A stretch of 64,000 nucleotides of DNA. Source: an uncultured Actinomycetes bacterium (GTDB lineage: Bacteria; Actinomycetota; UBA4738; HRBIN12). The position numbers were made by a program, and so were the translations under genes. How positions within the stretch are numbered: the stretch's first letter is position 1; each line of letters opens with the position of its first letter. This document shows positions 1 through 64,000 of the stretch, in pieces. The DNA lies in assembly GCA_963792215.1 (NCBI GenBank), contig CAWBVL010000007.1:134230-198229 (forward strand), in the 5' to 3' direction. The notes under the pieces were generated by a model. The model made no database searches. It was given only the letters and a program-made list of their open reading frames with translations, and was not told the DNA's origin.

Positions 1-1
1 G

Positions 2-136
2 CTGTGCGACGGCTGCAGCACCTACCTCGAGCAGATGCGGGAGGCCATCCGGCTGAGCGGGATGGTGACCGAGGAGCAGGTACCCGAGGACGACAAGACG
101 GCGCTGCTGGCCGCGTTCCGCGACTGGCGCAGCTGA
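2..136 (+). CDS. 3' end of a zinc-finger (zf-HC2-type) anti-sigma factor, truncated by the window edge
   Basis: Manual translation LCDGCSTYLEQMREAIRLSG...LLAAFRDWRS*; CxxC followed by YLEQM is typical of small actinobacterial anti-sigma factors. Confidence 0.7.
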   Translation: MCDGCSTYLEQMREAIRLSGMVTEEQVPEDDKTALLAAFRDWRS

Positions 137-236
137 TCACAGCCTCCCGTCACGAGAACCGTTCGATCTTCGTGTAACGGTCGCGTGCTTCCGCGTGACG
201 ACACCCCGTCCGGAACGGAACGGAAGGGGGACGGAC

Positions 237-1256
237 ATGGAGATGTCCATGGAAGGTGCGGTCTTCGTCCAGACGAATGCCGCCCACAACGAGGTGATCG
301 CCTTCTCGCGTGCGGCCGACGGCTCGCTCATGCGCGCGGGCGAGTTCGCGACCGGTGGCGCGGGCGATGACAACGCGCACCTGCCGTCGCAGGGATCGGT
401 CACGCTCACGCGTGACCGCCGGCACCTGCTCGTGACGAACGTCGCCAGCAACGACGTGAGCGTCTTCGCCGTGAACGGCGCGATGCTCGAGCTCACCAAG
501 ACCGTGCCCGTCGGCATGGCGCCTCGGAGCGTCGCGGAACATGACGGCCTGGTCTTCGTGCTGAACACCGGCGACGCCACGATCACCGGCCACCGTCTGG
601 TCGACGGCGACCTGGTCCCGATCGAGGGCGCGATGCGTCCATTGTCCACACCAGACGGCGCGCAGGTCGGCTTCACGCCCGACGGTCGCGCGCTCGTGGT
701 CACCGAACGCGGCGGCGACAAGATCTCGGCGTACGCGGTCGGGATGGACGGCATGCTCGGCGAGGGTCGCACCATCGACTCGCTCGGGGCGACGCCCTAC
801 GGGTTCGCGATCTCGAACGAGGGAACACTGGTCGTCACCGAAGCGTTCCGCGCTGAGAAGGGCGCGGCCGCTGCCTCGAGCTACCGGATCGACGGCGACG
901 CGATCATGCCCGGCACCGCGAGCATCGCGAACGGCCGCAGCGAGATCTGCTGGGCCGTCATCACGAACGACGGTCGATACGCGTTCACGACGAACTTCGC
1001 CGACGGCGCCGTCTCGCGCTACGCGATCGGCATGGACGGCTCGCTCACCCTCGAGGACGCGACCGCCGCGATCACCGAGGACGGGCGGCCGGGCCTCCGC
1101 GACGAGGACCTGTCCGACGATGGCCGGCACCTGTACGCGATCGACGCGGACCAGGGCCAGGTCGTGGCCTGGTCGGTCGACGACAAGGGACGGCTGACCG
1201 ACGCCGGGTCGTGGGGCGGCCTGCCCACGACGATCGCCGGCTTGGCGGCCGTCTGA
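237..1256 (+). CDS. Lactonase-family (6-phosphogluconolactonase-like) beta-propeller protein
   Basis: ORF 195..1256; ATG at 237 follows a purine-rich RBS; repeated propeller blades with SQGS, FTPDGR and CW-x-ITNDGRY motifs. Confidence 0.8.
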   Translation: MEMSMEGAVFVQTNAAHNEVIAFSRAADGSLMRAGEFATGGAGDDNAHLPSQGSVTLTRDRRHLLVTNVASNDVSVFAVNGAMLELTKTVPVGMAPRSVAEHDGLVFVLNTGDATITGHRLVDGDLVPIEGAMRPLSTPDGAQVGFTPDGRALVVTERGGDKISAYAVGMDGMLGEGRTIDSLGATPYGFAISNEGTLVVTEAFRAEKGAAAASSYRIDGDAIMPGTASIANGRSEICWAVITNDGRYAFTTNFADGAVSRYAIGMDGSLTLEDATAAITEDGRPGLRDEDLSDDGRHLYAIDADQGQVVAWSVDDKGRLTDAGSWGGLPTTIAGLAAV

Positions 1257-1732
1257 TGCACCTCGAGGACCTGTACCGGGTGACGTTCACGACTCCCGAG
1301 TCGTGGACGGTCACCCGGCCGGGTCCCGGCGATCCCGAGGGACAGAGCTTCCTGATCGCCGAGGGCCGCGTCGACGGTCGCGTCACGGCGCGATACCGAG
1401 CGGCGAACTATCCACGGCGGCGCGCCGACGGCGCACTCGAACCGTCGTTCCGCGGCGTGCTCCAGACCGACGACGGTGCGACGATCCTGTTCCACTGGGA
1501 GGGTCTCGCCACCATGACGCCCTCCGGGATGCGCCAGCTGCTCGGCATGGTGCAGCACGTGACGGACGACGAGCGATACGCATGGCTCAACGATCGCGTC
1601 TGCTCGCTCGAAGGAGAGGTTCGTCCCCGCGACGAGGGAGACGGCTTCAACGTCGTATTGCGCGTCCACATGATGACGTGGGAACCGATCACGGATCCGA
1701 GTGAACAACCGGCGAACGTCCCCGGTTCTTGA
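1256..1732 (+). CDS. DUF3237-like beta-barrel protein
   Basis: ATG overlaps upstream TGA; motifs LQTDDGATI and DERYAWLND. Confidence 0.65.
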   Translation: MHLEDLYRVTFTTPESWTVTRPGPGDPEGQSFLIAEGRVDGRVTARYRAANYPRRRADGALEPSFRGVLQTDDGATILFHWEGLATMTPSGMRQLLGMVQHVTDDERYAWLNDRVCSLEGEVRPRDEGDGFNVVLRVHMMTWEPITDPSEQPANVPGS

Positions 1733-1842
1733 CGTGATCCCGTAACGCCTCGCGTGCGACGGACACGGAGTACGCATCGCGACGTTCCACCCTCGAGCTC
1801 GAACAGCCCGCATCCGAGTTCTTCGAAACGTAGGGAGGTTCC

Positions 1843-3023
1843 ATGCGTTTGCTCGCACGACTCGCACGAGGCGCCGGCCTGGCGACGCTCGTCGCAGCCG
1901 CGTTCGTCGCGGTGCCGACGATCGCCGGGGCAACAACGCCCGTCATCGGTCACGTGTACGTCAACGACAACACCGCCGGAACGAACACGATCGGCGCGTT
2001 CGATCAGCATTCCGATGGATCGCTGACCCCGATGGCCGGCTCGCCCTTCTCGGCCGGCGGCGCCGGCACCGGCGCGATCGTCGGCTCGCAAGGCTCGATC
2101 CAGTCGACCGCGGACGGAAACTGGGTGCTGGCCGCCGACGCCGGCAGCAACCAGATCTCCGTGCTGGCCGTTGGTGACGACGGGTCGCTCACACCGGCCG
2201 CAGGCAGCCCGGTTTCGTCCGGGGGGCTCGAGCCGGTCAGCATCGCCGTGCACGGTGATCTGGTGTATGTCGCCAATGAGGGCAACGGGAGCACCGGCAG
2301 CAACTACACCGGGTTCACGCTCGGTGACAACGGCAGCCTGACGCCGCTGTCGGGCTCCACCGTGGCCCTGCCGGCTACCGCGCTTCCCGGCGACATCCTG
2401 TTCAACGGAACAGGGAAGAACCTGATCGGGATCGAGGTCGGCACGACCGATCCGAGCACGTTCCGGATCGACAGCTTCCAGGTCGGCTCGGACGGACGCC
2501 TTACCGCGGCCGCCGGATCGCCGTTCCCCGCGGAGGCGCCCGGGCCGTTCGGGAGCTCGTTCTCGCCGACCGCCCCGCATCGGCTGTACGTCTCCAACGC
2601 GCACGGCGGCACGAACAACGGCTCGGTGTCGGCGTTCTCTGTCAACCCGAACGCGAAGGTGAAGTCGATCACCGGTTCGCCGTTCGCCGACAGCAGACGG
2701 CCCCGTGCTGGGTGGAGATCTCCCACGACGGGCGCTACCTGTTCGCGGTGAATACCGGAAGCACGACCATCTCGAGCTACCGGATCAACCCGAACGGCAC
2801 GCTGTCGCTGATCGGGAGCACACCGTTCAGCAGCGGCCTCGGCATCAGGCCGTTCGACGCTCGCCTCGACGCGGCTGGAACGCACCTGTACGTCGTCGAC
2901 GCCGCGATCGCGTCGGTGAGTGGATTCGCGGTGAACGGTGGCTCGTTGACCGAGCTGTCGTCTTCGCCCACAGCGCTGCCGACCGGAGCGACCCCGTTCG
3001 GGGTCGCGATCGTGGGGGCATAA
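1843..3023 (+). CDS. Secreted lactonase-family beta-propeller, split by an apparent 1-nt frameshift near 2692
   Basis: Signal peptide, repeated GSPF blades and SQGS; ORF 1843..2751 continues in another frame as QTAPCWVEISHDGRYLF (ORF 2712..3023). Confidence 0.75.
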
Positions 3024-3031
3024 CCAACGCA

Positions 3032-3069
3032 AGGAGAGGGCCGCGAGCGACAGCTCGCGGCCCTCTCCT
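3032..3069. terminator. Perfect 17-bp stem hairpin between convergent genes, probable bidirectional terminator
   Basis: aggagagggccgcgagc-gaca-gctcgcggccctctcct. Confidence 0.8.
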
Positions 3070-3076
3070 ACCCCGC

Positions 3077-3361
3077 CTAGCGACCGAGCAGCGCCAGGTG
3101 CTTCGCGCAGGGGTCCGCGACGGTGCAGCACGTCGGGAGCTCTCGAGCCTTCTCGCGCGCCGCCCGCACCCTCGACGTCTCCAACGCTTTGCGCGACCGA
3201 GGTTCAACCCCGTTCTCGATCAACAAGCTGCGGCGGCGCGCCGGGTCACGAACTTGCGCGATCCGTCCATCGGGCAGGAGCACCTCGCCCTCGTGCCAAG
3301 CGATGCCCTCGGGCGCTGCGTCGGGATCCTTGATCCAGGCATCACCAGGGTTCTCGCTCAT
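3077..3361 (-). CDS. Hypothetical 94-aa protein with C-terminal CC-x4-PC-x2-H motif
   Basis: Fills the intergenic gap and ends just before the hairpin; no family recognised. Confidence 0.5.
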   Translation of the reverse strand: MSENPGDAWIKDPDAAPEGIAWHEGEVLLPDGRIAQVRDPARRRSLLIENGVEPRSRKALETSRVRAAREKARELPTCCTVADPCAKHLALLGR

Positions 3362-3487
3362 CTATCCAGTTCACCACGTTCTGACACGCACGCACGGAAG
3401 GAACCGGGCTCCAGCGACTAGCCATCGTCTTGTGCACGTCGACCCATGGCGACTATCGTTGCCGCTCCTACCGGACTGGATCGGTAA

Positions 3488-5455
3488 ATGCGAGGTCGAG
3501 CCGCCGTCGTGGCCGTGGTGGTCGCGCTGCTGGCCGTCGCGGTCTGGGCTGTGGCGACTCGCTCCTCGGCACACGAGAACACGACCTTCTGGGTCTCGCC
3601 CTCGGGTGACGACGGTGCAGCCGGCACTGAGGGTGCGCCGTGGCGGACGATCCAGCACGCAGCCTCGACCGTCCCACCGGGCGCGGTCGTGAACGTGCGT
3701 GACGGCACCTACAACGAAGCGGTGCAGGTCAACGTCTCCGGCAACGCCGACGCGGGACCAATCGTCTTTCAGAACGCGCCCGGCCAGCACCCGATCATCG
3801 ACGGGACCAGCCTGGACGTGCCCGCGGACTTCCACGGACTGTTCTCGATCGACGGGCAGCGCTACATCACCATCCACGGCTTCGAGATCCGGAACTATCG
3901 CACCGACGAACCCGGCCACGGTCCCGTCGGCATCTGGGTGACGGGCGCCTCGGACCACATCTCGATCCTCGACAACCGCGTGCACGCGATCCAGACCAAT
4001 GTCCAGCAGCGAAACGGTGGAGACGCGCACGGGATCGCCGTGTACGGCACCGACTCGGCGCACCCGATCACCGACGTGGTCGTCTCGGGGAACGAGGTGT
4101 ACGACTGCAAGGTCGGATCGAGCGAATCGGTGGTCGTGAACGGCAACGTCGTGGGTTTCCAGATCACGCACAACAGCGTGCACGACAACAACAACATCGG
4201 GATCGACGTGATCGGCTACGAGGGCAAATCCTCCGACCCGAGCGTGGATGCCGCGAGGGACGGCATCGTCAGCGACAACCTCGTGTACAACATCGACTCG
4301 TACGGGAACCCTGCCTACGGAACCGACCGGAGCGCCAACGGCATCTATGTCGACGGGGGACGCGACGTGCTCGTCGAGCGCAACGTGATCCACGACGTGA
4401 ACATCGGGATGGAGTTCGCGAGCGAGCACGCCGGCCGCTCCACGAGCTATGTCACCGCGCGCAACAATGTCGTCTACGACGCGACGGTGATCGGCCTCGC
4501 GATCGGCGGCTACGACACGAAGCGGGGGAACATCGAGCACTGCACCATCGTGAACAACACGTTCGTGAACGACGGCGACGTGGAACTCCTGATCCAGTTC
4601 GACACCCGCGACGATCAGATCATGAACAACATCGTCGTCGCCGACCGCAGCCGGAACTTCATCGAGAACCGATACGCCGAGCACGGCGACCAGATCGACC
4701 ACAACCTGTATTTCGCGTCCGGCGGCGGCGACGCGGGCTCGTGGCAGTGGAACGGTGTCTCGTACCACTCGTTCTCGGACTACGTCGCCGCCACGGGCAA
4801 CGACCGATCTTCGATGTTCACCGACCCGGGGTTCCGCGACCAGGCCAGCGCGGCGTTCGACCTCGTCGACGGGTCGCCGGCGATCGACGCGGGCGTGTAT
4901 CTGCCGGCTGCCGGCGAGGTCGATGCGAAGGGGGCGCCGCGAGCGGCCGGCGGCGTGATCGACCTCGGCGCGTACGAGCACCCCGTCCCACCCCCGTCGC
5001 CAACGCCCGTCCTTTCGGCGACCGTCCCGATCGCCCAGATGCACTGGACCGAGATCACGAACGGTTGGGGGCCGGTCGAGACCGACACCAGCAACGGCGA
5101 GAAGGCCCGCGGGGATGGCCAGCAGATGACGATCGGCGGTGTTCCCTTCGACACGGGCCTCGGTACCCACGCGCACTCTGTCGTGTCCATGGACCTCGGT
5201 GGACGGTGCACCGCTTTCGAAGCCGACGTCGGCGTCGACGGCGAGGTGCAAGACAACGGCTCGGTCGAGTTCCAGGTGCTCGGCGACGGCAAGAAGCTGT
5301 TCGATAGCGGCGTCGTTCGCGGAGGAGACGCGCCGGTCGGGGCCTACGCCGACGTCACGGGTGTCCGAACGCTGACGCTCGTCGTCACCGAGGGCGGCGA
5401 CGGGAACGCATATGACCACGCAGACTGGGGGAACGCACGCTTCGCGTGCGCGTGA
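3488..5455 (+). CDS. Secreted right-handed parallel beta-helix protein with C-terminal NPCBM/NEW2 (CBM51) domain
   Basis: Signal peptide; VSPSGDD...PWRTIQHA N-terminus; Asn-rich repeats; DLGAYE; Pro linker; NGWGPVE...GLGTHA...DHADWGNA. Confidence 0.8.
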   Translation: MRGRAAVVAVVVALLAVAVWAVATRSSAHENTTFWVSPSGDDGAAGTEGAPWRTIQHAASTVPPGAVVNVRDGTYNEAVQVNVSGNADAGPIVFQNAPGQHPIIDGTSLDVPADFHGLFSIDGQRYITIHGFEIRNYRTDEPGHGPVGIWVTGASDHISILDNRVHAIQTNVQQRNGGDAHGIAVYGTDSAHPITDVVVSGNEVYDCKVGSSESVVVNGNVVGFQITHNSVHDNNNIGIDVIGYEGKSSDPSVDAARDGIVSDNLVYNIDSYGNPAYGTDRSANGIYVDGGRDVLVERNVIHDVNIGMEFASEHAGRSTSYVTARNNVVYDATVIGLAIGGYDTKRGNIEHCTIVNNTFVNDGDVELLIQFDTRDDQIMNNIVVADRSRNFIENRYAEHGDQIDHNLYFASGGGDAGSWQWNGVSYHSFSDYVAATGNDRSSMFTDPGFRDQASAAFDLVDGSPAIDAGVYLPAAGEVDAKGAPRAAGGVIDLGAYEHPVPPPSPTPVLSATVPIAQMHWTEITNGWGPVETDTSNGEKARGDGQQMTIGGVPFDTGLGTHAHSVVSMDLGGRCTAFEADVGVDGEVQDNGSVEFQVLGDGKKLFDSGVVRGGDAPVGAYADVTGVRTLTLVVTEGGDGNAYDHADWGNARFACA

Positions 5456-5642
5456 GCGGGATCCGCTCGAAGACGACGCCAACCTCGGGCATGCCCTCTG
5501 ATGGCGAGACCGACCGCTACATCAGGTTGCCGCCTCCGGGACCTTCGATCCCGAGTTCGCGTGCGTCTTCGATGGTCCGGTTCGGTACAGGTGATCCCTG
5601 GCGCCTGTGGCACGCCATCGTCCCTGCTCTCCGATCGGTTAC

Positions 5643-5987
5643 CTACGAGACCTCGTGCGGATCGTCGTGATCCGTCGCGCCCGGCGCCTCATCGCGGATC
5701 GACAGCGCCGCTTCCTCAGGCGAGGCGAAGTCGTCCCGTTCCAGCGAGGCCTCCCCCACTAGCTCCGCCTCAACATCCGGCGCGCCTTCGTCCTCTACGG
5801 CGACGACTTCATCAACGACAGCGCCGTCGGATCGTTCGCGCGCGAAGGCTTCATCGAGGCCAAGAGGCACCTGACCTTCGGCGGCCGTCACCCCGCGCCG
5901 GTCGGCGGCGAAGGCGCTGTCGGCGCGCATGATCTCCGCCTCAAGCTCCTCACCGTCGTTCTCGTCCCACAGGTCGTCTCGCTCCAC
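5643..5987 (-). CDS. Acidic DUF5709-like protein
   Basis: RBS GGAGGG before GTG; very acidic; C-terminal SPEEAALSI motif. Confidence 0.6.
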   Translation of the reverse strand: MERDDLWDENDGEELEAEIMRADSAFAADRRGVTAAEGQVPLGLDEAFARERSDGAVVDEVVAVEDEGAPDVEAELVGEASLERDDFASPEEAALSIRDEAPGATDHDDPHEVS

Positions 5988-5999
5988 CGCTTCCCTCCA

Positions 6000-7010
6000 T
6001 CATCCGAACGTGAATGCGAAGCCCTCTGCTCCCGCGGACAAGAACTCGATCGTGAACACGCGGTCCGCGATGGGGCCCTGCTGCCTGACAAGCTGGTGCA
6101 TCCGCTGCTGCGTGACGACGCCAGATCCGTTGGCGTCAACGTCGCTTCCGGCCGCATCACGGAGCGGTTGGCCGTCGATCGTGACACGGAACGGCACGGA
6201 TCCGCCGCGCTCCTGGGGGCCCATGACCAGATGCACGTCTCGCGCGTGGAAGGCGAACTCGATCCGCGCGTTCGGTTCATCCGACACCGCGCTCTCGGCA
6301 TCGATCGTCCAATCGCCGACCAACGCCCACCGGTTCAACTCCAGGACCGCCGGCGCCGTGTAAGAGTGCCGTTCCTTCGGCACCGCCCCGCCCGGCGACG
6401 CGAATGCCTGCCCACGTTCGTAACCGAGATAACTCTCCGGCGACCGGAGGTCGAGCCACGCCGCTTCGGCCTCCGGCCCGATCCCCGTAACGGACACGAG
6501 GTCGGCTCCCACGTTCTCTACGCCGGCCTCGGCGAGGAGCTGTTGGATCACCTGCTCGGAGCGCTCGTAGTCGCCTTCGCCGAACTGATGATGCCGGATC
6601 CGACCCGCCGCGTCGATGAAGTACAGCGCTGGCCAGTAATGGTTCGCGAAGGCGTCCCACACCGCATACCGGTTGTCCAGTGCGATCGGGTACTCGACCC
6701 GCATGGCGCCGAGCATCTCCCGAACGTTGTCGACATCGTGCTCAAACGAGAACTCCGGCGTGTGCACGCCGATCATGACGAGCCCATCGTCCGCGTACCG
6801 CTCAGCCCACGCCCGGACGTAGGGCAACGTCCGCAGCCAGTTGATGCACGTGTACGTGCAGAAGTTGATCACGACAACCTTGCCCAACAGGGCGTCCGGT
6901 GTAAGCGGTGGCGAGTTCAGCCATCCGGTTGCTCCGTCCAGCGGTGGGAACCGCCCCTCGTTCGAGAGACGGCCGCCCGGGCCGATATGCGATCGGATCC
7001 AGTCGCTCAC
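6000..7010 (-). CDS. Redoxin / DipZ C-terminal-like thioredoxin protein
   Basis: WLNSPPL, TYTCINW, GVHTPEF, NHYWPALY and AFTFG C-terminus; start chosen at GTG 7010 after GGGGG. Confidence 0.85.
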   Translation of the reverse strand: MSDWIRSHIGPGGRLSNEGRFPPLDGATGWLNSPPLTPDALLGKVVVINFCTYTCINWLRTLPYVRAWAERYADDGLVMIGVHTPEFSFEHDVDNVREMLGAMRVEYPIALDNRYAVWDAFANHYWPALYFIDAAGRIRHHQFGEGDYERSEQVIQQLLAEAGVENVGADLVSVTGIGPEAEAAWLDLRSPESYLGYERGQAFASPGGAVPKERHSYTAPAVLELNRWALVGDWTIDAESAVSDEPNARIEFAFHARDVHLVMGPQERGGSVPFRVTIDGQPLRDAAGSDVDANGSGVVTQQRMHQLVRQQGPIADRVFTIEFLSAGAEGFAFTFG

Positions 7011-7051
7011 CGCCCCCTGAGTACGCGTCATCGTTGACGAGATGCTGCTCG

Positions 7052-8242
7052 CTAACGGAGCCGTCGGAACGCGGCCCGCATCTCTTCCGAGAAGAGCTCC
7101 GGTTCCTCCCACGCGGCGAAGTGGCCACCCCTATCCACCTCGTTGAAGTAGGAGTCGACACTCGGGTATGCCCTTTCGACCCAGCTGCGCGGTGTCCGCC
7201 AGATCTCCCCTGGGAACGTGGTGAACCCGACCGGGATCGAGACCGGCTTGGGTGCCTGGCCGGCCGCGCGGGCGTTCTCCGCGCCCTCCTCCCAGTACGA
7301 GCGCGCCGCGGAGGCGCCTGTGCTGGTCAACCAATACAGCGTGATGTTGTCCAGGATGTGGTCGCGGGACAGGTTCCCCGACGGCTGCTTGTCGACGAAC
7401 GCCCGCGCGATCTTGTAGTACGCGTCCGTGTCGTGGTCGACCATCCAGGCAGCGAGTGCGATCGGTGAGTCCAGGAGGGCATACCCGATCGTCTCCGGGC
7501 GCGTCGCTTGCTCGACGAAGTACCCGGTGCCCGTGGCACGGAACGCGGCGAGCTGGTCGAGGGCGGCCTGTTCCTCTTTGGTCGGCGGTGAGGCGCTGAG
7601 GGCTTCAGCGTCACCGAGTGCCGGCGTGAGGAGGTTCGTGTGGATGCCGATCAAGCCGTCCAGCCCAAGTCGGCCCATCGCGTCGGTGACCTGGGATCCG
7701 ACGTCGCCGCCTTGCGCGACGTAGCGGGTGTACCCGAGGCGCCGCATGAGCTCGTGCCAGGCCTGTCCGATGCGGATCGGGCCCCAGCCCAGCTCGGTGG
7801 GCTCGTCGGAGAAGCCGTACCCGGGGATGGACGGCAAGACGAGGTGGAACGCGTCGTCAGCGCGTCCGCCGTGTGCGGTCGGGTCGGTGAGTGGACCGAT
7901 CGTTTCGAGGAGCTCGACGACGGAACCCGGCCAGCCGTGCGTCATGATCAACGGCAACGCGTCTTCGTGGGCAGACCGAACGTGGATGAAGTGGATGTTC
8001 AACCCGTCGATCTCGGTCTTGAACTGAGGGAGGGCGTTCAGCCTCTCCTCGTTCTGGCGCCAGTCGTATTCGGTACTCCAGTAGCGAGCGAGCTCTTGCA
8101 TCGTCGCGAGCTGCACGCCCTGGGATCTGTCGGCGACAAGCTCGGCACTCGGCCATCGGGTGGCATCGACTCGACGACGCAGGTCGTCGAGTTCGGCCTG
8201 GGGAACATCGATCGTGAATGAACTGATCGCGTCGCCGAGCAT
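7052..8242 (-). CDS. Epoxide hydrolase (EHN N-terminus, alpha/beta hydrolase)
   Basis: HGWPGS, QGGDVG and GGHFAAWEEP motifs. Confidence 0.92.
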   Translation of the reverse strand: MLGDAISSFTIDVPQAELDDLRRRVDATRWPSAELVADRSQGVQLATMQELARYWSTEYDWRQNEERLNALPQFKTEIDGLNIHFIHVRSAHEDALPLIMTHGWPGSVVELLETIGPLTDPTAHGGRADDAFHLVLPSIPGYGFSDEPTELGWGPIRIGQAWHELMRRLGYTRYVAQGGDVGSQVTDAMGRLGLDGLIGIHTNLLTPALGDAEALSASPPTKEEQAALDQLAAFRATGTGYFVEQATRPETIGYALLDSPIALAAWMVDHDTDAYYKIARAFVDKQPSGNLSRDHILDNITLYWLTSTGASAARSYWEEGAENARAAGQAPKPVSIPVGFTTFPGEIWRTPRSWVERAYPSVDSYFNEVDRGGHFAAWEEPELFSEEMRAAFRRLR

Positions 8243-8395
8243 TGGAACTCCCTCCCCGCAGGGATCGACCAGACGTAGTGGCGATCCGCCAGCTAGACCG
8301 TCGATCGTCGAAGACTCAACGTATGACGGGGAGGGACATACCGCAAGGTCGGCCCCTGATGCTTACGAAGCGTTCATCCTGTCGGGTGGCGATGA

Positions 8396-8504
8396 GTTGG
8401 TTTCTCGTCGTCGTCGGGTCGGTCGTCGTCGTTCGTTCGTCGGGTGGTCGTTGGTTCGTTCGTTGGTCTCGTCGTTGTGGTTCGTTCGTTCGTTCGTTCG
8501 TTCG
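8396..8504. repeat. Adenine-free low-complexity tract ending in (TTCG)6
   Basis: No A on the + strand from 8396 to 8508; GTC/TTCG units; six perfect TTCG copies at 8481-8504. Confidence 0.85.
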
Positions 8505-8586
8505 TGGGAGGAGGAGGATTCGAACCTCCGTAGGCATCGCCGGCGATTTTACAGACCGCTCCCTTTGGCCGCTCGGGCATCCTCCC
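8505..8586 (-). tRNA. tRNA-Tyr (GTA), CCA not encoded
   Basis: Minus strand GGGAGGATGCCCGAGCGGCCAAAGGGAGCGGTCTGTAAAATCGCCGGCGATGCCTACGGAGGTTCGAATCCTCCTCCTCCCA: acceptor stem, GTA anticodon, long variable arm, GTTCGAATC T-loop. Confidence 0.95.
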
Positions 8587-8629
8587 GGATAGCGCACGCA
8601 TGATAACGAACGGCTACCGTGCGAACCGA

Positions 8630-9703
8630 ATGGCCTATCGGATCCGAGGGACGGTGCTGCCGGACGGCGACGTCCGCGACGTCTTCGTCGACGGCGACCA
8701 GATCACGTTCAACGGTGTCGAGGATGCCAAGACGCTGCTCGAGGATTGCATCCTCGTCCCCGGGCTGGTCGATGTGCACGCTCACCTCACCATGTCGTTC
8801 CCCGAGCCGGTCGATGTTCCGCCTGCGGAACGTGCGGCGATCGCAGCCGGCGCTCACCTTGACGCCGGGGTCTTGCTGATCCGGGAGCCGGGAAGCCCGG
8901 AACTCGGCTCCCGTGACATCGGACCTGAGCAGGCGCTCCCCCGCGTCATCACATCCGGCCGGTTCCTCATCCCGCCCGGTCACGGGGTCCCCGGCCTCGA
9001 TCTCGAGGTGCCCATCGATCGCCTGCCAGACGAGGCCGAGCGCGAGTTCTATACCGGTGGCGGTTGGGTCAAGGTGATCGGCGACACCTTCGTGCCTGGG
9101 CCGGGCATCACCCCGACGTATCCGCTCGACGCCCTCCTCGCCACCGCCGGGCGGATCCATGCGCTCGGTGGGCGCGTAGCCATCCACGCGATGTCGGCGG
9201 AGGTCATCGCCGACGCGATCGAAGCCGGGTTCGATTCGATCGAACACGGGTCCTATATGGAGGAGAGTCAGTTGGCCCTGCTCGCCGAGCGAAACATCGC
9301 GTGGACCCCGACCCGCTCGATCGATCAGTTGATGCGCTCGATGGTCCGTCAGATGGGATGGCCGGCCGACGCGATCGCCGACCTCGACCGAGGGTTCGAC
9401 GGACAGCCGGCGATGATCGCGGCGGCCGCCGACGCCGGCGTCACGATCCTGGCTGGTACCGACGCCGGCGCGGTTCCCCACGGTCAGATCCGAGAGGAGA
9501 TCGCGCTCCTGCACGAGGCCGGGGTTCCGGCTGACGTCGCGCTGGGCGCGGGTTCATGGACGGCCCGTTCGTTCCTCGGGCTCCCGGGGATAGAAGAAGG
9601 AGCGCCGGCTGACCTCGTCGCCTATCGAGAGGACCCTCGAGCGGATCTTGGCGAGCTACACAAGCCCACGCTTCGGCTACTCGGCGGCAGGCTGATCGAC
9701 TAG
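8630..9703 (+). CDS. Amidohydrolase family protein
   Basis: PGLVDVHAH, AIHAM, SIEHG, AGTDAG and GAPADLV motifs. Confidence 0.88.
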   Translation: MAYRIRGTVLPDGDVRDVFVDGDQITFNGVEDAKTLLEDCILVPGLVDVHAHLTMSFPEPVDVPPAERAAIAAGAHLDAGVLLIREPGSPELGSRDIGPEQALPRVITSGRFLIPPGHGVPGLDLEVPIDRLPDEAEREFYTGGGWVKVIGDTFVPGPGITPTYPLDALLATAGRIHALGGRVAIHAMSAEVIADAIEAGFDSIEHGSYMEESQLALLAERNIAWTPTRSIDQLMRSMVRQMGWPADAIADLDRGFDGQPAMIAAAADAGVTILAGTDAGAVPHGQIREEIALLHEAGVPADVALGAGSWTARSFLGLPGIEEGAPADLVAYREDPRADLGELHKPTLRLLGGRLID

Positions 9704-9713
9704 GAGGAGAACG

Positions 9714-10064
9714 ATGATCGACGTTCGGTTCCGTGAGGTCGTGATCGACTGCGCAAACCCACCGTCGCTCGCGAAGTGGTGGGCCGACTTCACGGGCTAC
9801 GCGCCGCGCACGACGCACGCCGACTGGTCGACGATCGAGAGCGACGACGGCTCGATGATCATCGGCTTCCAGAAGGTGCCCGAAGGGAAGGTGGTCAAGA
9901 ACCGCGTGCACCTCGACTTCTGGGCCGCCGACGAAGAAGCAACTGCTCGCGAGATCGAGGCGATGGGCGCGACTCGACGATGGGTGAGCGAGAACCCGGA
10001 GGATCCGTTCATCGTGCTCGCCGACCCCGAGGGCAACGAGTTCTGTCTGATCCGCGGCGGGTGA
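9714..10064 (+). CDS. VOC/glyoxalase-like protein
   Basis: KNRVHLD and LADPEGNEFC motifs; RBS AGGAGG. Confidence 0.9.
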   Translation: MIDVRFREVVIDCANPPSLAKWWADFTGYAPRTTHADWSTIESDDGSMIIGFQKVPEGKVVKNRVHLDFWAADEEATAREIEAMGATRRWVSENPEDPFIVLADPEGNEFCLIRGG

Positions 10065-10068
10065 GCGC

Positions 10069-10797
10069 CTACTGCGTCGCCATCAACAGCCGCGTGCGCA
10101 TGAGCCGGTGCGCCTCCTGATCGCCGGACATCTCGACGCGATCGTCGGGCTCCCTGCCCCAGAGCCAGAGCAGAACATCCGACGGTGGGCCCAACAGGGT
10201 TGCATCGGCCGCTCCATCGCCGTCGGTCACCGTCATGGCCTCGCGGTCGAGCACCACCTGCCACATGCGACCGCCTGTTTCGACTGCGACCCGTTGACCC
10301 GTCATCGCGTCGTCTGCGTCGTCCGACCAATCGCCCGCCAGCATGATGTGCAAGATCTCATCGACGCCGTCGGTCGCGAGGGCGGCGTCCACCGGCGACG
10401 ACGCGCCGCGCGCGAGCTCGGCATCGACCCGATGCACCGCCGTCTCGTGCGCCATTCGCCGCGCCCAGAATCCAACGGTCTGGTCCGCCGGCCACCACGT
10501 CGCAGACGGCGACGAGGCGTCGTTGGTTTCGAACATCCCGAGGAGCCTTGCATGCGCGTCTCGGAACCACGGGACGGGATCGTCGGCCTGCGGCCACTCG
10601 GGCGGCCACGGGTCGGGGGCCTTCCCCAGTCGCGTGCACTCGATCTTGTGCTCGTACACCTGCGCGATGTGCACGACCAAGTCTCGGACACTCCATCCGG
10701 GACACGTCGGCACCGCCGCGTCGATGTTCCCGTCCGCCGCGTCGGCGAGCGTTCGCCCATCGGCTCGAACGTGGTCGACGAACCCCTCGTACTCCAT
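10069..10797 (-). CDS. Maleylpyruvate isomerase family (MDMPI) mycothiol-dependent enzyme
   Basis: VPTCPGWSVRDLVVH, RRMAHETAVHRVD and DGVDE motifs. Confidence 0.88.
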   Translation of the reverse strand: MEYEGFVDHVRADGRTLADAADGNIDAAVPTCPGWSVRDLVVHIAQVYEHKIECTRLGKAPDPWPPEWPQADDPVPWFRDAHARLLGMFETNDASSPSATWWPADQTVGFWARRMAHETAVHRVDAELARGASSPVDAALATDGVDEILHIMLAGDWSDDADDAMTGQRVAVETGGRMWQVVLDREAMTVTDGDGAADATLLGPPSDVLLWLWGREPDDRVEMSGDQEAHRLMRTRLLMATQ

Positions 10798-10850
10798 TTA
10801 CCCACCCTAGCCCGGGGTCGCTCGAAGGGCGGCGACGCTATCCTGCGCCC

Positions 10851-11342
10851 ATGGCCGCCCAATCGAGCTTCGACATCGTCTCCGAGATCGACATGCAGGA
10901 GGTCCGCAACGCCGTCGACCAGGCCGGCCGCGAGCTTCACCAGCGCTTCGACTTCAAGAACACGAACACCTCGCTCGAGCTCAAGGACGAGTCGATCGAG
11001 ATGGCCTCGGGCACTGAGGACCGCCTCAAGGCCGCCTACCAAGTGCTCGAGGAGAAGGCGGTCCGCCGGCAGGTCCCGCTCAAGGCGTTCCAGCCAGGCG
11101 CCGTCGAGCCGGCCGCCAAGGGCTCGGTCCGACAGACGGTGAAGCTCGTCACCGGCATCTCCGACGAGAAGGCCAGGGAGATCTCGAAGTTCGTCCGCCA
11201 GTCCGTGCCCAAGGTCCAGACCCAGATCCAGGGTGGGCAGGTCCGCGTGACGAGCAAGTCCAAGAACGACCTCCAGGCTGCGATCGCCGCCTGCAAGGAC
11301 CACGACTTCGGCATCGCTCTGCAGTTCACGAACTACCGCTGA
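10851..11342 (+). CDS. yajQ: YajQ family nucleotide-binding protein
   Basis: SFDIVSEIDMQEVRNAVDQA...RFDFK...QIQG...LQFTNYR. Confidence 0.93.
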   Translation: MAAQSSFDIVSEIDMQEVRNAVDQAGRELHQRFDFKNTNTSLELKDESIEMASGTEDRLKAAYQVLEEKAVRRQVPLKAFQPGAVEPAAKGSVRQTVKLVTGISDEKAREISKFVRQSVPKVQTQIQGGQVRVTSKSKNDLQAAIAACKDHDFGIALQFTNYR

Positions 11343-11420
11343 TAGGCCTACGTCACCTTCCGTTGCGCGGGGAGCGACCCCGACCTACACTCGAGGCCTC
11401 CCGAGGGGGTGCGTCTACAG

Positions 11421-11714
11421 ATGCCCAAGTACGTGATCAATCGCCGGTTCGAGGTCGGCGAGGATGAGATGCCCGAGGTCGGCCGCCGATCCCGCCAGAT
11501 CATCGAGGAAGAATTCCCGAACGTCGTCTGGATCCACAGCCACGTCACCGTCGAGGACGACGGGCGTGTCCGGACCTTCTGCCTCTATGAGGCGCCCGAT
11601 ATGGACGCGATCCAGGCCCACTCCGAGCTGCTCGGCCAGCACACGATCGACGGAGTATTCGAGGTTGCGGGCGACGTGACGCCGGCGGACTTCCCGCCGA
11701 TCCCCGAAGCCTGA
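11421..11714 (+). CDS. DUF4242 domain protein
   Basis: MPKYVINR, WIHSHV and TFCLYEAP motifs. Confidence 0.8.
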   Translation: MPKYVINRRFEVGEDEMPEVGRRSRQIIEEEFPNVVWIHSHVTVEDDGRVRTFCLYEAPDMDAIQAHSELLGQHTIDGVFEVAGDVTPADFPPIPEA

Positions 11715-11717
11715 GTC

Positions 11718-13826
11718 TCAGTCCTCTGCGGCGGGCTGCTGGCGCCCTCGGTCCCGCTCGACGTCACGGATGTGGAACGCCGCCACCGTGGCGACCGCCT
11801 GTTTCTTGACGAGCTCTTTCTTGAGCTGCGGGTCGTCCTCGGGGACAAGCTCGAGCGCCTGCGTGTAGAGGGCCGCTGCCCGCGCCTTCGCCCAGCCCCG
11901 GCCGGCAACCTCTGCCGCCGCCATCAGGTACCGGATCGCGTTGGCGTTGTCGCCGCCCTCGCGCCAGTGGTAGGCGAGCGTGGCGTCGGCGTCTCCCGGC
12001 GGCAGCTGCACCTCCTCGAGGTACTTGGCGGTGATCTCGTGACAGCGCCGGCGCTCCTCACGCGGCAGGGTTAGGTACGCGACCTCGCGGATCAGCCCGT
12101 GCTTGAACGTGAACTGCTGGTCGCCCTTGATCAGTGACGAGCCCTCGCGTCGGATGAAGTCGCGCCGTTCGAGCGAGCTGAGCAACGTAGGAAGGTCTTG
12201 ATCGCGGTCCTCCCGCAGCTGTTCTAGCAACCCGCGCCAGAACACCTTGCCGACGACTGAGGCATCGAGCACGACGGTGCGCTCCGGCGCCGGGAGCGCG
12301 TCCAAGCGCGCAGCAACGATGCCACGGATGGACCCCGGGAGCTGCTTCGCGTCTCGCGTCGACCGCTCCGCGAGCGACGCAGTGAGCTCCTCGATGAACA
12401 GCGGGTTGCCGTCGCTCGAGCTCGCGAGCGATTCCGCGCGATCCTTCAGGTCGTCGAGGCCACGTTGTTCGAAGAGCTTGCCCGTCAATTCGACCGCGTC
12501 CTCGTCGTTCAGCGGCCCGAGCGAGATCGTGCTCGAGGCGAGAAGCCCACCGCCCCACGACGGCCGAGACGTGAGCAACTCCGGACGCGAGGTCGCAACC
12601 AAGAGCAGCGGCACGTCCTGCACCCGCGACGCGAGGAACTCGACCAGGTCGAGCAAGCTGGGATCGGAGAAGTGGATGTCCTCGAACGCGAGCAGCGTCG
12701 GCTGCTGCCGCGCGACCGCTTCCACGAACAGCCGCGCGGAGAAGTAGAGGCCGTCGCGATCGAGATCTCCACCTTCGACCGGTAACCCGGCCAGGACCGC
12801 GACGGCGTCTGCGACCTCGTTCGGATCATCGGCAACCGCCAACGCCGCGGCCTTCGCTCGCAGCTTCTCGAGCGCCGCCGTTGGATCATCGCCGTCGAAT
12901 CCGCAGATCTGCGCCACATGTTGCGCGAACGCGCTGTACGGACCCGCATCGCCGTACCCAGCGGACCGACCGCGGATCGCGAGCCCGCCCGAGTCCGTCG
13001 CCCGGTGCGCGAGCTCATGGGCGAGGCGCGACTTCCCGATCCCCGCGGGACCGAACACGGTCACCAACGAGCACCGGTTCTCCGACGACACCATGTCCCA
13101 GAGGCTCCGGAGGTTCGCGAGCTCATCGCCGCGACCGACGAGCGGCGCCTCCGAGAACACGCGCTCCCCTGCCTCGACGAGCGGCGCGACGGCGACCCAG
13201 GCCTGAACCGGGTCGGTCTTGCCCTTGGCGGTGATCGGCTCGATCGGCCGGTATTCGATCACCGTGCGCGTCGACGCGTATGTCTCCTCGCCGACGACGA
13301 CCTCGTTGACCGGCGCGTTGCTTTGGAGCCGGGCGGCGGTGTTGACCACGTCGCCCGCGACCATCGCCACCCCCGCCTCGGGCCGCGCGCTCAACTCCAC
13401 GATCGCCTCGCCCGTATTCACCCCGGCACGTACCTGAAGGACCAGTAGCGGGTCGGCCTGATCCATCTCGGCGATCGAGTCGCGCACCGCCATCGCGGCC
13501 CGCACCGCCCGCTCCGGATCGTCGCCGTACGCCACGGGCGCGCCGAACACCGCCATCACCGCGTCGCCGATGAACTTCTCCACCCGGCCGCCGAACCGCT
13601 CGATCTCCGCTCGCGCCCGCTCGTAGTACACGGTCAGGAACGACCGGACGTCCTCGGGGTCGAGCTGCTCGGACTTCGAGGTGAACCCGACCAGATCGAC
13701 GAACAGGACCGAGACCACGCGGCGTTCCTGGCGGGTCCCGGACGGAGCCTCGAGCGGGGTCCCGCACGCCTGGCAGAACCGGGCCTTCTCGCTGTTCTCC
13801 TCACCGCAGGCCGCACACCGGATCAT
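11718..13826 (-). CDS. Zinc-ribbon / class III adenylate-guanylate cyclase / AAA+ (STAND-like) protein
   Basis: CAAC...CQACG; FVDLVGFT, KFIGDA, GDVVNTAARLQ; Walker A GPAGIGKS; FEDIH; GNPLFIEEL. Confidence 0.9.
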   Translation of the reverse strand: MIRCAACGEENSEKARFCQACGTPLEAPSGTRQERRVVSVLFVDLVGFTSKSEQLDPEDVRSFLTVYYERARAEIERFGGRVEKFIGDAVMAVFGAPVAYGDDPERAVRAAMAVRDSIAEMDQADPLLVLQVRAGVNTGEAIVELSARPEAGVAMVAGDVVNTAARLQSNAPVNEVVVGEETYASTRTVIEYRPIEPITAKGKTDPVQAWVAVAPLVEAGERVFSEAPLVGRGDELANLRSLWDMVSSENRCSLVTVFGPAGIGKSRLAHELAHRATDSGGLAIRGRSAGYGDAGPYSAFAQHVAQICGFDGDDPTAALEKLRAKAAALAVADDPNEVADAVAVLAGLPVEGGDLDRDGLYFSARLFVEAVARQQPTLLAFEDIHFSDPSLLDLVEFLASRVQDVPLLLVATSRPELLTSRPSWGGGLLASSTISLGPLNDEDAVELTGKLFEQRGLDDLKDRAESLASSSDGNPLFIEELTASLAERSTRDAKQLPGSIRGIVAARLDALPAPERTVVLDASVVGKVFWRGLLEQLREDRDQDLPTLLSSLERRDFIRREGSSLIKGDQQFTFKHGLIREVAYLTLPREERRRCHEITAKYLEEVQLPPGDADATLAYHWREGGDNANAIRYLMAAAEVAGRGWAKARAAALYTQALELVPEDDPQLKKELVKKQAVATVAAFHIRDVERDRGRQQPAAED

Positions 13827-13902
13827 CCGGTGCAGCGTAGCGTCAGATTGCCTGCGCAGGACCCTCACGGGTAGGCTTTCCGCTCTTCAGGAGGTGATAG
13901 GC

Positions 13903-15289
13903 GTGGACCTTGAACGTCTCAAGGCACGTGCGGCGGAGATCGCCGAAACGGAAACCAAGACCCTGCTTTCGAACACGAAGGCATCGGAGCAGCTGCATGC
14001 CCGTGCGGTGAAGAGCCTGCCCGGAGGTGTCTCCTCGAACTTCCAGGTCGGCGACCCGTACCCGATCTATCTGGAGCGGGGCAAGGGATCGAGGGTCTTC
14101 GACGTCGACGGCACCCAGTACACGGACTTCCACGGCGGCTTCGGGGTCAATGTCGTCGGCCACGCCCACCCCAAGATCGTGGAGGCGCTGACCAAGGCCG
14201 CGCAGAACGCGATCCACTTCGCGGTCACCACGCCGGACACCATCGCGCTGGCTGAAGCGATCTGCGAGCGCTTCCAGCTCGAGCAGATGCGGTTCGTGAA
14301 CTCCGGCACCGAGGCGACGATGGACGCGATCCGCGTGGCTCGCGCCGCGACCGGCCGCGACAAGATCATCAAGATGGAGGGCTCGTACCACGGCCACCAC
14401 GACTCGGTGCTGTTCTCGGTGGTGCCCGAGGCCGACGTGCTCGACATGCGGTTCCACACCGGCGGCACCGGCGACCAGAAGTGGTACTCGACCGAGCCGA
14501 CCTCGAAAGGCGTGCCGCAAGCGTTGTGGGACACGGTGATCGTCGTCCCGTTCAACGACGCCGAGGCCGCGGAAGAGGCGCTCGCCGACAACGAGGGTCA
14601 GGTCGCCGCGGTGATCCTCGAGCCGGTGATGATGAACATCGGCATCGTCGAGCCGGCGCCCGGCTACCTGCAGGCGCTCCGCGACGCGTGCGAGCGGCAC
14701 GGCGACCGTGCTGATCTACGACGAGGTCAAGTGCGGCGGCACGATCGCGTACGGCGGCACCATCGAGCGCTACGGCGTGAAGCCGCACCTCGCGGCGTTC
14801 GCCAAGGCGATCGGCGGCGGCTCGACCATCGGCGCGTTCGGCGGCGAGGCCCGGATCATGGAATGGGTCGGCAAGGGCGCCGCGCAGCAGGGCACCTTCA
14901 ACGGGAACCCGCTGTCGAGCGCCGCGGGGCTGGCCGCGCTCACGCAGGTTCTGACGAAGGACGCCTACGCCAATCTCGGCAAGATGGGCACCATGCTCGC
15001 CGAAGGCTGCGATCGCGCGATCTCCGAGACGGGTATCCCGGCGCACACGGTCGACCTCGGCGCGAAAGGATGCGTGTCCTATCGGTCAACTAAGTTGACC
15101 AACTACCGGGACTTCCTGGAGACCGTGACCGACCTCTATTGGGCCTCGTACCCCTGGATGGTCAACCGCGGGATCTTCATGACGCCCGGCGACGAGGAGC
15201 AGTGGACGATCTCGGTGCAGCACACCGAGGACGACATCCAGCAGTACATCGAGGCGTTCGGCTCGTACTGCCAGGAGCTGGCCTCCTGA
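13903..15289 (+). CDS. Class III PLP aminotransferase (glutamate-1-semialdehyde aminomutase-like), apparent frameshift near 14704
   Basis: FVNSGTEATM, GSYHG, ILEP in ORF 13681..15093; continues as VLIYDEVK...AKAIGGG...GTFNGNP in ORF 14708..15289. Confidence 0.82.
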
Positions 15290-15321
15290 GCTGGTAGCGG
15301 AACGGGGTAGCGACCGAACAA

Positions 15322-15352
15322 GCGGGGGCCGGCCTTCGGGCCGGCCCTTCGC
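15322..15352 (+). terminator. GC-rich hairpin with TTCG loop
   Basis: gcgggggccggcc-ttcg-ggccggcccttcgc, downstream of the aminotransferase stop. Confidence 0.65.
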
Positions 15353-15369
15353 GTTGAAGGGGGATCGCG

Positions 15370-16718
15370 ATGCACGGGTTCGACGAGAACACCGAGGACC
15401 TGGCGAAAGCCTTGATGGCCTACGCGAGTCAGCGCATCGCGAACCCGGTACCGCTCGACGGACCGGCGGCTGCATCGGAGCTGGAGAGGCGGGCCGGTCA
15501 GACGATCACCCCCGACGGCATCGGTGGCGCGGAAGCCCTCCGCGTGTGGGCCGAGGTGCTCGCGCCGGCGACGATCTCGACCGACCACCCGGCGTTCCTT
15601 GCGTTCGTGCCGGGCGCGCCGACCAAGGCCAGCGTGCTGTTCGACCTCGTGATCAGCGCGTCCTCGACATACGGCGGCGAGCTGGCTCGAGGGCGGCGGC
15701 GCGGTCTGGGCTGAGAACCAGGCGCTGCGCTGGATCGCCGATCTGGCCGGGCTCCCCGAGGGACGCCGGCGGCGTGTTCGTGTCCGGCGGGACGGCGGGG
15801 AACCTGTCGGCGCTGGTGGCGGCCAGGCACGCGGCTGGGGTCGCGCGAGGCGAACGGCCGGCGCGATGGGCGATCGCGTGCGGAGACTCCGCGCATTCCT
15901 CCGTGTTGTCGGCGGCCCGGGTGATGGATGTGGACGTGCTTGCGGTGCCGAGCGACGAGGCGGGTCGGCTCAACGGGGCGGCGCTGCGGGAAGCGCTCGA
16001 CCATGACCCGCCCGACGGACTGTTCGCGGTCGTTGCCAGCGCGGGCTCGACCAACGCTGGGGTCATCGACGATCTCGCAAGTGTCGCCGAGGTCTGCCGT
16101 GATCGCGGCATCTGGATGCACGTCGACGGCGCGTACGGCGGCGCCGCCTTGCTTGCGCCTTCGATCCGCGATCGCTTCGTGGGCGTCGAACATGCGGACT
16201 CCTTCATCGTTGATCCGCACAAGTGGCTGTTCGCACCGTTCGACGCGTGTGCGCTCCTCTACCGTGATCCAGCGATGGCGAGGACCGCGCACGTGCAGCA
16301 CGCCTCGTACCTCGACTCACTGAACGCGACCGCCGAGTGGAACGCGAGCGACTACGCGCACCACCTGACGCGTCGCGCCCGCGGACTGCCGCTCTGGTTC
16401 TCACTCGCGACCTACGGCACCGACGCGTATCGCGACGCCGTCGAGACGGTCCTGGACATCGCCCGGAAGGCCGCCGACGAGATCCGCAGGCGGCCGGAGC
16501 TCGAGCTGCTCCTCGAGCCCGAGCTCTCAGTGGTGCTCTTCCGCCGGACCGGCTGGGGGCCCGACGACTACGAAACGTGGTGGCGTCGTCTGCTCGACGC
16601 CCAGATCGCGTTCGTCCAGCCGACGTCATGGCAGGGCGAGAAGGTCGCGCGCCTGTGCTTCGTCAACCCGAGGACCACCCTGGACCATGTCCGGGCGATC
16701 CTCGGGACGATGACCTGA
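15370..16718 (+). CDS. Group II PLP-dependent decarboxylase, two apparent frameshifts near 15680 and 15760
   Basis: N-terminus in ORF 15370..15714; bridge WLEGGGAVWAENQALRWIADLAGLP in a third frame; then GVFVSGGT, HVDGAYGG and DPHKW (PLP lysine). Confidence 0.82.
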
Positions 16719-16763
16719 CGCGCTACGGCAAGGTCACTTTGACCACGTCCGCTCCCGCCTTGA

Positions 16764-17117
16764 TCAGCTACGGTGGCGGTTCCGGACGACGGTGATCGCG
16801 AGCAGCAGCGCTGCGGCCGCGATCAGCTGGCCGCCCATGATGATCCGGTTGACGTCGATCGCCGGCCGCCAGTCGACATCGTCGCCGTGGATCACGAAGG
16901 CGCCTGCGGGCCTGGCGTTCACGCCGAATCCGCCGCCGGTACCGGCGCCCTGCCCCTCCGGGCCCTCGCCCCCACCGCCGCCTGCGCCGCCCTGCACCCG
17001 CGCGGCCGGGATGACGGTGACCCCGTTCTTCTCGTACGGATCGCCGAAGACGCGGCGCACTGTCATCGTGTCGCGCGCCTGCTCGATCATCCGTTGCACA
17101 CCCGATGGGTCCTGCAT
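16764..17117 (-). CDS. YtfJ/GerW family protein
   Basis: VFGDPYEKNGVTVIPAARV, Gly-rich loop, PAGAFVI, WRPAIDVNR and a C-terminal TM helix. Confidence 0.8.
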   Translation of the reverse strand: MQDPSGVQRMIEQARDTMTVRRVFGDPYEKNGVTVIPAARVQGGAGGGGGEGPEGQGAGTGGGFGVNARPAGAFVIHGDDVDWRPAIDVNRIIMGGQLIAAAALLLAITVVRNRHRS

Positions 17118-17237
17118 GCCGGACCTCCCCTCCCAGAGATGTCCTCCCATCCGACCACATCCTGTGCTCAGCGTGAAGGCCCACATCGGCCAGGCCATGC
17201 GGTTGCCCTCGATCGCCTTGCCGAGGAAGATGCGCGG

Positions 17238-18596
17238 ATGCAGCACCCGAAGACCCAGTACGCGCGAAGCGCAGACGGGACGTATATCGCATTCCAGGCA
17301 TTCGGCGAGGGTCCCGACCTGTTGGTGACCTCAGCATGGATATCCCACCTCGAGCTGGCATGGGAGGATCCCGACCTCTCTAAGTGGTTCGCCGGTCTCG
17401 CAGGCTTCGCTCGAGTCATCAGCATGGACCAGCGCGGAGTTGGGCTGTCCGATCGCATGACGCAGGAGATCGATCTCGAGACGCGCGTAGACGACGTCCG
17501 CGCCGTCTTGGACGCAGTGGGGAGCGAACGGCCCGTGTTGTACGGACACGGGCTGGACGGGGGCGCCATCTGTGCGATGTTCGCCGCAACGTTCCCGGAG
17601 CGGACGGCCGGGCTGTTGCTGTGGACCGGGCAGTCATGCGGACATCGCGACGAGGCATACCCGTGGGGAGCGTCCGATGACGAGATCACCGAGTTCCTCC
17701 AGCTGATCGCCGACAGTTGGGGCGACGAGGATACGGCCGGACCATTGATGGCAGGTGCCGGCATCCCATCGTTGGCCGATGACCCCGCCGCGCGAGGTCG
17801 GTGGGCTCGGCTGATGCGCTACTCCGCGAGCCGAGGCGACGCGCTGGTGCACGAGCGGATGTTCGATCAGATCGACTACCGAAGCATCCTGCCGACGATC
17901 CATGTTCCGACCACGATCTTGCAACCCGAGGACGAGGCGATGCCTGAAGCCGAATGGATGGGATCGCAGATCCCGGGAGCGACGATCGTCCGGCTGCCCG
18001 AGTCACCGGACTTCCCACCCGAGGTCAGCCACCCCGCGGAGAACCTGGAGGCGGCTCGAACCTTCGTCGCGGACCTCCGACTCCAAGAGGACGAATTGGA
18101 CCGCGTCCTCGCCACGGTCTTGTTCACCGACATCGTCGACTCCACGGCGACCGCCGCGGCTATGGGCGACCGGGCATGGCGAGACGTCGTCGAGAAGCAT
18201 CACGCCCTCGTGCGTGGCTCACTCGCGCACTTCCGTGGGGTCGAAGTGGACACAGCCGGCGACGGGTTCTTCGCGACCTTCGAAGGGCCGGCGCGCGCGG
18301 TTCGATGTGCCGAACGGATCCTCGATGGCGTTCGCACGCTCGGCATCGAGGTCAGGGCGGGCGTCCACACCGGCGAGTGTCAGACCATCGACGGCAAGGT
18401 CGGCGGACTCGGCGTCCTGATCGGCGCCCGGATCGGAGCGCTCGCCGACGGAGGTCAGATCCTCGTGTCGCAGACGGTCAAAGATCTCACGGCTGGTTCT
18501 GGGATTCGGTTCGTCGAGGTCGGCGAATACGAGTTGAAGGGGGTTCCCGAGCGGTGGCGGATCTACACCACCGCCACCAGTGCTGGCCAAGCGTGA
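17238..18596 (+). CDS. Alpha/beta-hydrolase-fold plus class III cyclase fusion (LipJ-like)
   Basis: TQYARSADGTYIAF, DQRGVGLSDR; VLFTDIVDST, TAGDGF, RAGVHTGE, LKGVP. Confidence 0.88.
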   Translation: MQHPKTQYARSADGTYIAFQAFGEGPDLLVTSAWISHLELAWEDPDLSKWFAGLAGFARVISMDQRGVGLSDRMTQEIDLETRVDDVRAVLDAVGSERPVLYGHGLDGGAICAMFAATFPERTAGLLLWTGQSCGHRDEAYPWGASDDEITEFLQLIADSWGDEDTAGPLMAGAGIPSLADDPAARGRWARLMRYSASRGDALVHERMFDQIDYRSILPTIHVPTTILQPEDEAMPEAEWMGSQIPGATIVRLPESPDFPPEVSHPAENLEAARTFVADLRLQEDELDRVLATVLFTDIVDSTATAAAMGDRAWRDVVEKHHALVRGSLAHFRGVEVDTAGDGFFATFEGPARAVRCAERILDGVRTLGIEVRAGVHTGECQTIDGKVGGLGVLIGARIGALADGGQILVSQTVKDLTAGSGIRFVEVGEYELKGVPERWRIYTTATSAGQA

Positions 18597-18613
18597 TCCC
18601 GATCCGAAGGAAG

Positions 18614-20080
18614 CTAGGAACCGAAGGCCAGTGCCGAGAGCTCGCCCAGCCGGTAGAGCACGTTCGGCACGATGAATATCGCCACGAGCAACACCATCGA
18701 GGCCGCGACCACGAAGCCAAGGAGTGCCGGCGTGGCCAGCCGCTGCTCGCCCTCGACCGGATCCTCGAAGATCATCTGGCGCGGGATCAAGAAGTAATAC
18801 CCGACGCTGATCACGGAGTTGATCACCATGATGCCGGCCAGCCACGGGCCGATGCCGCCGCGCTGGATCGCCGCGGCGAAGATCGCCAGCTTGCCCCAGA
18901 ACCCGCCCGTCGGCGGCACACCGGCGAGCGACACCATGAACGCGGTCATCGCCACGGCGAGCAACGGCGCGGTGCGGGCGAGCCCTGCGAAGTCTTCGAT
19001 CAACAACCCCGGGTGCCGCTCAGCCACCGCGGTCGACACCGCGTAGGCGCCGATGTTCATCAACGCGTAGATCAGGATGTAGACGACCGCAGCCTGGAAC
19101 GCCGTGTGATTGACCGAGGCGTTCGCCGAGACCAACGCGAACGGCAGCAGGATGTATCCCGACTGCGCGATGCCGGAGTACGCGAGCAGGCGGATCGTCT
19201 GGTTCTGGCGGAGCGCGACGAGATTGCCCAGCGTCATGGTCAGTACGGACAGCACCGCGAAGATCGGCGCCCAGAACGTGGCCTGCCCGACGAACGCGAC
19301 GAACATCAGCTGCAGCAGGCCGGCGAAGCCGGCCGCGGCCGACGCCACCGCGAGGAACCCCGCGACCGGCACAGGGGCGCCCTCATAGGTATCCGGCGCC
19401 CAGAACTGGAACGGCACCGCCGAGACCTTGAACGCGAACCCGATCACGACGAACACGATCGCGACGTCGGCGAGCGTTTCGCGCGCACCGGTCAAGCCGG
19501 TCAGCCCTTGCGCGATCGCATGCAGCTCGAGCCGCCCGGTGAGCCCGTAGATCAGACTCATCCCGTAGAGCATCACGGCGGTCGACAGCACCCCGATGAT
19601 GAAGAACTTCAGGCCGCCCTCGTTGCCCCGGATGTCGGACTTCCGGAACGCCGCCAGCAAGAACCCGGGCGCCGAGACCAACTCGAGCGACAGGAACAGC
19701 ATCAGCAGGTTGCGCGAGGCCGGCATCAACGTGCAGCCGAGGAACGCGGTGAGCAGCAGGAAGTAGTACTCGCCCTGATAGAAGCCGCCGTCGCGCAGAT
19801 ACCGGTACGAGATCAGCAGCACGACCATCGCCGCGATCAGGAAGAACCCCTGGAAGATCAGGGTGAACGCGTCGACGACGTAGGCGCCGCCGAACACGAT
19901 GCGATCGCCCCCGCCGACGAGCGAGATCACCGCGCCGAGCGCGGCGCCCACCCCGACGAAGCCAACCCACATCGAGGCAGCCTTCGCCCGGGCGGGCAGG
20001 AACAGGTCGACCACCAGCACCAGCAGGATCGTCGCGGCGACGATCTCGACCGGCAGCAGCGCGTGGTAGTCGATGTTCAC
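18614..20080 (-). CDS. nuoN: NADH-quinone oxidoreductase subunit N (second cluster)
   Basis: FKVSAVPFQFWAPDTYEGAP, RLLAYSGIAQ, SLAGVPP. Confidence 0.93.
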   Translation of the reverse strand: MNIDYHALLPVEIVAATILLVLVVDLFLPARAKAASMWVGFVGVGAALGAVISLVGGGDRIVFGGAYVVDAFTLIFQGFFLIAAMVVLLISYRYLRDGGFYQGEYYFLLLTAFLGCTLMPASRNLLMLFLSLELVSAPGFLLAAFRKSDIRGNEGGLKFFIIGVLSTAVMLYGMSLIYGLTGRLELHAIAQGLTGLTGARETLADVAIVFVVIGFAFKVSAVPFQFWAPDTYEGAPVPVAGFLAVASAAAGFAGLLQLMFVAFVGQATFWAPIFAVLSVLTMTLGNLVALRQNQTIRLLAYSGIAQSGYILLPFALVSANASVNHTAFQAAVVYILIYALMNIGAYAVSTAVAERHPGLLIEDFAGLARTAPLLAVAMTAFMVSLAGVPPTGGFWGKLAIFAAAIQRGGIGPWLAGIMVINSVISVGYYFLIPRQMIFEDPVEGEQRLATPALLGFVVAASMVLLVAIFIVPNVLYRLGELSALAFGS

Positions 20081-20087
20081 GTGCGTG

Positions 20088-21638
20088 TCATCCCGTGAAG
20101 AGGTGCGAGACTGCCTCGGCGCCGTGCAGCGTCGGGTTCAGGATGATGCTCGGCACCACCCCGAGGACGACGGTCAGTGCCAGCAGCGGCACCCACGAGA
20201 CCCACTCCACGCCGAGGATGTCCTTGAAGTGGTGTTCTCGCCACTTGATCGGCGCGTCGCCCTGGTTCACCCGCTGCAACATCCACAAGAAGTAGCCGGC
20301 GGTCAGGATCGTGCCGATCCCGCCGATCACCATGAACGTTCGATAGAGCCCGACGTTCAACACCGCGGCCGGCGTGAACGAGCTCAACAGCGCCATGAAC
20401 TCCCCGATGAATCCGGCGAGCCCCGGCAGGCCGAGCGAGGCGATCGCGACGAACGCGAAGATCCCGGCCATCTTCGGCATGAGCTCGCTCATGCCACCAC
20501 CGATCTCGGCGATCTCGCGCGTGTGGTACCGGTCGTAGATCGACCCGACGCAGAAGAACAGCATCCCGGTGATCACGCCGTGGGCGACCATCCCGAAGAT
20601 GGCGGCTTGGATGCCGATCGTGGTCAACGTCGCGATGCCGAGCATCACGAACCCCATGTGACCGACCGAGGAGAACGCGATCAGCCGTTTCAGGTCCTTC
20701 TGCGCGAGACACGCGAGCGCGGCGTAGACGATCGCGATCGCGGCGAGCGCCCCGATCCACGGCGCGTAGGAGACGGCGCCCTGGGGCAGCGCCGGCAGCG
20801 CGATCCGGATGAACCCGTAGGTCCCCATCTTCAGCATGATCCCGGCCAGCAGGACCGAGCCGATCGTCGGCGCCTCGGTGTGCGCGTCGGGCAGCCACGT
20901 GTGGAACGGCCACATCGGCACCTTCACCGCGAAGCCGAGTGCGATCGCGCCGAACACGACCAGCTGGAAGGTGTGGCTGAACCCGGTGGTGTTGGCGTAC
21001 GCGATGATCGTCTGGAGGTCGAACGTGTGCTGGCCGGTGGCCGGGTCGACCGCCGTGTAGTACAGCGCCAGGAACCCCAGCAACATGAACACCGACCCGA
21101 ACAGCGTGTACAGGAAGAACTTGATGCTCGCGTAGCGGCGGTTCGCCGAGCCCCAGATCCCGATCAAGAAGTACATCGGCACCAACACGAGCTCCCAGAA
21201 CACGAAGAACAGGATCAGGTCGAACGAGATGAAGGTGCCGGCCATGCCGGTGATCAGCAGCAACGTGAGCGCGACGAAGGCCTTGGTCCGGCCCGGCTGC
21301 GGCACGTACCGCGCGGTGTAGATCGCGCAGAGCAGCCCGAGCAGGTAGGTCAGGACGTAGAGCGGCAGCGAGATCCCGTCGATGCCCACGTGGTAGCGGA
21401 CGCCGATCACCGGGATCCAGGCGACGTTCTTCACGAACTGGAGCTGGGCGCTGTTCGTGTAGTCGAATCCGATCGCGATCGCGACCGCACATGCGAGGGC
21501 GAGCGCCGTGGTGACGACGCCGAGACCCCGGATCATCTTGTCCTTGCTCGAGGGCACCAGCATGACCACGATCGCGCCGGCGATCGGCAGGAACGTCGTG
21601 ATCGTGATGGCCCACTGTTGCCAGGTCGTCTCTGTCAT
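20088..21638 (-). CDS. nuoM: NADH-quinone oxidoreductase subunit M (second cluster)
   Basis: [34 protein letters not shown]. Confidence 0.94.
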   Translation of the reverse strand: MTETTWQQWAITITTFLPIAGAIVVMLVPSSKDKMIRGLGVVTTALALACAVAIAIGFDYTNSAQLQFVKNVAWIPVIGVRYHVGIDGISLPLYVLTYLLGLLCAIYTARYVPQPGRTKAFVALTLLLITGMAGTFISFDLILFFVFWELVLVPMYFLIGIWGSANRRYASIKFFLYTLFGSVFMLLGFLALYYTAVDPATGQHTFDLQTIIAYANTTGFSHTFQLVVFGAIALGFAVKVPMWPFHTWLPDAHTEAPTIGSVLLAGIMLKMGTYGFIRIALPALPQGAVSYAPWIGALAAIAIVYAALACLAQKDLKRLIAFSSVGHMGFVMLGIATLTTIGIQAAIFGMVAHGVITGMLFFCVGSIYDRYHTREIAEIGGGMSELMPKMAGIFAFVAIASLGLPGLAGFIGEFMALLSSFTPAAVLNVGLYRTFMVIGGIGTILTAGYFLWMLQRVNQGDAPIKWREHHFKDILGVEWVSWVPLLALTVVLGVVPSIILNPTLHGAEAVSHLFTG

Positions 21639-21653
21639 GTCGTTCCTCGTTCC

Positions 21654-23672
21654 TTACCTGAAGATGAACAGGCTCAGCGCGATCACGCCGGCGAACAGCC
21701 CGACCGCGTACCACTGCACCTTGCCGGACTGCACCAACCGCAGCCCCTTGCCGAACGTCTCCATCGCGGTGCCGGCGCCGTTCACCGCGCCGTCGATGAT
21801 GTTCCGGTCGACCCACATGATCACGCCGGAGCCGGCGCCCGCGACCACGGCGGCGCCGTTCACGACGCCGTCGAGCACGTTCTGGTTGAACCAGTAGATG
21901 CCCGCCGACCACGTGTCGCGGATCGGGCGGACGATGCCGCCGAAGTAGATGTCGTCGAGGTAGTACTTGTGCACCAGCAGGGTCGAGAACCCGCCCATGG
22001 TGAGCGTCGGGTCCTTCTCCCGGTACGTCCGGTACATCACCCAGCCGGCGTAGATCCCGATGGCGACGGCCACGACCGAGATGATCGCGACGAGCGGGCT
22101 GAAGACCGCCGCCTCGGGCGCCCCGAAGTACACCCAGTCCAGGAACGGCGCGCCGACCGGCGCGAAACCGAGGAGCCCGACGAAGCAGGTCGCGATCGCG
22201 AGCACCACAAGGGGCGCCGTCATCGAGCGCGGCGACTCGTGCAGGTGCTCGGTGCCGCGGTACTCCCCGTGGAACGTCTTGAGGAACATCCGGGTCGTGT
22301 AGAACGCGGTGATCACGGCGCCGATCAGCAGCGTCGCCATCAACCAATAGATGTGCTGGTCCTTGGCGGCCAGGATGATCTCGTCCTTCGAGAAGAACCC
22401 GGAGAACGGCGGCACGCCCGCCAACGCGAGGGACCCGATCAGGAACGTCCAATAGGTCAACTTCATGTGTTTCCGCAGGCCGCCCATGTCGCTCATGTTG
22501 TTGGAGTGCGCCGCGTGGATCACCGAGCCCGCGCCGAGGAACAGCAGGGCCTTGAAGAACGCGTGGGTGAACAGGTGGAACATCGCGGCCGGGTAGCCGG
22601 CCTCGCCCAGGCCGAGCGCCGCCACCATGTACGCGAGCTGGGAGATCGTCGAATAGGCCAGCACCTTCTTGATGTCGTCCTGCACGAGCGCGAGCAAGGC
22701 GGCGAGCATCAGCGTGATGCCTCCGATGATCGACACGATCGTCAGCGCGATCGGATCGGCGTGGATGAACACCTCGAACGTGCGCGCGACGAGGTAGATA
22801 CCGGCGGCGACCATCGTCGCCGCGTGGATCAGCGCCGACACCGGCGTCGGGCCGGCCATCGCGTCGGGCAGCCACGTGTACAGCGGGAACTGGGCGGACT
22901 TTCCGATCGTGCCGCCGAACATCAGGAGGGCGGCGCAGGTGATCAGCAGCACCGAAACGTGCCCGCCGGCGACCGTCTGGCTGATCACCTGGATGTTCGA
23001 GGTGGTCATCCCGGTCGCGTAGACCAGCGCGAAGATCCCGAACATGAACGGCACGTCGCCGACCCGGGTGGTCAGGAACGCCTTGATCGCCGCCGAGGAG
23101 TTCGCGTGGTCCTCGTACCAGTGCCCGATCAACAGGTACGAACAGATGCCCATGATCTCCCAGCCGACGAGCAGCTCGAACAGGTTCGACGCGAGGACGA
23201 CCACGAGCATCGCGCCCGTGAACATCGACAACACGAAGTAGAACCACGTGTAGCGCTTGTCGCCGTGCATGTAGCCCAGCGAGTAGATGTGCACCATCAA
23301 CGAGATCGAGGTGACGACCAGCAGCATCACGCCGGTCAGTCCGTCGATGAAGAACCCGAGCTGGATCTGGAGCGTCCCGATCGTGAACCAGGTGATGTCG
23401 TGCTCGTACGGCACGCCGTTGTGCGCGACCCCCCAGAGCACGCCGAGGGCCATGATCAACCCGGCGCCCAACGCGAGGATGCCGTAGACGGGCCCCTTGC
23501 CCGGCGTGCGCTTGCCGAAGAACAGCGTGAGCACGGCCGAGGCGAAGCAGAACAGCGGGATCAGGAACGCGTGCTGGACGAACCAGTTGGGCGCCGTCTG
23601 CGCGATCGCGGCGGCCGGCTCGCTCCCCTCCTGGGCGAGGATGTGCCCAAGGATCTGGACGAGGCCTACCAC
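21654..23672 (-). CDS. nuoL: NADH-quinone oxidoreductase subunit L (second cluster)
   Basis: [42 protein letters not shown]. Confidence 0.94.
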
Positions 23673-23968
23673 TTGAGCAGGTCCACTTCGTCGACGTTGA
23701 TGGACGCGCGGTTGCGGAACAGCAAGATGACGATCGCGAGGCCGATCCCGACCTCGGCGGCCGCAACGGCGATCACGAACAGCGCGAAGATCTGCCCGGA
23801 GACGTCCTTCAAGGAGGCCGAGAACCCGATCAGGTTGAGGTTGACCGCGTTCAGCATGAGCTCGATGGCCATCAGGACCATCACGGCGTTGCGACGAGCC
23901 AGCACGCCGTAGACCCCGCAGGAGAACAGCAGGGCGGCGAACACGAGGACCAGCGGCAGCCGGATCAC
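23666..23968 (-). CDS. nuoK: NADH-quinone oxidoreductase subunit K (second cluster)
   Basis: [31 protein letters not shown]; GTGA overlap with nuoJ. Confidence 0.92.
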
Positions 23969-24480
23969 ACGTCGCTCCCGTCGTCCTTGCGGGCCAGCAC
24001 GATCGCGCCGATCAGGGCCGCGAGCAGCAGGAACGAGACCACTTCGAAGGGCAGCACGTAGTCGTGGAACAGGGACATCCCGATCGCGCCGGTGCTCCCG
24101 TCTACCGGCGCCGAGGCGGGCGTCGTCCCCACCGGCCACACGCGCAGGGTCAGCGACGCGAGGCCGAGGAACATCAGGAGCGCGACCACGCCGCCGACGA
24201 TCCGGTTCTGCACCTGGTGATCGAGCGTGTCACGCCCGATCGGCGCCTTGGTCAGCATCAGCCCGAACAGGAACAGGATCACGATCGCGCCGACGTAGAT
24301 CAGGATCTGGGTCCAGCCGACGAACTCCGCGCCGACCAGCAGGAACGTCACGCCGACCGACGCGAGCGCGACCACGAGGTACAGCGCGGCGTGCACGACG
24401 TTGCGGGCGGTAACCACGGCGATCGCCGCCAGCGAGCCGACGACGGCAACCACCAGGAAGGCGTACTCCTGTGCGGTCAC
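23965..24480 (-). CDS. nuoJ: NADH-quinone oxidoreductase subunit J (second cluster)
   Basis: [35 protein letters not shown]. Confidence 0.92.
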
Positions 24481-25007
24481 GAGACGGTCTCCTCCGGAGG
24501 CTCGGCGCCTTCCTCCAGGGCTGGGGGCGGCAAGACGGTATACGTCCATTCCTCCAGCCGCTCCCGCTCGTGCACCATGTTGTTGATGTCGTACTCGGCG
24601 TACTCGAACTCGGGGCTCCAGAACAGCGCGTCGAAGGGGCAGACCTCGACGCAGATGCCGCAATACATGCACAGCGCGAAGTCGATCGCGAACCGGTCGA
24701 GGATCTTCGCGCTCCGCGCGCGGCCGCCGCCTGCGGGCTCGTGCGTCTCCTTGTGCGCGTCGATGTAGATGCACCAGTCCGGGCACTCGCGCGAGCACTT
24801 GTAGCAGACGGTGCAGTTCGCCTCTTTGAGCGCGATCACGCCGCGGGTGCGTGCCGGCAGGTCGGGCTTCACGTGCGGGTACTGCACCGTGACCGACCGC
24901 TTCAGCATCGTGCGAAGCGTCACCGACAGCCCCTGGAGCAGGCCGAGGCCGATCCCCTGTTCCTTCTGCTTGTTCTCTTGGGCCCCCTGCGTCTCCGTCG
25001 TCGCCAT
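24477..25007 (-). CDS. nuoI: NADH-quinone oxidoreductase subunit I (second cluster)
   Basis: TVQYP; [12 protein letters not shown] and [12 protein letters not shown]. Confidence 0.92.
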
Positions 25008-25009
25008 CG

Positions 25010-26020
25010 CTAGCCGGTCGCCACCTTCACGAACGCCACGCCGAGGATCCAGAGCAGGGTGATCGGCACGAGCTTGATCCACGCGAACCGCTGCAACTGG
25101 TCTTCACGCAACCGTGGGAACGTCGCCCGCAGCCACACGATCACGAACGACAGCGCGAAGATCTTGCCGAACATCCAGATCGGGCCGGGGATGGCCGACA
25201 GCCCCGGCAGGGGCAGGAACCCGCCAAGGAACAGCACCGAGGCCACGGCGGACATGACGACGATGCCGCCGTACTCCGACAGCAGGAAGAACGCGAACTT
25301 CAGCCCGGTGTACTCGGTGTAGGCGCCGAAGATGATCTCCGAGTCGGCGACCGGCATGTCGAACGGCGGCCGCGTGAGCTCGGCGACCGCCGCGATCATG
25401 AACACCAGGAACAGCGGGAACAGCGGGAACACGTACCAGATGTTCTGCTGGGCCTCGACGATGCCGACCAGGGACAGCGTGCCGGCGAGCATCACGGCGG
25501 CGGCCGCGGCGAGCACCAGCGGGAGTTCGTAGGCGATCAGCTGTGCGGCGGCGCGCAGGGCTCCCATCAGCGAGAACTTGTTCGCGGAGGACCAGCCGGC
25601 CATCAGCACGCCGAGCACGCCGATCGAGGACATCGCGAGCACGAAGAAGATCCCGATGTCCAGATTGAGCGCGAAGATGTCGCCCCCGAACGGGATCACG
25701 ACCAACACCACTAAGTACGGGACCAGCGCGACGCCCGGCGCGATCGAGAAGACCGTTCGGTCGGCCGCGGCGGGGATCACGTCTTCCTTCTGGATGAATT
25801 TGGCGCCGTCGGCCATCAGCTGGGCCCACCCATGGAACACTCCCGCCTCCATCGGCCCAAGCCGGGCCTGCATGTGGGCGAGCACCTTGTGCTCCATGTA
25901 GCCGACCGCGAGCGGCACGACCAGAAAGATGATCAGCACGACGAGCGCCTTGATCACCAGCGCCAGCCAGTAGTTGGAAACGTTCGAGTCGACGACGGAC
26001 GTCTGGGCGAGAAGGATCAC
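25010..26020 (-). CDS. nuoH: NADH-quinone oxidoreductase subunit H (second cluster)
   Basis: [29 protein letters not shown]. Confidence 0.93.
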
Positions 26021-26538
26021 TCGTCCTCGTCCTCCTCGCCCTCGACCGCGCCCGGCCAGGGCTTGGCCTCGCGGCTCATCAGGGCGAAGTCCTTGCGGAG
26101 CGGGTGGCCTTCGAACGGCTCGGACAGCAACAGCTTCACCGGCCGCGGGTGGCCCTCGACCGCGATGCCGAACATCTCCATCAGCTCGCGCTCATGCCAG
26201 TCCGACGTCGGGTACAGGTCGCTGATCGTCGGCACCGACGGCTCGTCGTGCGGCAGTCGCACCTTGAGGCGCACGCTGTGCTTGTTGGTCGTCGAGAAGA
26301 GTTGCGTCACGACCTCGAACCCGCCGTCCTCACCGTCGCCGAGGTCGACGCCGCCGGTGAAGTCGCAGAAGTCGCAGCCGAACTCGGGCTCGTCACGACA
26401 GAAGCGCACCGCGTCGTGATAGCGATCGACCGCAACGACGGCGACGGCCTGTCCGAACGCGTCGGCGACCTCGACGTCATCGCCGAAGCGTGCCCGGAGC
26501 CGCGATCCCAGATCGTCAGGAGACAGCCGACGTCCCAC
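26017..26538 (-). CDS. nuoC: NADH-quinone oxidoreductase subunit C (second cluster)
   Basis: [20 protein letters not shown]; start codon uncertain. Confidence 0.88.
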
Positions 26539-27022
26539 TCCGGAACTTCTCCTGGATGTCTTCGTTCTTGATCTTCTCTTGGAGCTGCACGATGCCGTGC
26601 AGCAGCGCTTCCGGCCGCGGCGGGCAGCCCGGCACGAACACGTCGACGGGGATGATCTGGTCGACGCCCTTCGTGACCGCGTAGCTGTCCCAATAGGGCC
26701 CGCCACAGTTGGAACACGAACCGAACGAGATCACGTACTTGGGCTCGGGCATCTGCTCGTACAGGCGATTGATCACCGGCGCCATCTTGTCGGTGAGGGT
26801 GCCGGCCACGAGCAGCAGGTCGGCCTGGCGCGGCCCGTGCGCGAAGGGGATCACGCCCAGGCGGATGAAGTCGTTCTTGGCGGCCGAGGCCGAGATGAAC
26901 TCGATCGAGCAGCACGCCAGCCCGAAGTTGAAGACCCACAGGCTGTACCGGCGGCCCCAGTTGAGGATGAACTTGACCGGCTTGACCTTGGGCAGGGGCG
27001 TCTTCTCGGTGATCACACCCAC
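26516..27022 (-). CDS. nuoB: NADH-quinone oxidoreductase subunit B (second cluster)
   Basis: [24 protein letters not shown]. Confidence 0.93.
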
Positions 27023-27375
27023 CGCAGGACCCCCTTGCGCCAGGCGTACAGGAGGCCGACCGACAAGATCGCGATGAAGATGGTCATCTCCACGACGGCG
27101 GTGTACCCGAGCGACTGGAACACCTTCGCCCACGGGAAGAGGAACACCGACTCCACGTCGAAGATCACGAACAGGAAGCCGTAGACGTAGTAGCGGATCT
27201 GGCTCTGGGACCAGCCATCACCGACGGGGTCGATGCCGCATTCGTACGTCATCAGCTTCTCGGGCTTGGGGCGACTGGGGGCGATCAGCCGGGCGACGGT
27301 GAAGGCGACGATGACGAGCAGCGCTCCGGCGAGCACCACCGCGAATACCACCCCATAGGAACCGAAATAGGTCAC
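27013..27375 (-). CDS. nuoA: NADH-quinone oxidoreductase subunit A (second cluster)
   Basis: [29 protein letters not shown]. Confidence 0.93.
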
Positions 27376-28424
27376 GACTCCGCACCTTCCCCAGCGCGGC
27401 CGTATCCTAACAGCGCCTTTGGATCGACCTCTGCGCCGCAGCGCACAGCTAGGAACCGCGCCAGCTGCACCAACGCCTGTTGCGCGTGCCCATCCGGCAG
27501 GCGGCGGGCCAGCTCGATAGCCCTCGTGACCTCTTGTGAGACCCCCGCGCGCGCGTGGTCGACCGACCCGCTCGAGCGGACGATCTCGAGGGCTCGGTCC
27601 AGCAGCTCGCCGTCGGGCGGTCCCGCCGACAGGATGTGCCGGAGCTCATCGCGGTCGGGTCCAGTGGTCAGCGCGTGGAGCATGGGGATCGTGTACACGC
27701 CCTCGCGGATGTCCGTGCCCGGCTCCTTGCCGAGCTCCAGCTGGGTCGACGTGATGTCCATGATGTCGTCCGAGAGCTGGAAGGCGAGGCCGAGCGACTC
27801 GGCGAACGCGCCGAGCGTCTCCAGGTCCTCGGGCGAGCAGTCCGAGAGCATCGCGCCCATCCGGCACGAGGACGCGATCAACACACCCGTCTTGCGCTTG
27901 ATCACCTCGAGATGATCCTGCTCGGTCTTGTCCACGTCGCCCGCGCTCGCGACGTCGCGGATCTGCCCGTCGCAGAGGATCGCGATCGTCTGGGCGAGCA
28001 GCCGGCAGACGTCTGGCCCGAGGTCGGCGGCGAGCTCGGAGGAGCGAGCGAACAGGAAGTCGCCGGTGAGGATCGCGATCGTGTTGTCCCAGCGGGCGTT
28101 GACCGACGGCACGCCGTGGCGCGAGGCGGCCTCGTCCATCACGTCGTCGTGGTACAGGGTCGCGACGTGCGTGAGCTCGATCGCCGCGGCGCCTTGGATC
28201 AGCCGGGGGTCGGTCGGGTCGCCGAAGTAGCCGGACAGCAGCACGAGCATCGGACGGAAGCGCTTGCCGCCGGCGGCGAGCAGGTACCCAGCGGTCGTGC
28301 CGAGCACGTCGGAGTCCGCTTCGACCGCCTTGGCCAAGACGTCCTCGACGCCGTCCAGACGCGGCCGGATCTCGGCTTCGAGCCGCTCATCCAGCGCGTC
28401 CAGCCCTGGGATCACCCGTCGCAT
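27372..28424 (-). CDS. Long-chain polyprenyl diphosphate synthase (HepT/GrcC-like, menaquinone side chain)
   Basis: GGKRFRP, LYHDDVMD (FARM), FQLSDDIMD (SARM), GKEPGTDIREG. Confidence 0.9.
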   Translation of the reverse strand: MRRVIPGLDALDERLEAEIRPRLDGVEDVLAKAVEADSDVLGTTAGYLLAAGGKRFRPMLVLLSGYFGDPTDPRLIQGAAAIELTHVATLYHDDVMDEAASRHGVPSVNARWDNTIAILTGDFLFARSSELAADLGPDVCRLLAQTIAILCDGQIRDVASAGDVDKTEQDHLEVIKRKTGVLIASSCRMGAMLSDCSPEDLETLGAFAESLGLAFQLSDDIMDITSTQLELGKEPGTDIREGVYTIPMLHALTTGPDRDELRHILSAGPPDGELLDRALEIVRSSGSVDHARAGVSQEVTRAIELARRLPDGHAQQALVQLARFLAVRCGAEVDPKALLGYGRAGEGAES

Positions 28425-28428
28425 CTGC

Positions 28429-29958
28429 TCACCACTTCAGGATCGAGGCCGACTCGATCGCGCTCGACAGCAACCTCGGGAACACGCCCAGCACCAGGAC
28501 CGCGACCGCGAGGACCAACCCGGCGACCTGCGGCATGAGCGACCGGTCGTCGTCGACCGCGACGTGCGGGTCGCGGAAGTAGATCCGCAGCACGACACGC
28601 AGGTACGCGTAGGCCGCGATCACGCTCGCCAGCACGCAGACGATGACGAGCGGCCAGTTCCCCGCCTGGATCGCCGACCCGAACACCGTCAGCTTCGCGA
28701 TGAAGCCAACGGTGGGCGGGATCCCCGCGAGCGACAACAGGAAGATCGTCAGCAACGCCGCGAGGCCCGGGCTCCGTTGCGCGAGCCCGTCGTAGTTGTC
28801 GTACGACGACGGCTCGTCGGTCTTCACGCCGACCAGCATCACGATGCCGAAGGCGCCCACCGTCATCACCGAGTAGGCGACCAGATAGAACATCGCGGAC
28901 CGGATCCCGATCATGTTCGGCGAGGTCAGGCCGGCCAGGATGAACCCGGCGTGCGCGACCGCCGAGTACCCCAACATCCGCTTCACGTCGCGCTGCGCCG
29001 CGGCGAGCACCGAGCCGAGCACGACCGACACGATCGCGAGCGCGTAGACCACCGGGGTCCAGGTCGTGGTGAGCGGCTGGAGCGCGACATCGAGCACCCG
29101 CATCAGCGCGAAGAACGCGGCGACCTTCGTCCCGGCGCTCATGAACGCGACCACCGGCGTCGGCGCGCCCTGATACACGTCGGGCGTCCACATGTGGAAC
29201 GGCGCGGCGGCGATCTTGAAGCCGAACCCGATCACCAGCAGGCCGAGCGCGAGGAGCGCGAGCGCCTGCGAGCCGGTCTGTCCTGCCAGCGCGCCGACGA
29301 TCGCCGGAATCTTCGTGGTGGCGGTCGCGCCGTAGGCCATCGCCACCCCATAGAGGAAGAACGCCGACGAGAACGCGCCGAGCAGGAAGTACTTCATCGC
29401 GGCCTCGTTGCTGCGGCTGCCGCCCAGCCCGGTGAGCACGTAGAGCGACAGCGACAGGATCTCCAGCGCGATGAACACGACGATCAGGTCGTTCGCGGCG
29501 GCGATCAGCACCATCCCCGCCGTCGCGAACAGCACGAGCGGATAGAACTCGCCGCGGAACGCGAGTCGGCCACTTGCCGCCTCGTGCGTGTACGCGATCG
29601 CCCCGAAGGCCGCCGCGATCACGAGGATCACCGTGGCCAGCACCGCGAACCGGTCCGCGGCGATCGAGTCGCCGAGCACAGTGGGATCGCCGGTCCAGTT
29701 CCAGAGCTTGAGCGCCGCGATCCCGGCGCCGGCCAGACCGGCGAGCGCCAGCGCCAAGTGCACCTGGCGCAGGCTGCGACGTGCGAACGCCTCGTAGAGC
29801 ATCCCGACGATCGCGAGCCCGCAGAGGATGAGCTCGGGGATCACCGGGTTGAACACGAGCACCGGCGTCGGGATCGGCGCGTCCGGGCCGGTCGGCGGCA
29901 CCGCGAAGGGCGACGGCGAGGGCACCGCCTGGGCGAGGAGGTGCACGGCGTCGATCAT
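28429..29958 (-). CDS. nuoN: NADH-quinone oxidoreductase subunit N (complete cluster)
   Basis: [25 protein letters not shown]. Confidence 0.93.
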
Positions 29959-31487
29959 CCGCCGCTCCCCGCCTGCTCCGACGTCGTATGCATCGGGATC
30001 ACGGTGGTCGCGTGCTCGGGCGAGACCTGCTCAACCACCTGCTTCGTCGTCGGGTCGATCGAGGTGGTCAGCAGCTTCGGATAGACCCCGAACACAAGGA
30101 GCAGCGTGAGCACCGGCACGATCACCAGCACCTCACGCAGCGACACGTCCGGCAACGACCGGTGCTCCTCGCGGATCTCGCCGTAGGCGACCCGCTGGTA
30201 GGACCACAAGAGGTAGATCGCGCCGAGCACGACCGCGACGCTCGCAAGCACCCCGAACACGTGGCTCACCGCGAACGTGCCCACGATGACGAGGAACTCC
30301 CCCACGAAGCTGCTCAGCCCTGGGAGCCCGGCCGAGGCGAACACCGCGAACAGGAAGAACCCGAGCAGCCATGGCATCTGGCTCGCGAGCCCGCCCATCT
30401 TGTCCAGCCGCCGCGTGTGCGTCCGCTCGTAGACCATCCCGACCAGCAGGAACAGCGCACCGGTCGCGAGGCCGTGGTTCACCATCTGCAGGACCCCGCC
30501 GGTGACCGACTGCTCGGTCAGCGCGAACAACCCCAGCAGGACGAACCCGAGGTGGGACACGCTCGAGTACGCGACCAGCCGCTTCACGTCGCGCTGGCCG
30601 AGCGCACACACCGCGCCGTAGATGATCCCGATCACCGCGAGCACTTCGATCGCGGTCGCGAAGTGCTTCGCCGCCTCGGGGAACAGCGTCAGCGTGAACC
30701 GGATCATCCCGTAGGCGCCGACCTTCAACAGGACGCCGGCGAGCAGCACCGAGCCCGCGGTCGGCGCCTCGGTGTGCGCGTCGGGGAGCCACGTGTGCAG
30801 CGGGAACACCGGCACCTTCACCGCGAACGCGACGAAGAACCCGAGGAACAGCCAGCGCGCGGTCTGGACCGGCAGCGTCTGCGCCGGGTCGGCGAGGGCG
30901 CGCAGATCGAACGTGGTCGCCCCGGTGTGCGCGTACAGGAACAGGATCGCAGCGAGCAGGAACGCTGAGCCCGCCATCGTGTACAGGAAGAACTTGAGCG
31001 CCGCGTACACCCGACGCTCGCCGCCCCATCCACCGATCAGCAGATACATCGGGACCAGCAGCGCCTCGAAGAAGATGAAGAAGACGATCAGGTCGAGGGC
31101 GAGGAACGTGCCGAGCACCGCGGTCTCGAGCACGAGCATCGAGATCATGTAGCGACGCACGTCGGTGGTCACCGTCCACGAAGCGAGCACCGACACCGGG
31201 AACAGGAACGTGGTCAGAAGGACGAGCCACAGGCTGATCCCGTCGACGCCGACGATCCACTGCAGCCCGATGCTGGGCACCCACGAGGCTTGCTCGACCA
31301 TCTGGAACCCGGGGTCGGTGTGATCGAACCGGCCGAGCATCGCGAGCGACAACGCGAACGTCACGAGCGTCACGAACAGCGCGAGCCAGCGCGCGGTCGT
31401 ATCGCTCATCTCGCGCCCGCCGAGCACGATCGCGAGCACGCCGAACAAGGGGAAGAAGATCACGGCGGTCAGCAGATGCCCGCTCAT
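29955..31487 (-). CDS. nuoM: NADH-quinone oxidoreductase subunit M (complete cluster)
   Basis: [24 protein letters not shown]; ATGA overlap. Confidence 0.94.
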
Positions 31488-33394
31488 CCGCGCACCCCGA
31501 TGAACCCGAGCACGAGCACCGCGCCGAGGAACAGCACGAGCGCGTACGTCCGTACGAACCCGGTCTGGATCAGCTTGCCCCCCGACGCCGAGCGCTTCAC
31601 CAGCCCGGCGATGCCGTTCACGGCGCCGTCGATCACGAGTGCATCGAACACGTCCGACGTCAGCCGCGCGAGCGCCTTGGCCGGCTGCACGAACACGACG
31701 TCGTAGGCCCGATCGACGTACCAGCCGTTCTGTGCCGCGGTCGCCATCGGTTCGAGCCGCGCGCGGAACGCGACCGTGTCCACCCCTCCGGAGCCGTAGA
31801 TCCACCACGCGATCGCGAGCGAGATGAGCGCGACCGCGACCGCCATGCCGATCAAGGCGGGCACGGACAGCCCGGCGCCCAGCGCCGTCGCGCCCACGAC
31901 CGGCTCGAGCGCCTTCGTGATCGTGCCCTCCGGGTTGAGCTGCAGGATTCCAACGACCACCACGCCGAGCGCGAGCACCACGAGCGGCACGAGCACCACG
32001 AGTTGCGACTCATGCGCGTGCTCGGCGGCGGCGGACCGTTCCCCTCCCAGGAACGTCATGCAGATCATCCGGCCGATGTAGAACGCGGTCAGGAACGCCG
32101 CGACCGTGCCGAGCACGAACACGACCTCGCGCCCCGTGTGGTTGGCGACCTCGAGCAGTGCGTCCTTCGCGAAGAACCCCGCGAGCGGCGGCACACCAGC
32201 CTGCGCGAGGCCGCCGATCGCGAAGGTCGCGAACGTCCACGGCATCGCACGGCGGAGGCCACCCATCTGCCGCATGTCCTGTTCGTCGTGCATCCCGTGG
32301 ATCACCGAGCCGGCGCCCAGGAACATCAGCGCCTTGTAGCAGGCGTGCGCGACGAGGAAGAACATCGCGACGCCGTAGGCGCGCATGCCGACCGCGATGA
32401 ACATGTAGCCGAGCTGGCTGATCGTCGAGTACGCGAGCACGCGTTTGATGTCGAACTGCGCGATCGCGCACGTCGCCGCGAACAACGCCGTCGCGACGCC
32501 CACCACCAGCACGACGGTGAGCGCGACCCCGGAGATCTCGAACAGGACGTGCGACCGCACCACGAGATACACGCCAGCGGTCACCATCGTGGCCGCGTGG
32601 ATCAACGCCGAGACCGGCGTCGGACCGGCCATCGCGTCGGGCAACCAGACCTGCAGCGGCAGCTGCGCCGACTTCCCGATCGCGCCGGCGAACAACAGCA
32701 GCGCGATCACGGTCGCGGCGTTCTTGGTCAGCACGCTGCCCGCGGTGCCGAAGATCGCCTCGAAGTCGAGCGTGCCGAACTTGAACACCAGCAAGGCGAG
32801 CCCGATCAGCATCAGGGTGTCGCCGATCCGCGTCGTGATGAACGCCTTCTTCGCGGCCTCCGCGTTGCCCGGCACCGTGAACCAGAACCCGATGAGCAGG
32901 TAGGAGCAGAGGCCGACCCCCTCCCACCCGAGGTACAGCACCAGGTAGTTCGCGCCCAGAACCAGCATCAGCATGAAGAACACGAACAGGTTCATGTAGG
33001 CGAAGAACCGACCCCGCCGCGGGTCCTCGGCCATGTACCCGATCGAGTACAGGTGGATCAGCGCGCCGATCCCGGTGACCACCATGATCATCGTGGCGCT
33101 GAGCGTGTCGAGCCGCAGGTCCGCGCCGACGTTGAACCCGCCGACCGAGATCCAATCGAAGAGGTGCTGGAGGGCGAGCCGGTCGTCGGTCGCGTACGAC
33201 AACAGGTTGAGCACAGCCGCGACCGAGACGCCGAACGACAGGAAGACCGTGGCGGTCCCGAGCACGCCCGCCCACTTCCCGAGGCGGTTCCCGAAGAACA
33301 GGTTGATCGCAGCGCCGGCGAGCGGGAGCGCCGGGATCAGCCACAGGGTGCTGACGGCGTGCGGAACGAGCGCGCCTACCACCGCATCTACCAC
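31484..33394 (-). CDS. nuoL: NADH-quinone oxidoreductase subunit L (complete cluster)
   Basis: [32 protein letters not shown]; start uncertain (33394 or 33382). Confidence 0.93.
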
Positions 33395-33689
33395 CGCATC
33401 TCTCGGACAGCGTCGACATCGATCGTCCGCCGACGCCGGTAGATCGACACGATGATCGCGAGGCCGACGACCACCTCGGCCGCCGCCACCACCATCGAGA
33501 AGAAGGCCAGCACCTGCCCGCCAAGGTCGTTGTGCATCCGTGCGAACGAGACGAGCGTCAGGTTGACCGCGTTCAGCATCAGCTCGACCGACATGAAGAT
33601 CCGCAGCGCATTGCGGTTGATCAGCACGCCGACGGTGCCGAGCGAGAACAAGATCCCGCCCAACAACAGGAAGTAGGCGATCGGCGTCC

Positions 33690-33693
<4 letters not shown>
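33388..33693 (-). CDS. nuoK: NADH-quinone oxidoreductase subunit K (complete cluster)
   Basis: [25 protein letters not shown]. Confidence 0.92.
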
Positions 33694-34289
<596 letters not shown>

Positions 34290-34802
34290 CTAGATGCCCT
34301 CCTTGTCCACCGGGTCGGTGCCGAGCGGCGGCGGCGCCTCGAGGAGCATGTCCTTGGTCCAGATCGCGTCCTCACGCGAGGTGAACGCCATCTCGTAGTA
34401 ACTCGTCAGCGTGAGCGCGCGCGTCGGGCACGCCTCCACGCACAGGCCGCACATGATGCAGCGCAGGTAATTGATCTGATAGTCCTTCGCGTACCGCTCC
34501 CCCGGGCTCACCGGCGCCGCCGGATCGTTGTCTTCGCCTTCGACCCAGATCGCGTCGGCCGGGCACGCGTACGCACAGAGCTCGCACCCGATGCACTTCT
34601 CCAGACCGTTCTCGTGGCGATTCAGCCGGTGGCGCCCGATGTGCGAGCGCGGCGGCGGCGGCACGATCTCCTTCGGGTACTGCTCGGTGTTGTCGCGCCG
34701 GAACGTCTGCTTGAAGACCGTCGCAAGGCCCTTGGCCACCGCCCACACGGGCGAGGACGGGCGCGCTTGCTCCTGGTCGCGGCGCTCGCGGTCCTCGCTC
34801 AT
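34290..34802 (-). CDS. nuoI: NADH-quinone oxidoreductase subunit I (complete cluster)
   Basis: [12 protein letters not shown] and [12 protein letters not shown]. Confidence 0.94.
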
Positions 34803-35947
34803 GCGGTCGACTCCTCTTGTGCTGCGGGTTGCGCCTCCGACTTGGGCGCCTCGAGCAGTGGCTTCATGAACGACCCGACCAGCCATGCGGCCACGATCAG
34901 ACCGACCGCAAGGAACGCGCCCTTGCGCCGGCCGTACGTGTCGGGCAGCACGATGATCGCGCCGGTCGCGAGCACCCAGAACAGGCCGAACGGGATCAGG
35001 TACTTCCACCCGAAGTTCATCAGGCGGTCGTAACGCAGCCGCGGCAGCGTCCCGCGCACAAGGATCCAGACGTAGAGGACCACGATCAGCTTCAGGAAGA
35101 ACCAGAACAGTCCGCCGACGACGAACCACGCGCCCTCCCACGGCCACGGCCCGCGCCACCCGCCGAGGAACAGCGTCACGACGATCGACGCGGCGACCAC
35201 CGTGTTGACGTACTCGCCGAGCTGGAACATCGCGAACGAGATCCCCGAGTACTCGGTGTGATAGCCGGCGACGAGCTCGGACTCGGCCTCGGCCAAGTCG
35301 AACGGCGGCCGGTTCACCTCGGCGAGCGCGCAGATCATGAACACGACGAACGCCGGGAACTGCGGGATCACGTACCAGACCTTGTCCTGCGCATCGACGA
35401 TCTCGGACATGCGCAGGTGGCCGGCGAACATGATCAGCGCGACGAGCGACAGACCCATGGCGACCTCGTAGCTGACCATCTGCGCGCTCGAGCGCACACC
35501 GCCGAGCAGCGGATAGTTCGAGCCGCTCGACCAGCCCGCGAGCACGACCGTGTAGACGCCGATCGACGTCATCGCGAGCACCCAGAGGACGCCGACGGAG
35601 ATGTCGGCGAGCTGCAGCCCGACCGTTCGCCCGAAGATCTGGACCGACGGGCCGAAGGGCACCACGGCGATCGCGAGGAACCCAGGGATCACCGCGAGCG
35701 CCGGCGCCATCCGGTACACCCACCGGTCGGCGTTCGTCGGATGGATCATCTCCTTGAAGAAGAGCTTGAGCCCGTCGGCGAGCGTGAGGAGGACGCCGCG
35801 CGGGCCTGCGCGCATGGGGCCTGTCCGCGTCTGGAAGTCGGCGATCACCTTGCGCTCCATCCAGATGACGAGCAGGACCGTCACGAGCAGCGCGGCGAAG
35901 ACGATCACGACCTTGCCGATCAGCACGCCCCAGTCGATCCAGGTCAC
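34799..35947 (-). CDS. nuoH: NADH-quinone oxidoreductase subunit H (complete cluster)
   Basis: ERKV...[28 protein letters not shown]. Confidence 0.94.
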
Positions 35948-38364
35948 GCGGACTCCCTTGCGAGGGCAACCGGCTCGGCGTCGACCTCCGCGTCGGCCCC
36001 TGGTGCCTCCGGTGTTTCGACGGCCTCGAGTTCGACGGGCACGGTGAAGGCGCCGGCGAGGAGCGTGTTGGCCGCGAACCCAGGCTGGTTGAAGGGAACG
36101 AAGACCGTTCCTTCCGCGACGCGGTCGGTCACGTGCGCGGGCAGGACGGCCTCGCCGGCTGCCGTGCGCAACCGGACGCCGAGGCCATCGGCGAGGCCGT
36201 GGGCCTGCGCGTCGCGTGGGTTGACCTCCGCGAACGGCGGGTCGCCGAGCGCCTCGTGGAGCTCGGGCACGTCTTGCACCATCCGGCCGTCGTCGATCAA
36301 CAGCGGGTAGGTCACAAGGATGAGCCCGTCGGCGGCCGGCTCGGACGATGCCGCCCGAGCCGGTTCCTCGGAAGCCTCGCGCGGTGCGAGCAGGCGGCCC
36401 ATCTCGTCGTGCAGTTCGTCGAGCGTGTCGAACCCGAGGTCGCTGCCGGACGCGGCGGCGAGACCGGCGAAGATCTCCCAATCCGGCCGGCTGATCCCCG
36501 CGGGCGTGCGGAGCGGCCGCACCCACTGGCTGCGGCCCTCCCAATCGCTCACGTGGCCGTCGCGCTCGAGGATCGACGCGGCCGGCAGGAACACCGTCAC
36601 GTACGGCTCGAGGTTGTCGAGCTCGAGCGACTGCACCACGACGGTGTCCACGTTCTGCAGCGCGCGGCGCGCGAGCGCGGCGTCCGGCGCGTCACGGAGC
36701 GGGTCCACGCCGACCAGGTACAGGACGTCCAGCTCGCGGTCAGCGGCCGCGCGCAGGATCTCGGTCGCGTCGCGCCCGGGTCCGGTCGACATCACCGGTC
36801 CCCACACCCGCTCGAGCTCGTCGCGTTCCGCTGGATCGTCGAGCCGCCGTCCGCCGGGGCCGAGCGCGGGGTGGACACCAGCGGCGAGCGTCCCGCGATC
36901 ACCGGCGCGCCTCGTCGCGAAGACATAGCGTGCACCGTTGGCCTCGGCCGCCCCGAACGCCGCGGCTCCGGCGCCGGGTCGCTCGCCGGCGATGACCACA
37001 CCGCGGCCCTCGGCATCCCGAAGTGCCGAGAGTGCAGCGTCCAGCGTCTCGTTCGCGCCGCCGGCGAGGAGCCTCGCTTCATCGCCGGGCCGGCACAGCA
37101 CGTGCTCGGCGACGTCGAACAGCCGCGTCTCCCTCGGGTGCACCACGACGATCCGCGCCCCGCGATTCGCCGCCTTCCGCAACCTGAGGTGCAGGATCGG
37201 GATCTCTTGTTCTGCGTCGAGGCCGACCACGACGATCACCGGTGCCTGCTCGAGGTCGCGGTACGTGACGGCGCGATCGCGATCGGTCGCCATCAACGCG
37301 GCACGCCTGTCGACCTCGACCGGTTGCGGCACCCGACGGTGGTCGATGTCGTTCGTCCCGAGTACCGTCCGCGCGAGCTTGGCCAACGCGTAGGCGTCCT
37401 CATCCATCAGCCGGCCACCGGTGAGCACACCGACGCGTGCCGCACGGCACGCGTCCGCTACCCGCATCAACGCCTCGCCGAACGACGCCGGCTCAAGGCC
37501 GCGGTCACGCACCAGCGGGGTCGTGATCCGCGTCGGCTGGTCGTCGTGGCGGAACGCGAACCGCCCCTTGTCGCAGATCCACGCGTCGTTCACCTCGGGG
37601 TTGTCGCGCGCAAGGACGCGCACGACATCGCCACGACGCTGGTCGACCCGCACGACGCACCCAGCGCTGCAATGCCGGCAGACGCTGTCCGCGCTCGTCA
37701 GGTCGAACGGCCGCGCGACGAAGCGGTACGGCGTCGCCGTCAGGGCACCGACCGGACAGATCTGCACGACGTTCCCGCTGAACGGCGACGCCAGGTCCTC
37801 CCCCGCGGCGATCGAGACGCGCTGACCAGCCCCGCGCGCGTACATCTCAAGGAACCGGTCGCCGGTGATCTCGTCGCAGAACCGCGTGCATCGGGCGCAC
37901 AACACGCACCGTTCGCGGTCGAGGCCGACGAGCGGCGACATCGGGATCGGCTTCGGGAACACCCGCTTGGCTTCGATGAACCGGCTCTCCCCCGGCCCGA
38001 ACGCGAGCGCCTGATCCTGTAGCGGGCACTCGCCGCCGCGGTCGCAGATCGGGCAGTCCAGCGGGTGGTTCAACAAGAGGAACTCGAGGTTCGCGACCTG
38101 CGCCTCGCGGGCGGCATCGCTCGTGTTCTGGGTCGACACGACCATGCCCGGGGCGACGGTCACGGTGCACGACGTCGCGAGCTTCGGCTGGCCCTCGATC
38201 TGGACGTAGCACTGGCGGCACGCGCCGGCCGGCGCCAGATACGGGTGATCGCAGAACCGCGGAACCTCGACACCGACCTGCTCGGCCGCGCGGATGATCA
38301 GTGTGCCCTTCGGCACCGTGACCTCCGTGCCGTCGATCGTCAGCGTCACGAGGTTGGCGCTCAC
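35944..38364 (-). CDS. nuoG: NADH-quinone oxidoreductase subunit G
   Basis: PRFCDHP...[14 protein letters not shown]...EC, CVLCARC...CPVG, plus N7-type CRHCSAGC...CDKGRF. Confidence 0.93.
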
Positions 38365-39677
38365 GAGGCCACCACCCCCTGCATCTCTGGCACCTCGGCT
38401 TCGGCCGGCGCATCCTGCAGCGGACAGCGCCCGAGCCGGACGTGCTCCTCGTACTCGTCGGCGAAGTGCTGCAGCGACGAATTGATCACCGACGCGGTGC
38501 CGTCGGCGAGCGCGCAGAAGGCACGGAACAGCGTGTTCTTCCCGACGTCGTGCATCAGCGGGATGTCGACCTCGCGACCGTAGCCGTGCTCGATCCGCGC
38601 AAGGACGCGCGTCGCCCACCAGCTTCCTTCGCGGCACGGCGTGCACTTGCCGCACGACTCGTGCGCGTAGAACGCGACCATCCGCTGCGCGCAGTCGACG
38701 ACGCAGTCGGTCTCATCCATCACCATGATCGCCGCGGTGCCGAGCAGCGAGCCTGCGGCCGACAGCGACTCGTAGTCCAGCGCGGTGTCGATGTGCGCCG
38801 CCGTGAGCATCGGGGTGGACGAGCCGCCCGGCGTCCACGCCTTGAGCGACCCATCGCCGAGCATCCCGCCGCCGAGGTCGTCGAGCACTTCTCGGAAGGG
38901 CGTCCCGAGCGCGATCTCGTAGTTGCCCGGCCGCTCGACCTTACCGCTGATCGTGATCATCTTGGTCCCGGGCGACTTCTCGGTCCCGACCTCGCGGAAC
39001 CAGTCGGCGCCGCGGTCGATGATGTCGGGCACGTTCATCAGCGTCTCGACGTTGTTGATCACGGTCGGACTCGCGTACAGCCCTTCGACCGCCGGGAACG
39101 GCGGACGCAAACGCGGCTGGCCGCGCACGCCTTCCAAGGAGTTGAGGAGCGCCGTCTCCTCGCCGCAGATATAGGCGCCCGCGCCGCGGTGCAACACGAT
39201 GTCGACCCGGGTGCCCGACCCTGCAACGTCACCGCCGAGGTAGCCGGCCGCGTACGCCTCGCCGATCGCGCGCTCGAGCACGATCGACTGCCACAGGTAT
39301 TCGCCGCGCACATAGATGAACGCGGTCTCGCAGCCGATCGCGCGCGCCGCGATCGCGGTGCCCTCGAGCAGCCGGTGCGGCTCGCGCTCGACCAGCTCGC
39401 GGTTGTTGCACGTCCCCGGCTCGGATTCGTCGAAGTTGACGACGACGTACGTCGGCTTGCCGGTGTCGCGCGGCACGAAGCCCCACTTCATCCCCGTCGG
39501 GAACCCGGCGCCCCCACGCCCGCGCAAGCCGCTCGCCTTGACGACCTCGACGAGGTCGGCGTCGCTCATCGCGACCGCTTTCTTCAGTCCCGCGTAGCCA
39601 CCGGCCGCGACGTAGCCGTCGAGCCCGATCGCGTCGGCGTTCGACCAGTTGCGTGTCAGGCGCGGCTCGAACGTCAC
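38361..39677 (-). CDS. nuoF: NADH-quinone oxidoreductase subunit F
   Basis: GLRGRGGAGFPTG, DESEPG, GAYICGEETAL, ESCGKCTPCREG. Confidence 0.95.
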   Translation of the reverse strand: MTFEPRLTRNWSNADAIGLDGYVAAGGYAGLKKAVAMSDADLVEVVKASGLRGRGGAGFPTGMKWGFVPRDTGKPTYVVVNFDESEPGTCNNRELVEREPHRLLEGTAIAARAIGCETAFIYVRGEYLWQSIVLERAIGEAYAAGYLGGDVAGSGTRVDIVLHRGAGAYICGEETALLNSLEGVRGQPRLRPPFPAVEGLYASPTVINNVETLMNVPDIIDRGADWFREVGTEKSPGTKMITISGKVERPGNYEIALGTPFREVLDDLGGGMLGDGSLKAWTPGGSSTPMLTAAHIDTALDYESLSAAGSLLGTAAIMVMDETDCVVDCAQRMVAFYAHESCGKCTPCREGSWWATRVLARIEHGYGREVDIPLMHDVGKNTLFRAFCALADGTASVINSSLQHFADEYEEHVRLGRCPLQDAPAEAEVPEMQGVVAS

Positions 39678-40267
39678 GAGGCCGGCACCTCCTCGAGGCC
39701 TGCCAGCGCACGGGACGCGGCCTTGAAGTTCGCGAACACCGGACCGCGCGCCGGGGCAGGCACATCGCCACCGCGCAGCGACGCGATCAGCTCGCGCATC
39801 CGCTCGGGCGTGACCTCGTCGTGGTTGCAGAAGTCGACCTGCACCGCCGGCGCGTGGTCGCACACGCCGAGGCACTCCTCTTCATGGACGGTGAACAACC
39901 CGTCGTCGGACCTTTCGGCGCCCTGCGCCACGCCCGCGGCTTCGTGCGCCGCCACGTACACCGCGTTCGCGCCACGCAACTTGCACGCAAGGTTGGTGCA
40001 GACGTTCACGACGTGCTCGCCGGTCGGCCGCAACCGGTACATCGAGTAGAAGGTCGCGACCGCTTCCACCTCCGCGGTCGTGATCCCGAGCAGCTCGCCG
40101 ATCTCGCGGAGCGCGTCCTGCGTCACCATCCCGTCGAGCGACTGCGCGAGGTAGAGCAGCGGCATGATCGCCGAACGCTCATGCGACGCCGGGTATCGGG
40201 CCATGATCGCCCGCGCGTCGTCGAGCGTCGCTCCCTCGAAGACCCTCTCGTCCCCGCCGGGCCGCAT
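39674..40267 (-). CDS. nuoE: NADH-quinone oxidoreductase subunit E
   Basis: VATFYSM, CTNLAC, ECLGVC. Confidence 0.93.
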   Translation of the reverse strand: MRPGGDERVFEGATLDDARAIMARYPASHERSAIMPLLYLAQSLDGMVTQDALREIGELLGITTAEVEAVATFYSMYRLRPTGEHVVNVCTNLACKLRGANAVYVAAHEAAGVAQGAERSDDGLFTVHEEECLGVCDHAPAVQVDFCNHDEVTPERMRELIASLRGGDVPAPARGPVFANFKAASRALAGLEEVPAS

Positions 40268-41579
40268 CAGCGATCGACCCCGCCCATCACCGGATCGATC
40301 GAGGCGATCGCCGGGATGATGTCGGCGATCAGCGCGCCCTCGATCAGATCGGCACCGCCTGCAGGTTCACGAACGAGGGGTCTCGGATCTTGACCCGGTA
40401 CGGCCGGTTCCCACCGTCGGAGACCACGTACATCCCGAGCTCGCCGCGCGGCGCCTCGACCACCGTGTAGACCTCGCCCGGCGGCACCTCCACGCCCTGC
40501 GTCACCATCTTGAAGTGATGGATCAGGGCTTCCATCGACTCTTCCATGATGTGGGCGAGGTACGCGGGGTCGTTGCCGATCCCATCCGGGCCGACCGAGA
40601 GCTTCCCCTGCCACCCGACCTTGGGATCGTCGATCATCACCGGGCCCGGCGTGTCGGCCAGCCGCGAGAACGCCTGCTCGACGATCTTCAGCGATTCGCG
40701 CATCTCGTCGATCCGCACGCGGTAGCGCGCGTACGCGTCGCCCTCGGTGCGTGTGATCACATCGAAGTCGTAGGTCTCATAGCCGCAGTAGGGCTCGTCC
40801 TTGCGGAGGTCGAGCGCGACGCCGGCGCTCCTGAGCGGTGGCCCGGTGATGCCGAGCTGCATGCAGCGCTCGGCCGACATGACGGCGACGTCGGTGTTCC
40901 GCTCGCGCCAGATCGGGTTGTCGTTCAGCAGCGTCTCGTACTCGTCGATGCGATGCGGCAGCAGGTCGATCAGGTCGCGGAGCTTCCGCGGCGCCTCCTC
41001 CGGCAGGTCCATCACGAGGCCGCCGGGGCGGATGTACGCGTGGTTCATCCGTAGGCCGGTGATGGTCTCGAAGATCTCCATGATCAGCTCGCGTTCACGA
41101 AGGCCGTAGAGCATCACCGACGAGGCGCCGAGCTCGAGGCCGCCGGTCGCGAGCGCCACCAGGTGCGACGTGATCCGGTTCAGCTCGCAGACGAGCACGC
41201 GGATCACCTCCGCGCGCGGGGGGACCTCGACGCCGAGCAGCCGCTCGACCGCCATGCAGTACGCGAGCTCGTTGAAGAACGGCGCGACGTAGTCAGCACG
41301 CGTGACGTAGGTCACGCCCTGCACCCACGAGCGGTACTCGGTGTTCTTCTCGATGCCGGTATGCAGGTAGCCGATCACCGGCTTGACCCGGATGATCGTT
41401 TCGCCGTCGAGCTCCAACAGCAGGCGAAGCACCCCGTGCGTCGAGGGGTGCTGCGGCCCCATGTTGATGATCATCGTTTCCTGGCGGTAGTCGCCCGTCG
41501 ACGGATCGCGGAAGCCCTCGGCGACGTCGCCGGACGGATCGAACGGCGCGAGGGGGAGGTCCTGGCGGCTGGTGCTCAC
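40267..41579 (-). CDS. nuoD: NADH-quinone oxidoreductase subunit D, apparent frameshift near 40348
   Basis: [30 protein letters not shown]; C-terminal [13 protein letters not shown] lies in another frame (ORF 40267..40614). Confidence 0.92.
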
Positions 41580-42079
41580 GCCATGCCCCGCTCGTCGATC
41601 GGCGGCATCGTCGCGCCGCCCTTGAACCACGTCGGCACCCCGCCGAGCGGCTCGTCCTTGCGGAGCGGATACCCGGACCAACCGGCGGGCAACAGGATCC
41701 GCGTCAGGTCCGGGTGCCCGTCGAACACGATCCCGTACAGGTCGAACGTCTCGCGCTCGTGCCAGTTCGCCGTGGGGAACAGCTCGGTGACGCTCGGCAC
41801 ATGCTGGTCGTCCTCACGCACCGGCACCTTCACGCGCAGGCGCTGCGCGAGCGCGGTCGACCGCAGCTCGTACACCACCCAGAACGCAGGGTCGCGGTCG
41901 GGCCAGTGCGTCGCGGTCACCGACGAGAGCGCGTCAAGCTGGATGCCGCGCTCGTCGCGGAGCCACGCCAGCGCCTCGAGCAGCTCGTCGCGGTCGATCA
42001 CGACGGTCGCTTCGCCGCGCGCCACGACGACGTCCGGATAGCGGGCGCCCACCGACTCCGCGAGCTCGGTGACGCTCAC
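41576..42079 (-). CDS. nuoC: NADH-quinone oxidoreductase subunit C (complete cluster)
   Basis: [20 protein letters not shown]. Confidence 0.92.
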
Positions 42080-42594
42080 TTGAACGGTTCCTCCGTCCGC
42101 ACCTTCTTCTGGAGCGTGAGGATCCCGTACATCAACATCTCGGGCTTCGGCGGGCAGCCCGGCACGTAGACGTCGACGGGCACGATCGTGTCGACGCCCT
42201 GCACGACAGCGTAGTTGGTGAACATCCCGCCGGCGGACGCGCACACGCCCATCGAGATGACCCACTTCGGGTCGGCCATCTGGTCGTAGATCCGGCGGAG
42301 CGCCGGCGCCATCTTCTGCGAGACGCGGCCCGACACGATCATCAGGTCGGCCTGGCGCGGCGACGCGCGGAAGACCTCCATCCCCCAGCGGGACAGGTCG
42401 TACTGCCCGGCGCCGGTGGCCATCATCTCGATCGCGCAGCAGGCGAGCCCGAACGTCGCCGGCCACATCGACTGCTTGCGCGCCCAACCGATCGCGCGGT
42501 CCATCGTGGTCAGCAGGACGCCGCGCTCGACCTCGTCCTCGATCTCCTCCGGGGTGGTGCCGAGATGCACGCCCTCGTAGCGTTCAACCGGCAT
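42076..42594 (-). CDS. nuoB: NADH-quinone oxidoreductase subunit B (complete cluster)
   Basis: [21 protein letters not shown]. Confidence 0.95.
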
Positions 42595-43045
42595 GCGCGG
42601 CCTCCTCCAGCGCGCGCTCCCGCTCCAGCTCCTGCGCGCGCTCGCGCGCGACGACCTCCTCCGGCTCGCTCGGGGTCACGACCTCGTGGGCCCAATCGAA
42701 CCCGCCCTTGCGCCAGATGTAGGCGTAGGCGACGAACACCAGCCCCACGAACACGGCCATCTCCACGAGGCCGAAGAGCCCGAGGCGCCGGAACGATACG
42801 GCCCACGGGAACAGGAAGATCGTCTCGATGTCGAAGATGATGAACAGCATCGCGACGACGTAGAACTTGACGCTGAACCGCTCGCCGCGGGGCAGCCGCA
42901 CCGGGTCGTTGCCGCACTCGTATGCCGAGCTCTTGACCGGGTTCGGGTGATTCGGACGCAGCAGCGACGAGGCGGCGATGGAGCCGACCGCGAAGATCGC
43001 CGCGAGCCCGCCCATCACCACGATCGGCAGGTACTCGGTCAGCAT
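42584..43045 (-). CDS. nuoA: NADH-quinone oxidoreductase subunit A (complete cluster)
   Basis: [19 protein letters not shown]. Confidence 0.94.
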
Positions 43046-43068
43046 CGCGCCATCCTACGAGGCATGGT

Positions 43069-44319
43069 TCATGCCGCCTTCGCCAGCCGGAGCGCCAGGT
43101 CCAGCATCCGGTCCTGCAGGTCGCCGTCGCGACCGTCGGACAGGTTCGCCATCGCGCGGAGGGCGAACGACATGATCCCCCGCCGCGGCAACAGCGCGTT
43201 GGTCGCGCGGCCCATGATCGCCGGCTTGCCGATCACCGATGCGAACCACCTGCCGACCATGAAGTACGCGCCATACGTGTCCTCGAGCAGGCGCGGGTAC
43301 TGCATCGTGACGGCCGGGCGGTCGGTGATCAGCGCCTCGTGGACCAGCTCGGCCGCGATCTGTCCGGTCTCGATCGCGTAGGCGATGCCCTCGCCGTTGA
43401 ACGGGTTCACCGCGCCCGCCGCGTCGCCTACCAGCAGTAGCCCCGGCACCGCCTGCGGCGTCCGGTTCAGCCCCATGGGAAGCGGACCGGACAGCACGCG
43501 TCCCTCGGCCGTCTCCTCGCCGATGCCCCACTCCGGCGGCAGCATCCGCGCGAACGCGTCGAACAGGTGCTGCGCCGAGATGTCCTTGAAGTTCGCGAAG
43601 GTATTGAGGAGTCCCGCGCCGAGGTTGATCCGGCCGCCCGCCACCGGGAAGAGCCAGCCGTAGCCCGGCAGCAGCAGGTCGCCGTCCCACAGGTCGAGCC
43701 ACGACTCGATCCACGGCCCGGGGTGGTAGTCGATGCGGTAGTAGCGGCGCGCCGCGATCCCGAGCGGCTTCTTCGGGTCACGCGTCACGCCCGCCGGCTT
43801 CCCGAAGCGGCTCGCCGCGCCGTCCGCCGCGATCACGAACCGGGCGCGGATCTCGGTTGGCTCAGCGTCACGCTCCCCTGCCGGCCGGACGGTCGCGCCC
43901 GCCACGTACCCGTCGACGAACCGCGGCCCGATCGCCTCCGTCTGCTCCATCAGGCGCGCGCCGGCCTTCACCGCGCGCTGCGCCAACAGATGGTCGAACC
44001 CTTCGCGCGGCATCACGAGGCCGTACGGCGGGAACGACGTCAGGTCGGGCCACGGAAGCGAGATCGTCGTGCGCCGCGAATGCGTGCGCAGCCCGATGAC
44101 CTTCTCGAAGCCGGGGTCGGTGGTGTCGACGCCCATGTCTTCGATCGCCTTGACCGACCGGGGCGTGAGCCCGTCGCCGCACACCTTCTCTCTGGGGAAC
44201 GCGGCCTTCTCGACGACGGTGACGTCGATCCCGTGCCGAGCGAGGTGGTACGCGGTCGCGGACCCGCCCGGCCCGGCGCCGACGACGAGCACGTCGGTCT
44301 CGAACGACTCCACCCTCAC
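43069..44319 (-). CDS. menJ: Geranylgeranyl reductase family flavoprotein, probable menaquinone side-chain reductase
   Basis: VVGAGPGG, FPREKVCGDG, GYGWLFP, GDAAGAVNPFNGEGI; lies directly upstream of nuoA. Confidence 0.78.
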   Translation of the reverse strand: MRVESFETDVLVVGAGPGGSATAYHLARHGIDVTVVEKAAFPREKVCGDGLTPRSVKAIEDMGVDTTDPGFEKVIGLRTHSRRTTISLPWPDLTSFPPYGLVMPREGFDHLLAQRAVKAGARLMEQTEAIGPRFVDGYVAGATVRPAGERDAEPTEIRARFVIAADGAASRFGKPAGVTRDPKKPLGIAARRYYRIDYHPGPWIESWLDLWDGDLLLPGYGWLFPVAGGRINLGAGLLNTFANFKDISAQHLFDAFARMLPPEWGIGEETAEGRVLSGPLPMGLNRTPQAVPGLLLVGDAAGAVNPFNGEGIAYAIETGQIAAELVHEALITDRPAVTMQYPRLLEDTYGAYFMVGRWFASVIGKPAIMGRATNALLPRRGIMSFALRAMANLSDGRDGDLQDRMLDLALRLAKAA

Positions 44320-44356
44320 GCCCCCTCAGACCCAGCCGCGCAGTGACGGCGGGAGC

Positions 44357-44374
44357 TTGTGAAAAGTTTCACAA
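44357..44374. promoter_or_regulatory. Rex-type operator palindrome TTGTGAA-N4-TTCACAA
   Basis: gagc-TTGTGAAAAGTTTCACAA-gctc, 37 nt upstream of the reductase-nuo operon start; rex lies in the same window. Confidence 0.85.
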
Positions 44375-44414
44375 GCTCAGCCTACCGCCGCCACAGGCGA
44401 GCGACCGCGGAAGT

Positions 44415-44849
44415 CTAGCCCTGTGGCCCGTGGTCCCACGTGGCCACGACCGCCGGGACAACCCGTAGGAAGCCAAGGATCGGGACGGCGATGGCGAGCT
44501 GCTCGAAGCCCTCCCCCGCGAGCAGCGTCCGGTACTTGTCGTGCCACGCGCTCATGGGCGCGCGGAGGTCCGGATGCTCCGCGGGCATGAGTTCGGCGAC
44601 GCCTTCCACGCGTGCGCCGGTCAGCTCGGTCCAGTCGCGCCCGCGATCGATCAGGACCGAGACCCGTGGATCGCGAAGGGCGTCCTCCCAGGTGGTGTCG
44701 CCAACACGCGTGGCGACCCAGATCGCGTCCTCGAGCCAGACGAACCAACGCGGGGCGACATGGGGGCCGCCATCGGGGCGAACGGTCGCGACGCGGCACA
44801 TCGGGATGTCCCGGAACAGCCGTCGGATCGCGCTGACGTCTTCGGTCAC
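44415..44849 (-). CDS. Pyridoxamine 5'-phosphate oxidase-like (flavin/F420 split-barrel) protein
   Basis: VATVRPDGGPHVAPRWF, RDPRVSVLID. Confidence 0.82.
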   Translation of the reverse strand: MTEDVSAIRRLFRDIPMCRVATVRPDGGPHVAPRWFVWLEDAIWVATRVGDTTWEDALRDPRVSVLIDRGRDWTELTGARVEGVAELMPAEHPDLRAPMSAWHDKYRTLLAGEGFEQLAIAVPILGFLRVVPAVVATWDHGPQG

Positions 44850-45709
44850 AGCGAGCCCACCAGGGTCGCGAGCGCATCGAGCGCCTCCGCCGCGGTCCGG
44901 TCGAGGCTCGGATCGGCCAGCGCAGCGCGGGAGCTCTCCACCAGCGCGGCGGCCTCGGCGCGCGACGCGCCCGGCACCGCGTCGCCGTCGGCCAGGTCGT
45001 CCAGCAGTTGGAAGGCCGCGCCGAGCGGACGCGCGAAGGCGCCGAGCGCCTCCTCGACCTCGGGACCACCGCCGGCGAGGGCCGCGCCGACCAGCACCGG
45101 CCCTTCCACGGTGTACGAGCCGCCCTTGAGATACGCGACCGTCGCGGGGTCGACATCGACGTTCGCCACTGACAGGTAGGCGCCGAGCGCGAGCTCGAGG
45201 CGCATCCGGGAAAGGCGCGCCACGCCAGCCACCTGTCGGTCGGGCGGGAAGCCGGCCGTCGAGAACAGCTGCTCGGCGAAGGCGGCGGCGAGATCACCGG
45301 CGACGATCGCCACCGCGACCCCGACCCGCTCCGGGTCCGCTTGGCCGCGATCCCTGGCCGACGCGATCTGCCGGGCCCGCGCCGACGGCTCCCCACGACG
45401 CTCGTCGTCCGCGTCCATCACGTCGTCGTGCAGGAGAGCCATCGTGTGGATGAGTTCGACGGCGGCGGCCGCCTGCCAGATCTCCGGTCCGTCCGAGCCT
45501 CCCGCGGCGCGGTACCCCCAATAGGTGCCCGCCGGGCGGAGGCGCTTCCCGCCGGCGCGAACCAGTCGCTGGATCTCTTCTACGGGCTCTGTCGTGCGCG
45601 GATCCACCGCCGCGGCGTCCGCGCGCCGGTCCGCGAGGAAGGCCTCGAGGATCGCGTCCACCCGCGCGACGACCGGCTCGAGCACGGAGTCGGTTGCCGC
45701 CCCTGACAT
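44846..45709 (-). CDS. Short polyprenyl (FPP/GGPP-type) diphosphate synthase
   Basis: GGKRLRP, LLHDDVMD...RRG, AFQLLDDLAD. Confidence 0.82.
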   Translation of the reverse strand: MSGAATDSVLEPVVARVDAILEAFLADRRADAAAVDPRTTEPVEEIQRLVRAGGKRLRPAGTYWGYRAAGGSDGPEIWQAAAAVELIHTMALLHDDVMDADDERRGEPSARARQIASARDRGQADPERVGVAVAIVAGDLAAAFAEQLFSTAGFPPDRQVAGVARLSRMRLELALGAYLSVANVDVDPATVAYLKGGSYTVEGPVLVGAALAGGGPEVEEALGAFARPLGAAFQLLDDLADGDAVPGASRAEAAALVESSRAALADPSLDRTAAEALDALATLVGSL

Positions 45710-45775
45710 GGCGGCAGTATCCCAAGTGCGGGTCCAGCGGCCGTGGGAACGTCTCCCTATCATGTACGCCAGCCC

Positions 45776-47581
45776 ATGAAGCGGACGTTCCGTTCCCTCG
45801 CGATCACCACCGCGGTGCTGACGCTGCTGCTGATCGCGTGGGGCGGGATCGTGCGCGCGACGGGCTCGGGGGACGGATGTCCGGACTGGCCCGCCTGCTT
45901 CGGCCGGTGGATCCCGCGGGCCGAGTACCACACGCTGATCGAGTACACGCACCGTCTCCTTGCGTTCCTGGCGGGCGTCGCGTCGCTGGCCCTCGCCGCC
46001 GTCGGCGGGTGGTCGCTGTTCCGCAAGGGCCCCGTCGAACGGGTTACTGCCTGGCTCGCCGTCGCGCTGCTCCCCCTATTCATCGTCCAGGCGCTGATCG
46101 GCGGTTGGATCATCCACTCCGGGGAGAACCCGAGCGTGGTGACGCTGCACTTCGCCGTCGCGTTCATCGTGCTCGGCCTTGTCGTGGTGATCGCGGCCCG
46201 GACGCTGCTGGGCACGGCCGCGGGCGGGGACCGGACGTACGCGCGGCTAACGCTTCTGGCGGCGGCCGCCACCTACGCGTTGCTGCTGGTCGGGACCTAT
46301 GTGCGGGCCGAGAACGCAGGCCTCGCGTTCCGTGAGTGGCCCCTGATGGGACAGAGCCTCGTGCCCGACCTGTCGCTCCCAGGCGCCGTCGCGATGTTCG
46401 CCCACCGGATGCTCGCGATCGTCGTCGTCGCCCTGGTCGCCTGGACGATGATCCGCGCCCGCACGATGACGCCGCGATCCCCGTTGCTCGTCCGACTCTC
46501 GACCGGGGCGCTGATCTTGCTGGTCATCCAGGTGTTGGTCGGGGGCGCCAACGTGCTCACAGAGCTCGCAACGTGGGCGCGGGCGTCCCACGTCGCCATC
46601 TCCGCGCTGATCTGGGCGACCGTCGTGGCGCTCACCGTCGCTGCCCGCGTCGAGCCGTCCGGCGACCGGTCGCCCGATCGAGCGACCGCCCCCGAGACCG
46701 AGGGCGTCACGCCGCCCACGATGGGCGACACGATCCGCGCTTACGTCGCGCTCACCAAGCCGCGCATCATCGTCCTGCTGCTGATCATAACCGTCCCGGC
46801 GATGGTCCTTGCGGCCGGCACGATCCCGTCGCTCGCGTTGATCCTGGTGACGTTGATCGGCGGCACCCTGGCCGCCGGCGCGGCCAACGCGATGAATATG
46901 TACCTGGACCGCGACATCGACCAGGTGATGCGCCGGACGCGCCAGCGGCCGTTGCCGAAGCACCGGATCGAGCCGGAGGCGGCGCTCCGGTTCGGGTTCG
47001 TGCTCGCCGCGATCGCGTACGCGTTCCTGGCGATCACGGTGAACGTGCTCGCCGCCGCCCTCGCGCTGTCGGCGATCGCGTTCTACGTCTTCGTCTACAC
47101 GATGTGGCTGAAGCGCTCGACCGACCAGAACATCGTGATCGGCGGCGCCGCCGGCGCAGTACCCGTCCTGGTGGGATGGGCGGCGGTCACGGGGTCGATC
47201 GCCATGCCCGCGATCGTGCTGTTCAGCGTCGTCTTCCTGTGGACGCCACCGCATTTCTGGGCCCTGGCGCTCCGGATGCGAGACGACTACGCGGCGGCCG
47301 GCGTGCCGATGATGCCGGTGGTCCGGGGCGACGACGAAACCCGCAAGCAGATCTTCCTGTACTCGCTGGTCCTGTTCGGGGTGACCCTGCTGTTGATCCC
47401 GATCGCCTCGATGGGGCCGGTCTACACCGCGACCGCGGTGGTCCTCGGCGGCGTGTTCGTGTACCGCTGCCTGCAGCTGTGGCGTGAGCCCAGCGACGAC
47501 CAGGCATGGCGGGTCTTCAAGTTCTCCCTGCTCTACTTGGCCGGGCTGTTCGTCGCGGTCGCGATCGACGCGCTGGTCTGA
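45776..47581 (+). CDS. ctaB: Fused heme A synthase (CtaA/COX15) and heme O synthase (CtaB/CyoE)
   Basis: N-half GCPDWPACFG, EYTHR; C-half LTKPRI, DRDIDQVMRRTRQRP, YTMWLKR, WTPPHFWAL. Confidence 0.9.
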   Translation: MKRTFRSLAITTAVLTLLLIAWGGIVRATGSGDGCPDWPACFGRWIPRAEYHTLIEYTHRLLAFLAGVASLALAAVGGWSLFRKGPVERVTAWLAVALLPLFIVQALIGGWIIHSGENPSVVTLHFAVAFIVLGLVVVIAARTLLGTAAGGDRTYARLTLLAAAATYALLLVGTYVRAENAGLAFREWPLMGQSLVPDLSLPGAVAMFAHRMLAIVVVALVAWTMIRARTMTPRSPLLVRLSTGALILLVIQVLVGGANVLTELATWARASHVAISALIWATVVALTVAARVEPSGDRSPDRATAPETEGVTPPTMGDTIRAYVALTKPRIIVLLLIITVPAMVLAAGTIPSLALILVTLIGGTLAAGAANAMNMYLDRDIDQVMRRTRQRPLPKHRIEPEAALRFGFVLAAIAYAFLAITVNVLAAALALSAIAFYVFVYTMWLKRSTDQNIVIGGAAGAVPVLVGWAAVTGSIAMPAIVLFSVVFLWTPPHFWALALRMRDDYAAAGVPMMPVVRGDDETRKQIFLYSLVLFGVTLLLIPIASMGPVYTATAVVLGGVFVYRCLQLWREPSDDQAWRVFKFSLLYLAGLFVAVAIDALV

Positions 47582-48102
47582 TCCCCGAGCACCTGGTCGA
47601 GCACCCCGGACAGCTGGCTCGCACTCGTCGCGCCCGGCCCGATCATGTAACGGATGGTCCCGGTCCGGTCCACGACGTAGGTGTCGGGCAGGCCGACGTA
47701 GTCGAGCGACGCCGCGAACTTCCCCGTAGGGTCGGCGATGCTCGGATACGGCACCTTGTAGCTCTGGACCCACGCGTTGGCCGCCGCGTCCTGGTCCATG
47801 TGGTCGATCCCTAGGAACCGCACCCCGTGGCTCGCGTACCGCTTGGCGACGTCGACGAGTTCCGGCTGTTCCATCTGGCACGGCGTGCACCACGACGCCC
47901 ACGCGTTGATCACGAGCACCTTGCCGGCGAAATCGGCGGTGGACAGCTCGTTTCCGCCGATCGAAGGCCCGCTCAGCGTCGGCAACGGCTTGTCCATCCT
48001 GCGGACGCTCGTGCTCGCGTCCGACGACTGGTCCGTCGTTCGGGTGCAGGCCGCCAGCGCGAACACCGCGACGAGGACGGCGATCCAGCGGACGAGGCGC
48101 AT
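47533..48102 (-). CDS. ResA/TlpA-like thiol-disulfide oxidoreductase lipoprotein
   Basis: Lipobox LAAC; NAWASWCTPCQME; GLPDTYVVD. Confidence 0.87.
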   Translation of the reverse strand: MRLVRWIAVLVAVFALAACTRTTDQSSDASTSVRRMDKPLPTLSGPSIGGNELSTADFAGKVLVINAWASWCTPCQMEQPELVDVAKRYASHGVRFLGIDHMDQDAAANAWVQSYKVPYPSIADPTGKFAASLDYVGLPDTYVVDRTGTIRYMIGPGATSASQLSGVLDQVLGDQTSASIATATNSPAK

Positions 48103-48130
48103 ACGGACCACGGTACCCAACGGCCGCGGA

Positions 48131-49468
48131 TCAGCCGACGGTGACGGTGCCGTTCATGTCCGGGTGTACATCGCAGTGGAAGAAATAGGACCCCGGCGGC
48201 AGTGCAGGGATCTGATACTGGACCGTCTTCACGCCGGTCACGATGCCGCCGGTGAACAACGGGTTCGTCGCTGAGGCGTCGGGGAAGATCGCGATGTCGT
48301 GCGGCACGTTCGCATCCTGATTGTCGAACGTCAGCGTGTACGGCTTATTCGCCGGCAACGTGATCGTCTGCGTGTCGAATGCAAGTCCGGAGGCCGTCAC
48401 AGTCGTCGTGTCCCCACCGGCCGGCGGCGGACCCGAGGTCGGCGGTGGCGCCGAGGTCGGCGGTGGTGCGCTCGTCGGCGGTGGACCGCTGGTCGGTGGC
48501 CCACTGCCTCCCCCACCGGCCGGCGTCACGGTGACCGTGCCGTTCATGTCGGTGTGGATGTCGCACCGGAAGAAGTATGTGCCCGGCTGGAGCGCCGGGA
48601 TCGTGTAATCGCCCTTCCCGACCCCGGTGACGAAGTCCCCGCGGAACAGGTTCTTCTTGGCCGAGCTGTCGGTGTAGATCGCCAGGTTGTGCTGGACGCC
48701 CGAGTCGTCGTTGTTGAAGGTGAACTGCGTCGGCTTCCCCGCCTGGAACGTCAGGCTGTCGGTGTTGAACTGGAGCCCCGACGCCGTGATCGACGACGAC
48801 ACGCCTCCACCGGGTCCCTCGGTGCTCGCGCCGGGTGAGGTCGTGAGCGTGCCGGTCATCGTCGTCGGGTGGAAGCTGCAGAAGAAGAAGTACTTCCCGG
48901 CAGGCAACGAGGGAACCGAGTAGTCGATGGTCGACACGCCCGTGATACCGCCGCCCTCGACGTAGGTCGTTGCGCTCGGGTCCTTCTGCGGGTCGGTCGA
49001 CGCGACCGTGACCTGGTGCTCGACGCCGGGGTCCTGGTTGTCGAACGTGATCGTGAACGGGGTGTCGGACGGTGCGGTGAGGGAGTTGTCCTGGAAGCCG
49101 CTCCCGGCGGCCCCCGACGGTGCGGTGATGGTGAGGACGACGGTCGGGGCCCCGGGTCCTTCCGTGCTTTTCGACGCAAGCAGCAGCGCGGCGCCGGACG
49201 CGAGCATCGCCACACCGATCACGCCGACCCCGACCGTCAGCAGCGACCCGGTGTTCACGCGCTTACGCGAGGCGACGATCCCGACCACCGTCACGATGCC
49301 GGCGGCGGTGACGAACGCGGTCGCGGTCGCGGCATGCGGCTCCATCCGAAGCAGCAACCGCGAGAACCCCCACAGCACGATCCCGATGCCGATCAGCAAT
49401 ACCAGCGGGATCAGGATCGGCAGGAGCAGGCTCTGGCGTGGCCGCGGCGCCTTCGGATCGTCGGTCAT
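48131..49468 (-). CDS. Membrane-anchored protein with three cupredoxin domains
   Basis: Three N-terminal hydrophobic helices; three repeats of F-x-N-x-D-x3-H...Y-F-F-x-C-x2-H-x2/3-M-x-G. Confidence 0.85.
   Translation of the reverse strand: MTDDPKAPRPRQSLLLPILIPLVLLIGIGIVLWGFSRLLLRMEPHAATATAFVTAAGIVTVVGIVASRKRVNTGSLLTVGVGVIGVAMLASGAALLLASKSTEGPGAPTVVLTITAPSGAAGSGFQDNSLTAPSDTPFTITFDNQDPGVEHQVTVASTDPQKDPSATTYVEGGGITGVSTIDYSVPSLPAGKYFFFCSFHPTTMTGTLTTSPGASTEGPGGGVSSSITASGLQFNTDSLTFQAGKPTQFTFNNDDSGVQHNLAIYTDSSAKKNLFRGDFVTGVGKGDYTIPALQPGTYFFRCDIHTDMNGTVTVTPAGGGGSGPPTSGPPPTSAPPPTSAPPPTSGPPPAGGDTTTVTASGLAFDTQTITLPANKPYTLTFDNQDANVPHDIAIFPDASATNPLFTGGIVTGVKTVQYQIPALPPGSYFFHCDVHPDMNGTVTVG
48425..48500 (-). 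repeat. Four 18-nt tandem units encoding PPTS(G/A)P linker
   Basis: Protein GPPTSGPPPTSAPPPTSAPPPTSGPPP between cupredoxin domains 2 and 3. Confidence 0.75.
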
Positions 49469-50292
49469 CGGTGCGCCCCCGCCGCCCGCAGATCGGCCTC
49501 GACGTCACGCAGTGCGAGCGCGTCCCAGCCCTCGACGTCCTCGCGGTGCCCCCAGCGGAAGAAGATCGTCGCGATGAACCCCCAGAAGATCAGCGTGCCG
49601 AGCAGCTTCATCGATAGGCCGGCAACGAGCTGATCGGTCAGCGCCGAGATGCCGAAGACACGTGGGAACGTCTGGTACACGAGGTACAGCGGCTGATGCG
49701 AGAACGTGAGGAACGCCGCGGGCACCATCGGCACCAGCGACTGGACAAACAGGTAGAGCATCTGCACCGGCGGCGTGAGCGGCGGCAGCTCCGGCAGCGG
49801 CGACATGATCGGCCACCACATGATGATCGCCGAGCCCACGAGCACGACGTGCAGGAAGAAGTGCAGCGGCTCGTGCACGACGGCCGAGTCCACGACGACC
49901 GGCCAGTGCGTGATCAGCAGCACCCCATTGAAGATCAGCGTGGCGACGAGCGGCCGCGTCATCTTCTGCCAGGCGAGCGCCACCGTCGGCGGCGACAGCA
50001 CCTTCCGCCACATCCACGCCGGGATCCCGGCGACGAGCATCGGCGCGGCGACCAGTGTGTAGAGCAGGTGCTGGACCATGTGCGCCGTGTACCAGACGTG
50101 CTCGGCCAGGTCGTGCAGCGGCCACATCGACCCGATGAACAGCACGCCCATCCCGGTCAGGAAGATCGTGCGGACGTGCGCCGTGGTGACCTCGCCGGTG
50201 TCGCGCTCGTGCCGGCGCGCCCAGATCAGGTACGCGGCGACGACCGACCCGAGGATCAGGATGACGTCGACGTGCGCGTTGAAGGGCGGCAT
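49465..50292 (-). CDS. ctaG: caa3-type cytochrome c oxidase assembly factor CtaG
   Basis: AHMVQHLL, HWP, LHFFLH, DQLVAGLSMK. Confidence 0.85.
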   Translation of the reverse strand: MPPFNAHVDVILILGSVVAAYLIWARRHERDTGEVTTAHVRTIFLTGMGVLFIGSMWPLHDLAEHVWYTAHMVQHLLYTLVAAPMLVAGIPAWMWRKVLSPPTVALAWQKMTRPLVATLIFNGVLLITHWPVVVDSAVVHEPLHFFLHVVLVGSAIIMWWPIMSPLPELPPLTPPVQMLYLFVQSLVPMVPAAFLTFSHQPLYLVYQTFPRVFGISALTDQLVAGLSMKLLGTLIFWGFIATIFFRWGHREDVEGWDALALRDVEADLRAAGAHR

Positions 50293-50296
50293 CGCG

Positions 50297-50662
50297 TCAG
50301 CCCGCCCACACGCGGAACATCAGCAGCACGACGGCGTACAGCGTGAACGCGCCGATCGCGCCGAGGGCGAACACCCGGGAGAACCGGCCGTTGTCGAACT
50401 TCAGGTGCATGAAGTAGCCGACCACCAGCACGAACTTGATGACCGTGCAGGTGAACAGCGCGACCACCAGCTTGGTCCCGGCGAGCGAGGAGTAGCTGAG
50501 CGCGACCTCGATGCAGGTGAGCGCGATGAGCAACAGCCCGACGCGGAGGTACTCGCGGGCCGACGGGTGATACGCGATGTGCTGCTCGGGCGGGTCGGTC
50601 GGCTTCGCCGCGGTGTCCGGTTCGATCCGGTGTCCGGTCGAGCTCATCGGGTCGGTCTCCAT
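50297..50662 (-). CDS. ctaF: Cytochrome c oxidase subunit IV
   Basis: Y...LTCIEV, KFVLVVGYFMHLKFD. Confidence 0.85.
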   Translation of the reverse strand: METDPMSSTGHRIEPDTAAKPTDPPEQHIAYHPSAREYLRVGLLLIALTCIEVALSYSSLAGTKLVVALFTCTVIKFVLVVGYFMHLKFDNGRFSRVFALGAIGAFTLYAVVLLMFRVWAG

Positions 50663-50664
50663 CG

Positions 50665-51276
50665 CTAGACGGCTCCGTGCGGCGGCGGGGCCGGGATCAG
50701 GTAGACGACCGTGAAGATCACGATCCAGACGATGTCCACGAAGTGCCAGTACAGCCCGACCATCTCGACGGGGAACGCTGGGTCGTCGGACAGCGACCCG
50801 CGGAACGAGAACGCGATCAAGATCAGCAGCATCAAGATCCCGACGGTCACGTGCACGCCGTGGAACCCGGTGAGCACGAAGAAGGTGGAACCGAACAGGT
50901 TCGTGTGCAGCGTCAGCCCCTCGCGGAAGAACGACGTGAACTCGAACACCTGGCCGCCGACGAAGCAGAGGCCGAGCATCGCGGTCGCGAGCAGCCACAA
51001 GCGCATCCGCGCGAAGTCGCGCGCGAGCGCGGCGTTGTGGGCGAGCACCATCGTGAGCGAGCTCGCCAGCAGCACGAACGACGACACCGACGTGTAGCCG
51101 ATGTCGAACACGTCCTGCGGATACGGGCCGGTCGTGCTCTGCCCGCGGTACAGCACGTAGGCGGTGATCAGCCCGCCGAACAGCAGGCACTCCGACGCGA
51201 GGAACAGCCACATCGCGAGCTTGGTCGACCGAAGGCCGGTGGACGTGTACTCGATCGGCGCGTGGATGTCAGACAT
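50665..51276 (-). CDS. ctaE: Cytochrome c oxidase subunit III
   Basis: WLFLASE, LTGFHGVHV, GLYWHFVDIVW. Confidence 0.93.
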   Translation of the reverse strand: MSDIHAPIEYTSTGLRSTKLAMWLFLASECLLFGGLITAYVLYRGQSTTGPYPQDVFDIGYTSVSSFVLLASSLTMVLAHNAALARDFARMRLWLLATAMLGLCFVGGQVFEFTSFFREGLTLHTNLFGSTFFVLTGFHGVHVTVGILMLLILIAFSFRGSLSDDPAFPVEMVGLYWHFVDIVWIVIFTVVYLIPAPPPHGAV

Positions 51277-51279
51277 CGC

Positions 51280-53139
51280 TCAGTCCGCCACCGAGGGCTC
51301 GAGGGCCCAGCCCGTCAGCCCGACCACGATCACCAACGCGCCCGCCGCCACGAGCCACCAGGAATACAGAACCCCATAGCCGAGCAGCGGGAACCCGAAC
51401 GACACGACCAGCGGCCAGAACGACGGGCTCGGCAGATGGATCGCGTGGCCCTCGCCGTGATGCTCCTCGCCTGACCCACCCGCGGGCACGCGCACCAGCC
51501 GGCCGCTCTCGTCCTCTGCGTACTTGCGGTGCCAGAACTCGTCCAGCGAGTGCACCGTCGGGATCTCCTCGAAGTTGTAGACCGGCGGCGGGCACGCGGT
51601 CGTCCACTCGAGCGTGCGCGCATCCCACGGGTCCTCGTTCTCCAGGCCGGCCGGCTTCGTCAGGCTGCGGATCACCAGGATGATGAACAGCAGCACGCTG
51701 AGCGCGATCGTGAACGCGCCGACCGAGGACATCTGGTTCCAGAACGTGAGGCCTAGCGCCGCCGGGTAGGTGTACTCGCGACGGATCATCCCGCCGAGGC
51801 CCAGGATGTGCATCGGCGCGAACGTCAGGTTGAACCCGATCAGCAGGATCCAGAACTGCACCTTGCCCCACTTCTCAGGCAGCAATCGTCCGAACACCTT
51901 CGGCCACCAGTAGTACGCCGCGCCGAAGATCGCGAAGATCGCGCCGCCGAAGAGCACGTAGTGGAAGTGCGCCACGACGTAGTAGGTGTCGGTCTGCTGG
52001 TAATCCGACGGCACGATCGAGTGCGTCACGCCCGACAGCCCGCCGATCACGAACATCGCGATGCCGCCGATCGCGAACAGCATCGGCGTGTCCAGATGCA
52101 GATCGCCCCCGTACAGCGTCCCCATCCAGTTGAAGATCTTCACGCCGGTCGGCACCGCGATGATCGCCGTCGAGATCCCGAACGCGGTGTTCGCGACCGG
52201 ACCCAGGCCCGCCGCGTACATATGGTGCACCCACACGCCGAACCCGATGAACCCGATCGCGATCCCGGAGAACACCACGAACTGGTAGCCGAACAACGGC
52301 TTCCGCGCGAACACCGGCAGGATCTCGCTGAAGATGCCGAAGGCGGGCAAGATCAAGATGTAGACCTCGGGATGGCCGAATAACCAGAACATGTGTTGCC
52401 ACAGCAACGGCTCCCCGCCGCGGGTCGGATCGAAGAAGGCGGTATCCCACCGCCGGTCGAACAGCATCTGGAACAGCGCGACCGTGATGATCGGCAGCGA
52501 GAACGCCAGCAGGAACTGCACGACCAAGCCCATCCACACGAACACCGGCATCCGGAACAGCGACATGCCGGGCGCGCGCATGTTGATGACGGTGATCGCC
52601 AGGTTGATCGCGCCGACGGTCGACGCGATACCGGTGATCAGCAGGCCGAGCGCGTAGAACGTCATCCCGTTGCCCGGGTCGGTCGTCGAGTTCGGCGCGT
52701 ACGCGAACCAGCCGCCGTCGGGCGCGCCGCCCAGGAACCAGCTCGAGTTGAGGAACAGCGCGCCGAGCAGGAACACCCAGAACGACAGCGCGTTCAGCCG
52801 CGGGAACGCAACGTCGCGCGCGCCGATCATCAACGGGATCAGGTAGTTGAAGAACGCCGCCGACATCGGCATGACGAACAGAAAGATCATCGTCAGGCCG
52901 TGCATGGTGAAGATCTGGTTGTACTGGTCCGCGTTCAGCAGTGTGTTGCTCGGCTTGGACAACTGCGACCGGATCAGCAGCGCTTCGCAGCCGCCGAGCA
53001 CGAAGAACAGGAACGACGACAACCCGTACATGATCCCGATCTTCTTGTGGTCCACCGTCGTGAACCAGCTCCAGAAGCCCGTCGTCGCCATAGGGCGGCG
53101 CAGGATGCCTCGTTCGCGGGTCACGGTGACAGTTGCCAT
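51280..53139 (-). CDS. ctaD: Cytochrome c oxidase subunit I (A1 type)
   Basis: DHKKIG, FTMHG, GHPEVY, VWVHHM, AHFHY. Confidence 0.96.
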   Translation of the reverse strand: MATVTVTRERGILRRPMATTGFWSWFTTVDHKKIGIMYGLSSFLFFVLGGCEALLIRSQLSKPSNTLLNADQYNQIFTMHGLTMIFLFVMPMSAAFFNYLIPLMIGARDVAFPRLNALSFWVFLLGALFLNSSWFLGGAPDGGWFAYAPNSTTDPGNGMTFYALGLLITGIASTVGAINLAITVINMRAPGMSLFRMPVFVWMGLVVQFLLAFSLPIITVALFQMLFDRRWDTAFFDPTRGGEPLLWQHMFWLFGHPEVYILILPAFGIFSEILPVFARKPLFGYQFVVFSGIAIGFIGFGVWVHHMYAAGLGPVANTAFGISTAIIAVPTGVKIFNWMGTLYGGDLHLDTPMLFAIGGIAMFVIGGLSGVTHSIVPSDYQQTDTYYVVAHFHYVLFGGAIFAIFGAAYYWWPKVFGRLLPEKWGKVQFWILLIGFNLTFAPMHILGLGGMIRREYTYPAALGLTFWNQMSSVGAFTIALSVLLFIILVIRSLTKPAGLENEDPWDARTLEWTTACPPPVYNFEEIPTVHSLDEFWHRKYAEDESGRLVRVPAGGSGEEHHGEGHAIHLPSPSFWPLVVSFGFPLLGYGVLYSWWLVAAGALVIVVGLTGWALEPSVAD

Positions 53140-53156
53140 CGGTCGGGTTCGCGCTC

Positions 53157-54311
53157 CTACGAGAGGCTATAGAGGTAGGCCATCAGGTACTGGATCTGTT
53201 GTGGCGTCAGGTTGTAGTCCGGCATCTTCGCACCGAGCTTGACCGCGTTCGGATCTTCGAGCCACGCCGACAACGCGGCTTCGTTCGGCTGGCCGTTGAC
53301 GAACGTGTCGAAGTCGCACCCGGCGAAACAGGGGTGCGTCTGGTCCGCGAAGTCGGACAGGTTCGGCGCCGCCGTGCTGACGGCCGACGTCCCCCCGATC
53401 GAATGACACGCGATGCACTGCCCCGCGCCCTCGCCGATCGTCCCGGGGGTGCCGAAGAAGATATCCATCCCCTTGGCCGCGTCGCTGCCCGGGGCCGGCG
53501 TCGGCGCCGGCTGTTTCCGCGCCTGGACCCAGTTGGCCCAGTCGGTCGGGTTCAGGGCGATGATCCGGAACTTCATCATCCCGTGCTCGAGGCCGCAGAA
53601 CTCCGCGCACTGGCCCCAATAGACGCCTGGCTCCCAGGCGGAGAACACGATGTGGTTCCCTTCGCCGGCCGCGCCCGGCACGACGTCCTGTTTGCCGAAC
53701 AGGCGCGGCGCCCAGAACGAATGGATGACCTGGTGGTCGGGCGTACCGTCGGTGCTGTGCGCGCCCCCGCCCTCGGACCGCAGCGACAGGTCGATCGTCC
53801 GCCCCGCGGGGATCACCATCACGTCGGCCGTCGTGATCGGGCCGTGGTCGCCGTAGTTGACCGCCATGTCCTGGTCCATGTATTGGAAGCCCCACCACCA
53901 CTGATAGCCCTGCACGGTGATCTGCATCGCGTCGGGCGGCCGCTGCGCGAGCTTCCAGATCAACGAGATCGCGGGCACCATCACGACCGCGAGCAGCACG
54001 GCCGGCGCCACGGTCCATCCCAGTTCGAGGCGTGTGTTGCCGTGCAGCTGGCTCGGCATCCGCTCCTTGCCCTTGCGATGCCGGAACTTGAGGGCGAGGA
54101 AGAGGATGCCGCCTTCCACGCCGACGAAGACGATCCCCGCGATGATCAGTGGGACGATCAGCACGTCCTTCTCGGACTGCGCGGTCGGTCCGGCGGGATT
54201 GAAGGTGTTCTGCGGCAGGTCCTTGCCACAGCCGACCAACAGGAGCGTGAGCAGGACGGCCCCCACGACCCACAGCAGCTTCCTCGGCACCCTGCTCCTC
54301 ATCGTCCGCAT
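53157..54311 (-). CDS. ctaC: Cytochrome c oxidase subunit II with fused cytochrome c (caa3 type), lipoprotein
   Basis: Lipobox LVGC; YQWWW; CuA ligands HSFW and CAEFCGLEHGMM; C-terminal CIACH...KMP; start uncertain (54311 or 54302). Confidence 0.92.
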   Translation of the reverse strand: MRTMRSRVPRKLLWVVGAVLLTLLLVGCGKDLPQNTFNPAGPTAQSEKDVLIVPLIIAGIVFVGVEGGILFLALKFRHRKGKERMPSQLHGNTRLELGWTVAPAVLLAVVMVPAISLIWKLAQRPPDAMQITVQGYQWWWGFQYMDQDMAVNYGDHGPITTADVMVIPAGRTIDLSLRSEGGGAHSTDGTPDHQVIHSFWAPRLFGKQDVVPGAAGEGNHIVFSAWEPGVYWGQCAEFCGLEHGMMKFRIIALNPTDWANWVQARKQPAPTPAPGSDAAKGMDIFFGTPGTIGEGAGQCIACHSIGGTSAVSTAAPNLSDFADQTHPCFAGCDFDTFVNGQPNEAALSAWLEDPNAVKLGAKMPDYNLTPQQIQYLMAYLYSLS

Positions 54312-54422
54312 GTCACGTCGCCTGCGGCGAGCCGGCTGGACATTACCACCGCGTCTTGACGCGCCGGTCGTCCCCCATTTCCGTTGCACCGGTTCACATC
54401 AGCCCTGTCGCGTCCCAGCAGG

Positions 54423-55391
54423 TCATTTCGCGTACGAGTGCAATCCCGCGATCCACAGGTTCACGGCGTAATACGTGACCAGCAGCGATACGAAGCCGAC
54501 CAGTGCGACGATCGCCGCGCGCGTTCCCTTCCATCCGGCGGTGGCACGCGCGTGCAGGTACCCGGCGAAGATCACCCACGTGATGAACGACCAGGTCTCC
54601 TTCGGGTCCCAGCCCCAGTAGCGGCCCCACGTCTGCTGCGCCCAGATCGCGCCGCAGATCACGCCGAACGTCCAGACGGGGAATCCGAAGCGGATGAACT
54701 TGTACGCGAGCGCGTCGAGGGTCGCCGATGGCGGCAACCCGATCTTCTTCGAGGTCGTGGCGCTGCCGACCGGCTCGTCGGCGCCGCCCGCGTAGCCGGG
54801 GGGCGCGTCCGGGTCCGACGTCTCGACGCCGGCGCCGCCCATGATCGGCGGCGGTTTCGTGCCGGTGCGGAGCCGGTCGAGCTCGCGCCGTTCGCTCGCG
54901 GCCTTGATCAGGTACACGATCGTGAGCAGGCAGCCGATCCCGAGCAGGGACGACGCGGTGATCATCGCCGTCACGTGGATCTGACGCCAGTAGGAGTTGA
55001 GCGCCGGCATCAGCGCCGTGGGCCCGACGTAGAAGAACGAGACGGCCATCGCCATCCAGAGCACGGCCATCGCGTAGACGAATCCACCGACGGTCCGGAC
55101 CTTCGCGCGCGCCTCGATGATCCACAGGTAGCCGAGGACGACGAGGAACGTGATCATCGTCGAGTACTCGTACATGTTGCCCCACGGCGTGCGGTCCGCC
55201 GCGATCCCGCGCGTCACGATCGAGACGCCGTTGGCGACCAGGCCGATCACGCCGATCACCGTTGCGGCGGTGTGCAGCCGTTCCTTGCGGAACGCCAGAT
55301 ACGCGAACGAGCAGATCATCGCGGCGATGTAGGAGAACAACGCAACGTTGAACGCATCGGACGACAGCCGGCCCCATTGATCGGTGGTCAC
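54423..55391 (-). CDS. ccsB: System II cytochrome c biogenesis protein ResC (WWD domain)
   Basis: PWGNMYE, GAIWAQQTWGRYWGWDPKETW, GLHSYA. Confidence 0.93.
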   Translation of the reverse strand: MTTDQWGRLSSDAFNVALFSYIAAMICSFAYLAFRKERLHTAATVIGVIGLVANGVSIVTRGIAADRTPWGNMYEYSTMITFLVVLGYLWIIEARAKVRTVGGFVYAMAVLWMAMAVSFFYVGPTALMPALNSYWRQIHVTAMITASSLLGIGCLLTIVYLIKAASERRELDRLRTGTKPPPIMGGAGVETSDPDAPPGYAGGADEPVGSATTSKKIGLPPSATLDALAYKFIRFGFPVWTFGVICGAIWAQQTWGRYWGWDPKETWSFITWVIFAGYLHARATAGWKGTRAAIVALVGFVSLLVTYYAVNLWIAGLHSYAK

Positions 55392-57034
55392 GGCGACACC
55401 TCCTGCGGATCTGGCTGCGACGCCGGCTGCGATTCGCGAGCGATCGCGCCGCCGGCGGCCGTCGTCACGCCCTCGACCAACGAGGCGAACTCCTCATCGA
55501 AGTGATCCTTCCGTTGCAGCGCGAACCCTCCCACCTGCAGGACCGATCCCGTGCCGTCGGGCCGTGCCCGGACCCACACCTTGCGCCGGGAGATGTACAG
55601 CGCCGGCAGCAGGCCGAGCACGATGAGGATAGCGGCCGCCAACACCCAGGGGACGGTCGCGTCATGCGAGATCTGCAGGGTCGTGTACTGCCGCAGATCG
55701 GGGAACGCCATCGTGAGCGTCGCCGGTCCCCCGCTGTTCGGACAGGTCACGTTGCCGAGCGATGCCGGGATCGCACCGCTCGTTCCGGAGACCACGCAGC
55801 CTTGCGTCGCGTCGACGGTCCACCCCTTGCCGATCAACCCGGACGACGTCTCGTGCATGAACCGGGTGTCCAGGCTGGACAGGGAGTTATCCAGGAGCTT
55901 CCCCTGCCACACCTCGTACTGCATGAACGGCGCGTTGGCCTGGGTCATCGGCTGTGGGATGCCGGTGGCGATCGTCTGGAAATAGGCGGCCGCATCTGGA
56001 TACAGGCGGACCGCGATCGCGATCTGCGGCCGCAGGGTCGTGAGCTTGACGAACCCCGTCCACGGCTGGGCCAGCGGATTCCCGCCCGGCGGCGTCGTCT
56101 GCCCGAGCACCACCGGACCGTCGAACAGCGTCCGGTCGCCGCGTTTCACCTGGATGATCGGCGCCCAGCCGAACCCGAACTGGTAGATCCGGACCCCGTT
56201 GAACACCACCGGGTGGTTGATCCGAACGTCGGCCTGCTCGGTGGTCCCGTCCGGCGCCGCGAGGGTGAGCTCTGAGCGGAAGTCCATGGGGATCCCGCTG
56301 GTCCGGAAGTCGTCCTCGAAGTTCTGCAGCTGGATCTGGGTCCCCGAGAAGTTGCCCCCGAAGAACCGCCCGGTCCGCAGGTCGCCGTCGTAGTTGAACT
56401 GGGCGTCGGTCCACCCATAGCCCTCGACGATGGTGGCGTGGCCGACGTACCCGGTCCCCTTGCCGAGGATCACCGCGATCAGCAGCAAGAGGAACGCCCA
56501 GTGGAAGGCGAGGCTCCCGATCTCCCGCAGAGCGCCCTTCTCTGCCGCCACCGAACCGGCCGACGCGTCGAGCTCAACGCGATAATGCCTGCGGCGCAAC
56601 GCCGTCGCCGCTCCAGCGGCGGCGGCTTCCGGCGCCATCGCCACCCGCCGCTCCGCGAACGCGGGGAAGGCGTCGAGCTCCCGGGCGTGGATCGGCTTGG
56701 CCCTGGCGGCCCGGATCATCGCCCGCGACCGCGGGATCAGGCAGGCAACGAGCGACACGAACAGCAACGTCGTGATGAGCGCGAACCACCACGACCCGAA
56801 CACATCGAAGAACCCCGCCGCCTGCCAGAGCTTGGCCCACAAAGGATGATCGATCTGGTAGGCCGCCACGCGCTGCGGGCTATTGGGGATCTGCGGGATC
56901 AGCGACCCGACGACCGCCGCCGCCGCGAGCATCAACAGCAGGACGATCGCCGTCCGCATCGAGCGGAGCGTCCGCCAGACGAGCGCGACGGACTTCCGCA
57001 GGGACGACGGAGCAGAGGCGACGGGACCGGACAT
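55388..57034 (-). CDS. resB: Cytochrome c biogenesis protein ResB
   Basis: LRSMRTAIVLL, GSLIPQ, FDVFGSWWF, INHP. Confidence 0.9.
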   Translation of the reverse strand: MSGPVASAPSSLRKSVALVWRTLRSMRTAIVLLLMLAAAAVVGSLIPQIPNSPQRVAAYQIDHPLWAKLWQAAGFFDVFGSWWFALITTLLFVSLVACLIPRSRAMIRAARAKPIHARELDAFPAFAERRVAMAPEAAAAGAATALRRRHYRVELDASAGSVAAEKGALREIGSLAFHWAFLLLLIAVILGKGTGYVGHATIVEGYGWTDAQFNYDGDLRTGRFFGGNFSGTQIQLQNFEDDFRTSGIPMDFRSELTLAAPDGTTEQADVRINHPVVFNGVRIYQFGFGWAPIIQVKRGDRTLFDGPVVLGQTTPPGGNPLAQPWTGFVKLTTLRPQIAIAVRLYPDAAAYFQTIATGIPQPMTQANAPFMQYEVWQGKLLDNSLSSLDTRFMHETSSGLIGKGWTVDATQGCVVSGTSGAIPASLGNVTCPNSGGPATLTMAFPDLRQYTTLQISHDATVPWVLAAAILIVLGLLPALYISRRKVWVRARPDGTGSVLQVGGFALQRKDHFDEEFASLVEGVTTAAGGAIARESQPASQPDPQEVSP

Positions 57035-57079
57035 CGCTGTTCCGATGCTACCTGCGGCGGTTCGACCGCAGACCCGAGG

Positions 57080-57811
57080 TCACAGCAGCGGTCCGTACTT
57101 GATCAGCGGCGCCAGCCGCCGGGTGAACTCCCCCGTCGCCACCAGCACGCCGACCACCACGAGCAGCGAGCCCGATACGACGGCGATCGCGCGGTAGTGG
57201 CGCTGCACCCAGCGAGCGGAACCGGCGAGCCACTCCACGCCGAGCCCGAGCGCGATGAACGGGATACCAAGCCCGAGCGAGTAGCAGAGCAGGAGGAACG
57301 CGCCCCAGCGCGAGCTCCCCACCGCGGCCAGACCCAAGATCGCGCCCAGGACCGGGCCGACGCACGGCGTCCAGCCGGCAGCGAACGCCATCCCCAACGG
57401 CAGCGCTCCGGCGGTCCCCGGGTGCACCCGCTCGAGGAATGGCCGGCGCTCGGCGTACAACCGGATCGACCCCCGGCCCAGCGCGTACCCGATCAGCAGC
57501 ACGCCGAGGACGACGATCACAACACCGGCCACGATCTGTCCGCGCCGGTCCTTGACCAGGTGGACGAACGTCGAGGCGAACGCTCCGTACAGCGTGAACA
57601 TCACGGTGAAGCCCGCGACGAACAGCAGGATCGGCGCCAGCCGGTGCCACCGGCCGCGGCCCTCGTCGGTCACGGCCTCGCCGGTCACGAACGACAGGTA
57701 GCCCGGCACGAGCGGCAAGACGCACGGGCTCGCGAACGAGACGAACCCCGCGAGCATCGCGACCAACGGCGCCCACACATGGGTGACCGTGTCGCTGGTG
57801 TCGCCGATCAT
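57080..57811 (-). CDS. ccdA: Cytochrome c biogenesis protein CcdA
   Basis: SFASPCVLPLVPGYLS, FAAGWTPCVGP. Confidence 0.92.
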   Translation of the reverse strand: MIGDTSDTVTHVWAPLVAMLAGFVSFASPCVLPLVPGYLSFVTGEAVTDEGRGRWHRLAPILLFVAGFTVMFTLYGAFASTFVHLVKDRRGQIVAGVVIVVLGVLLIGYALGRGSIRLYAERRPFLERVHPGTAGALPLGMAFAAGWTPCVGPVLGAILGLAAVGSSRWGAFLLLCYSLGLGIPFIALGLGVEWLAGSARWVQRHYRAIAVVSGSLLVVVGVLVATGEFTRRLAPLIKYGPLL

Positions 57812-57988
57812 CGGCGGGGCGTCCGGGTGCTCACCACGGGGTCAGTCTAGGGTCGGAGCCGCGTCTGACGGTCCGGCGAGGTCCCCTCACGTGCAGCGTT
57901 TGTGACTAGACGCGCCGCCCGGGCATCATGTCGGTGTCGCCCGCGGTTGGGACACCCGGCCTACGGACGGCGAACAGGTTGAATCGCT

Positions 57989-58450
57989 ATGATTCCGCCG
58001 CCAACCGAACGGATGGGCATGGGTCAGATCGACGTCACCTCGAAGTCGCGGACGAAGCAGCGAGCGAGCGGCGTCAAGGCACGCATCGAGAACTTCCTCC
58101 GCACGTTCGAATGGAGCTGGACCTCCGCGGTCACGTTCGCGCTCGTCCTCACGTTCTTCCTCCTGATCTCGACCTCGATCATGCCGTCGTTCTGGATGTA
58201 CTACGCCGAGCAGAAGATCGGCTGGGCGGGTCCGACCGACATCGAGGCCTTCCTCAAGACCCCGTTCGGCACGAGCCTCACGAACCCGCTGTCGCCCGAG
58301 GGCTATCTGATGGTCCGCGACGCGATCGCGATGGGCCTGACCACCCTGCCGTTCGTGCTTGTCTTGGTCGTGTCGGCGGCGCTGCAGAACTGGCGCAAGA
58401 AGCTCCGCGGCGGCGAGTCCGGCGCCCGACCCACGGGTGGGTACCGCTAG
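57989..58450 (+). CDS. Hypothetical two-TM membrane protein, first gene of the Rieske/cytochrome b operon
   Basis: Two hydrophobic segments; TAG directly abuts the ferredoxin ATG; real start may be a few codons downstream. Confidence 0.7.
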   Translation: MIPPPTERMGMGQIDVTSKSRTKQRASGVKARIENFLRTFEWSWTSAVTFALVLTFFLLISTSIMPSFWMYYAEQKIGWAGPTDIEAFLKTPFGTSLTNPLSPEGYLMVRDAIAMGLTTLPFVLVLVVSAALQNWRKKLRGGESGARPTGGYR

Positions 58451-58849
58451 ATGCCGTTCACCAAGACCGAGGTCGACATCCATGACGACTACACGGTCGA
58501 GGCCGTCGACGCCGCCTGGCTCGCGCAGGGCGTGAAGTCGCCGAAGCATCTGATGCTCGACCCCGACAACTGCATCCTGTGTCGCGCGTGCGAGGACGTG
58601 TGTCCGTGGAACTGCATCTGGATGATGTCCAACGAGATCGTCGAGCAGACCGACGAGGAGTCGGTCGCCGCCGAGATCCGCTCGACCACCACCGCCCTGT
58701 TCGTGGTCGACGACAACGCCTGCACGCGTTGCTCGGTGTGTGTTGACCGCTGCCCCACCGACACCCTGTACTATGCGCGACTGCCTGAGGGCTCCGGAGG
58801 TCGGCGCGCCCTCGCGGACGTCCCACTGGACCAAGCTGAATCGGCGTAG
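58451..58849 (+). CDS. 2[4Fe-4S] ferredoxin-like protein
   Basis: [12 protein letters not shown] and [12 protein letters not shown]; no signal peptide or TM helix. Confidence 0.88.
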
Positions 58850-58887
58850 AACGGCGTACGGAGAGGCGACGGGGAGGAACGACCGGA

Positions 58888-59640
58888 GTGGCGAAGATCC
58901 AGCCGCCGAACCTGCGGGAATCTGAGGTCTGGAAGTCGATCTTCAGGCCGGGCTCGATCTATCGCAAGGGCTACAAGGACACGTCGCGCGACCGCGCGCT
59001 CGCGACGATGAACAACGTGCTGTGGCACCTGCACCCCACGAAGGTGAAGCGCCACGGGTTGAAGCTCACCTACACGTTCTGCCTCGGCGGCCTGTCGTTC
59101 TTCCTGTTCGTGCTGCTGACGATCACCGGCATCTTCCTGATGTTCTTCTACCGGCCGATGGCCGACATCGGCGGCGCGCAGGCCTACACCGACATGCAGA
59201 CGATCCGCACGTCGGTGTTCTTCGGCGACATGGTCCGCAACATGCATCGATGGGGCGCGCACCTCATGGTGCTGTCGGTGACGCTGCACATGGCGCGCGT
59301 GTTCTACACCGGCGCGTACAAGCCGCCGCGCGAGTTCAACTGGGTCGTCGGCGTCGTGCTGCTGTTCCTCACGCTCGGCCTCTCGTTCACCGGCTACCTG
59401 CTCCCGTGGGACCAGCTGGCGATCTGGGCCGTCACCGTCGGGACGTCGCTCGCCGGCTACTCGCCGTTCATCGCGAAGCAGGCCAACTTCCTGCTCCTCG
59501 GCGGCGCGATCGTGTCGCCCAATACCTTGTTGCGCTGGTACGTGCTGCACGTGCTCGCGCTGCCGTTCGTCTTGGTGCTGTTCCTCGCGGTCCACTTCTG
59601 GCGGATCCGTAAGGACGGCGGGATCTCGGGGCCGCTCTAG
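58888..59640 (+). CDS. qcrB: Cytochrome b6-like subunit (split cytochrome b, N-terminal part)
   Basis: TFCLGG, MHRWGAH...[13 protein letters not shown]-x14-HF, C-terminal GISGPL. Confidence 0.92.
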
Positions 59641-60486
59641 ATGACCTGGGAAGAAGTCAACAAGGACATGGGCGCCTACCAGACGGCGCTCGATGCACAG
59701 ACGTCCTCGGGGGTCGACCGCCGTGTCGCCGAGGGACGCGCTCGCCGCGCCGCGGTGCGCGCCTACCTCAAGGAGCACCCCGAAGAGGAAGCCGCGCACG
59801 CGGCCCAGGCACGAACCGCTGCGCCCGCCGGCGCCCCTGCTGCTGCCGCGGCGAGTGGGAACGGCGGAGCCGCTGCGCCGGTCGCCGCACCGGTGGGCGC
59901 GGGGGTCGCCGTCGCCGCTGCGCCGATCACCGCCGCGGTGCGTGAGGCGCCGCTGCCGACCGGCAACATCCCCGAGCCGAAGAAGGGCGCGCCCGACAAG
60001 CACCGCCTGCTCGCGATCGTGCCGCCCGAGGGCATCCAGCGGGTCGAGCGCGAGCAGGGCGACCGCGTTCACACGTGGCCGCACCTCCTGCTCGAAGAGT
60101 TCATCGCGATGGCGATCCTGTTCGCCGGCTTGCTGGTGTTCTCCTCGCTGATCAACGCGCCGCTGCGCGAACTCGCGAACCCGAACCTGACCCCGAACCC
60201 GTCCAAGGCGCCGTGGTACTTCCTCGGCCTGCAGGAGCTGCTCCGCTACTTCCACCCGATGGTTGCGGGCATCGTGATCCCAACGTTCATCCTGGTCGGG
60301 CTCGCGGCGGTCCCCTACGTGGACCGCAACCCGAGCATCAAGCCCGGCGATCGCAAGGTCGCGATCACGCTGTTCGCGATCCTGTTCATGTTCGGCGCGA
60401 CCCTCACGATCATCGGTTGCTTCTTCCGAGGGCCCGGCTACAACTGGATCTGGCCCTGGACACAAGGGGTCTTCTTCGAGCTATGA
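59641..60486 (+). CDS. Cytochrome b subunit IV (PetD-like) with Ala-rich N-terminal extension
   Basis: TWPHLL, ANPNLTPNPSKAPWYF, PYVDRNP; three TM helices. Confidence 0.85.
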   Translation: MTWEEVNKDMGAYQTALDAQTSSGVDRRVAEGRARRAAVRAYLKEHPEEEAAHAAQARTAAPAGAPAAAAASGNGGAAAPVAAPVGAGVAVAAAPITAAVREAPLPTGNIPEPKKGAPDKHRLLAIVPPEGIQRVEREQGDRVHTWPHLLLEEFIAMAILFAGLLVFSSLINAPLRELANPNLTPNPSKAPWYFLGLQELLRYFHPMVAGIVIPTFILVGLAAVPYVDRNPSIKPGDRKVAITLFAILFMFGATLTIIGCFFRGPGYNWIWPWTQGVFFEL

Positions 60487-61193
60487 CGTTCCTCGCCATC
60501 TCCAACGGCACCCTCGCGGTGATCATCGTCGTGATCTTGGCCGACATCTTCTTGGTCGCGTTCCTGATCGGGTACTCCCGCCGGGCGCGCGCCGCGAAGC
60601 GTGCGGCTGCAGGCGAGCTGCCCGCCGCGCCGGCGAAGGCGGTCAGCCGCCGTGACTTCCAGCGGCGGGCGCTGCTCACGTCGGTGATGCTGTTCGGCGC
60701 GGAGTTCGGCCTGGGCACGATCGGGTTCCTGTGGCCAAACCTCAAAGGTGGGTTCGGTTCGAAGATCAACGCCGGCCCGCTGCAGGAGATCAAGTCGGAG
60801 ATCCAGACCGCGAACTACGTCTACGTCGGCGCGGCCCGCACCTACCTGGTCGCATGGAACGGCACGCCGGGCGCCGGCCTGGCCGACTACCCGGCCGAAG
60901 GCGTGACGTCGGACGGCGTGATGTCGCTGTACCAGCGCTGCGTGCACCTCGGGTGCCGTGTCCCGTTCTGCAACTCGTCGAAGTGGTTCGAGTGCCCGTG
61001 CCACGGCTCGAAGTACAACAACGCCGGCGAATACAAGCTCGGACCGGCGCCGCGCGGCCTGGACCGGTTCCAGATGTCAGTCGTCGACGGGAGCGTGATC
61101 GTCGACACCTCGACGATCAAGCTCGGCCCGCCCCGCGGCACGAATACCACCGACCAACCGCTCGAAGGCCCCTTCTGCGTGGCGCCGGGATGA
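60483..61193 (+). CDS. qcrA: Rieske iron-sulfur subunit
   Basis: SRRDF Tat-like motif; CVHLGC, CPCHGSKY, GPAPRGL. Confidence 0.93.
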   Translation: MTFLAISNGTLAVIIVVILADIFLVAFLIGYSRRARAAKRAAAGELPAAPAKAVSRRDFQRRALLTSVMLFGAEFGLGTIGFLWPNLKGGFGSKINAGPLQEIKSEIQTANYVYVGAARTYLVAWNGTPGAGLADYPAEGVTSDGVMSLYQRCVHLGCRVPFCNSSKWFECPCHGSKYNNAGEYKLGPAPRGLDRFQMSVVDGSVIVDTSTIKLGPPRGTNTTDQPLEGPFCVAPG

Positions 61194-61921
61194 TCGCGTC
61201 GACGAACTACGCCGCGGTCACGCTGATCGCCGCCGGGGGCGCGTTCATCGTGGGCATCATCGCGGTCGTCGCGCTTCGCCACCGCGCGAAGGGGAAGCGC
61301 GCCGAGGTCCCCGCGGGGATGCGGCCTGGGCCGTCGGACCAAGCGCTCGAGACGCCGCTCCTGCTCAAGCTGCAGGGCTGGGGCGTGGTGCTCGTCACGT
61401 TCTTCGTGCTGTGGTTCCCGGTGATGTGGCTCATCGAGCCGAACACGAACCTGAAGCAAGAGAACCAGCTCGTCACCGAGGCGATCGCACGCGGCCAGCT
61501 CGCGACCCAACCGTTCTCCGAAGAGAACGGCCTCGGTGTGGGCTGCGTCCGCTGCCACGGCAACGAGTTGCAGGGCGGTGTGATCAACGCGCTCGACGCG
61601 AAGGGGAACCCGATCCTCGCCTACCCGCCGAACCTCACCACGGTCTGCGGCGGACCGTTCTACAACCACCCCAACATCTTCAGCATCGACGACATCTTCC
61701 AGGTGATCCAGGAAGGCCGGGGTGCGATGCCGTCCTGGAGCATCCGGTATTCGGGCGCGCTCGACGATCAGCAGATCAACGACCTCGTGCTGTACCTGGT
61801 GCAGCTCAGCTCGCAGAACGTGTCGTTCGACAAGAACGTTTGCCTGAACAAGGCGGCGTCGGACAAGGCGCTCGCCGAGAACGCGAAGTCCGCCTCGCCA
61901 CTCGACCCGAGGGACCCGTAG
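61190..61921 (+). CDS. Membrane-anchored monoheme cytochrome c
   Basis: Two TM helices, CVRCHG, GAMPSW (Met ligand); ATGA overlap with the Rieske gene. Confidence 0.88.
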   Translation: MIASTNYAAVTLIAAGGAFIVGIIAVVALRHRAKGKRAEVPAGMRPGPSDQALETPLLLKLQGWGVVLVTFFVLWFPVMWLIEPNTNLKQENQLVTEAIARGQLATQPFSEENGLGVGCVRCHGNELQGGVINALDAKGNPILAYPPNLTTVCGGPFYNHPNIFSIDDIFQVIQEGRGAMPSWSIRYSGALDDQQINDLVLYLVQLSSQNVSFDKNVCLNKAASDKALAENAKSASPLDPRDP

Positions 61922-62668
61922 ATGGAGCAGCACTCCTGCCTGACGTTCGCCGTGGACTGCGGCGTGATGTTCAAGGGGATCGGCGTCGTGCTCGCCGGCT
62001 TCATCTTGTTCGTCGGGAGCGTCTACATGTTGCTCACCGCGATCTTCGGCCGGTACATGGCGTATCTCGTGGTCGCCGTGGCCTTCTTCGGATGGATGAC
62101 GATCCAGTCCGGCATCTGGCTGTTCGGGTTCTGGTCCCAAGGTCCTCAGACGAAGACGAACCTCGGACCGCGCGGGCCTGAGCCCGCCTGGGTGGTGGAC
62201 TCCGCCGGGCTGGATCCCGGCGCCACCCACGGGGAGCTCGCGTCGTATCCGAGCGGCGCGTATCCCGAACCCAACCCGAGCGACCCCGTGCAGGCCGCCG
62301 ATCTGCAGGCCGCAACGGGGGTCGTGACCACCTATCTGGCAGACACGGCCAATGCGCAGCTGGGCAACGACCCCTTGGACTACACGGCGCTGCAGCCCAC
62401 GCAATTCACGGTCGATGACCTGCGCTTCGTGACGGCCGAGGACGGGACGAAGCTCGCCGTCGCTCAGGCGCACTTCTTAGGCGGTGGGCCGAACACGATC
62501 GTGACGCTGCATTACAGCGGCGGGCAGGTGTGGCACTACTCGTTGATCTTCTTGATCGGGTCGGCGTTGCTGTTGATCGTGCACATCCCGTTGCTGGACC
62601 GCGCGGAGCGTTCGCGCAAGGAATTCCTGGTCGGTGGCACCGCGCCGCCGTGGTACGGACCGGCCTAA
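61922..62668 (+). CDS. Hypothetical three-TM membrane protein
   Basis: ATG directly after the cytochrome c TAG; two N-terminal and one C-terminal hydrophobic helix around an acidic domain. Confidence 0.75.
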   Translation: MEQHSCLTFAVDCGVMFKGIGVVLAGFILFVGSVYMLLTAIFGRYMAYLVVAVAFFGWMTIQSGIWLFGFWSQGPQTKTNLGPRGPEPAWVVDSAGLDPGATHGELASYPSGAYPEPNPSDPVQAADLQAATGVVTTYLADTANAQLGNDPLDYTALQPTQFTVDDLRFVTAEDGTKLAVAQAHFLGGGPNTIVTLHYSGGQVWHYSLIFLIGSALLLIVHIPLLDRAERSRKEFLVGGTAPPWYGPA

Positions 62669-62679
62669 CAGGAGGAACG

Positions 62680-62802
62680 ATGCTGCATCTGCTCGCCGCG
62701 CAGGAAGTGCCGATCTTCGATCAGGGAGCGATCCAGTTCATCCTGCTCGTGGTCATGATCCTGATCGTCTCGTTCCTGATCTGGCTCACGATCCCGCGCT
62801 GA
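62680..62802 (+). CDS. 40-aa single-TM small protein
   Basis: RBS AGGAGG ending 4 nt before the ATG; MLHLLAAQEVPIFDQGAIQFILLVVMILIVSFLIWLTIPR. Confidence 0.7.
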   Translation: MLHLLAAQEVPIFDQGAIQFILLVVMILIVSFLIWLTIPR

Positions 62803-63467
62803 CTTCGCGCGCCTCGGCGCCGCGCTGCTCGTAATACGCCAGGATCTGCAGCTCGACCGCGAGATCGACTTTCCGAACCGTCACGCCCTCCGGCACGGTC
62901 ACGACCGCCGGCGCGAAGTTCAGGATCGACCGCAAGCCCGCTTCGACCATCCGCTCCGCGACGTCCTGCGCGGCCGTGGCAGGTGTCGCGACCACCCCGA
63001 TGGCGATGGCTTCGTCTCGCACGAGACGCAGGCAGATCATCGAGGTCGCGCACCTCGAGGCCTTCGATCTGCATGCCACGCTTCGCGGGGTCGGTGTCGA
63101 CGAGCGCGGCGACGCGGAAGCCGCGCTCGGTGAAGCCGCGGTAATGCGCGAGTGCTTGGCCGAGGTTCCCGATGCCGGCGATCACGATCGCCCAGTGCTG
63201 GGTCAGGCCCAGCTGTTCTCGCACCTCGTGGATCAGATGCCAAACGTCATACCCGACGCCGCGCGTCCCGTAAGAGCCGAGATACGACAGGTCCTTTCGC
63301 ACCTTGGCCGAGGTGACGCCGGCGGCGTCCGCCAGGGCCTCGGACGAGACGGTCGCGTCGCCAGCGTCGGCGATGCTGACCAACGCTCGGAGATACAAGG
63401 GAAGCCGGGCGACGGTCGCGTCCGGGATCGCGCGCCTCGGCGCATCCGAACGTCCGTTCCCGGTCAC
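62786..63467 (-). CDS. rex: Redox-sensing transcriptional repressor Rex, apparent frameshift near 63027
   Basis: IPDATVARLPLYLR, VRKDLSYLGSYGTRGVGY, GIGNLGQAL; C-terminal ILNFAP...VDLAVELQIL in ORF 62786..63079. Confidence 0.93.
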
Positions 63468-63489
63468 CTCCGTAGCCTAGCCGCGCATC

Positions 63490-63726
63490 TCAGGCCTCGA
63501 CCGCGGCCCGGAATACGGCCGGATCGACCGAGATCTCGAACCGCTCCTCTCCGTCAACGGTGACCACGGGGATCCGGATCCCGTAGTCGCGGATCAACGC
63601 GTCGTCGGTCTCGATGTCGATCTCGGTGAAGTTGAACGGGGTCGTGCGGCGAACGTCTTCGATCACGCGCCGAGCCTCGTCGCACAGGTGACAACCGTCG
63701 CGCGCATACAGGACGACGCTGGTCAC
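63490..63726 (-). CDS. Glutaredoxin-like protein (DUF836)
   Basis: LYARDGCHLCDEA, YGIRIPVV. Confidence 0.87.
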   Translation of the reverse strand: MTSVVLYARDGCHLCDEARRVIEDVRRTTPFNFTEIDIETDDALIRDYGIRIPVVTVDGEERFEISVDPAVFRAAVEA

Positions 63727-63747
63727 GGCTGCCAGGATACGGATGCC

Positions 63748-64000
63748 ATGGCCGTCCAGGACACGACCGACGATCTCGAGCTGCACCGACGCCTGGCGGC
63801 CGGTGACCGGTCGGCGTTCGACGAGCTGTACCGGCGCTATGCAGCACAGGCTTACGGACTCGCCTACCGGGTGACCGGGCAGCAGATGCTTGCCCAAGAC
63901 GTCGTCCACGACGCCTTCATGGCGCTGTGGCGAGCTCCGGAGGCCTTCGACGCCCGACGAGGGTCGTTCCGGACTTTCTTCCTGTCGATGGTCCACCACC
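63748..64000 (+). CDS. ECF sigma-70 factor, 5' part, truncated by the window edge
   Basis: Manual translation MAVQDTTDDLELHRRLAAGDRSAFDELYRRY...AQDVVHDAFMALWRAPEAFDARRGSFRTF. Confidence 0.85.
   Translation, partial: MAVQDTTDDLELHRRLAAGDRSAFDELYRRYAAQAYGLAYRVTGQQMLAQDVVHDAFMALWRAPEAFDARRGSFRTFFLSMVHH

Follow-up and report, generated by a model that had tools for sequence, protein, structure and literature searches.

A membrane-anchored multi-domain cupredoxin encoded in the caa3 oxidase operon of uncultured soil Actinomycetota, a candidate copper electron carrier

To our knowledge only a few Gram-positive models have revealed how electrons travel from the quinol complex to the terminal oxidase. 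Bacillus has tethered small cytochromes c for this step and the bcc-aa3 supercomplex of Actinomycetes has a fused dihaem cytochrome. The locus described here, which lies in a 64,000-nucleotide stretch of DNA (the window) from an uncultured soil actinobacterium, belongs to abundant uncultured soil Actinomycetota that have a different device, namely a dedicated membrane module with one to three predicted blue-copper heads, encoded in their sole cytochrome c oxidase operon. If the protein is indeed an electron carrier, copper would be needed at one more respiratory step in a large share of soil biomass, and the protein, a natural tethered cupredoxin with several heads, would offer a model of how electrons are relayed from copper to copper within one molecule.

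The ORF at 48131..49468 which had been proposed in a sequence-only reading of the window does exist and encodes 445 aa (ORF list and translation). It has to be read on the minus strand, the plus-strand reading of the same interval being riddled with stops. The overlap of its start codon with the stop codon of ctaG (ATGA) is present in the DNA. The gene is divided as follows.

48131..49468, minus strand: whole gene, 445 codons and the stop codon 48131-48133; three-TM anchor, then three predicted type-1 cupredoxin domains
49154..49468, minus strand: N-terminal membrane anchor, residues 1-105, helices 15-39, 44-66 and 73-99
48833..49144, minus strand: domain 1, membrane-proximal class, residues 109-212, predicted ligands H151, C197, H200 and M204, C-x2-H-x3-M
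48521..48799, minus strand: domain 2, distal class, residues 224-316, predicted ligands H260, C302, H305 and M308, C-x2-H-x2-M
48410..48520, minus strand: Pro/Thr/Ser/Gly-rich tether from domain 2 to domain 3, residues 317-353, PPPTS-like repeats
48134..48409, minus strand: domain 3, second distal-class copy, residues 354-445, predicted ligands H390, C432, H435 and M438, C-x2-H-x2-M

The presence of three cupredoxin domains is borne out by Pfam, in which Cupredoxin_1 (PF13473) matches in three stretches (E 4.3e-35 and 120 bits, the cut-off being 27) and Copper-bind (PF00127) matches with E 3.8e-15. The loops CSFHPTTM, CDIHTDM and CDVHPDM and the upstream histidines are all found in the translation, and each of the three domains carries the type-1 ligand set of an upstream His and a Cys/His/Met loop. 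AlphaFold2 predicts cupredoxin beta-sandwiches with a pLDDT above 90 (97.8 for domain 3 modeled on its own), joined by disordered tethers; the model of the full protein, with its disordered linkers, reaches a mean pLDDT of 81 and a pTM of 0.37. In an alignment of 33 sequences down to 43% identity the 12 ligands are invariant or almost so, C432 and H435 falling short of invariance only through row P0065, which is misaligned at this point and apparently frameshifted. All 138 domains of 58 intact orthologues have the loop C-x2-H-x(2-4)-M, and this strict conservation argues for selection on working copper sites. Copper is predicted to be bound at all three sites.

Pfam, PDB profile matches and the fold search agree in assigning the domains to the plastocyanin/amicyanin/auracyanin-like type-1 group. 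A single-sequence search of the PDB yielded plastocyanin as sole match (E 6.5e-4), and the profile searches found auracyanin A (2aan; E 4e-11 with a distal and 2e-11 with a proximal query), plastocyanin 1pla (4e-9) and amicyanins (5e-8). Foldseek with the domain 3 model gave the auracyanins 6kol and 2aan a TMq of 0.85 and the amicyanins 0.71. The closest solved structures, as judged from these searches, are all electron carriers, and the sites appear to be of the classical buried His/Cys/His/Met electron-transfer type, unlike chaperone sites.

The protein is not identical with any of these relatives. Auracyanins A and B of Chloroflexus aurantiacus and Roseiflexus castenholzii (2aan, 1qhq, 6kol), the best single-domain profile and fold matches, are membrane-tethered type-1 copper carriers which feed a terminal oxidase in a menaquinone-based chain with alternative complex III as partner. 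They have one domain on a single N-terminal anchor, whereas here a three-helix anchor bears two or three heads (three in the protein of the window); the loops are short (C-x2-H-x2/3-M) and the profile match to 2aan is limited to the N-terminal half of a domain (positions 7-62). Amicyanin of Paracoccus (1aac; TIGR02657) has the C-x2-H-x2-M short loop of domains 2 and 3 and is matched over its full length (E 5e-8 and weaker; TMq 0.71), but it is a soluble single-domain protein whose partner is methylamine dehydrogenase, and our protein, which scores 29.6 bits where TIGR02657 requires 110.2, is not an amicyanin. The plastocyanin equivalog TIGR02656 was likewise rejected (29.9 against 87.85 bits). 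When the whole model was searched, Foldseek placed multicopper oxidases and three-domain NirK on top (6hbe, 9cck, laccases), which likewise unite several cupredoxin domains in a single chain, at a TM of ~0.2 and an rmsd of 15-22 Å, so that these are domain-by-domain matches with no shared assembly. PF07731 reached 17.7 bits against a cut-off of 20.4 with 0 stretches, and the translation contains no His-x-His type-2/3 motif, each domain having two ligand histidines and domain 3 one more; a multicopper oxidase or NirK was therefore dismissed.

The three TM helices of the anchor are supported by hydropathy and by the AlphaFold2 model. Lys and Arg residues number 3 in the N-terminal tail and 3 in loop 2 versus 2 in loop 1, which is consistent with the proposed topology with the N-terminus inside and the domains outside; charge counts, hydropathy and model together suggest that the copper domains are extracytoplasmic. 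The anchor keeps two motifs: TM1 ends in a WGFSRxLL-like sequence, and TM2 has a small-residue face, AATxTAxxxA. A set of 31 sequences shows no variation at P21, S36, R37, L39, L40, A47 and G85. No Pfam family matched the anchor alone at E < 0.03 (best E 0.03), an ESM Atlas search with the anchor alone gave no usable match, and a profile search matched 734 cluster representatives. Strong support for a carrier role would have come from a haem c head on this anchor, but CxxCH was found in none of the 150 best of these 734 representatives. The N-terminal extensions of ~135 aa in 13 of the representatives had no Pfam match. The tethers measure ~10 residues before the proximal domain and 13 and 37 residues before the distal domains. 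The longest, the Pro/Thr/Ser arm ahead of domain 3 already seen in the earlier reading, is modeled with a pLDDT of 34-37 and without secondary structure, and varies in length and composition between the homologues.

Pfam confirms that the gene lies within the caa3 operon and beside a b6c-type complex. Its neighbors in the window are these.

45743..47581, plus strand: ctaA-ctaB fusion (haem A synthase and haem O synthase; PF02628 and PF01040), convergent
47533..48120, minus strand: ResA/TlpA-like extracytoplasmic thioredoxin, WCTPC motif, probable lipoprotein
49465..50292, minus strand: ctaG (Caa3_CtaG, PF09678), stop overlapping the cupredoxin start
50297..54389, minus strand: caa3 structural genes (Pfam), order conserved in related loci
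50297-50668, minus strand: ctaF (Pfam)
50665-51276, minus strand: ctaE (Pfam)
51280-53139, minus strand: ctaD (Pfam)
53157-54389, minus strand: ctaC with fused cytochrome c domain (Pfam)
54423..57811, minus strand: genes for System II cytochrome c biogenesis, heading the caa3 gene string (Pfam)
54423-55391, minus strand: ccsA/resC (Pfam)
55388-57034, minus strand: resB (Pfam)
57080-57811, minus strand: ccdA (Pfam)
58888..61921, plus strand: b6c-type complex, divergent, presumed electron donor (Pfam)
58888-59640, plus strand: cytochrome b6 (Pfam)
59641-60486, plus strand: subunit IV (Pfam)
60486-61193, plus strand: Rieske protein (Pfam)
61190-61921, plus strand: membrane-anchored monohaem cytochrome c (Pfam)

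The ResA/TlpA-like gene follows the cupredoxin gene at a distance of 10-28 nt, according to its true start; its ORF matches AhpC-TSA/Redoxin in Pfam and DsbE/ResA/TlpA in NCBIfam, all under the equivalog cut-offs, and the genome encodes one paralogue of 36% identity elsewhere. The ccdA-resB-ccsA/resC set is kept upstream of ctaC in related loci. In the assembled genome, which is 82.5% complete, the sole PF00034/PF13442 matches are the cytochrome c of the b6c complex and the domain fused to CtaC; nine of the 14 coding-like ORFs with CxxCH are not cytochromes according to Pfam, the other five being CtaC and four large unscanned ORFs. Five further cupredoxin ORFs are also present in this genome.

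Out of 8000 candidates scored, 787 were homologous at E <= 0.001, which by this statistic is far above chance. The anchor is carried by 61 of 80 related loci, and in every one of the 61 the gene stands directly after ctaG within ctaC-D-E-F-G, with the ResA-like gene downstream in 51 and a convergent ctaAB in 54. Seventeen of the 19 anchorless loci have no cta neighbor and the other two are orthologues cut at the contig start. Outside the host's class the anchor gene was located in or beside the cta cluster in 14/14 sampled loci from 10 families. The linkage to the oxidase genes, which the first interpretation of the locus presupposed, thus persists within the class and beyond it, and in all these loci the gene has the setting of an oxidase-bound cupredoxin partner, that is, of an anchored cupredoxin encoded in a terminal oxidase cluster. 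Across the phylum 91 of 301 sampled genomes contain the anchor, with one to three copper heads and rarely none.

The number of domains is not constant. Two domains are found in 36 and three in 22 of the 58 intact orthologues, and single-domain forms are common outside the host's class, so a fixed or necessary form of the "three-copper wire" that had been suggested is not supported. In a quick ML tree of 138 rows the domains split into two sides with 98% SH-aLRT support. Of these rows, 55 fall on the proximal side (54 first domains and one second domain) and 83 on the distal side (79 distal and four first domains); the loop is C-x2-H-x3-M in 47/58 proximal and C-x2-H-x2-M in 75/80 distal domains. 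This tree fits a fixed proximal head with mobile distal heads, and the third domain is an additional distal-type copy gained more than once. Three of the 14 loci outside the class are exceptions: L123 encodes the anchor only, and the heads of L124 and L130 lack the ligands and match nothing in Pfam. With no type-1 head in these three loci, the core role of the anchor cannot be electron transfer itself.

Full-text literature searching found no description of an anchored multi-cupredoxin family, and the three-helix anchor family with its two domain classes is newly recognised here. Degli Esposti reportedly treated membrane-bound cupredoxins in COX clusters in 2020, which may touch the novelty of the family. 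The theme as such is known, and the multi-head form on a three-helix anchor is an unstudied variant of it. Sulfocyanin SoxE in the SoxM supercomplex of Sulfolobus and halocyanin of haloarchaea are anchored blue copper proteins which replace cytochrome c beside the terminal oxidase; they differ in being archaeal and single-domain and in having other anchors. AcoP of Acidithiobacillus ferrooxidans is, according to PMC4059628, TM-anchored, encoded in the oxidase cluster, tightly bound to the oxidase and able to interact with cytochrome c. It differs from our protein in its single TM helix and single domain, in its green copper site, the loop of which is unusually long, and in its acidophilic host. 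"Cup" membrane-bound cupredoxins in COX clusters are named in the legend of Fig. 1 of PMC8239418.

We consider it rather probable that the protein is extracytoplasmic and anchored, carries three type-1 (blue) copper centres and is a copper electron carrier built into the caa3 oxidase, or an accessory subunit of it. The conserved three-helix module would keep the protein in the membrane next to the oxidase, with the proximal domain on its short tether near the electron entry of CtaC (cytochrome c domain and CuA), while one or two distal domains on longer flexible tethers would be reduced by the donor, a b6c complex encoded divergently ~9 kb away, through its membrane-anchored cytochrome c. Electrons would then pass from the distal Cu to the proximal Cu, on to haem c of CtaC and finally to CuA, and the protein would fill the role that small tethered cytochromes c have in other Gram-positive bacteria. 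In this scheme copper binding, the outside location, the choice of partners, the path of the electrons and the physical attachment to the oxidase are inferred. A more far-reaching version is possible but doubtful: the three-helix module would be a true extra caa3 subunit across deep-branching Actinomycetota, carrying a copper "antenna" whose proximal head is fixed and docked at the CtaC entry and whose leashed distal heads fetch the electrons of the b6c cytochrome c, so that an intramolecular Cu-to-Cu relay replaces any diffusible carrier between complex III and IV.

Several observations speak against a carrier. The gene is placed between two biogenesis genes, ctaG and that of the ResA/TlpA-like thioredoxin. 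CtaC and the b6c complex each have a cytochrome c of their own, and if they formed a direct supercomplex no carrier might be needed. The variation from one to three domains and the anchors without a type-1 head also count against it. In the class, 32 of 81 genomes have exactly two PF00034 matches and 48 of 81 have three to seven; the copper protein is therefore not the sole conceivable carrier in many relatives, and "no other cytochrome c" was rejected as a class-wide rule. A complex prediction with CtaD (10-619), CtaE (8-203), the TM hairpin of CtaC (66-152) and the anchor (8-104), based on alignments of 30-31 rows for each chain and run without controls, scored 0.09 and 0.18 against a mark of 0.32 and speaks neither for nor against binding.

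An AcoP-like structural or stabilising subunit of the oxidase, in which the anchor is the functional core and the copper heads are dispensable for the main electron path or belong to a side branch that leads to other redox enzymes of the periplasm, seems unlikely to us, even though the anchor is conserved as much as the heads, occurs in 91/301 genomes of the phylum and always at cta clusters where sampled, and is found without a head (L123) or with a ligand-free one (L124, L130). AcoP itself maintains oxidase activity, as stated in PMC4059628, and the five other cupredoxin ORFs of the genome also count in favor of this reading. The ligand sets are, however, strictly kept in each head throughout the 58 intact orthologues, and the tethers and the split into proximal and distal domains suit electron collection better than a static brace.

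The sequence-only reading had offered as its alternative a copper store or chaperone. In such a role the protein would, together with CtaG and the ResA/TlpA-like thioredoxin, deliver or store copper for oxidase biogenesis and bring it to CuA (or CuB) in place of Sco and PCuAC, which we regard as quite unlikely. The position of the gene, whose start overlaps the ctaG stop and which is followed by the thioredoxin gene, would favor such a role. The premise holds for the window, which contains neither Sco nor PCuAC, and almost holds for the 82.5% complete genome, which gave no Sco match and a single PCuAC-like ORF without Met; such an ORF cannot carry the motif H(M)x10Mx21HxM quoted in PMC9145763. 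In the class Sco was detected in 26/151 genomes (19/100 of high quality) and PCuAC in 17/151 (9/100), although all have the oxidase operon. Sco and the anchor show no complementarity in the phylum sample, since Sco occurs in 22/91 anchor-positive and 55/210 anchor-negative genomes (17/91 and 35/210 when only strong matches are counted), the anchor-negative set including genomes possibly without any oxidase. As Sco is no rarer with the anchor, the chaperone role gains no support, and in several families the anchor protein occurs alongside strong Sco matches (f14: 8/12 each). The sites of electron-transfer type and the closest solved relatives, all carriers, also argue against it, and Met/His-rich tails and a PCuAC or Sco signature are absent from the protein. 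A thioredoxin such as the ResA-like one is also to be expected with the ccdA-resB-resC haem c system that heads the operon, and a copper role is not needed to explain the presence of its gene.

That the protein itself is a PCuAC was rejected (no PF04314 match at E <= 0.01; one Met-containing ligand loop per domain), and so was its identity as Sco, a thioredoxin fold with CxxxC and His (no PF02630 match; the fold is that of a cupredoxin). As a side observation, most genomes of the class show neither Sco nor PCuAC.

A rusticyanin-like electron-entry antenna for donors other than b6c, such as a dehydrogenase of the periplasm or a metal donor outside the cell, is very unlikely: the long Pro/Thr-rich arm would suit it and the oxidase operons of iron oxidisers carry cupredoxins (according to a figure legend of PMC8239418), but no conserved outer donor gene adjoins the related loci or the 14 loci outside the class, the b6c genes adjoin the operon within the window, and the family is widespread in ordinary soil lineages.

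Metatranscriptomic contigs which cover parts of the gene are only 90-95% alike to it and hence stem from relatives; kept as contigs and without a DNA control, they are a hint at most that the genes of these relatives are represented in RNA pools, and no weight attaches to the parts of the gene left uncovered. One contig of 498 nt (X15) covers 48356-48850. Another of 419 nt (X16 and X17, which give identical figures and are probably one data set) covers 49267-49685 and extends across the junction of ctaG and the cupredoxin gene.

The open reading frame predicted at 48131..49468 is confirmed. It lies on the minus strand, starts with an ATG overlapping the ctaG stop codon in the proposed ATGA and codes for 445 aa; on the plus strand the stretch is interrupted by stop codons. 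Of the features claimed in the sequence-only reading, the three transmembrane helices agree with the hydropathy and are found in the AlphaFold2 model at residues 15-39, 44-66 and 73-99. The three cupredoxin domains are matched by Pfam as three stretches of Cupredoxin_1 (E 4.3e-35) together with Copper-bind and are modelled as beta-sandwiches with pLDDT > 90, connected by disordered tethers (99-108, 219-221 and 319-353). The charge distribution would be compatible with an N-in/C-out topology. Each domain holds the full His/Cys/His/Met set:

Domain 1 (proximal, nearest the membrane): H151/C197/H200/M204, type-1 set
Domain 2 (distal): H260/C302/H305/M308, type-1 set
Domain 3 (distal): H390/C432/H435/M438, type-1 set

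In an alignment of 33 sequences, reaching down to 43% identity, all 12 ligands are invariant or nearly so. The domains share 38/93, 43/92 and 50/92 identical positions pairwise and, judged from their sequences, are paralogues.

The cupredoxin gene is the penultimate one of a minus-strand string with the order ccdA, resB, ccsA, ctaC, ctaD, ctaE, ctaF, ctaG, cupredoxin gene and a gene for a ResA/TlpA-like thioredoxin, in which the ctaC product carries a fused cytochrome c domain. Convergent to the string lies a ctaA-ctaB fusion, a single ORF of 612 aa (45743-47581, plus strand) comprising haem A synthase and haem O synthase. Divergent from it are the genes of a b6c-type complex (cytochrome b6, subunit IV, Rieske protein and a membrane-anchored monohaem cytochrome c), and beyond these a nuo operon was identified by eye from the ORF translations. 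The same neighbourhood contains:

57989-58450, plus strand: membrane-protein ORF of 153 aa with no Pfam match, flanking the b6c-type genes
61922-62668, plus strand: membrane-protein ORF of 248 aa, weakly matching DUF7541 (E 0.002), flanking the b6c-type genes
62721-63467, minus strand: Rex-type redox-sensing regulator (PF06971 and PF02629), bordering the respiratory island

Both flanking membrane proteins are possible extra subunits of the b6c-type complex. Lipobox-like motifs follow a hydrophobic N-terminus in CtaC (LVGC; 53157-54389, minus strand) and in the ResA-like protein (LAAC; 47533-48120, minus strand), and both may be lipoproteins. The C-terminal 66 residues of CtaD (51280-51480, minus strand) match positions 71-125 of PF12270 (E 9e-9), the second half of the actinobacterial oxidase subunit IV. 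As the operon also has a Bacillus-type subunit IV gene, ctaF (PF03626), the subunit set of the oxidase is a mosaic.

A word-index protein search, in which 8000 candidates were scored, gave 787 at E <= 0.001; the few named relatives are annotated as 'cupredoxin domain-containing protein' or 'plastocyanin' from uncultured Actinomycetota. In the species-genome collection 574 of the 607 matched stretches encode a relative. We surveyed the loci of the best 80 of these 574, using the proteins encoded in the window as tblastn queries to identify the neighbours. The three-helix anchor is present in 61 loci, and in every one of them its gene directly follows ctaG of a ctaC-D-E-F-G string. The ResA-like gene comes next in 51; the other ten end at a contig edge (four), run straight to ctaAB (four) or are arranged otherwise (two). 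A convergent ctaAB, with the haem A/O synthase fusion conserved, lies downstream in 54 of the 61. The 19 loci with no anchor match, in none of which tblastn found ctaG, consist of two orthologues cut at the contig start and 17 unlinked paralogues.

Within the window's class the whole-protein profile matches 150 of 151 genomes (12 flagged unpublished included). Across the phylum the anchor profile matches 91 of 301 sampled genomes, or 81 of 276 high-quality ones (10 unpublished included), and outside the class the matches extend through whole families (e.g., 20/20, 10/10 and 15/21). We examined 14 loci from 10 of these outside families, none unpublished. All have the anchor gene in or beside the cta cluster, nine after ctaG, two after ctaF and three ahead of ctaC, next to a second ctaD-like gene. 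Linkage of the anchor gene to the oxidase genes held both within and beyond the class. Several class genomes and three loci (L011, L031 and L047), all in long-read-looking assemblies, have orthologues broken by frameshifts or in-frame stops, and in many rows of the class whole-protein search the match includes one TGA or TAG; all of this probably reflects assembly errors, or matches running past the gene end, rather than pseudogenes.

The number of cupredoxin heads is variable. Of the 62 proteins with the anchor, taken from the 61 loci and the window, four are interrupted by a frameshift or a contig end; the intact ones comprise 36 with two domains and 22 with three. Since two heads are the commoner state, a fixed 'three-copper wire' finds no support. 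The 58 intact proteins have 138 domains in total, every one with a C-x2-H-x(2-4)-M loop, mostly C-x2-H-x3-M in first domains (47/58) and C-x2-H-x2-M in later ones (75/80). A quick maximum-likelihood tree was built from these domains, based on 95 columns only and with many forks open. A split with 98% SH-aLRT separates 55 rows (54 first domains plus a single second domain) from 83 rows (79 distal and four first domains). On the distal side third domains cluster at several places with second domains of their own lineage, which makes the third head an additional copy of the distal type that arose more than once.

Searched against 1.84 billion representatives, the anchor profile gave 734 matches at E <= 0.001, of which 195 reach E <= 1e-10. 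None of the best 150 of the 734 contains CxxCH. Those with a length of 180 aa or more number 115: 50 have one type-1 loop, 35 two, five three and 25 none, many of the latter looking truncated. Outside the class the heads vary as well: L128 has two domains, and other proteins have a single type-1 domain, in some cases with a C-x4-H-x3/4-M loop. The three anchors upstream of ctaC, beside the second ctaD-like gene, have either no head at all (L123:6944-7396, 151 aa) or a head of ~130 aa that lacks type-1 ligands and is unmatched in Pfam (L124:7013-7717 and L130:6569-7393).

Compared with the PDB, the proximal and distal class profiles both match auracyanin A (E 2e-11 and 4e-11, respectively) as well as a Roseiflexus auracyanin, plastocyanin and amicyanins. 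The model of a single domain (pLDDT 97.8) superposes best on auracyanins (TMq 0.85), followed by amicyanins (0.71). All these named matches are electron carriers. An amicyanin or plastocyanin equivalog was ruled out, the scores lying below the equivalog cut-offs, as was a multicopper oxidase by Pfam and whole-model structure searches; the Pfam search of the protein also excluded a PCuAC or Sco identity.

We consider it rather likely that the protein serves the caa3 oxidase as a tethered copper electron carrier or as an accessory subunit. This assignment draws on the conserved electron-transfer sites, the strict operon linkage, the fixed proximal head as against the leashed distal heads and the own genome, where the assembly (82.5% complete) shows no c-type cytochrome besides the CtaC domain and the cytochrome c of the b6c-type complex. 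This scarcity does not generalise, since among 81 class genomes (80 high-quality; seven unpublished) 48 have three to seven PF00034 matches, 32 have two and one has none. The earlier interpretation is supported in part.

That the protein is instead a copper store or chaperone replacing Sco and PCuAC appears improbable. Both chaperones are indeed rare in the class (Sco in 26/151 genomes, 19/100 high-quality; PCuAC in 17/151, 9/100 high-quality), and in the own genome no Sco match was found and the sole PCuAC-like ORF (L081:1447-1956, minus strand) is lipoprotein-like and devoid of Met. However, Sco is present in 22 of the 91 sampled genomes of the phylum that have the anchor (one of the 22, G151, unpublished) versus 55 of the 210 that lack it, with the reservations that genomes of related organisms are not independent of one another and that some of those without the anchor may belong to lineages that have no oxidase. 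Sco being no rarer with the anchor, the copper protein is no replacement for it. The ResA-like neighbour could just as well be the thioredoxin serving the ccdA-resB-resC system for haem c, with which the same operon begins. Most class genomes show neither a Sco nor a PCuAC match, yet have a caa3 operon including the CuA subunit.

Blue copper proteins anchored in the membrane next to a terminal oxidase are already known as a kind, examples being sulfocyanin, halocyanin and auracyanin. AcoP, according to PMC4059628, is a membrane-anchored copper protein in the same position, and the legend to Fig. 1 of PMC8239418 names 'Cup' cupredoxins in COX clusters. The window protein differs from these in its dedicated three-helix anchor, which belongs to no known family, in carrying several heads, of two classes, on flexible tethers, in a caa3 oxidase already equipped with a cytochrome c domain and in being widespread in uncultured soil Actinomycetota. 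Full-text literature searches did not turn up a description of the family. A cupredoxin domain (PF13473/PF00127) is also present in a 714-aa ORF (G000:C7:374488-376629, on L107), combined with a NosD-like right-handed beta-helix and a PLDc_N segment.

Follow-up and report, generated by a model that had tools for sequence, protein, structure and literature searches.

An actinobacterial operon predicted to encode a b6-type complex III together with a ferredoxin and conserved membrane proteins

Kao & Hunte (2014, PMC4122944) described a clade of split cytochrome b proteins with APWY in place of PEWY; their main text names a few deep-branching Actinobacteria, such as Ilumatobacter, among the carriers and states that the clade has no characterised member. 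This clade overlaps 'subfamily G' in the main text of Dibrova et al. (2017, PMC5600118). In anammox bacteria, according to the available text of PMC12954380, Rieske/b6 complexes contain heme cN and carry n-side Fe-S/FAD subunits, with the Fe-S subunit modelled next to the n-side hemes and as an acceptor of electrons from heme bN/cN. In those complexes the n-side position is taken by a large FAD/NAD(P) oxidoreductase containing four Fe-S clusters, and hexa- or octaheme cytochromes are the partners on the p-side. The actinobacterial QcrCAB (bcc) complex (PDB 7q21, 6adq), which oxidises menaquinol and passes electrons to an aa3-type oxidase, contains an unsplit cytochrome b, a diheme QcrC and a Rieske protein with extra N-terminal transmembrane (TM) segments and a twin-arginine motif. 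The QcrABC complexes of Bacillus and heliobacteria and the b6f complexes have a split b6 and subunit IV with PEWY or PDWY, a heme-ci cysteine and one or more small single-TM peptides. Their operons are not known to contain a dedicated ferredoxin gene. In the case of b6f, electron input from ferredoxin to heme ci has long been debated, as the text of Dibrova et al. (2017, PMC5600118) recounts. Finally, Geobacter ExtOPQ is encoded in a cluster (extHIJKLMNOPQS) which, in the text of PMC5877670, contains no ferredoxin but does include a porin, a rhodanese and multiheme cytochromes (ExtM having 12 hemes).

The locus considered here lies in a 64,000-nucleotide stretch of DNA from an uncultured actinobacterium (the window), where eight ORFs (o1 to o8), all on the + strand, occupy positions 57989-62802. 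A TAG stop abuts the next ATG at o1/o2, o3/o4 and o6/o7, o4/o5 and o5/o6 share ATGA overlaps, and GGAGG and AGGAGG sequences lie in the 38-nt and 11-nt gaps ahead of o3 and o8, respectively. The gene list, order and tight junctions proposed in an earlier sequence-only reading were borne out by ORF coordinates, family matches and junction sequences. Since every relative with a long enough contig shows this gene order, the eight-gene operon is more than a chance arrangement. Furthermore, soil RNA libraries contain contigs that match the window at 90% identity or more and bridge all seven junctions, which hints that the operon is expressed and co-transcribed, with the proviso that X3 and X4 look like a single data set filed twice and that DNA carry-over is possible.

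The four central genes encode the recognisable parts of a Rieske/cytochrome b complex. The product of o3 (58888-59640; 250 aa, GTG start) is a cytochrome b6 (Pfam Cytochrome_B, E 4.7e-42) that scores just over the NCBIfam cut-off for ExtP (292.3 bits against 290), falls below that of the Bacillus-type b6 model (204.9 against 325) and is far from QcrB_actin (111 against 500). Its Cys65, in the sequence FCLGG, aligns with the heme-ci Cys35 of b6 (PDB 6rqf/1q90), the His pairs are conserved, and C65, H120, H134, H221 and H236 are invariant in 34/34 sequences (alignment A3). All four heme histidines, together with the cysteine for heme ci, are kept, and attachment of heme ci is predicted. It also has a conserved cytoplasmic N-terminal extension of about 40 residues, in which R20, P21, G22, S23, G28, Y29, D31, R34 and R36 are invariant in the same 34 sequences. 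Subunit IV (o4, 59641-60486; 281 aa; Pfam Cytochrom_B_C, E 7e-09) matches ExtQ weakly (57.8 bits, cut-off 150) and has the Qo motif APWY instead of PEWY; K189, A190, P191, W192, Y193 and F194 are invariant in 31/31 sequences (alignment A4). Its long cytoplasmic N-terminal extension opens with a conserved, helix-like part, followed by a linker rich in Ala and Pro and then by the conserved block RLL..V....IQ. This block sits ahead of the first TM segment.

The Rieske protein (o5, 60483-61193; 236 aa; Pfam Rieske, E 1.6e-08) has an N-terminal TM segment, followed by a twin-arginine-like SRRDF at residue 55 and a second hydrophobic stretch. In its cluster boxes, CVHLGC and CPCHGSKY, C153, H155, C158, C171, C173, H174, S176 and Y178 are invariant in 40/40 sequences (alignment A6). 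It scores 24 bits against the QcrA model (cut-off 275), and its top PDB sequence match is the Kuste4569 Rieske protein (9rk4, E 1e-14), which shares CPCHGSKY. The gene directly downstream, o6 (61190-61921; 243 aa), encodes a membrane-anchored monoheme cytochrome c (Pfam Cytochrome_CBB3, E 5.5e-07; Cytochrom_C, E 8.8e-05) with two N-terminal hydrophobic segments and a single CxxCH at residue 119; it follows the Rieske gene in 51/51 relatives' loci examined (L003-L053).

Judged by features, the core resembles the APWY clade in its split cytochrome b, APWY motif and CxGG heme-ci motif, although FCLGG stands where the main text of PMC4122944 gives WCMGG as usual. Like the Kuenenia stuttgartiensis complexes Kuste4569-4574 and Kustd1480-1485 in the available text of PMC12954380, the operon combines a b6-type core with an operon-encoded cytoplasmic Fe-S protein in a menaquinone organism; the likeness extends to a Rieske protein of high-potential type, Kuste4569 being the closest of all solved chains to o5. 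In contrast to the anammox systems, the operon encodes a 132-aa two-cluster ferredoxin and a 2-TM protein without any flavin or NAD(P) domain, its cytochrome c is monoheme, and the setting is aerobic, with an adjoining caa3 oxidase. With the Bacillus, heliobacterial and b6f complexes it shares the split b6 and subunit IV, the heme-ci cysteine and a small single-TM peptide; here, however, the motif is APWY, and the monoheme cytochrome c, with its two TM segments, is a protein of its own, neither fused to subunit IV nor a cytochrome f. QcrCAB comes from the same phylum, has a similar Rieske N-terminus and shares the presumed route from menaquinol to an aa3-type oxidase, but the operon has a split b6 and a monoheme c. 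None of the multiheme cytochrome, porin or rhodanese genes of the Ext cluster is present in the operon.

The first two genes are translationally coupled. The product of o1 (57989-58450; 153 aa) has two TM segments by hydropathy (47-65 and 112-130), and its termini, both basic, are therefore probably cytoplasmic. It has no family match in Pfam or NCBIfam and no PDB sequence match at E ≤ 10, and in the Atlas it falls only into 'hypothetical protein' clusters from Actinomycetota. A signature of W44, A47, P66, D111, Q133 and Y152, with a C-terminal ...GGYR tail, is kept (alignment A1, n = 31). The second gene, o2 (58451-58849; 132 aa), encodes a 2x[4Fe-4S] ferredoxin (Pfam Fer4, E 5.9e-13) with two CxxCxxCxxxCP motifs separated by an insert of about 35 residues and a conserved N-terminal extension; all eight cluster cysteines are invariant in 34/34 sequences (alignment A2). 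As it has neither a TM segment nor a signal peptide, it is taken to be cytoplasmic. Its top NCBIfam match, NuoI, reaches 41 bits against a cut-off of 113, and its neighbours by PDB sequence are FwdF/MvhB polyferredoxins and NdhI. A moderately confident model (pLDDT 70) has FwdF, PscB and NuoI as fold neighbours at TM ~0.4, so the predicted fold is a generic ferredoxin fold. A search for natural fusions of the ferredoxin to a core subunit found none, the four database 'fusions' being frameshift-ridden sequences.

At the other end of the operon, o7 (61922-62668; 248 aa) encodes a membrane protein in which an extracytoplasmic alpha/beta domain of some 135 residues lies between two TM helices at the N-terminus and one at the C-terminus; on the TM segments, hydropathy and the AlphaFold model (pLDDT 89, pTM 0.73) agree. 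Its sole family match is a sub-threshold one to DUF7541 (18.3 bits, cut-off 28); Foldseek gave no PDB match at E ≤ 0.001, a PDB profile search gave nothing under E 0.5, and the best VIA wide hit (Z 7.8) was restricted to long helices. The protein thus fits no known family or fold. Of 41 relatives' genomes, 38 encode it, all eight families of the order are represented among its carriers, and every one of its 884 database relatives is labelled 'hypothetical'. The last gene, o8 (62680-62802), preceded by its own AGGAGG ribosome-binding site, encodes a 40-aa single-TM peptide that has no family match in Pfam or NCBIfam. It follows o7 in 16/31 order-level loci (tblastn, E ≤ 1e-3), including loci of two other families (L018, L025); a peptide this short is easily missed by tblastn, and the other 15 loci say nothing about absence.

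A synteny survey found the ferredoxin and the ORFs of no assigned family conserved beside cytochrome b in relatives. Of 301 genomes sampled from the phylum, 124 have an o2 orthologue (114 of 291 when unpublished genomes are left aside). Loci were taken from 20 genomes belonging to other families, and in 20/20 the genes run membrane ORF, ferredoxin, b6, subunit IV, Rieske and cytochrome c; the membrane ORF directly upstream of the ferredoxin is homologous in all 20, even though the ferredoxins of other families are just 34-55% identical to o2. Of the 20 loci fetched within the order, 13 extend as far as o1, and each of these 13 is colinear from o1 to o7; contig ends cut the remaining seven short. 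By a start-codon heuristic, the o1 stop and the ferredoxin start overlap or lie at most 5 nt apart in 13/20 loci; here they abut. When genome contigs were scanned, 510 of the 599 candidate stretches were confirmed, and among the best 80 all but one 2-kb contig are labelled Actinomycetota. Canonical QcrB is also encoded in 64 of the 124 ferredoxin-bearing genomes (64/301 sampled genomes carry both types); the b6-type operon is therefore not just a replacement, and in lineages that have QcrB too it need not encode the housekeeping complex III.

The sequence-only reading had also set the architecture apart from actinobacterial QcrCAB, which agrees with the split cytochrome b and with the genome at large. 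A PF00033 search of the metagenome-assembled genome (82.5% complete) found one cytochrome b, that of this operon, and no QcrB-type gene (NF050120, E ≤ 1e-60). Given this completeness, a second complex III could sit in the missing part; two same-genus genomes, 98% and 97% complete, likewise have a sole b6-type complex and no QcrB-type match. On present evidence, the operon would be the host's only complex III. Since menA is present, menaquinol is the likely substrate. The same window encodes a caa3-type oxidase, ResB/ResC/CcdA and nuo (complex I) genes, and the genome contains a 2-oxoacid:ferredoxin oxidoreductase-type gene (POR_N, 182 bits), a possible ferredoxin donor. The suggestion that the system might be undescribed goes too far: the cytochrome b type is already in print (the APWY clade of PMC4122944 and 'subfamily G' of PMC5600118, in their main texts), and anammox bacteria offer known cases of b6-type complexes with Fe-S modules on the cytoplasmic side (available text of PMC12954380). 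We found no text describing this ferredoxin or the small membrane proteins, and the main texts of PMC4122944 and PMC5600118 mention no ferredoxin, o1, o7 or o8 for actinobacterial members.

Judging from its sequence, the operon very probably encodes a b6-type ('b6c') complex III, a menaquinol:cytochrome c oxidoreductase. Menaquinol would be oxidised at the APWY Qo site; the first electron would pass through the Rieske protein and the o6 cytochrome c to the cytochrome c domain of CoxII and on to O2, and the second from heme bL through bH and ci to menaquinone at the Qi site, as in a Q cycle. The chances seem even that the ferredoxin is bound on the n-side as a redox module, whichever way electrons run. 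It would be held at the cytoplasmic face, the candidate holders being the 2-TM o1, its gene translationally coupled to o2, and perhaps the conserved N-terminal extensions of b6 and subunit IV. So placed, it would offer a side path linking low-potential carriers of the cytoplasm with the hemes bH/ci on the n-side. For a bound ferredoxin, a physiological argument makes inward flow, from reduced ferredoxin-level donors to heme ci and menaquinone, the likelier direction, in line with what has long been proposed for ferredoxin and heme ci in b6f: such a step would run downhill and would fit with a working Q cycle, the organism having no other complex III. On the outer side, the products of o7 and o8 may serve as accessory subunits in the membrane that are specific to the lineage. 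As an explanation of the whole, a b6c complex III with an n-side ferredoxin side path is the best we have, and we would give it an even chance of being right.

Electrons might instead leave through a bound ferredoxin, the high-potential Rieske/cytochrome c/oxidase branch driving the second electron through very low-potential b hemes to the [4Fe-4S] clusters, with ferredoxin-level reductant for the cytoplasm as the output; compare the NAD(P)H production proposed for the anammox complexes. Both hydrogen-bond donors are present in the Rieske CPCHGSKY box (invariant in 40/40), and the available text of PMC12954380 gives +303 mV for Kuste4569, the top solved match; by analogy with that protein, a Ser/Tyr-type Rieske would rather favour this outward, bifurcating direction. 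Menaquinone, which the host makes (menA), is put at about -70 mV in the same text, and the symmetry argument made there would place heme bL very low. Reverse running of APWY complexes was proposed in the main text of Kao & Hunte (PMC4122944), and the coexistence with QcrB noted above suggests a distinct job. Against this, the complex is the only Rieske/cytochrome b complex found in the genus and stands beside a caa3 oxidase, so it must sustain ordinary respiration, where half of the electrons would have to find a sink if the low-potential branch were obligatory; moreover, the complex keeps its Qi-side residues as well as the cysteine for heme ci. We regard outward flow as rather unlikely.

It is doubtful, too, that o1 and the ferredoxin are a maturation system for b6 and not stable subunits, for example one keeping the heme and the Cys65 thiol reduced while the single thioether bond of heme ci forms on the cytoplasmic side. 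The cysteine is invariant, and a few W, P and D residues are likewise invariant in o1, which is a small membrane protein. System II c-type cytochrome maturation acts on the outer side only, and the neighbouring ResB/ResC/CcdA genes would leave the cytoplasmic side unserved. Strict co-occurrence and coupling with b6 suit a dedicated factor as well as a subunit, and the conserved adjacency and translational coupling of o1, o2, o7 and o8 are equally expected for assembly factors. Yet structural subunits, more typically than assembly factors, stand first in an operon with 1:1 translational coupling. Heme ci is also attached in Bacillus and heliobacteria, which are not known to have such a ferredoxin gene beside their qcr/pet genes. 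The cluster of the related Geobacter ExtOPQ, in the text of PMC5877670, has no ferredoxin. Least probable is that the ferredoxin is a soluble general electron carrier and o1, o7 and o8 are unrelated membrane proteins, all of them just co-transcribed with complex III and without a direct functional link to it: the ferredoxin has no membrane anchor and its fold is generic, but the arrangement persists across families in spite of the ferredoxins' divergence, and the recurrence of the same neighbours on either side in all 20 sampled loci would be unusual for unrelated passengers.

If the ferredoxin does serve as a side path on the b6c complex, many uncultured soil actinobacteria may possess, on the cytoplasmic face of a central respiratory enzyme, a side-door for electrons that is as yet unstudied.

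All eight open reading frames that the sequence-only reading had proposed for positions 57989–62802 are present on the + strand, with starts that could be fixed from the sequence. They begin with a 153-aa protein carrying two transmembrane (TM) segments by hydropathy and matching nothing in Pfam or NCBIfam (o1, 57989–58450), followed by a 132-aa 2x[4Fe-4S] ferredoxin assigned to Fer4 by Pfam/NCBIfam, with no TM segment (o2, 58451–58849), a 250-aa cytochrome b/b6 with a GTG start (o3, 58888–59640; Cytochrome_B, E 4.7e-42), a 281-aa subunit IV (o4, 59641–60486; Cytochrom_B_C, E 7e-09), and a 236-aa Rieske protein (o5, 60483–61193) and a 243-aa class I cytochrome c (o6, 61190–61921), both recognised by Pfam/NCBIfam. 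The series is completed by a 248-aa membrane protein whose only match, to DUF7541, is sub-threshold (o7, 61922–62668) and by a 40-aa peptide with a single TM segment and no Pfam/NCBIfam match (o8, 62680–62802). The junctions are likewise as first described: TAG directly abuts ATG at o1/o2, o3/o4 and o6/o7, and ATGA overlaps join o4/o5 and o5/o6, while GGAGG-type ribosome-binding sites lie inside the operon's two short gaps. Hydropathy and motif counts place a TM segment at the N-terminus of the Rieske protein, with a twin-arginine-like SRRDF motif behind it; the cytochrome c shows two hydrophobic segments near its N-terminus and contains just one CxxCH. A Pfam search found a flavin or NAD(P) domain in none of the eight products, leaving the 132-aa Fer4 protein as the sole cytoplasmic redox protein among them. 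Taken together, the operon is real and strongly conserved, and its products are predicted to form a b6-type Rieske/cytochrome b complex with a putative Fe-S partner on the n-side, the cytoplasmic face of the membrane.

The cytochrome b is split into separate ORFs for a four-helix b6 (Cytochrome_B) and a three-helix subunit IV (Cytochrom_B_C), with the b6 stop abutting the subunit IV start. In a phmmer search of all solved chains, o3 aligned to the b6 of b6f complexes (E 7e-44), with its Cys65, part of the CxGG motif (FCLGG), falling on Cys35 of PDB 6rqf and 1q90, and the four His ligands of hemes bL and bH aligning to the His pairs of solved b6. Cys35 of solved b6 is the residue that binds heme ci, the covalent n-side heme, and Cys65 is the predicted heme ci-binding cysteine of o3. 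When 34 relatives' b6 sequences (66–98% identical to the window protein) were aligned, C65, H120, H134, H221 and H236 were invariant in all 34, as were nine residues of an N-terminal extension of about 40 residues, which falls outside both the ExtP model and the region alignable to solved b6f. The cytoplasmic N-terminus of b6 (residues 1–50, 58888–59030) also carries an invariant HLHP (His47, His49), 16–18 residues upstream of the heme-ci cysteine. In AlphaFold3 models of the Rieske/cytochrome b complexes of the anammox bacterium Kuenenia stuttgartiensis, one N-terminal cytochrome b His per monomer binds an extra heme b leading to an Fe-S chain (PMC12954380).

Subunit IV has a long cytoplasmic N-terminus in three parts: it is conserved at the start and in a block ahead of the first helix, and an Ala/Pro-rich linker joins the two. 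Its KAPWYF is invariant in 31 of 31 sequences, and the Qo motif is APWY in every one of them, not the canonical PEWY or PDWY. The Rieske boxes CVHLGC and CPCHGSKY, including Ser176 and Tyr178, are invariant in 40 of 40 sequences, and the PDB matches of this protein are b6f and bc1 Rieske proteins. Its best solved sequence match is PDB 9rk4 (E 1e-14), which is Kuste4569 of K. stuttgartiensis; its depositors report a potential of +303 mV for this protein and name the Ser and the Tyr as the two hydrogen-bond donors responsible for raising it (PMC12954380). These alignments show that the residues expected to bind the cofactors in a quinol:cytochrome c reductase of the b6c type are present.

Compared with described systems, the operon shares with the b6f/b6c type the split cytochrome b, the four heme His, the CxGG Cys and the Rieske CxH/CxxH boxes, but not PEWY/PDWY. 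The window motifs agree with the definition of the APWY clade by Kao & Hunte 2014, namely APWY on a split cytochrome b together with CxGG; according to the same paper, no member of the clade had been characterised, heme ci binding awaited experimental proof, and Ilumatobacter coccineum YM16-304 is among the organisms with a split cytochrome b of the APWY type (PMC4122944). The canonical actinobacterial bcc complex, QcrCAB, is built differently: its QcrB is unsplit, and the window b6 scores 111.3 bits against a cut-off of 500 for the QcrB model NF050120, while its QcrC is diheme, whereas o6 has one CxxCH. Against the models of the Geobacter ExtOPQ module, the window b6 only marginally passes for ExtP (292.3, cut-off 290), and subunit IV falls well short for ExtQ (57.8, cut-off 150); in the window annotation, no porin, rhodanese or multiheme genes of the ext type were found near the operon. 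Geobacter ExtM was considered as a ferredoxin counterpart and ruled out, being a 12-heme cytochrome (PMC5877670). The anammox complexes, in turn, have an operon-encoded n-side FAD/NAD(P) Fe-S oxidoreductase, which has no counterpart in the window operon, and multiheme cytochrome c partners, in contrast to the one monoheme cytochrome c encoded here. The proposal that this is an undescribed system goes too far. The cytochrome b type has been published as the APWY clade; for the small ferredoxin, o1, o7 and o8 we found no description in Actinomycetota in the parts of the literature covered, although one may exist elsewhere in print. On APWY, only Kao & Hunte was relevant among the papers listed, none of which was found to treat a ferredoxin association.

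We then turn to the accessory proteins. In a confident structural model of o7 (pLDDT 89, pTM 0.73), a pair of helices at the N-terminus is followed by an alpha/beta domain on the outer side, and a further helix closes the chain at the C-terminus. Foldseek returned no PDB match to this fold at E<=0.001, the best VIA wide hit (Z 7.8) covered long helices only, and a PDB profile search gave nothing below E 0.5 among solved chains. The same profile search gave 0 matches for o1 at E<=10, and in the Atlas both proteins fall in unnamed actinobacterial clusters only. The model of o2 is of moderate confidence (pLDDT 70), with FwdF modules, PscB and NuoI/NdhI as neighbours at low TM-scores; sequence comparison links it to the FwdF/MvhB polyferredoxins and to NdhI. 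Several of these neighbours (FwdF, PscB, NuoI/NdhI, MvhB) are two-cluster subunits docked on larger complexes. As modelled, the o2 fold is a generic one. A complex prediction with o1–o4 supplied as alignments and o2 as the partner gave a median ipSAE of 0.28 against a mark of 0.32, a value that counts neither for nor against binding. Four longer homologues combining Fer4 and Cytochrome_B were examined as natural ferredoxin fusions and set aside as assembly or frameshift artefacts, not Rosetta-stone fusions, on account of their long out-of-frame stretches. An apparent o6-o7 fusion in one genome of the same genus (G002, L031:5271-6752, a single 493-aa frame) has a scrambled o6 C-terminus; it is probably a frameshift and was left out of the evidence as well.

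The synteny survey that the sequence-only reading had called for shows the ferredoxin and the unassigned ORFs conserved beside cytochrome b, both at the level of the order and in other families. A homologue of o7 is found in 38 of 41 genus and order genomes, in all 8 families (35 of 38 without the unpublished genomes G017, G029 and G037). Of 20 order-level regions fetched, 13 extend as far as o1, each running from o1 to o7 in unchanged order; in the other 7 the contig ends inside b6 or subunit IV with the rest of the genes in the same order. None of the 20 loci deviates in gene order. The small peptide o8 was detected in 16 of 31 order-level loci. The seven truncated contigs (L014, L016, L017, L018, L021, L024 and L033) end in b6 or in the Ala/Pro-rich linker of subunit IV. 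Short-read assemblies seem to fail in this GC-rich region of low complexity, so MAG annotations can easily miss the ferredoxin and o1, which lie upstream of it.

Across the phylum, a ferredoxin match (E<=1e-12) was present in 124 of 301 sampled genomes (114 of 291 without ten unpublished ones). For 20 genomes of other families, a set free of unpublished ones, the surroundings of the match were fetched: all 20 read ferredoxin, b6, subunit IV, Rieske, cytochrome c, and in all 20 a membrane-protein ORF ends at or just before the ferredoxin start. These upstream ORFs align with o1, having W44, A47, P66, D111, Q133 and Y152 in common, and together with o1 they carry a C-terminal GGY[KR] or YGRPL tail. 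In addition, 18 of the 20 loci have, downstream of cytochrome c, a region resembling the N-terminus of o7. When species-representative genomes were scanned more widely with the alignment of the ferredoxin, 510 of 599 candidate stretches were confirmed; of the 80 best, all but one bear Actinomycetota, Actinomycetes, Nitriliruptorales, Euzebya, Egibacteraceae or Acidimicrobiia labels (79 of 80 Actinomycetota). Co-encoding of the b6-type complex with a predicted cytoplasmic two-cluster ferredoxin and three membrane proteins of no known family is shown to be conserved. The one exception in the scan, a 2-kb contig (L090, 2010 bp) filed under an 'uncultured Methanomassiliicoccales archaeon' MAG, encodes a ferredoxin 67% identical to o2; it most probably comes from an actinobacterium and was binned wrongly. 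Two separate ferredoxin matches (E<=2e-24), on different contigs, occur in each of four genomes from other families (G050, G162, G169 and G158), which suggests two operon copies in some lineages.

The window annotation places the operon in a respiratory island. The nuo genes form a gene run headed by an FAD-dependent oxidoreductase gene (43069–44319, − strand). Further along lie a single 612-aa ORF fusing COX15/CtaA (heme A synthase) and UbiA/CtaB (heme O synthase) domains (45743–47581, +) and a 445-aa protein with three cupredoxin-like stretches (48131–49468, −), the tri-cupredoxin of the sequence-only reading, which is flanked by a thioredoxin-like protein and CtaG within the caa3 oxidase gene group. 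CoxIII is listed between CtaG and CoxI, and ResC, ResB and CcdA between CoxII and the eight-gene operon. In the CoxI and CoxII pair (51280–54389, −), CoxI has a C-terminal subunit-IV-like Cyt_c_ox_IV domain and CoxII a C-terminal cytochrome c domain; given these, the oxidase is caa3-like and could draw electrons straight from o6, which is anchored in the membrane. The rex gene (62786–63467, −) faces the operon in convergent orientation. Near the operon there was no match within 3 mismatches to TTGTGAANNNNTTCACAA, which we take to be the Rex operator consensus, the only window matches being at 39994 and 44357. The latter (44357–44374) is a perfect match to the Rex operator consensus TTGTGAAAAGTTTCACAA, the sole one in the window, and lies just upstream of the FAD-dependent oxidoreductase gene. 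No sigma-70-like promoter was found in 57500–63600. The window rex is split across two reading frames near 63020–63080; since it is one contiguous frame in 19 relatives' loci, the window copy is either a pseudogene or an assembly indel. As for expression, most of the operon is represented in four soil RNA libraries (two of them apparently a single data set deposited under two entries) by contigs at least 90% identical to the window. These contigs bridge 7 of 7 junctions, although they carry no strand or single-transcript information and may reflect DNA carry-over. These data weakly support expression and co-transcription of the operon.

The window's genome (82.5% complete, 8 contigs) has one cytochrome b (PF00033). 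No QcrB-type gene (NF050120, E<=1e-60) was found in it or in two genomes of the same genus that are 98% and 97% complete. The genome has menA above cut-off and no MqnA/D-type match, making menaquinone the likely quinone, and it has a 2-oxoacid:ferredoxin oxidoreductase-type gene. When the ferredoxin and QcrB genome lists for the phylum sample were intersected, the operon occurred together with a QcrB-type gene in 64 of 301 genomes (54 of 291 without the 10 unpublished) and alone, the window's genus included, in 60 (60 of 291); 35 genomes (35 of 291) had QcrB only and 142 (142 of 291) had neither. Because 64 genomes have both, the operon is not simply a substitute for QcrCAB; the presence of both kinds of complex III within a cell suggests that they serve different functions, and the fact that roughly half of the operon's carriers keep both speaks for a split of tasks.

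How might such a complex work? A Q cycle would link menaquinol, through o6, to the caa3 oxidase, and the ferredoxin o2, fixed to the n-side by o1 and maybe also by the conserved cytoplasmic extensions of b6 and subunit IV, would exchange electrons with heme ci/bH. We prefer the direction in which ferredoxin-level donors would feed electrons through heme ci into menaquinone, since this is downhill and compatible with a Q cycle where no other complex III was found; the 2-oxoacid:ferredoxin oxidoreductase-type gene can be cited alongside. By analogy with the proposal for the anammox complexes, electrons might instead leave in an outward, bifurcating direction. Three features favour this less preferred reading: the Rieske protein is of the Ser/Tyr type, many lineages have QcrB alongside the operon, and the APWY motif is associated by Kao & Hunte with running in reverse (PMC4122944).

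A serious rival to electron exchange in either direction is that o1 and o2 act as assembly factors for n-side heme-ci attachment. We know of no n-side heme-ci maturation system outside oxygenic phototrophs, and a ferredoxin with this role would fill that gap too. That complex III is here hard-wired to ferredoxin, with the o2 clusters within tunnelling distance of heme ci/bH, be it as a ferredoxin:quinone reductase or as a quinol-driven bifurcating machine, strikes us as possible, though less likely than not.

Complex III is among the best-studied bioenergetic enzymes, yet whether ferredoxin passes electrons to heme ci on the n-side of b6-type complexes, and by what route, has been debated ever since structures of b6f first appeared. 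In the operon studied here, a b6 complex with the heme-ci cysteine is encoded alongside its own two-cluster ferredoxin and a small membrane protein, an arrangement present in 124 of 301 sampled Actinomycetota genomes, many of them from uncultured lineages that are abundant in soil. Should the ferredoxin prove to be a subunit, the operon would offer a stable, stoichiometric ferredoxin–heme ci contact suited to purification and cryo-EM, and would change the reconstruction of respiratory chains from genomes, now scored as 'complex III present or absent'. Were the hard-wiring true, the complex would be either the long-sought ferredoxin:quinone reductase, passing low-potential electrons through heme ci to the Q pool, or a bifurcating enzyme yielding ferredoxin-level reductant in aerobic soil Actinomycetota. 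It would also provide a non-photosynthetic, genetically simple natural model of the heme ci–ferredoxin contact, and a reason why half of the carriers retain a second, canonical bcc complex.
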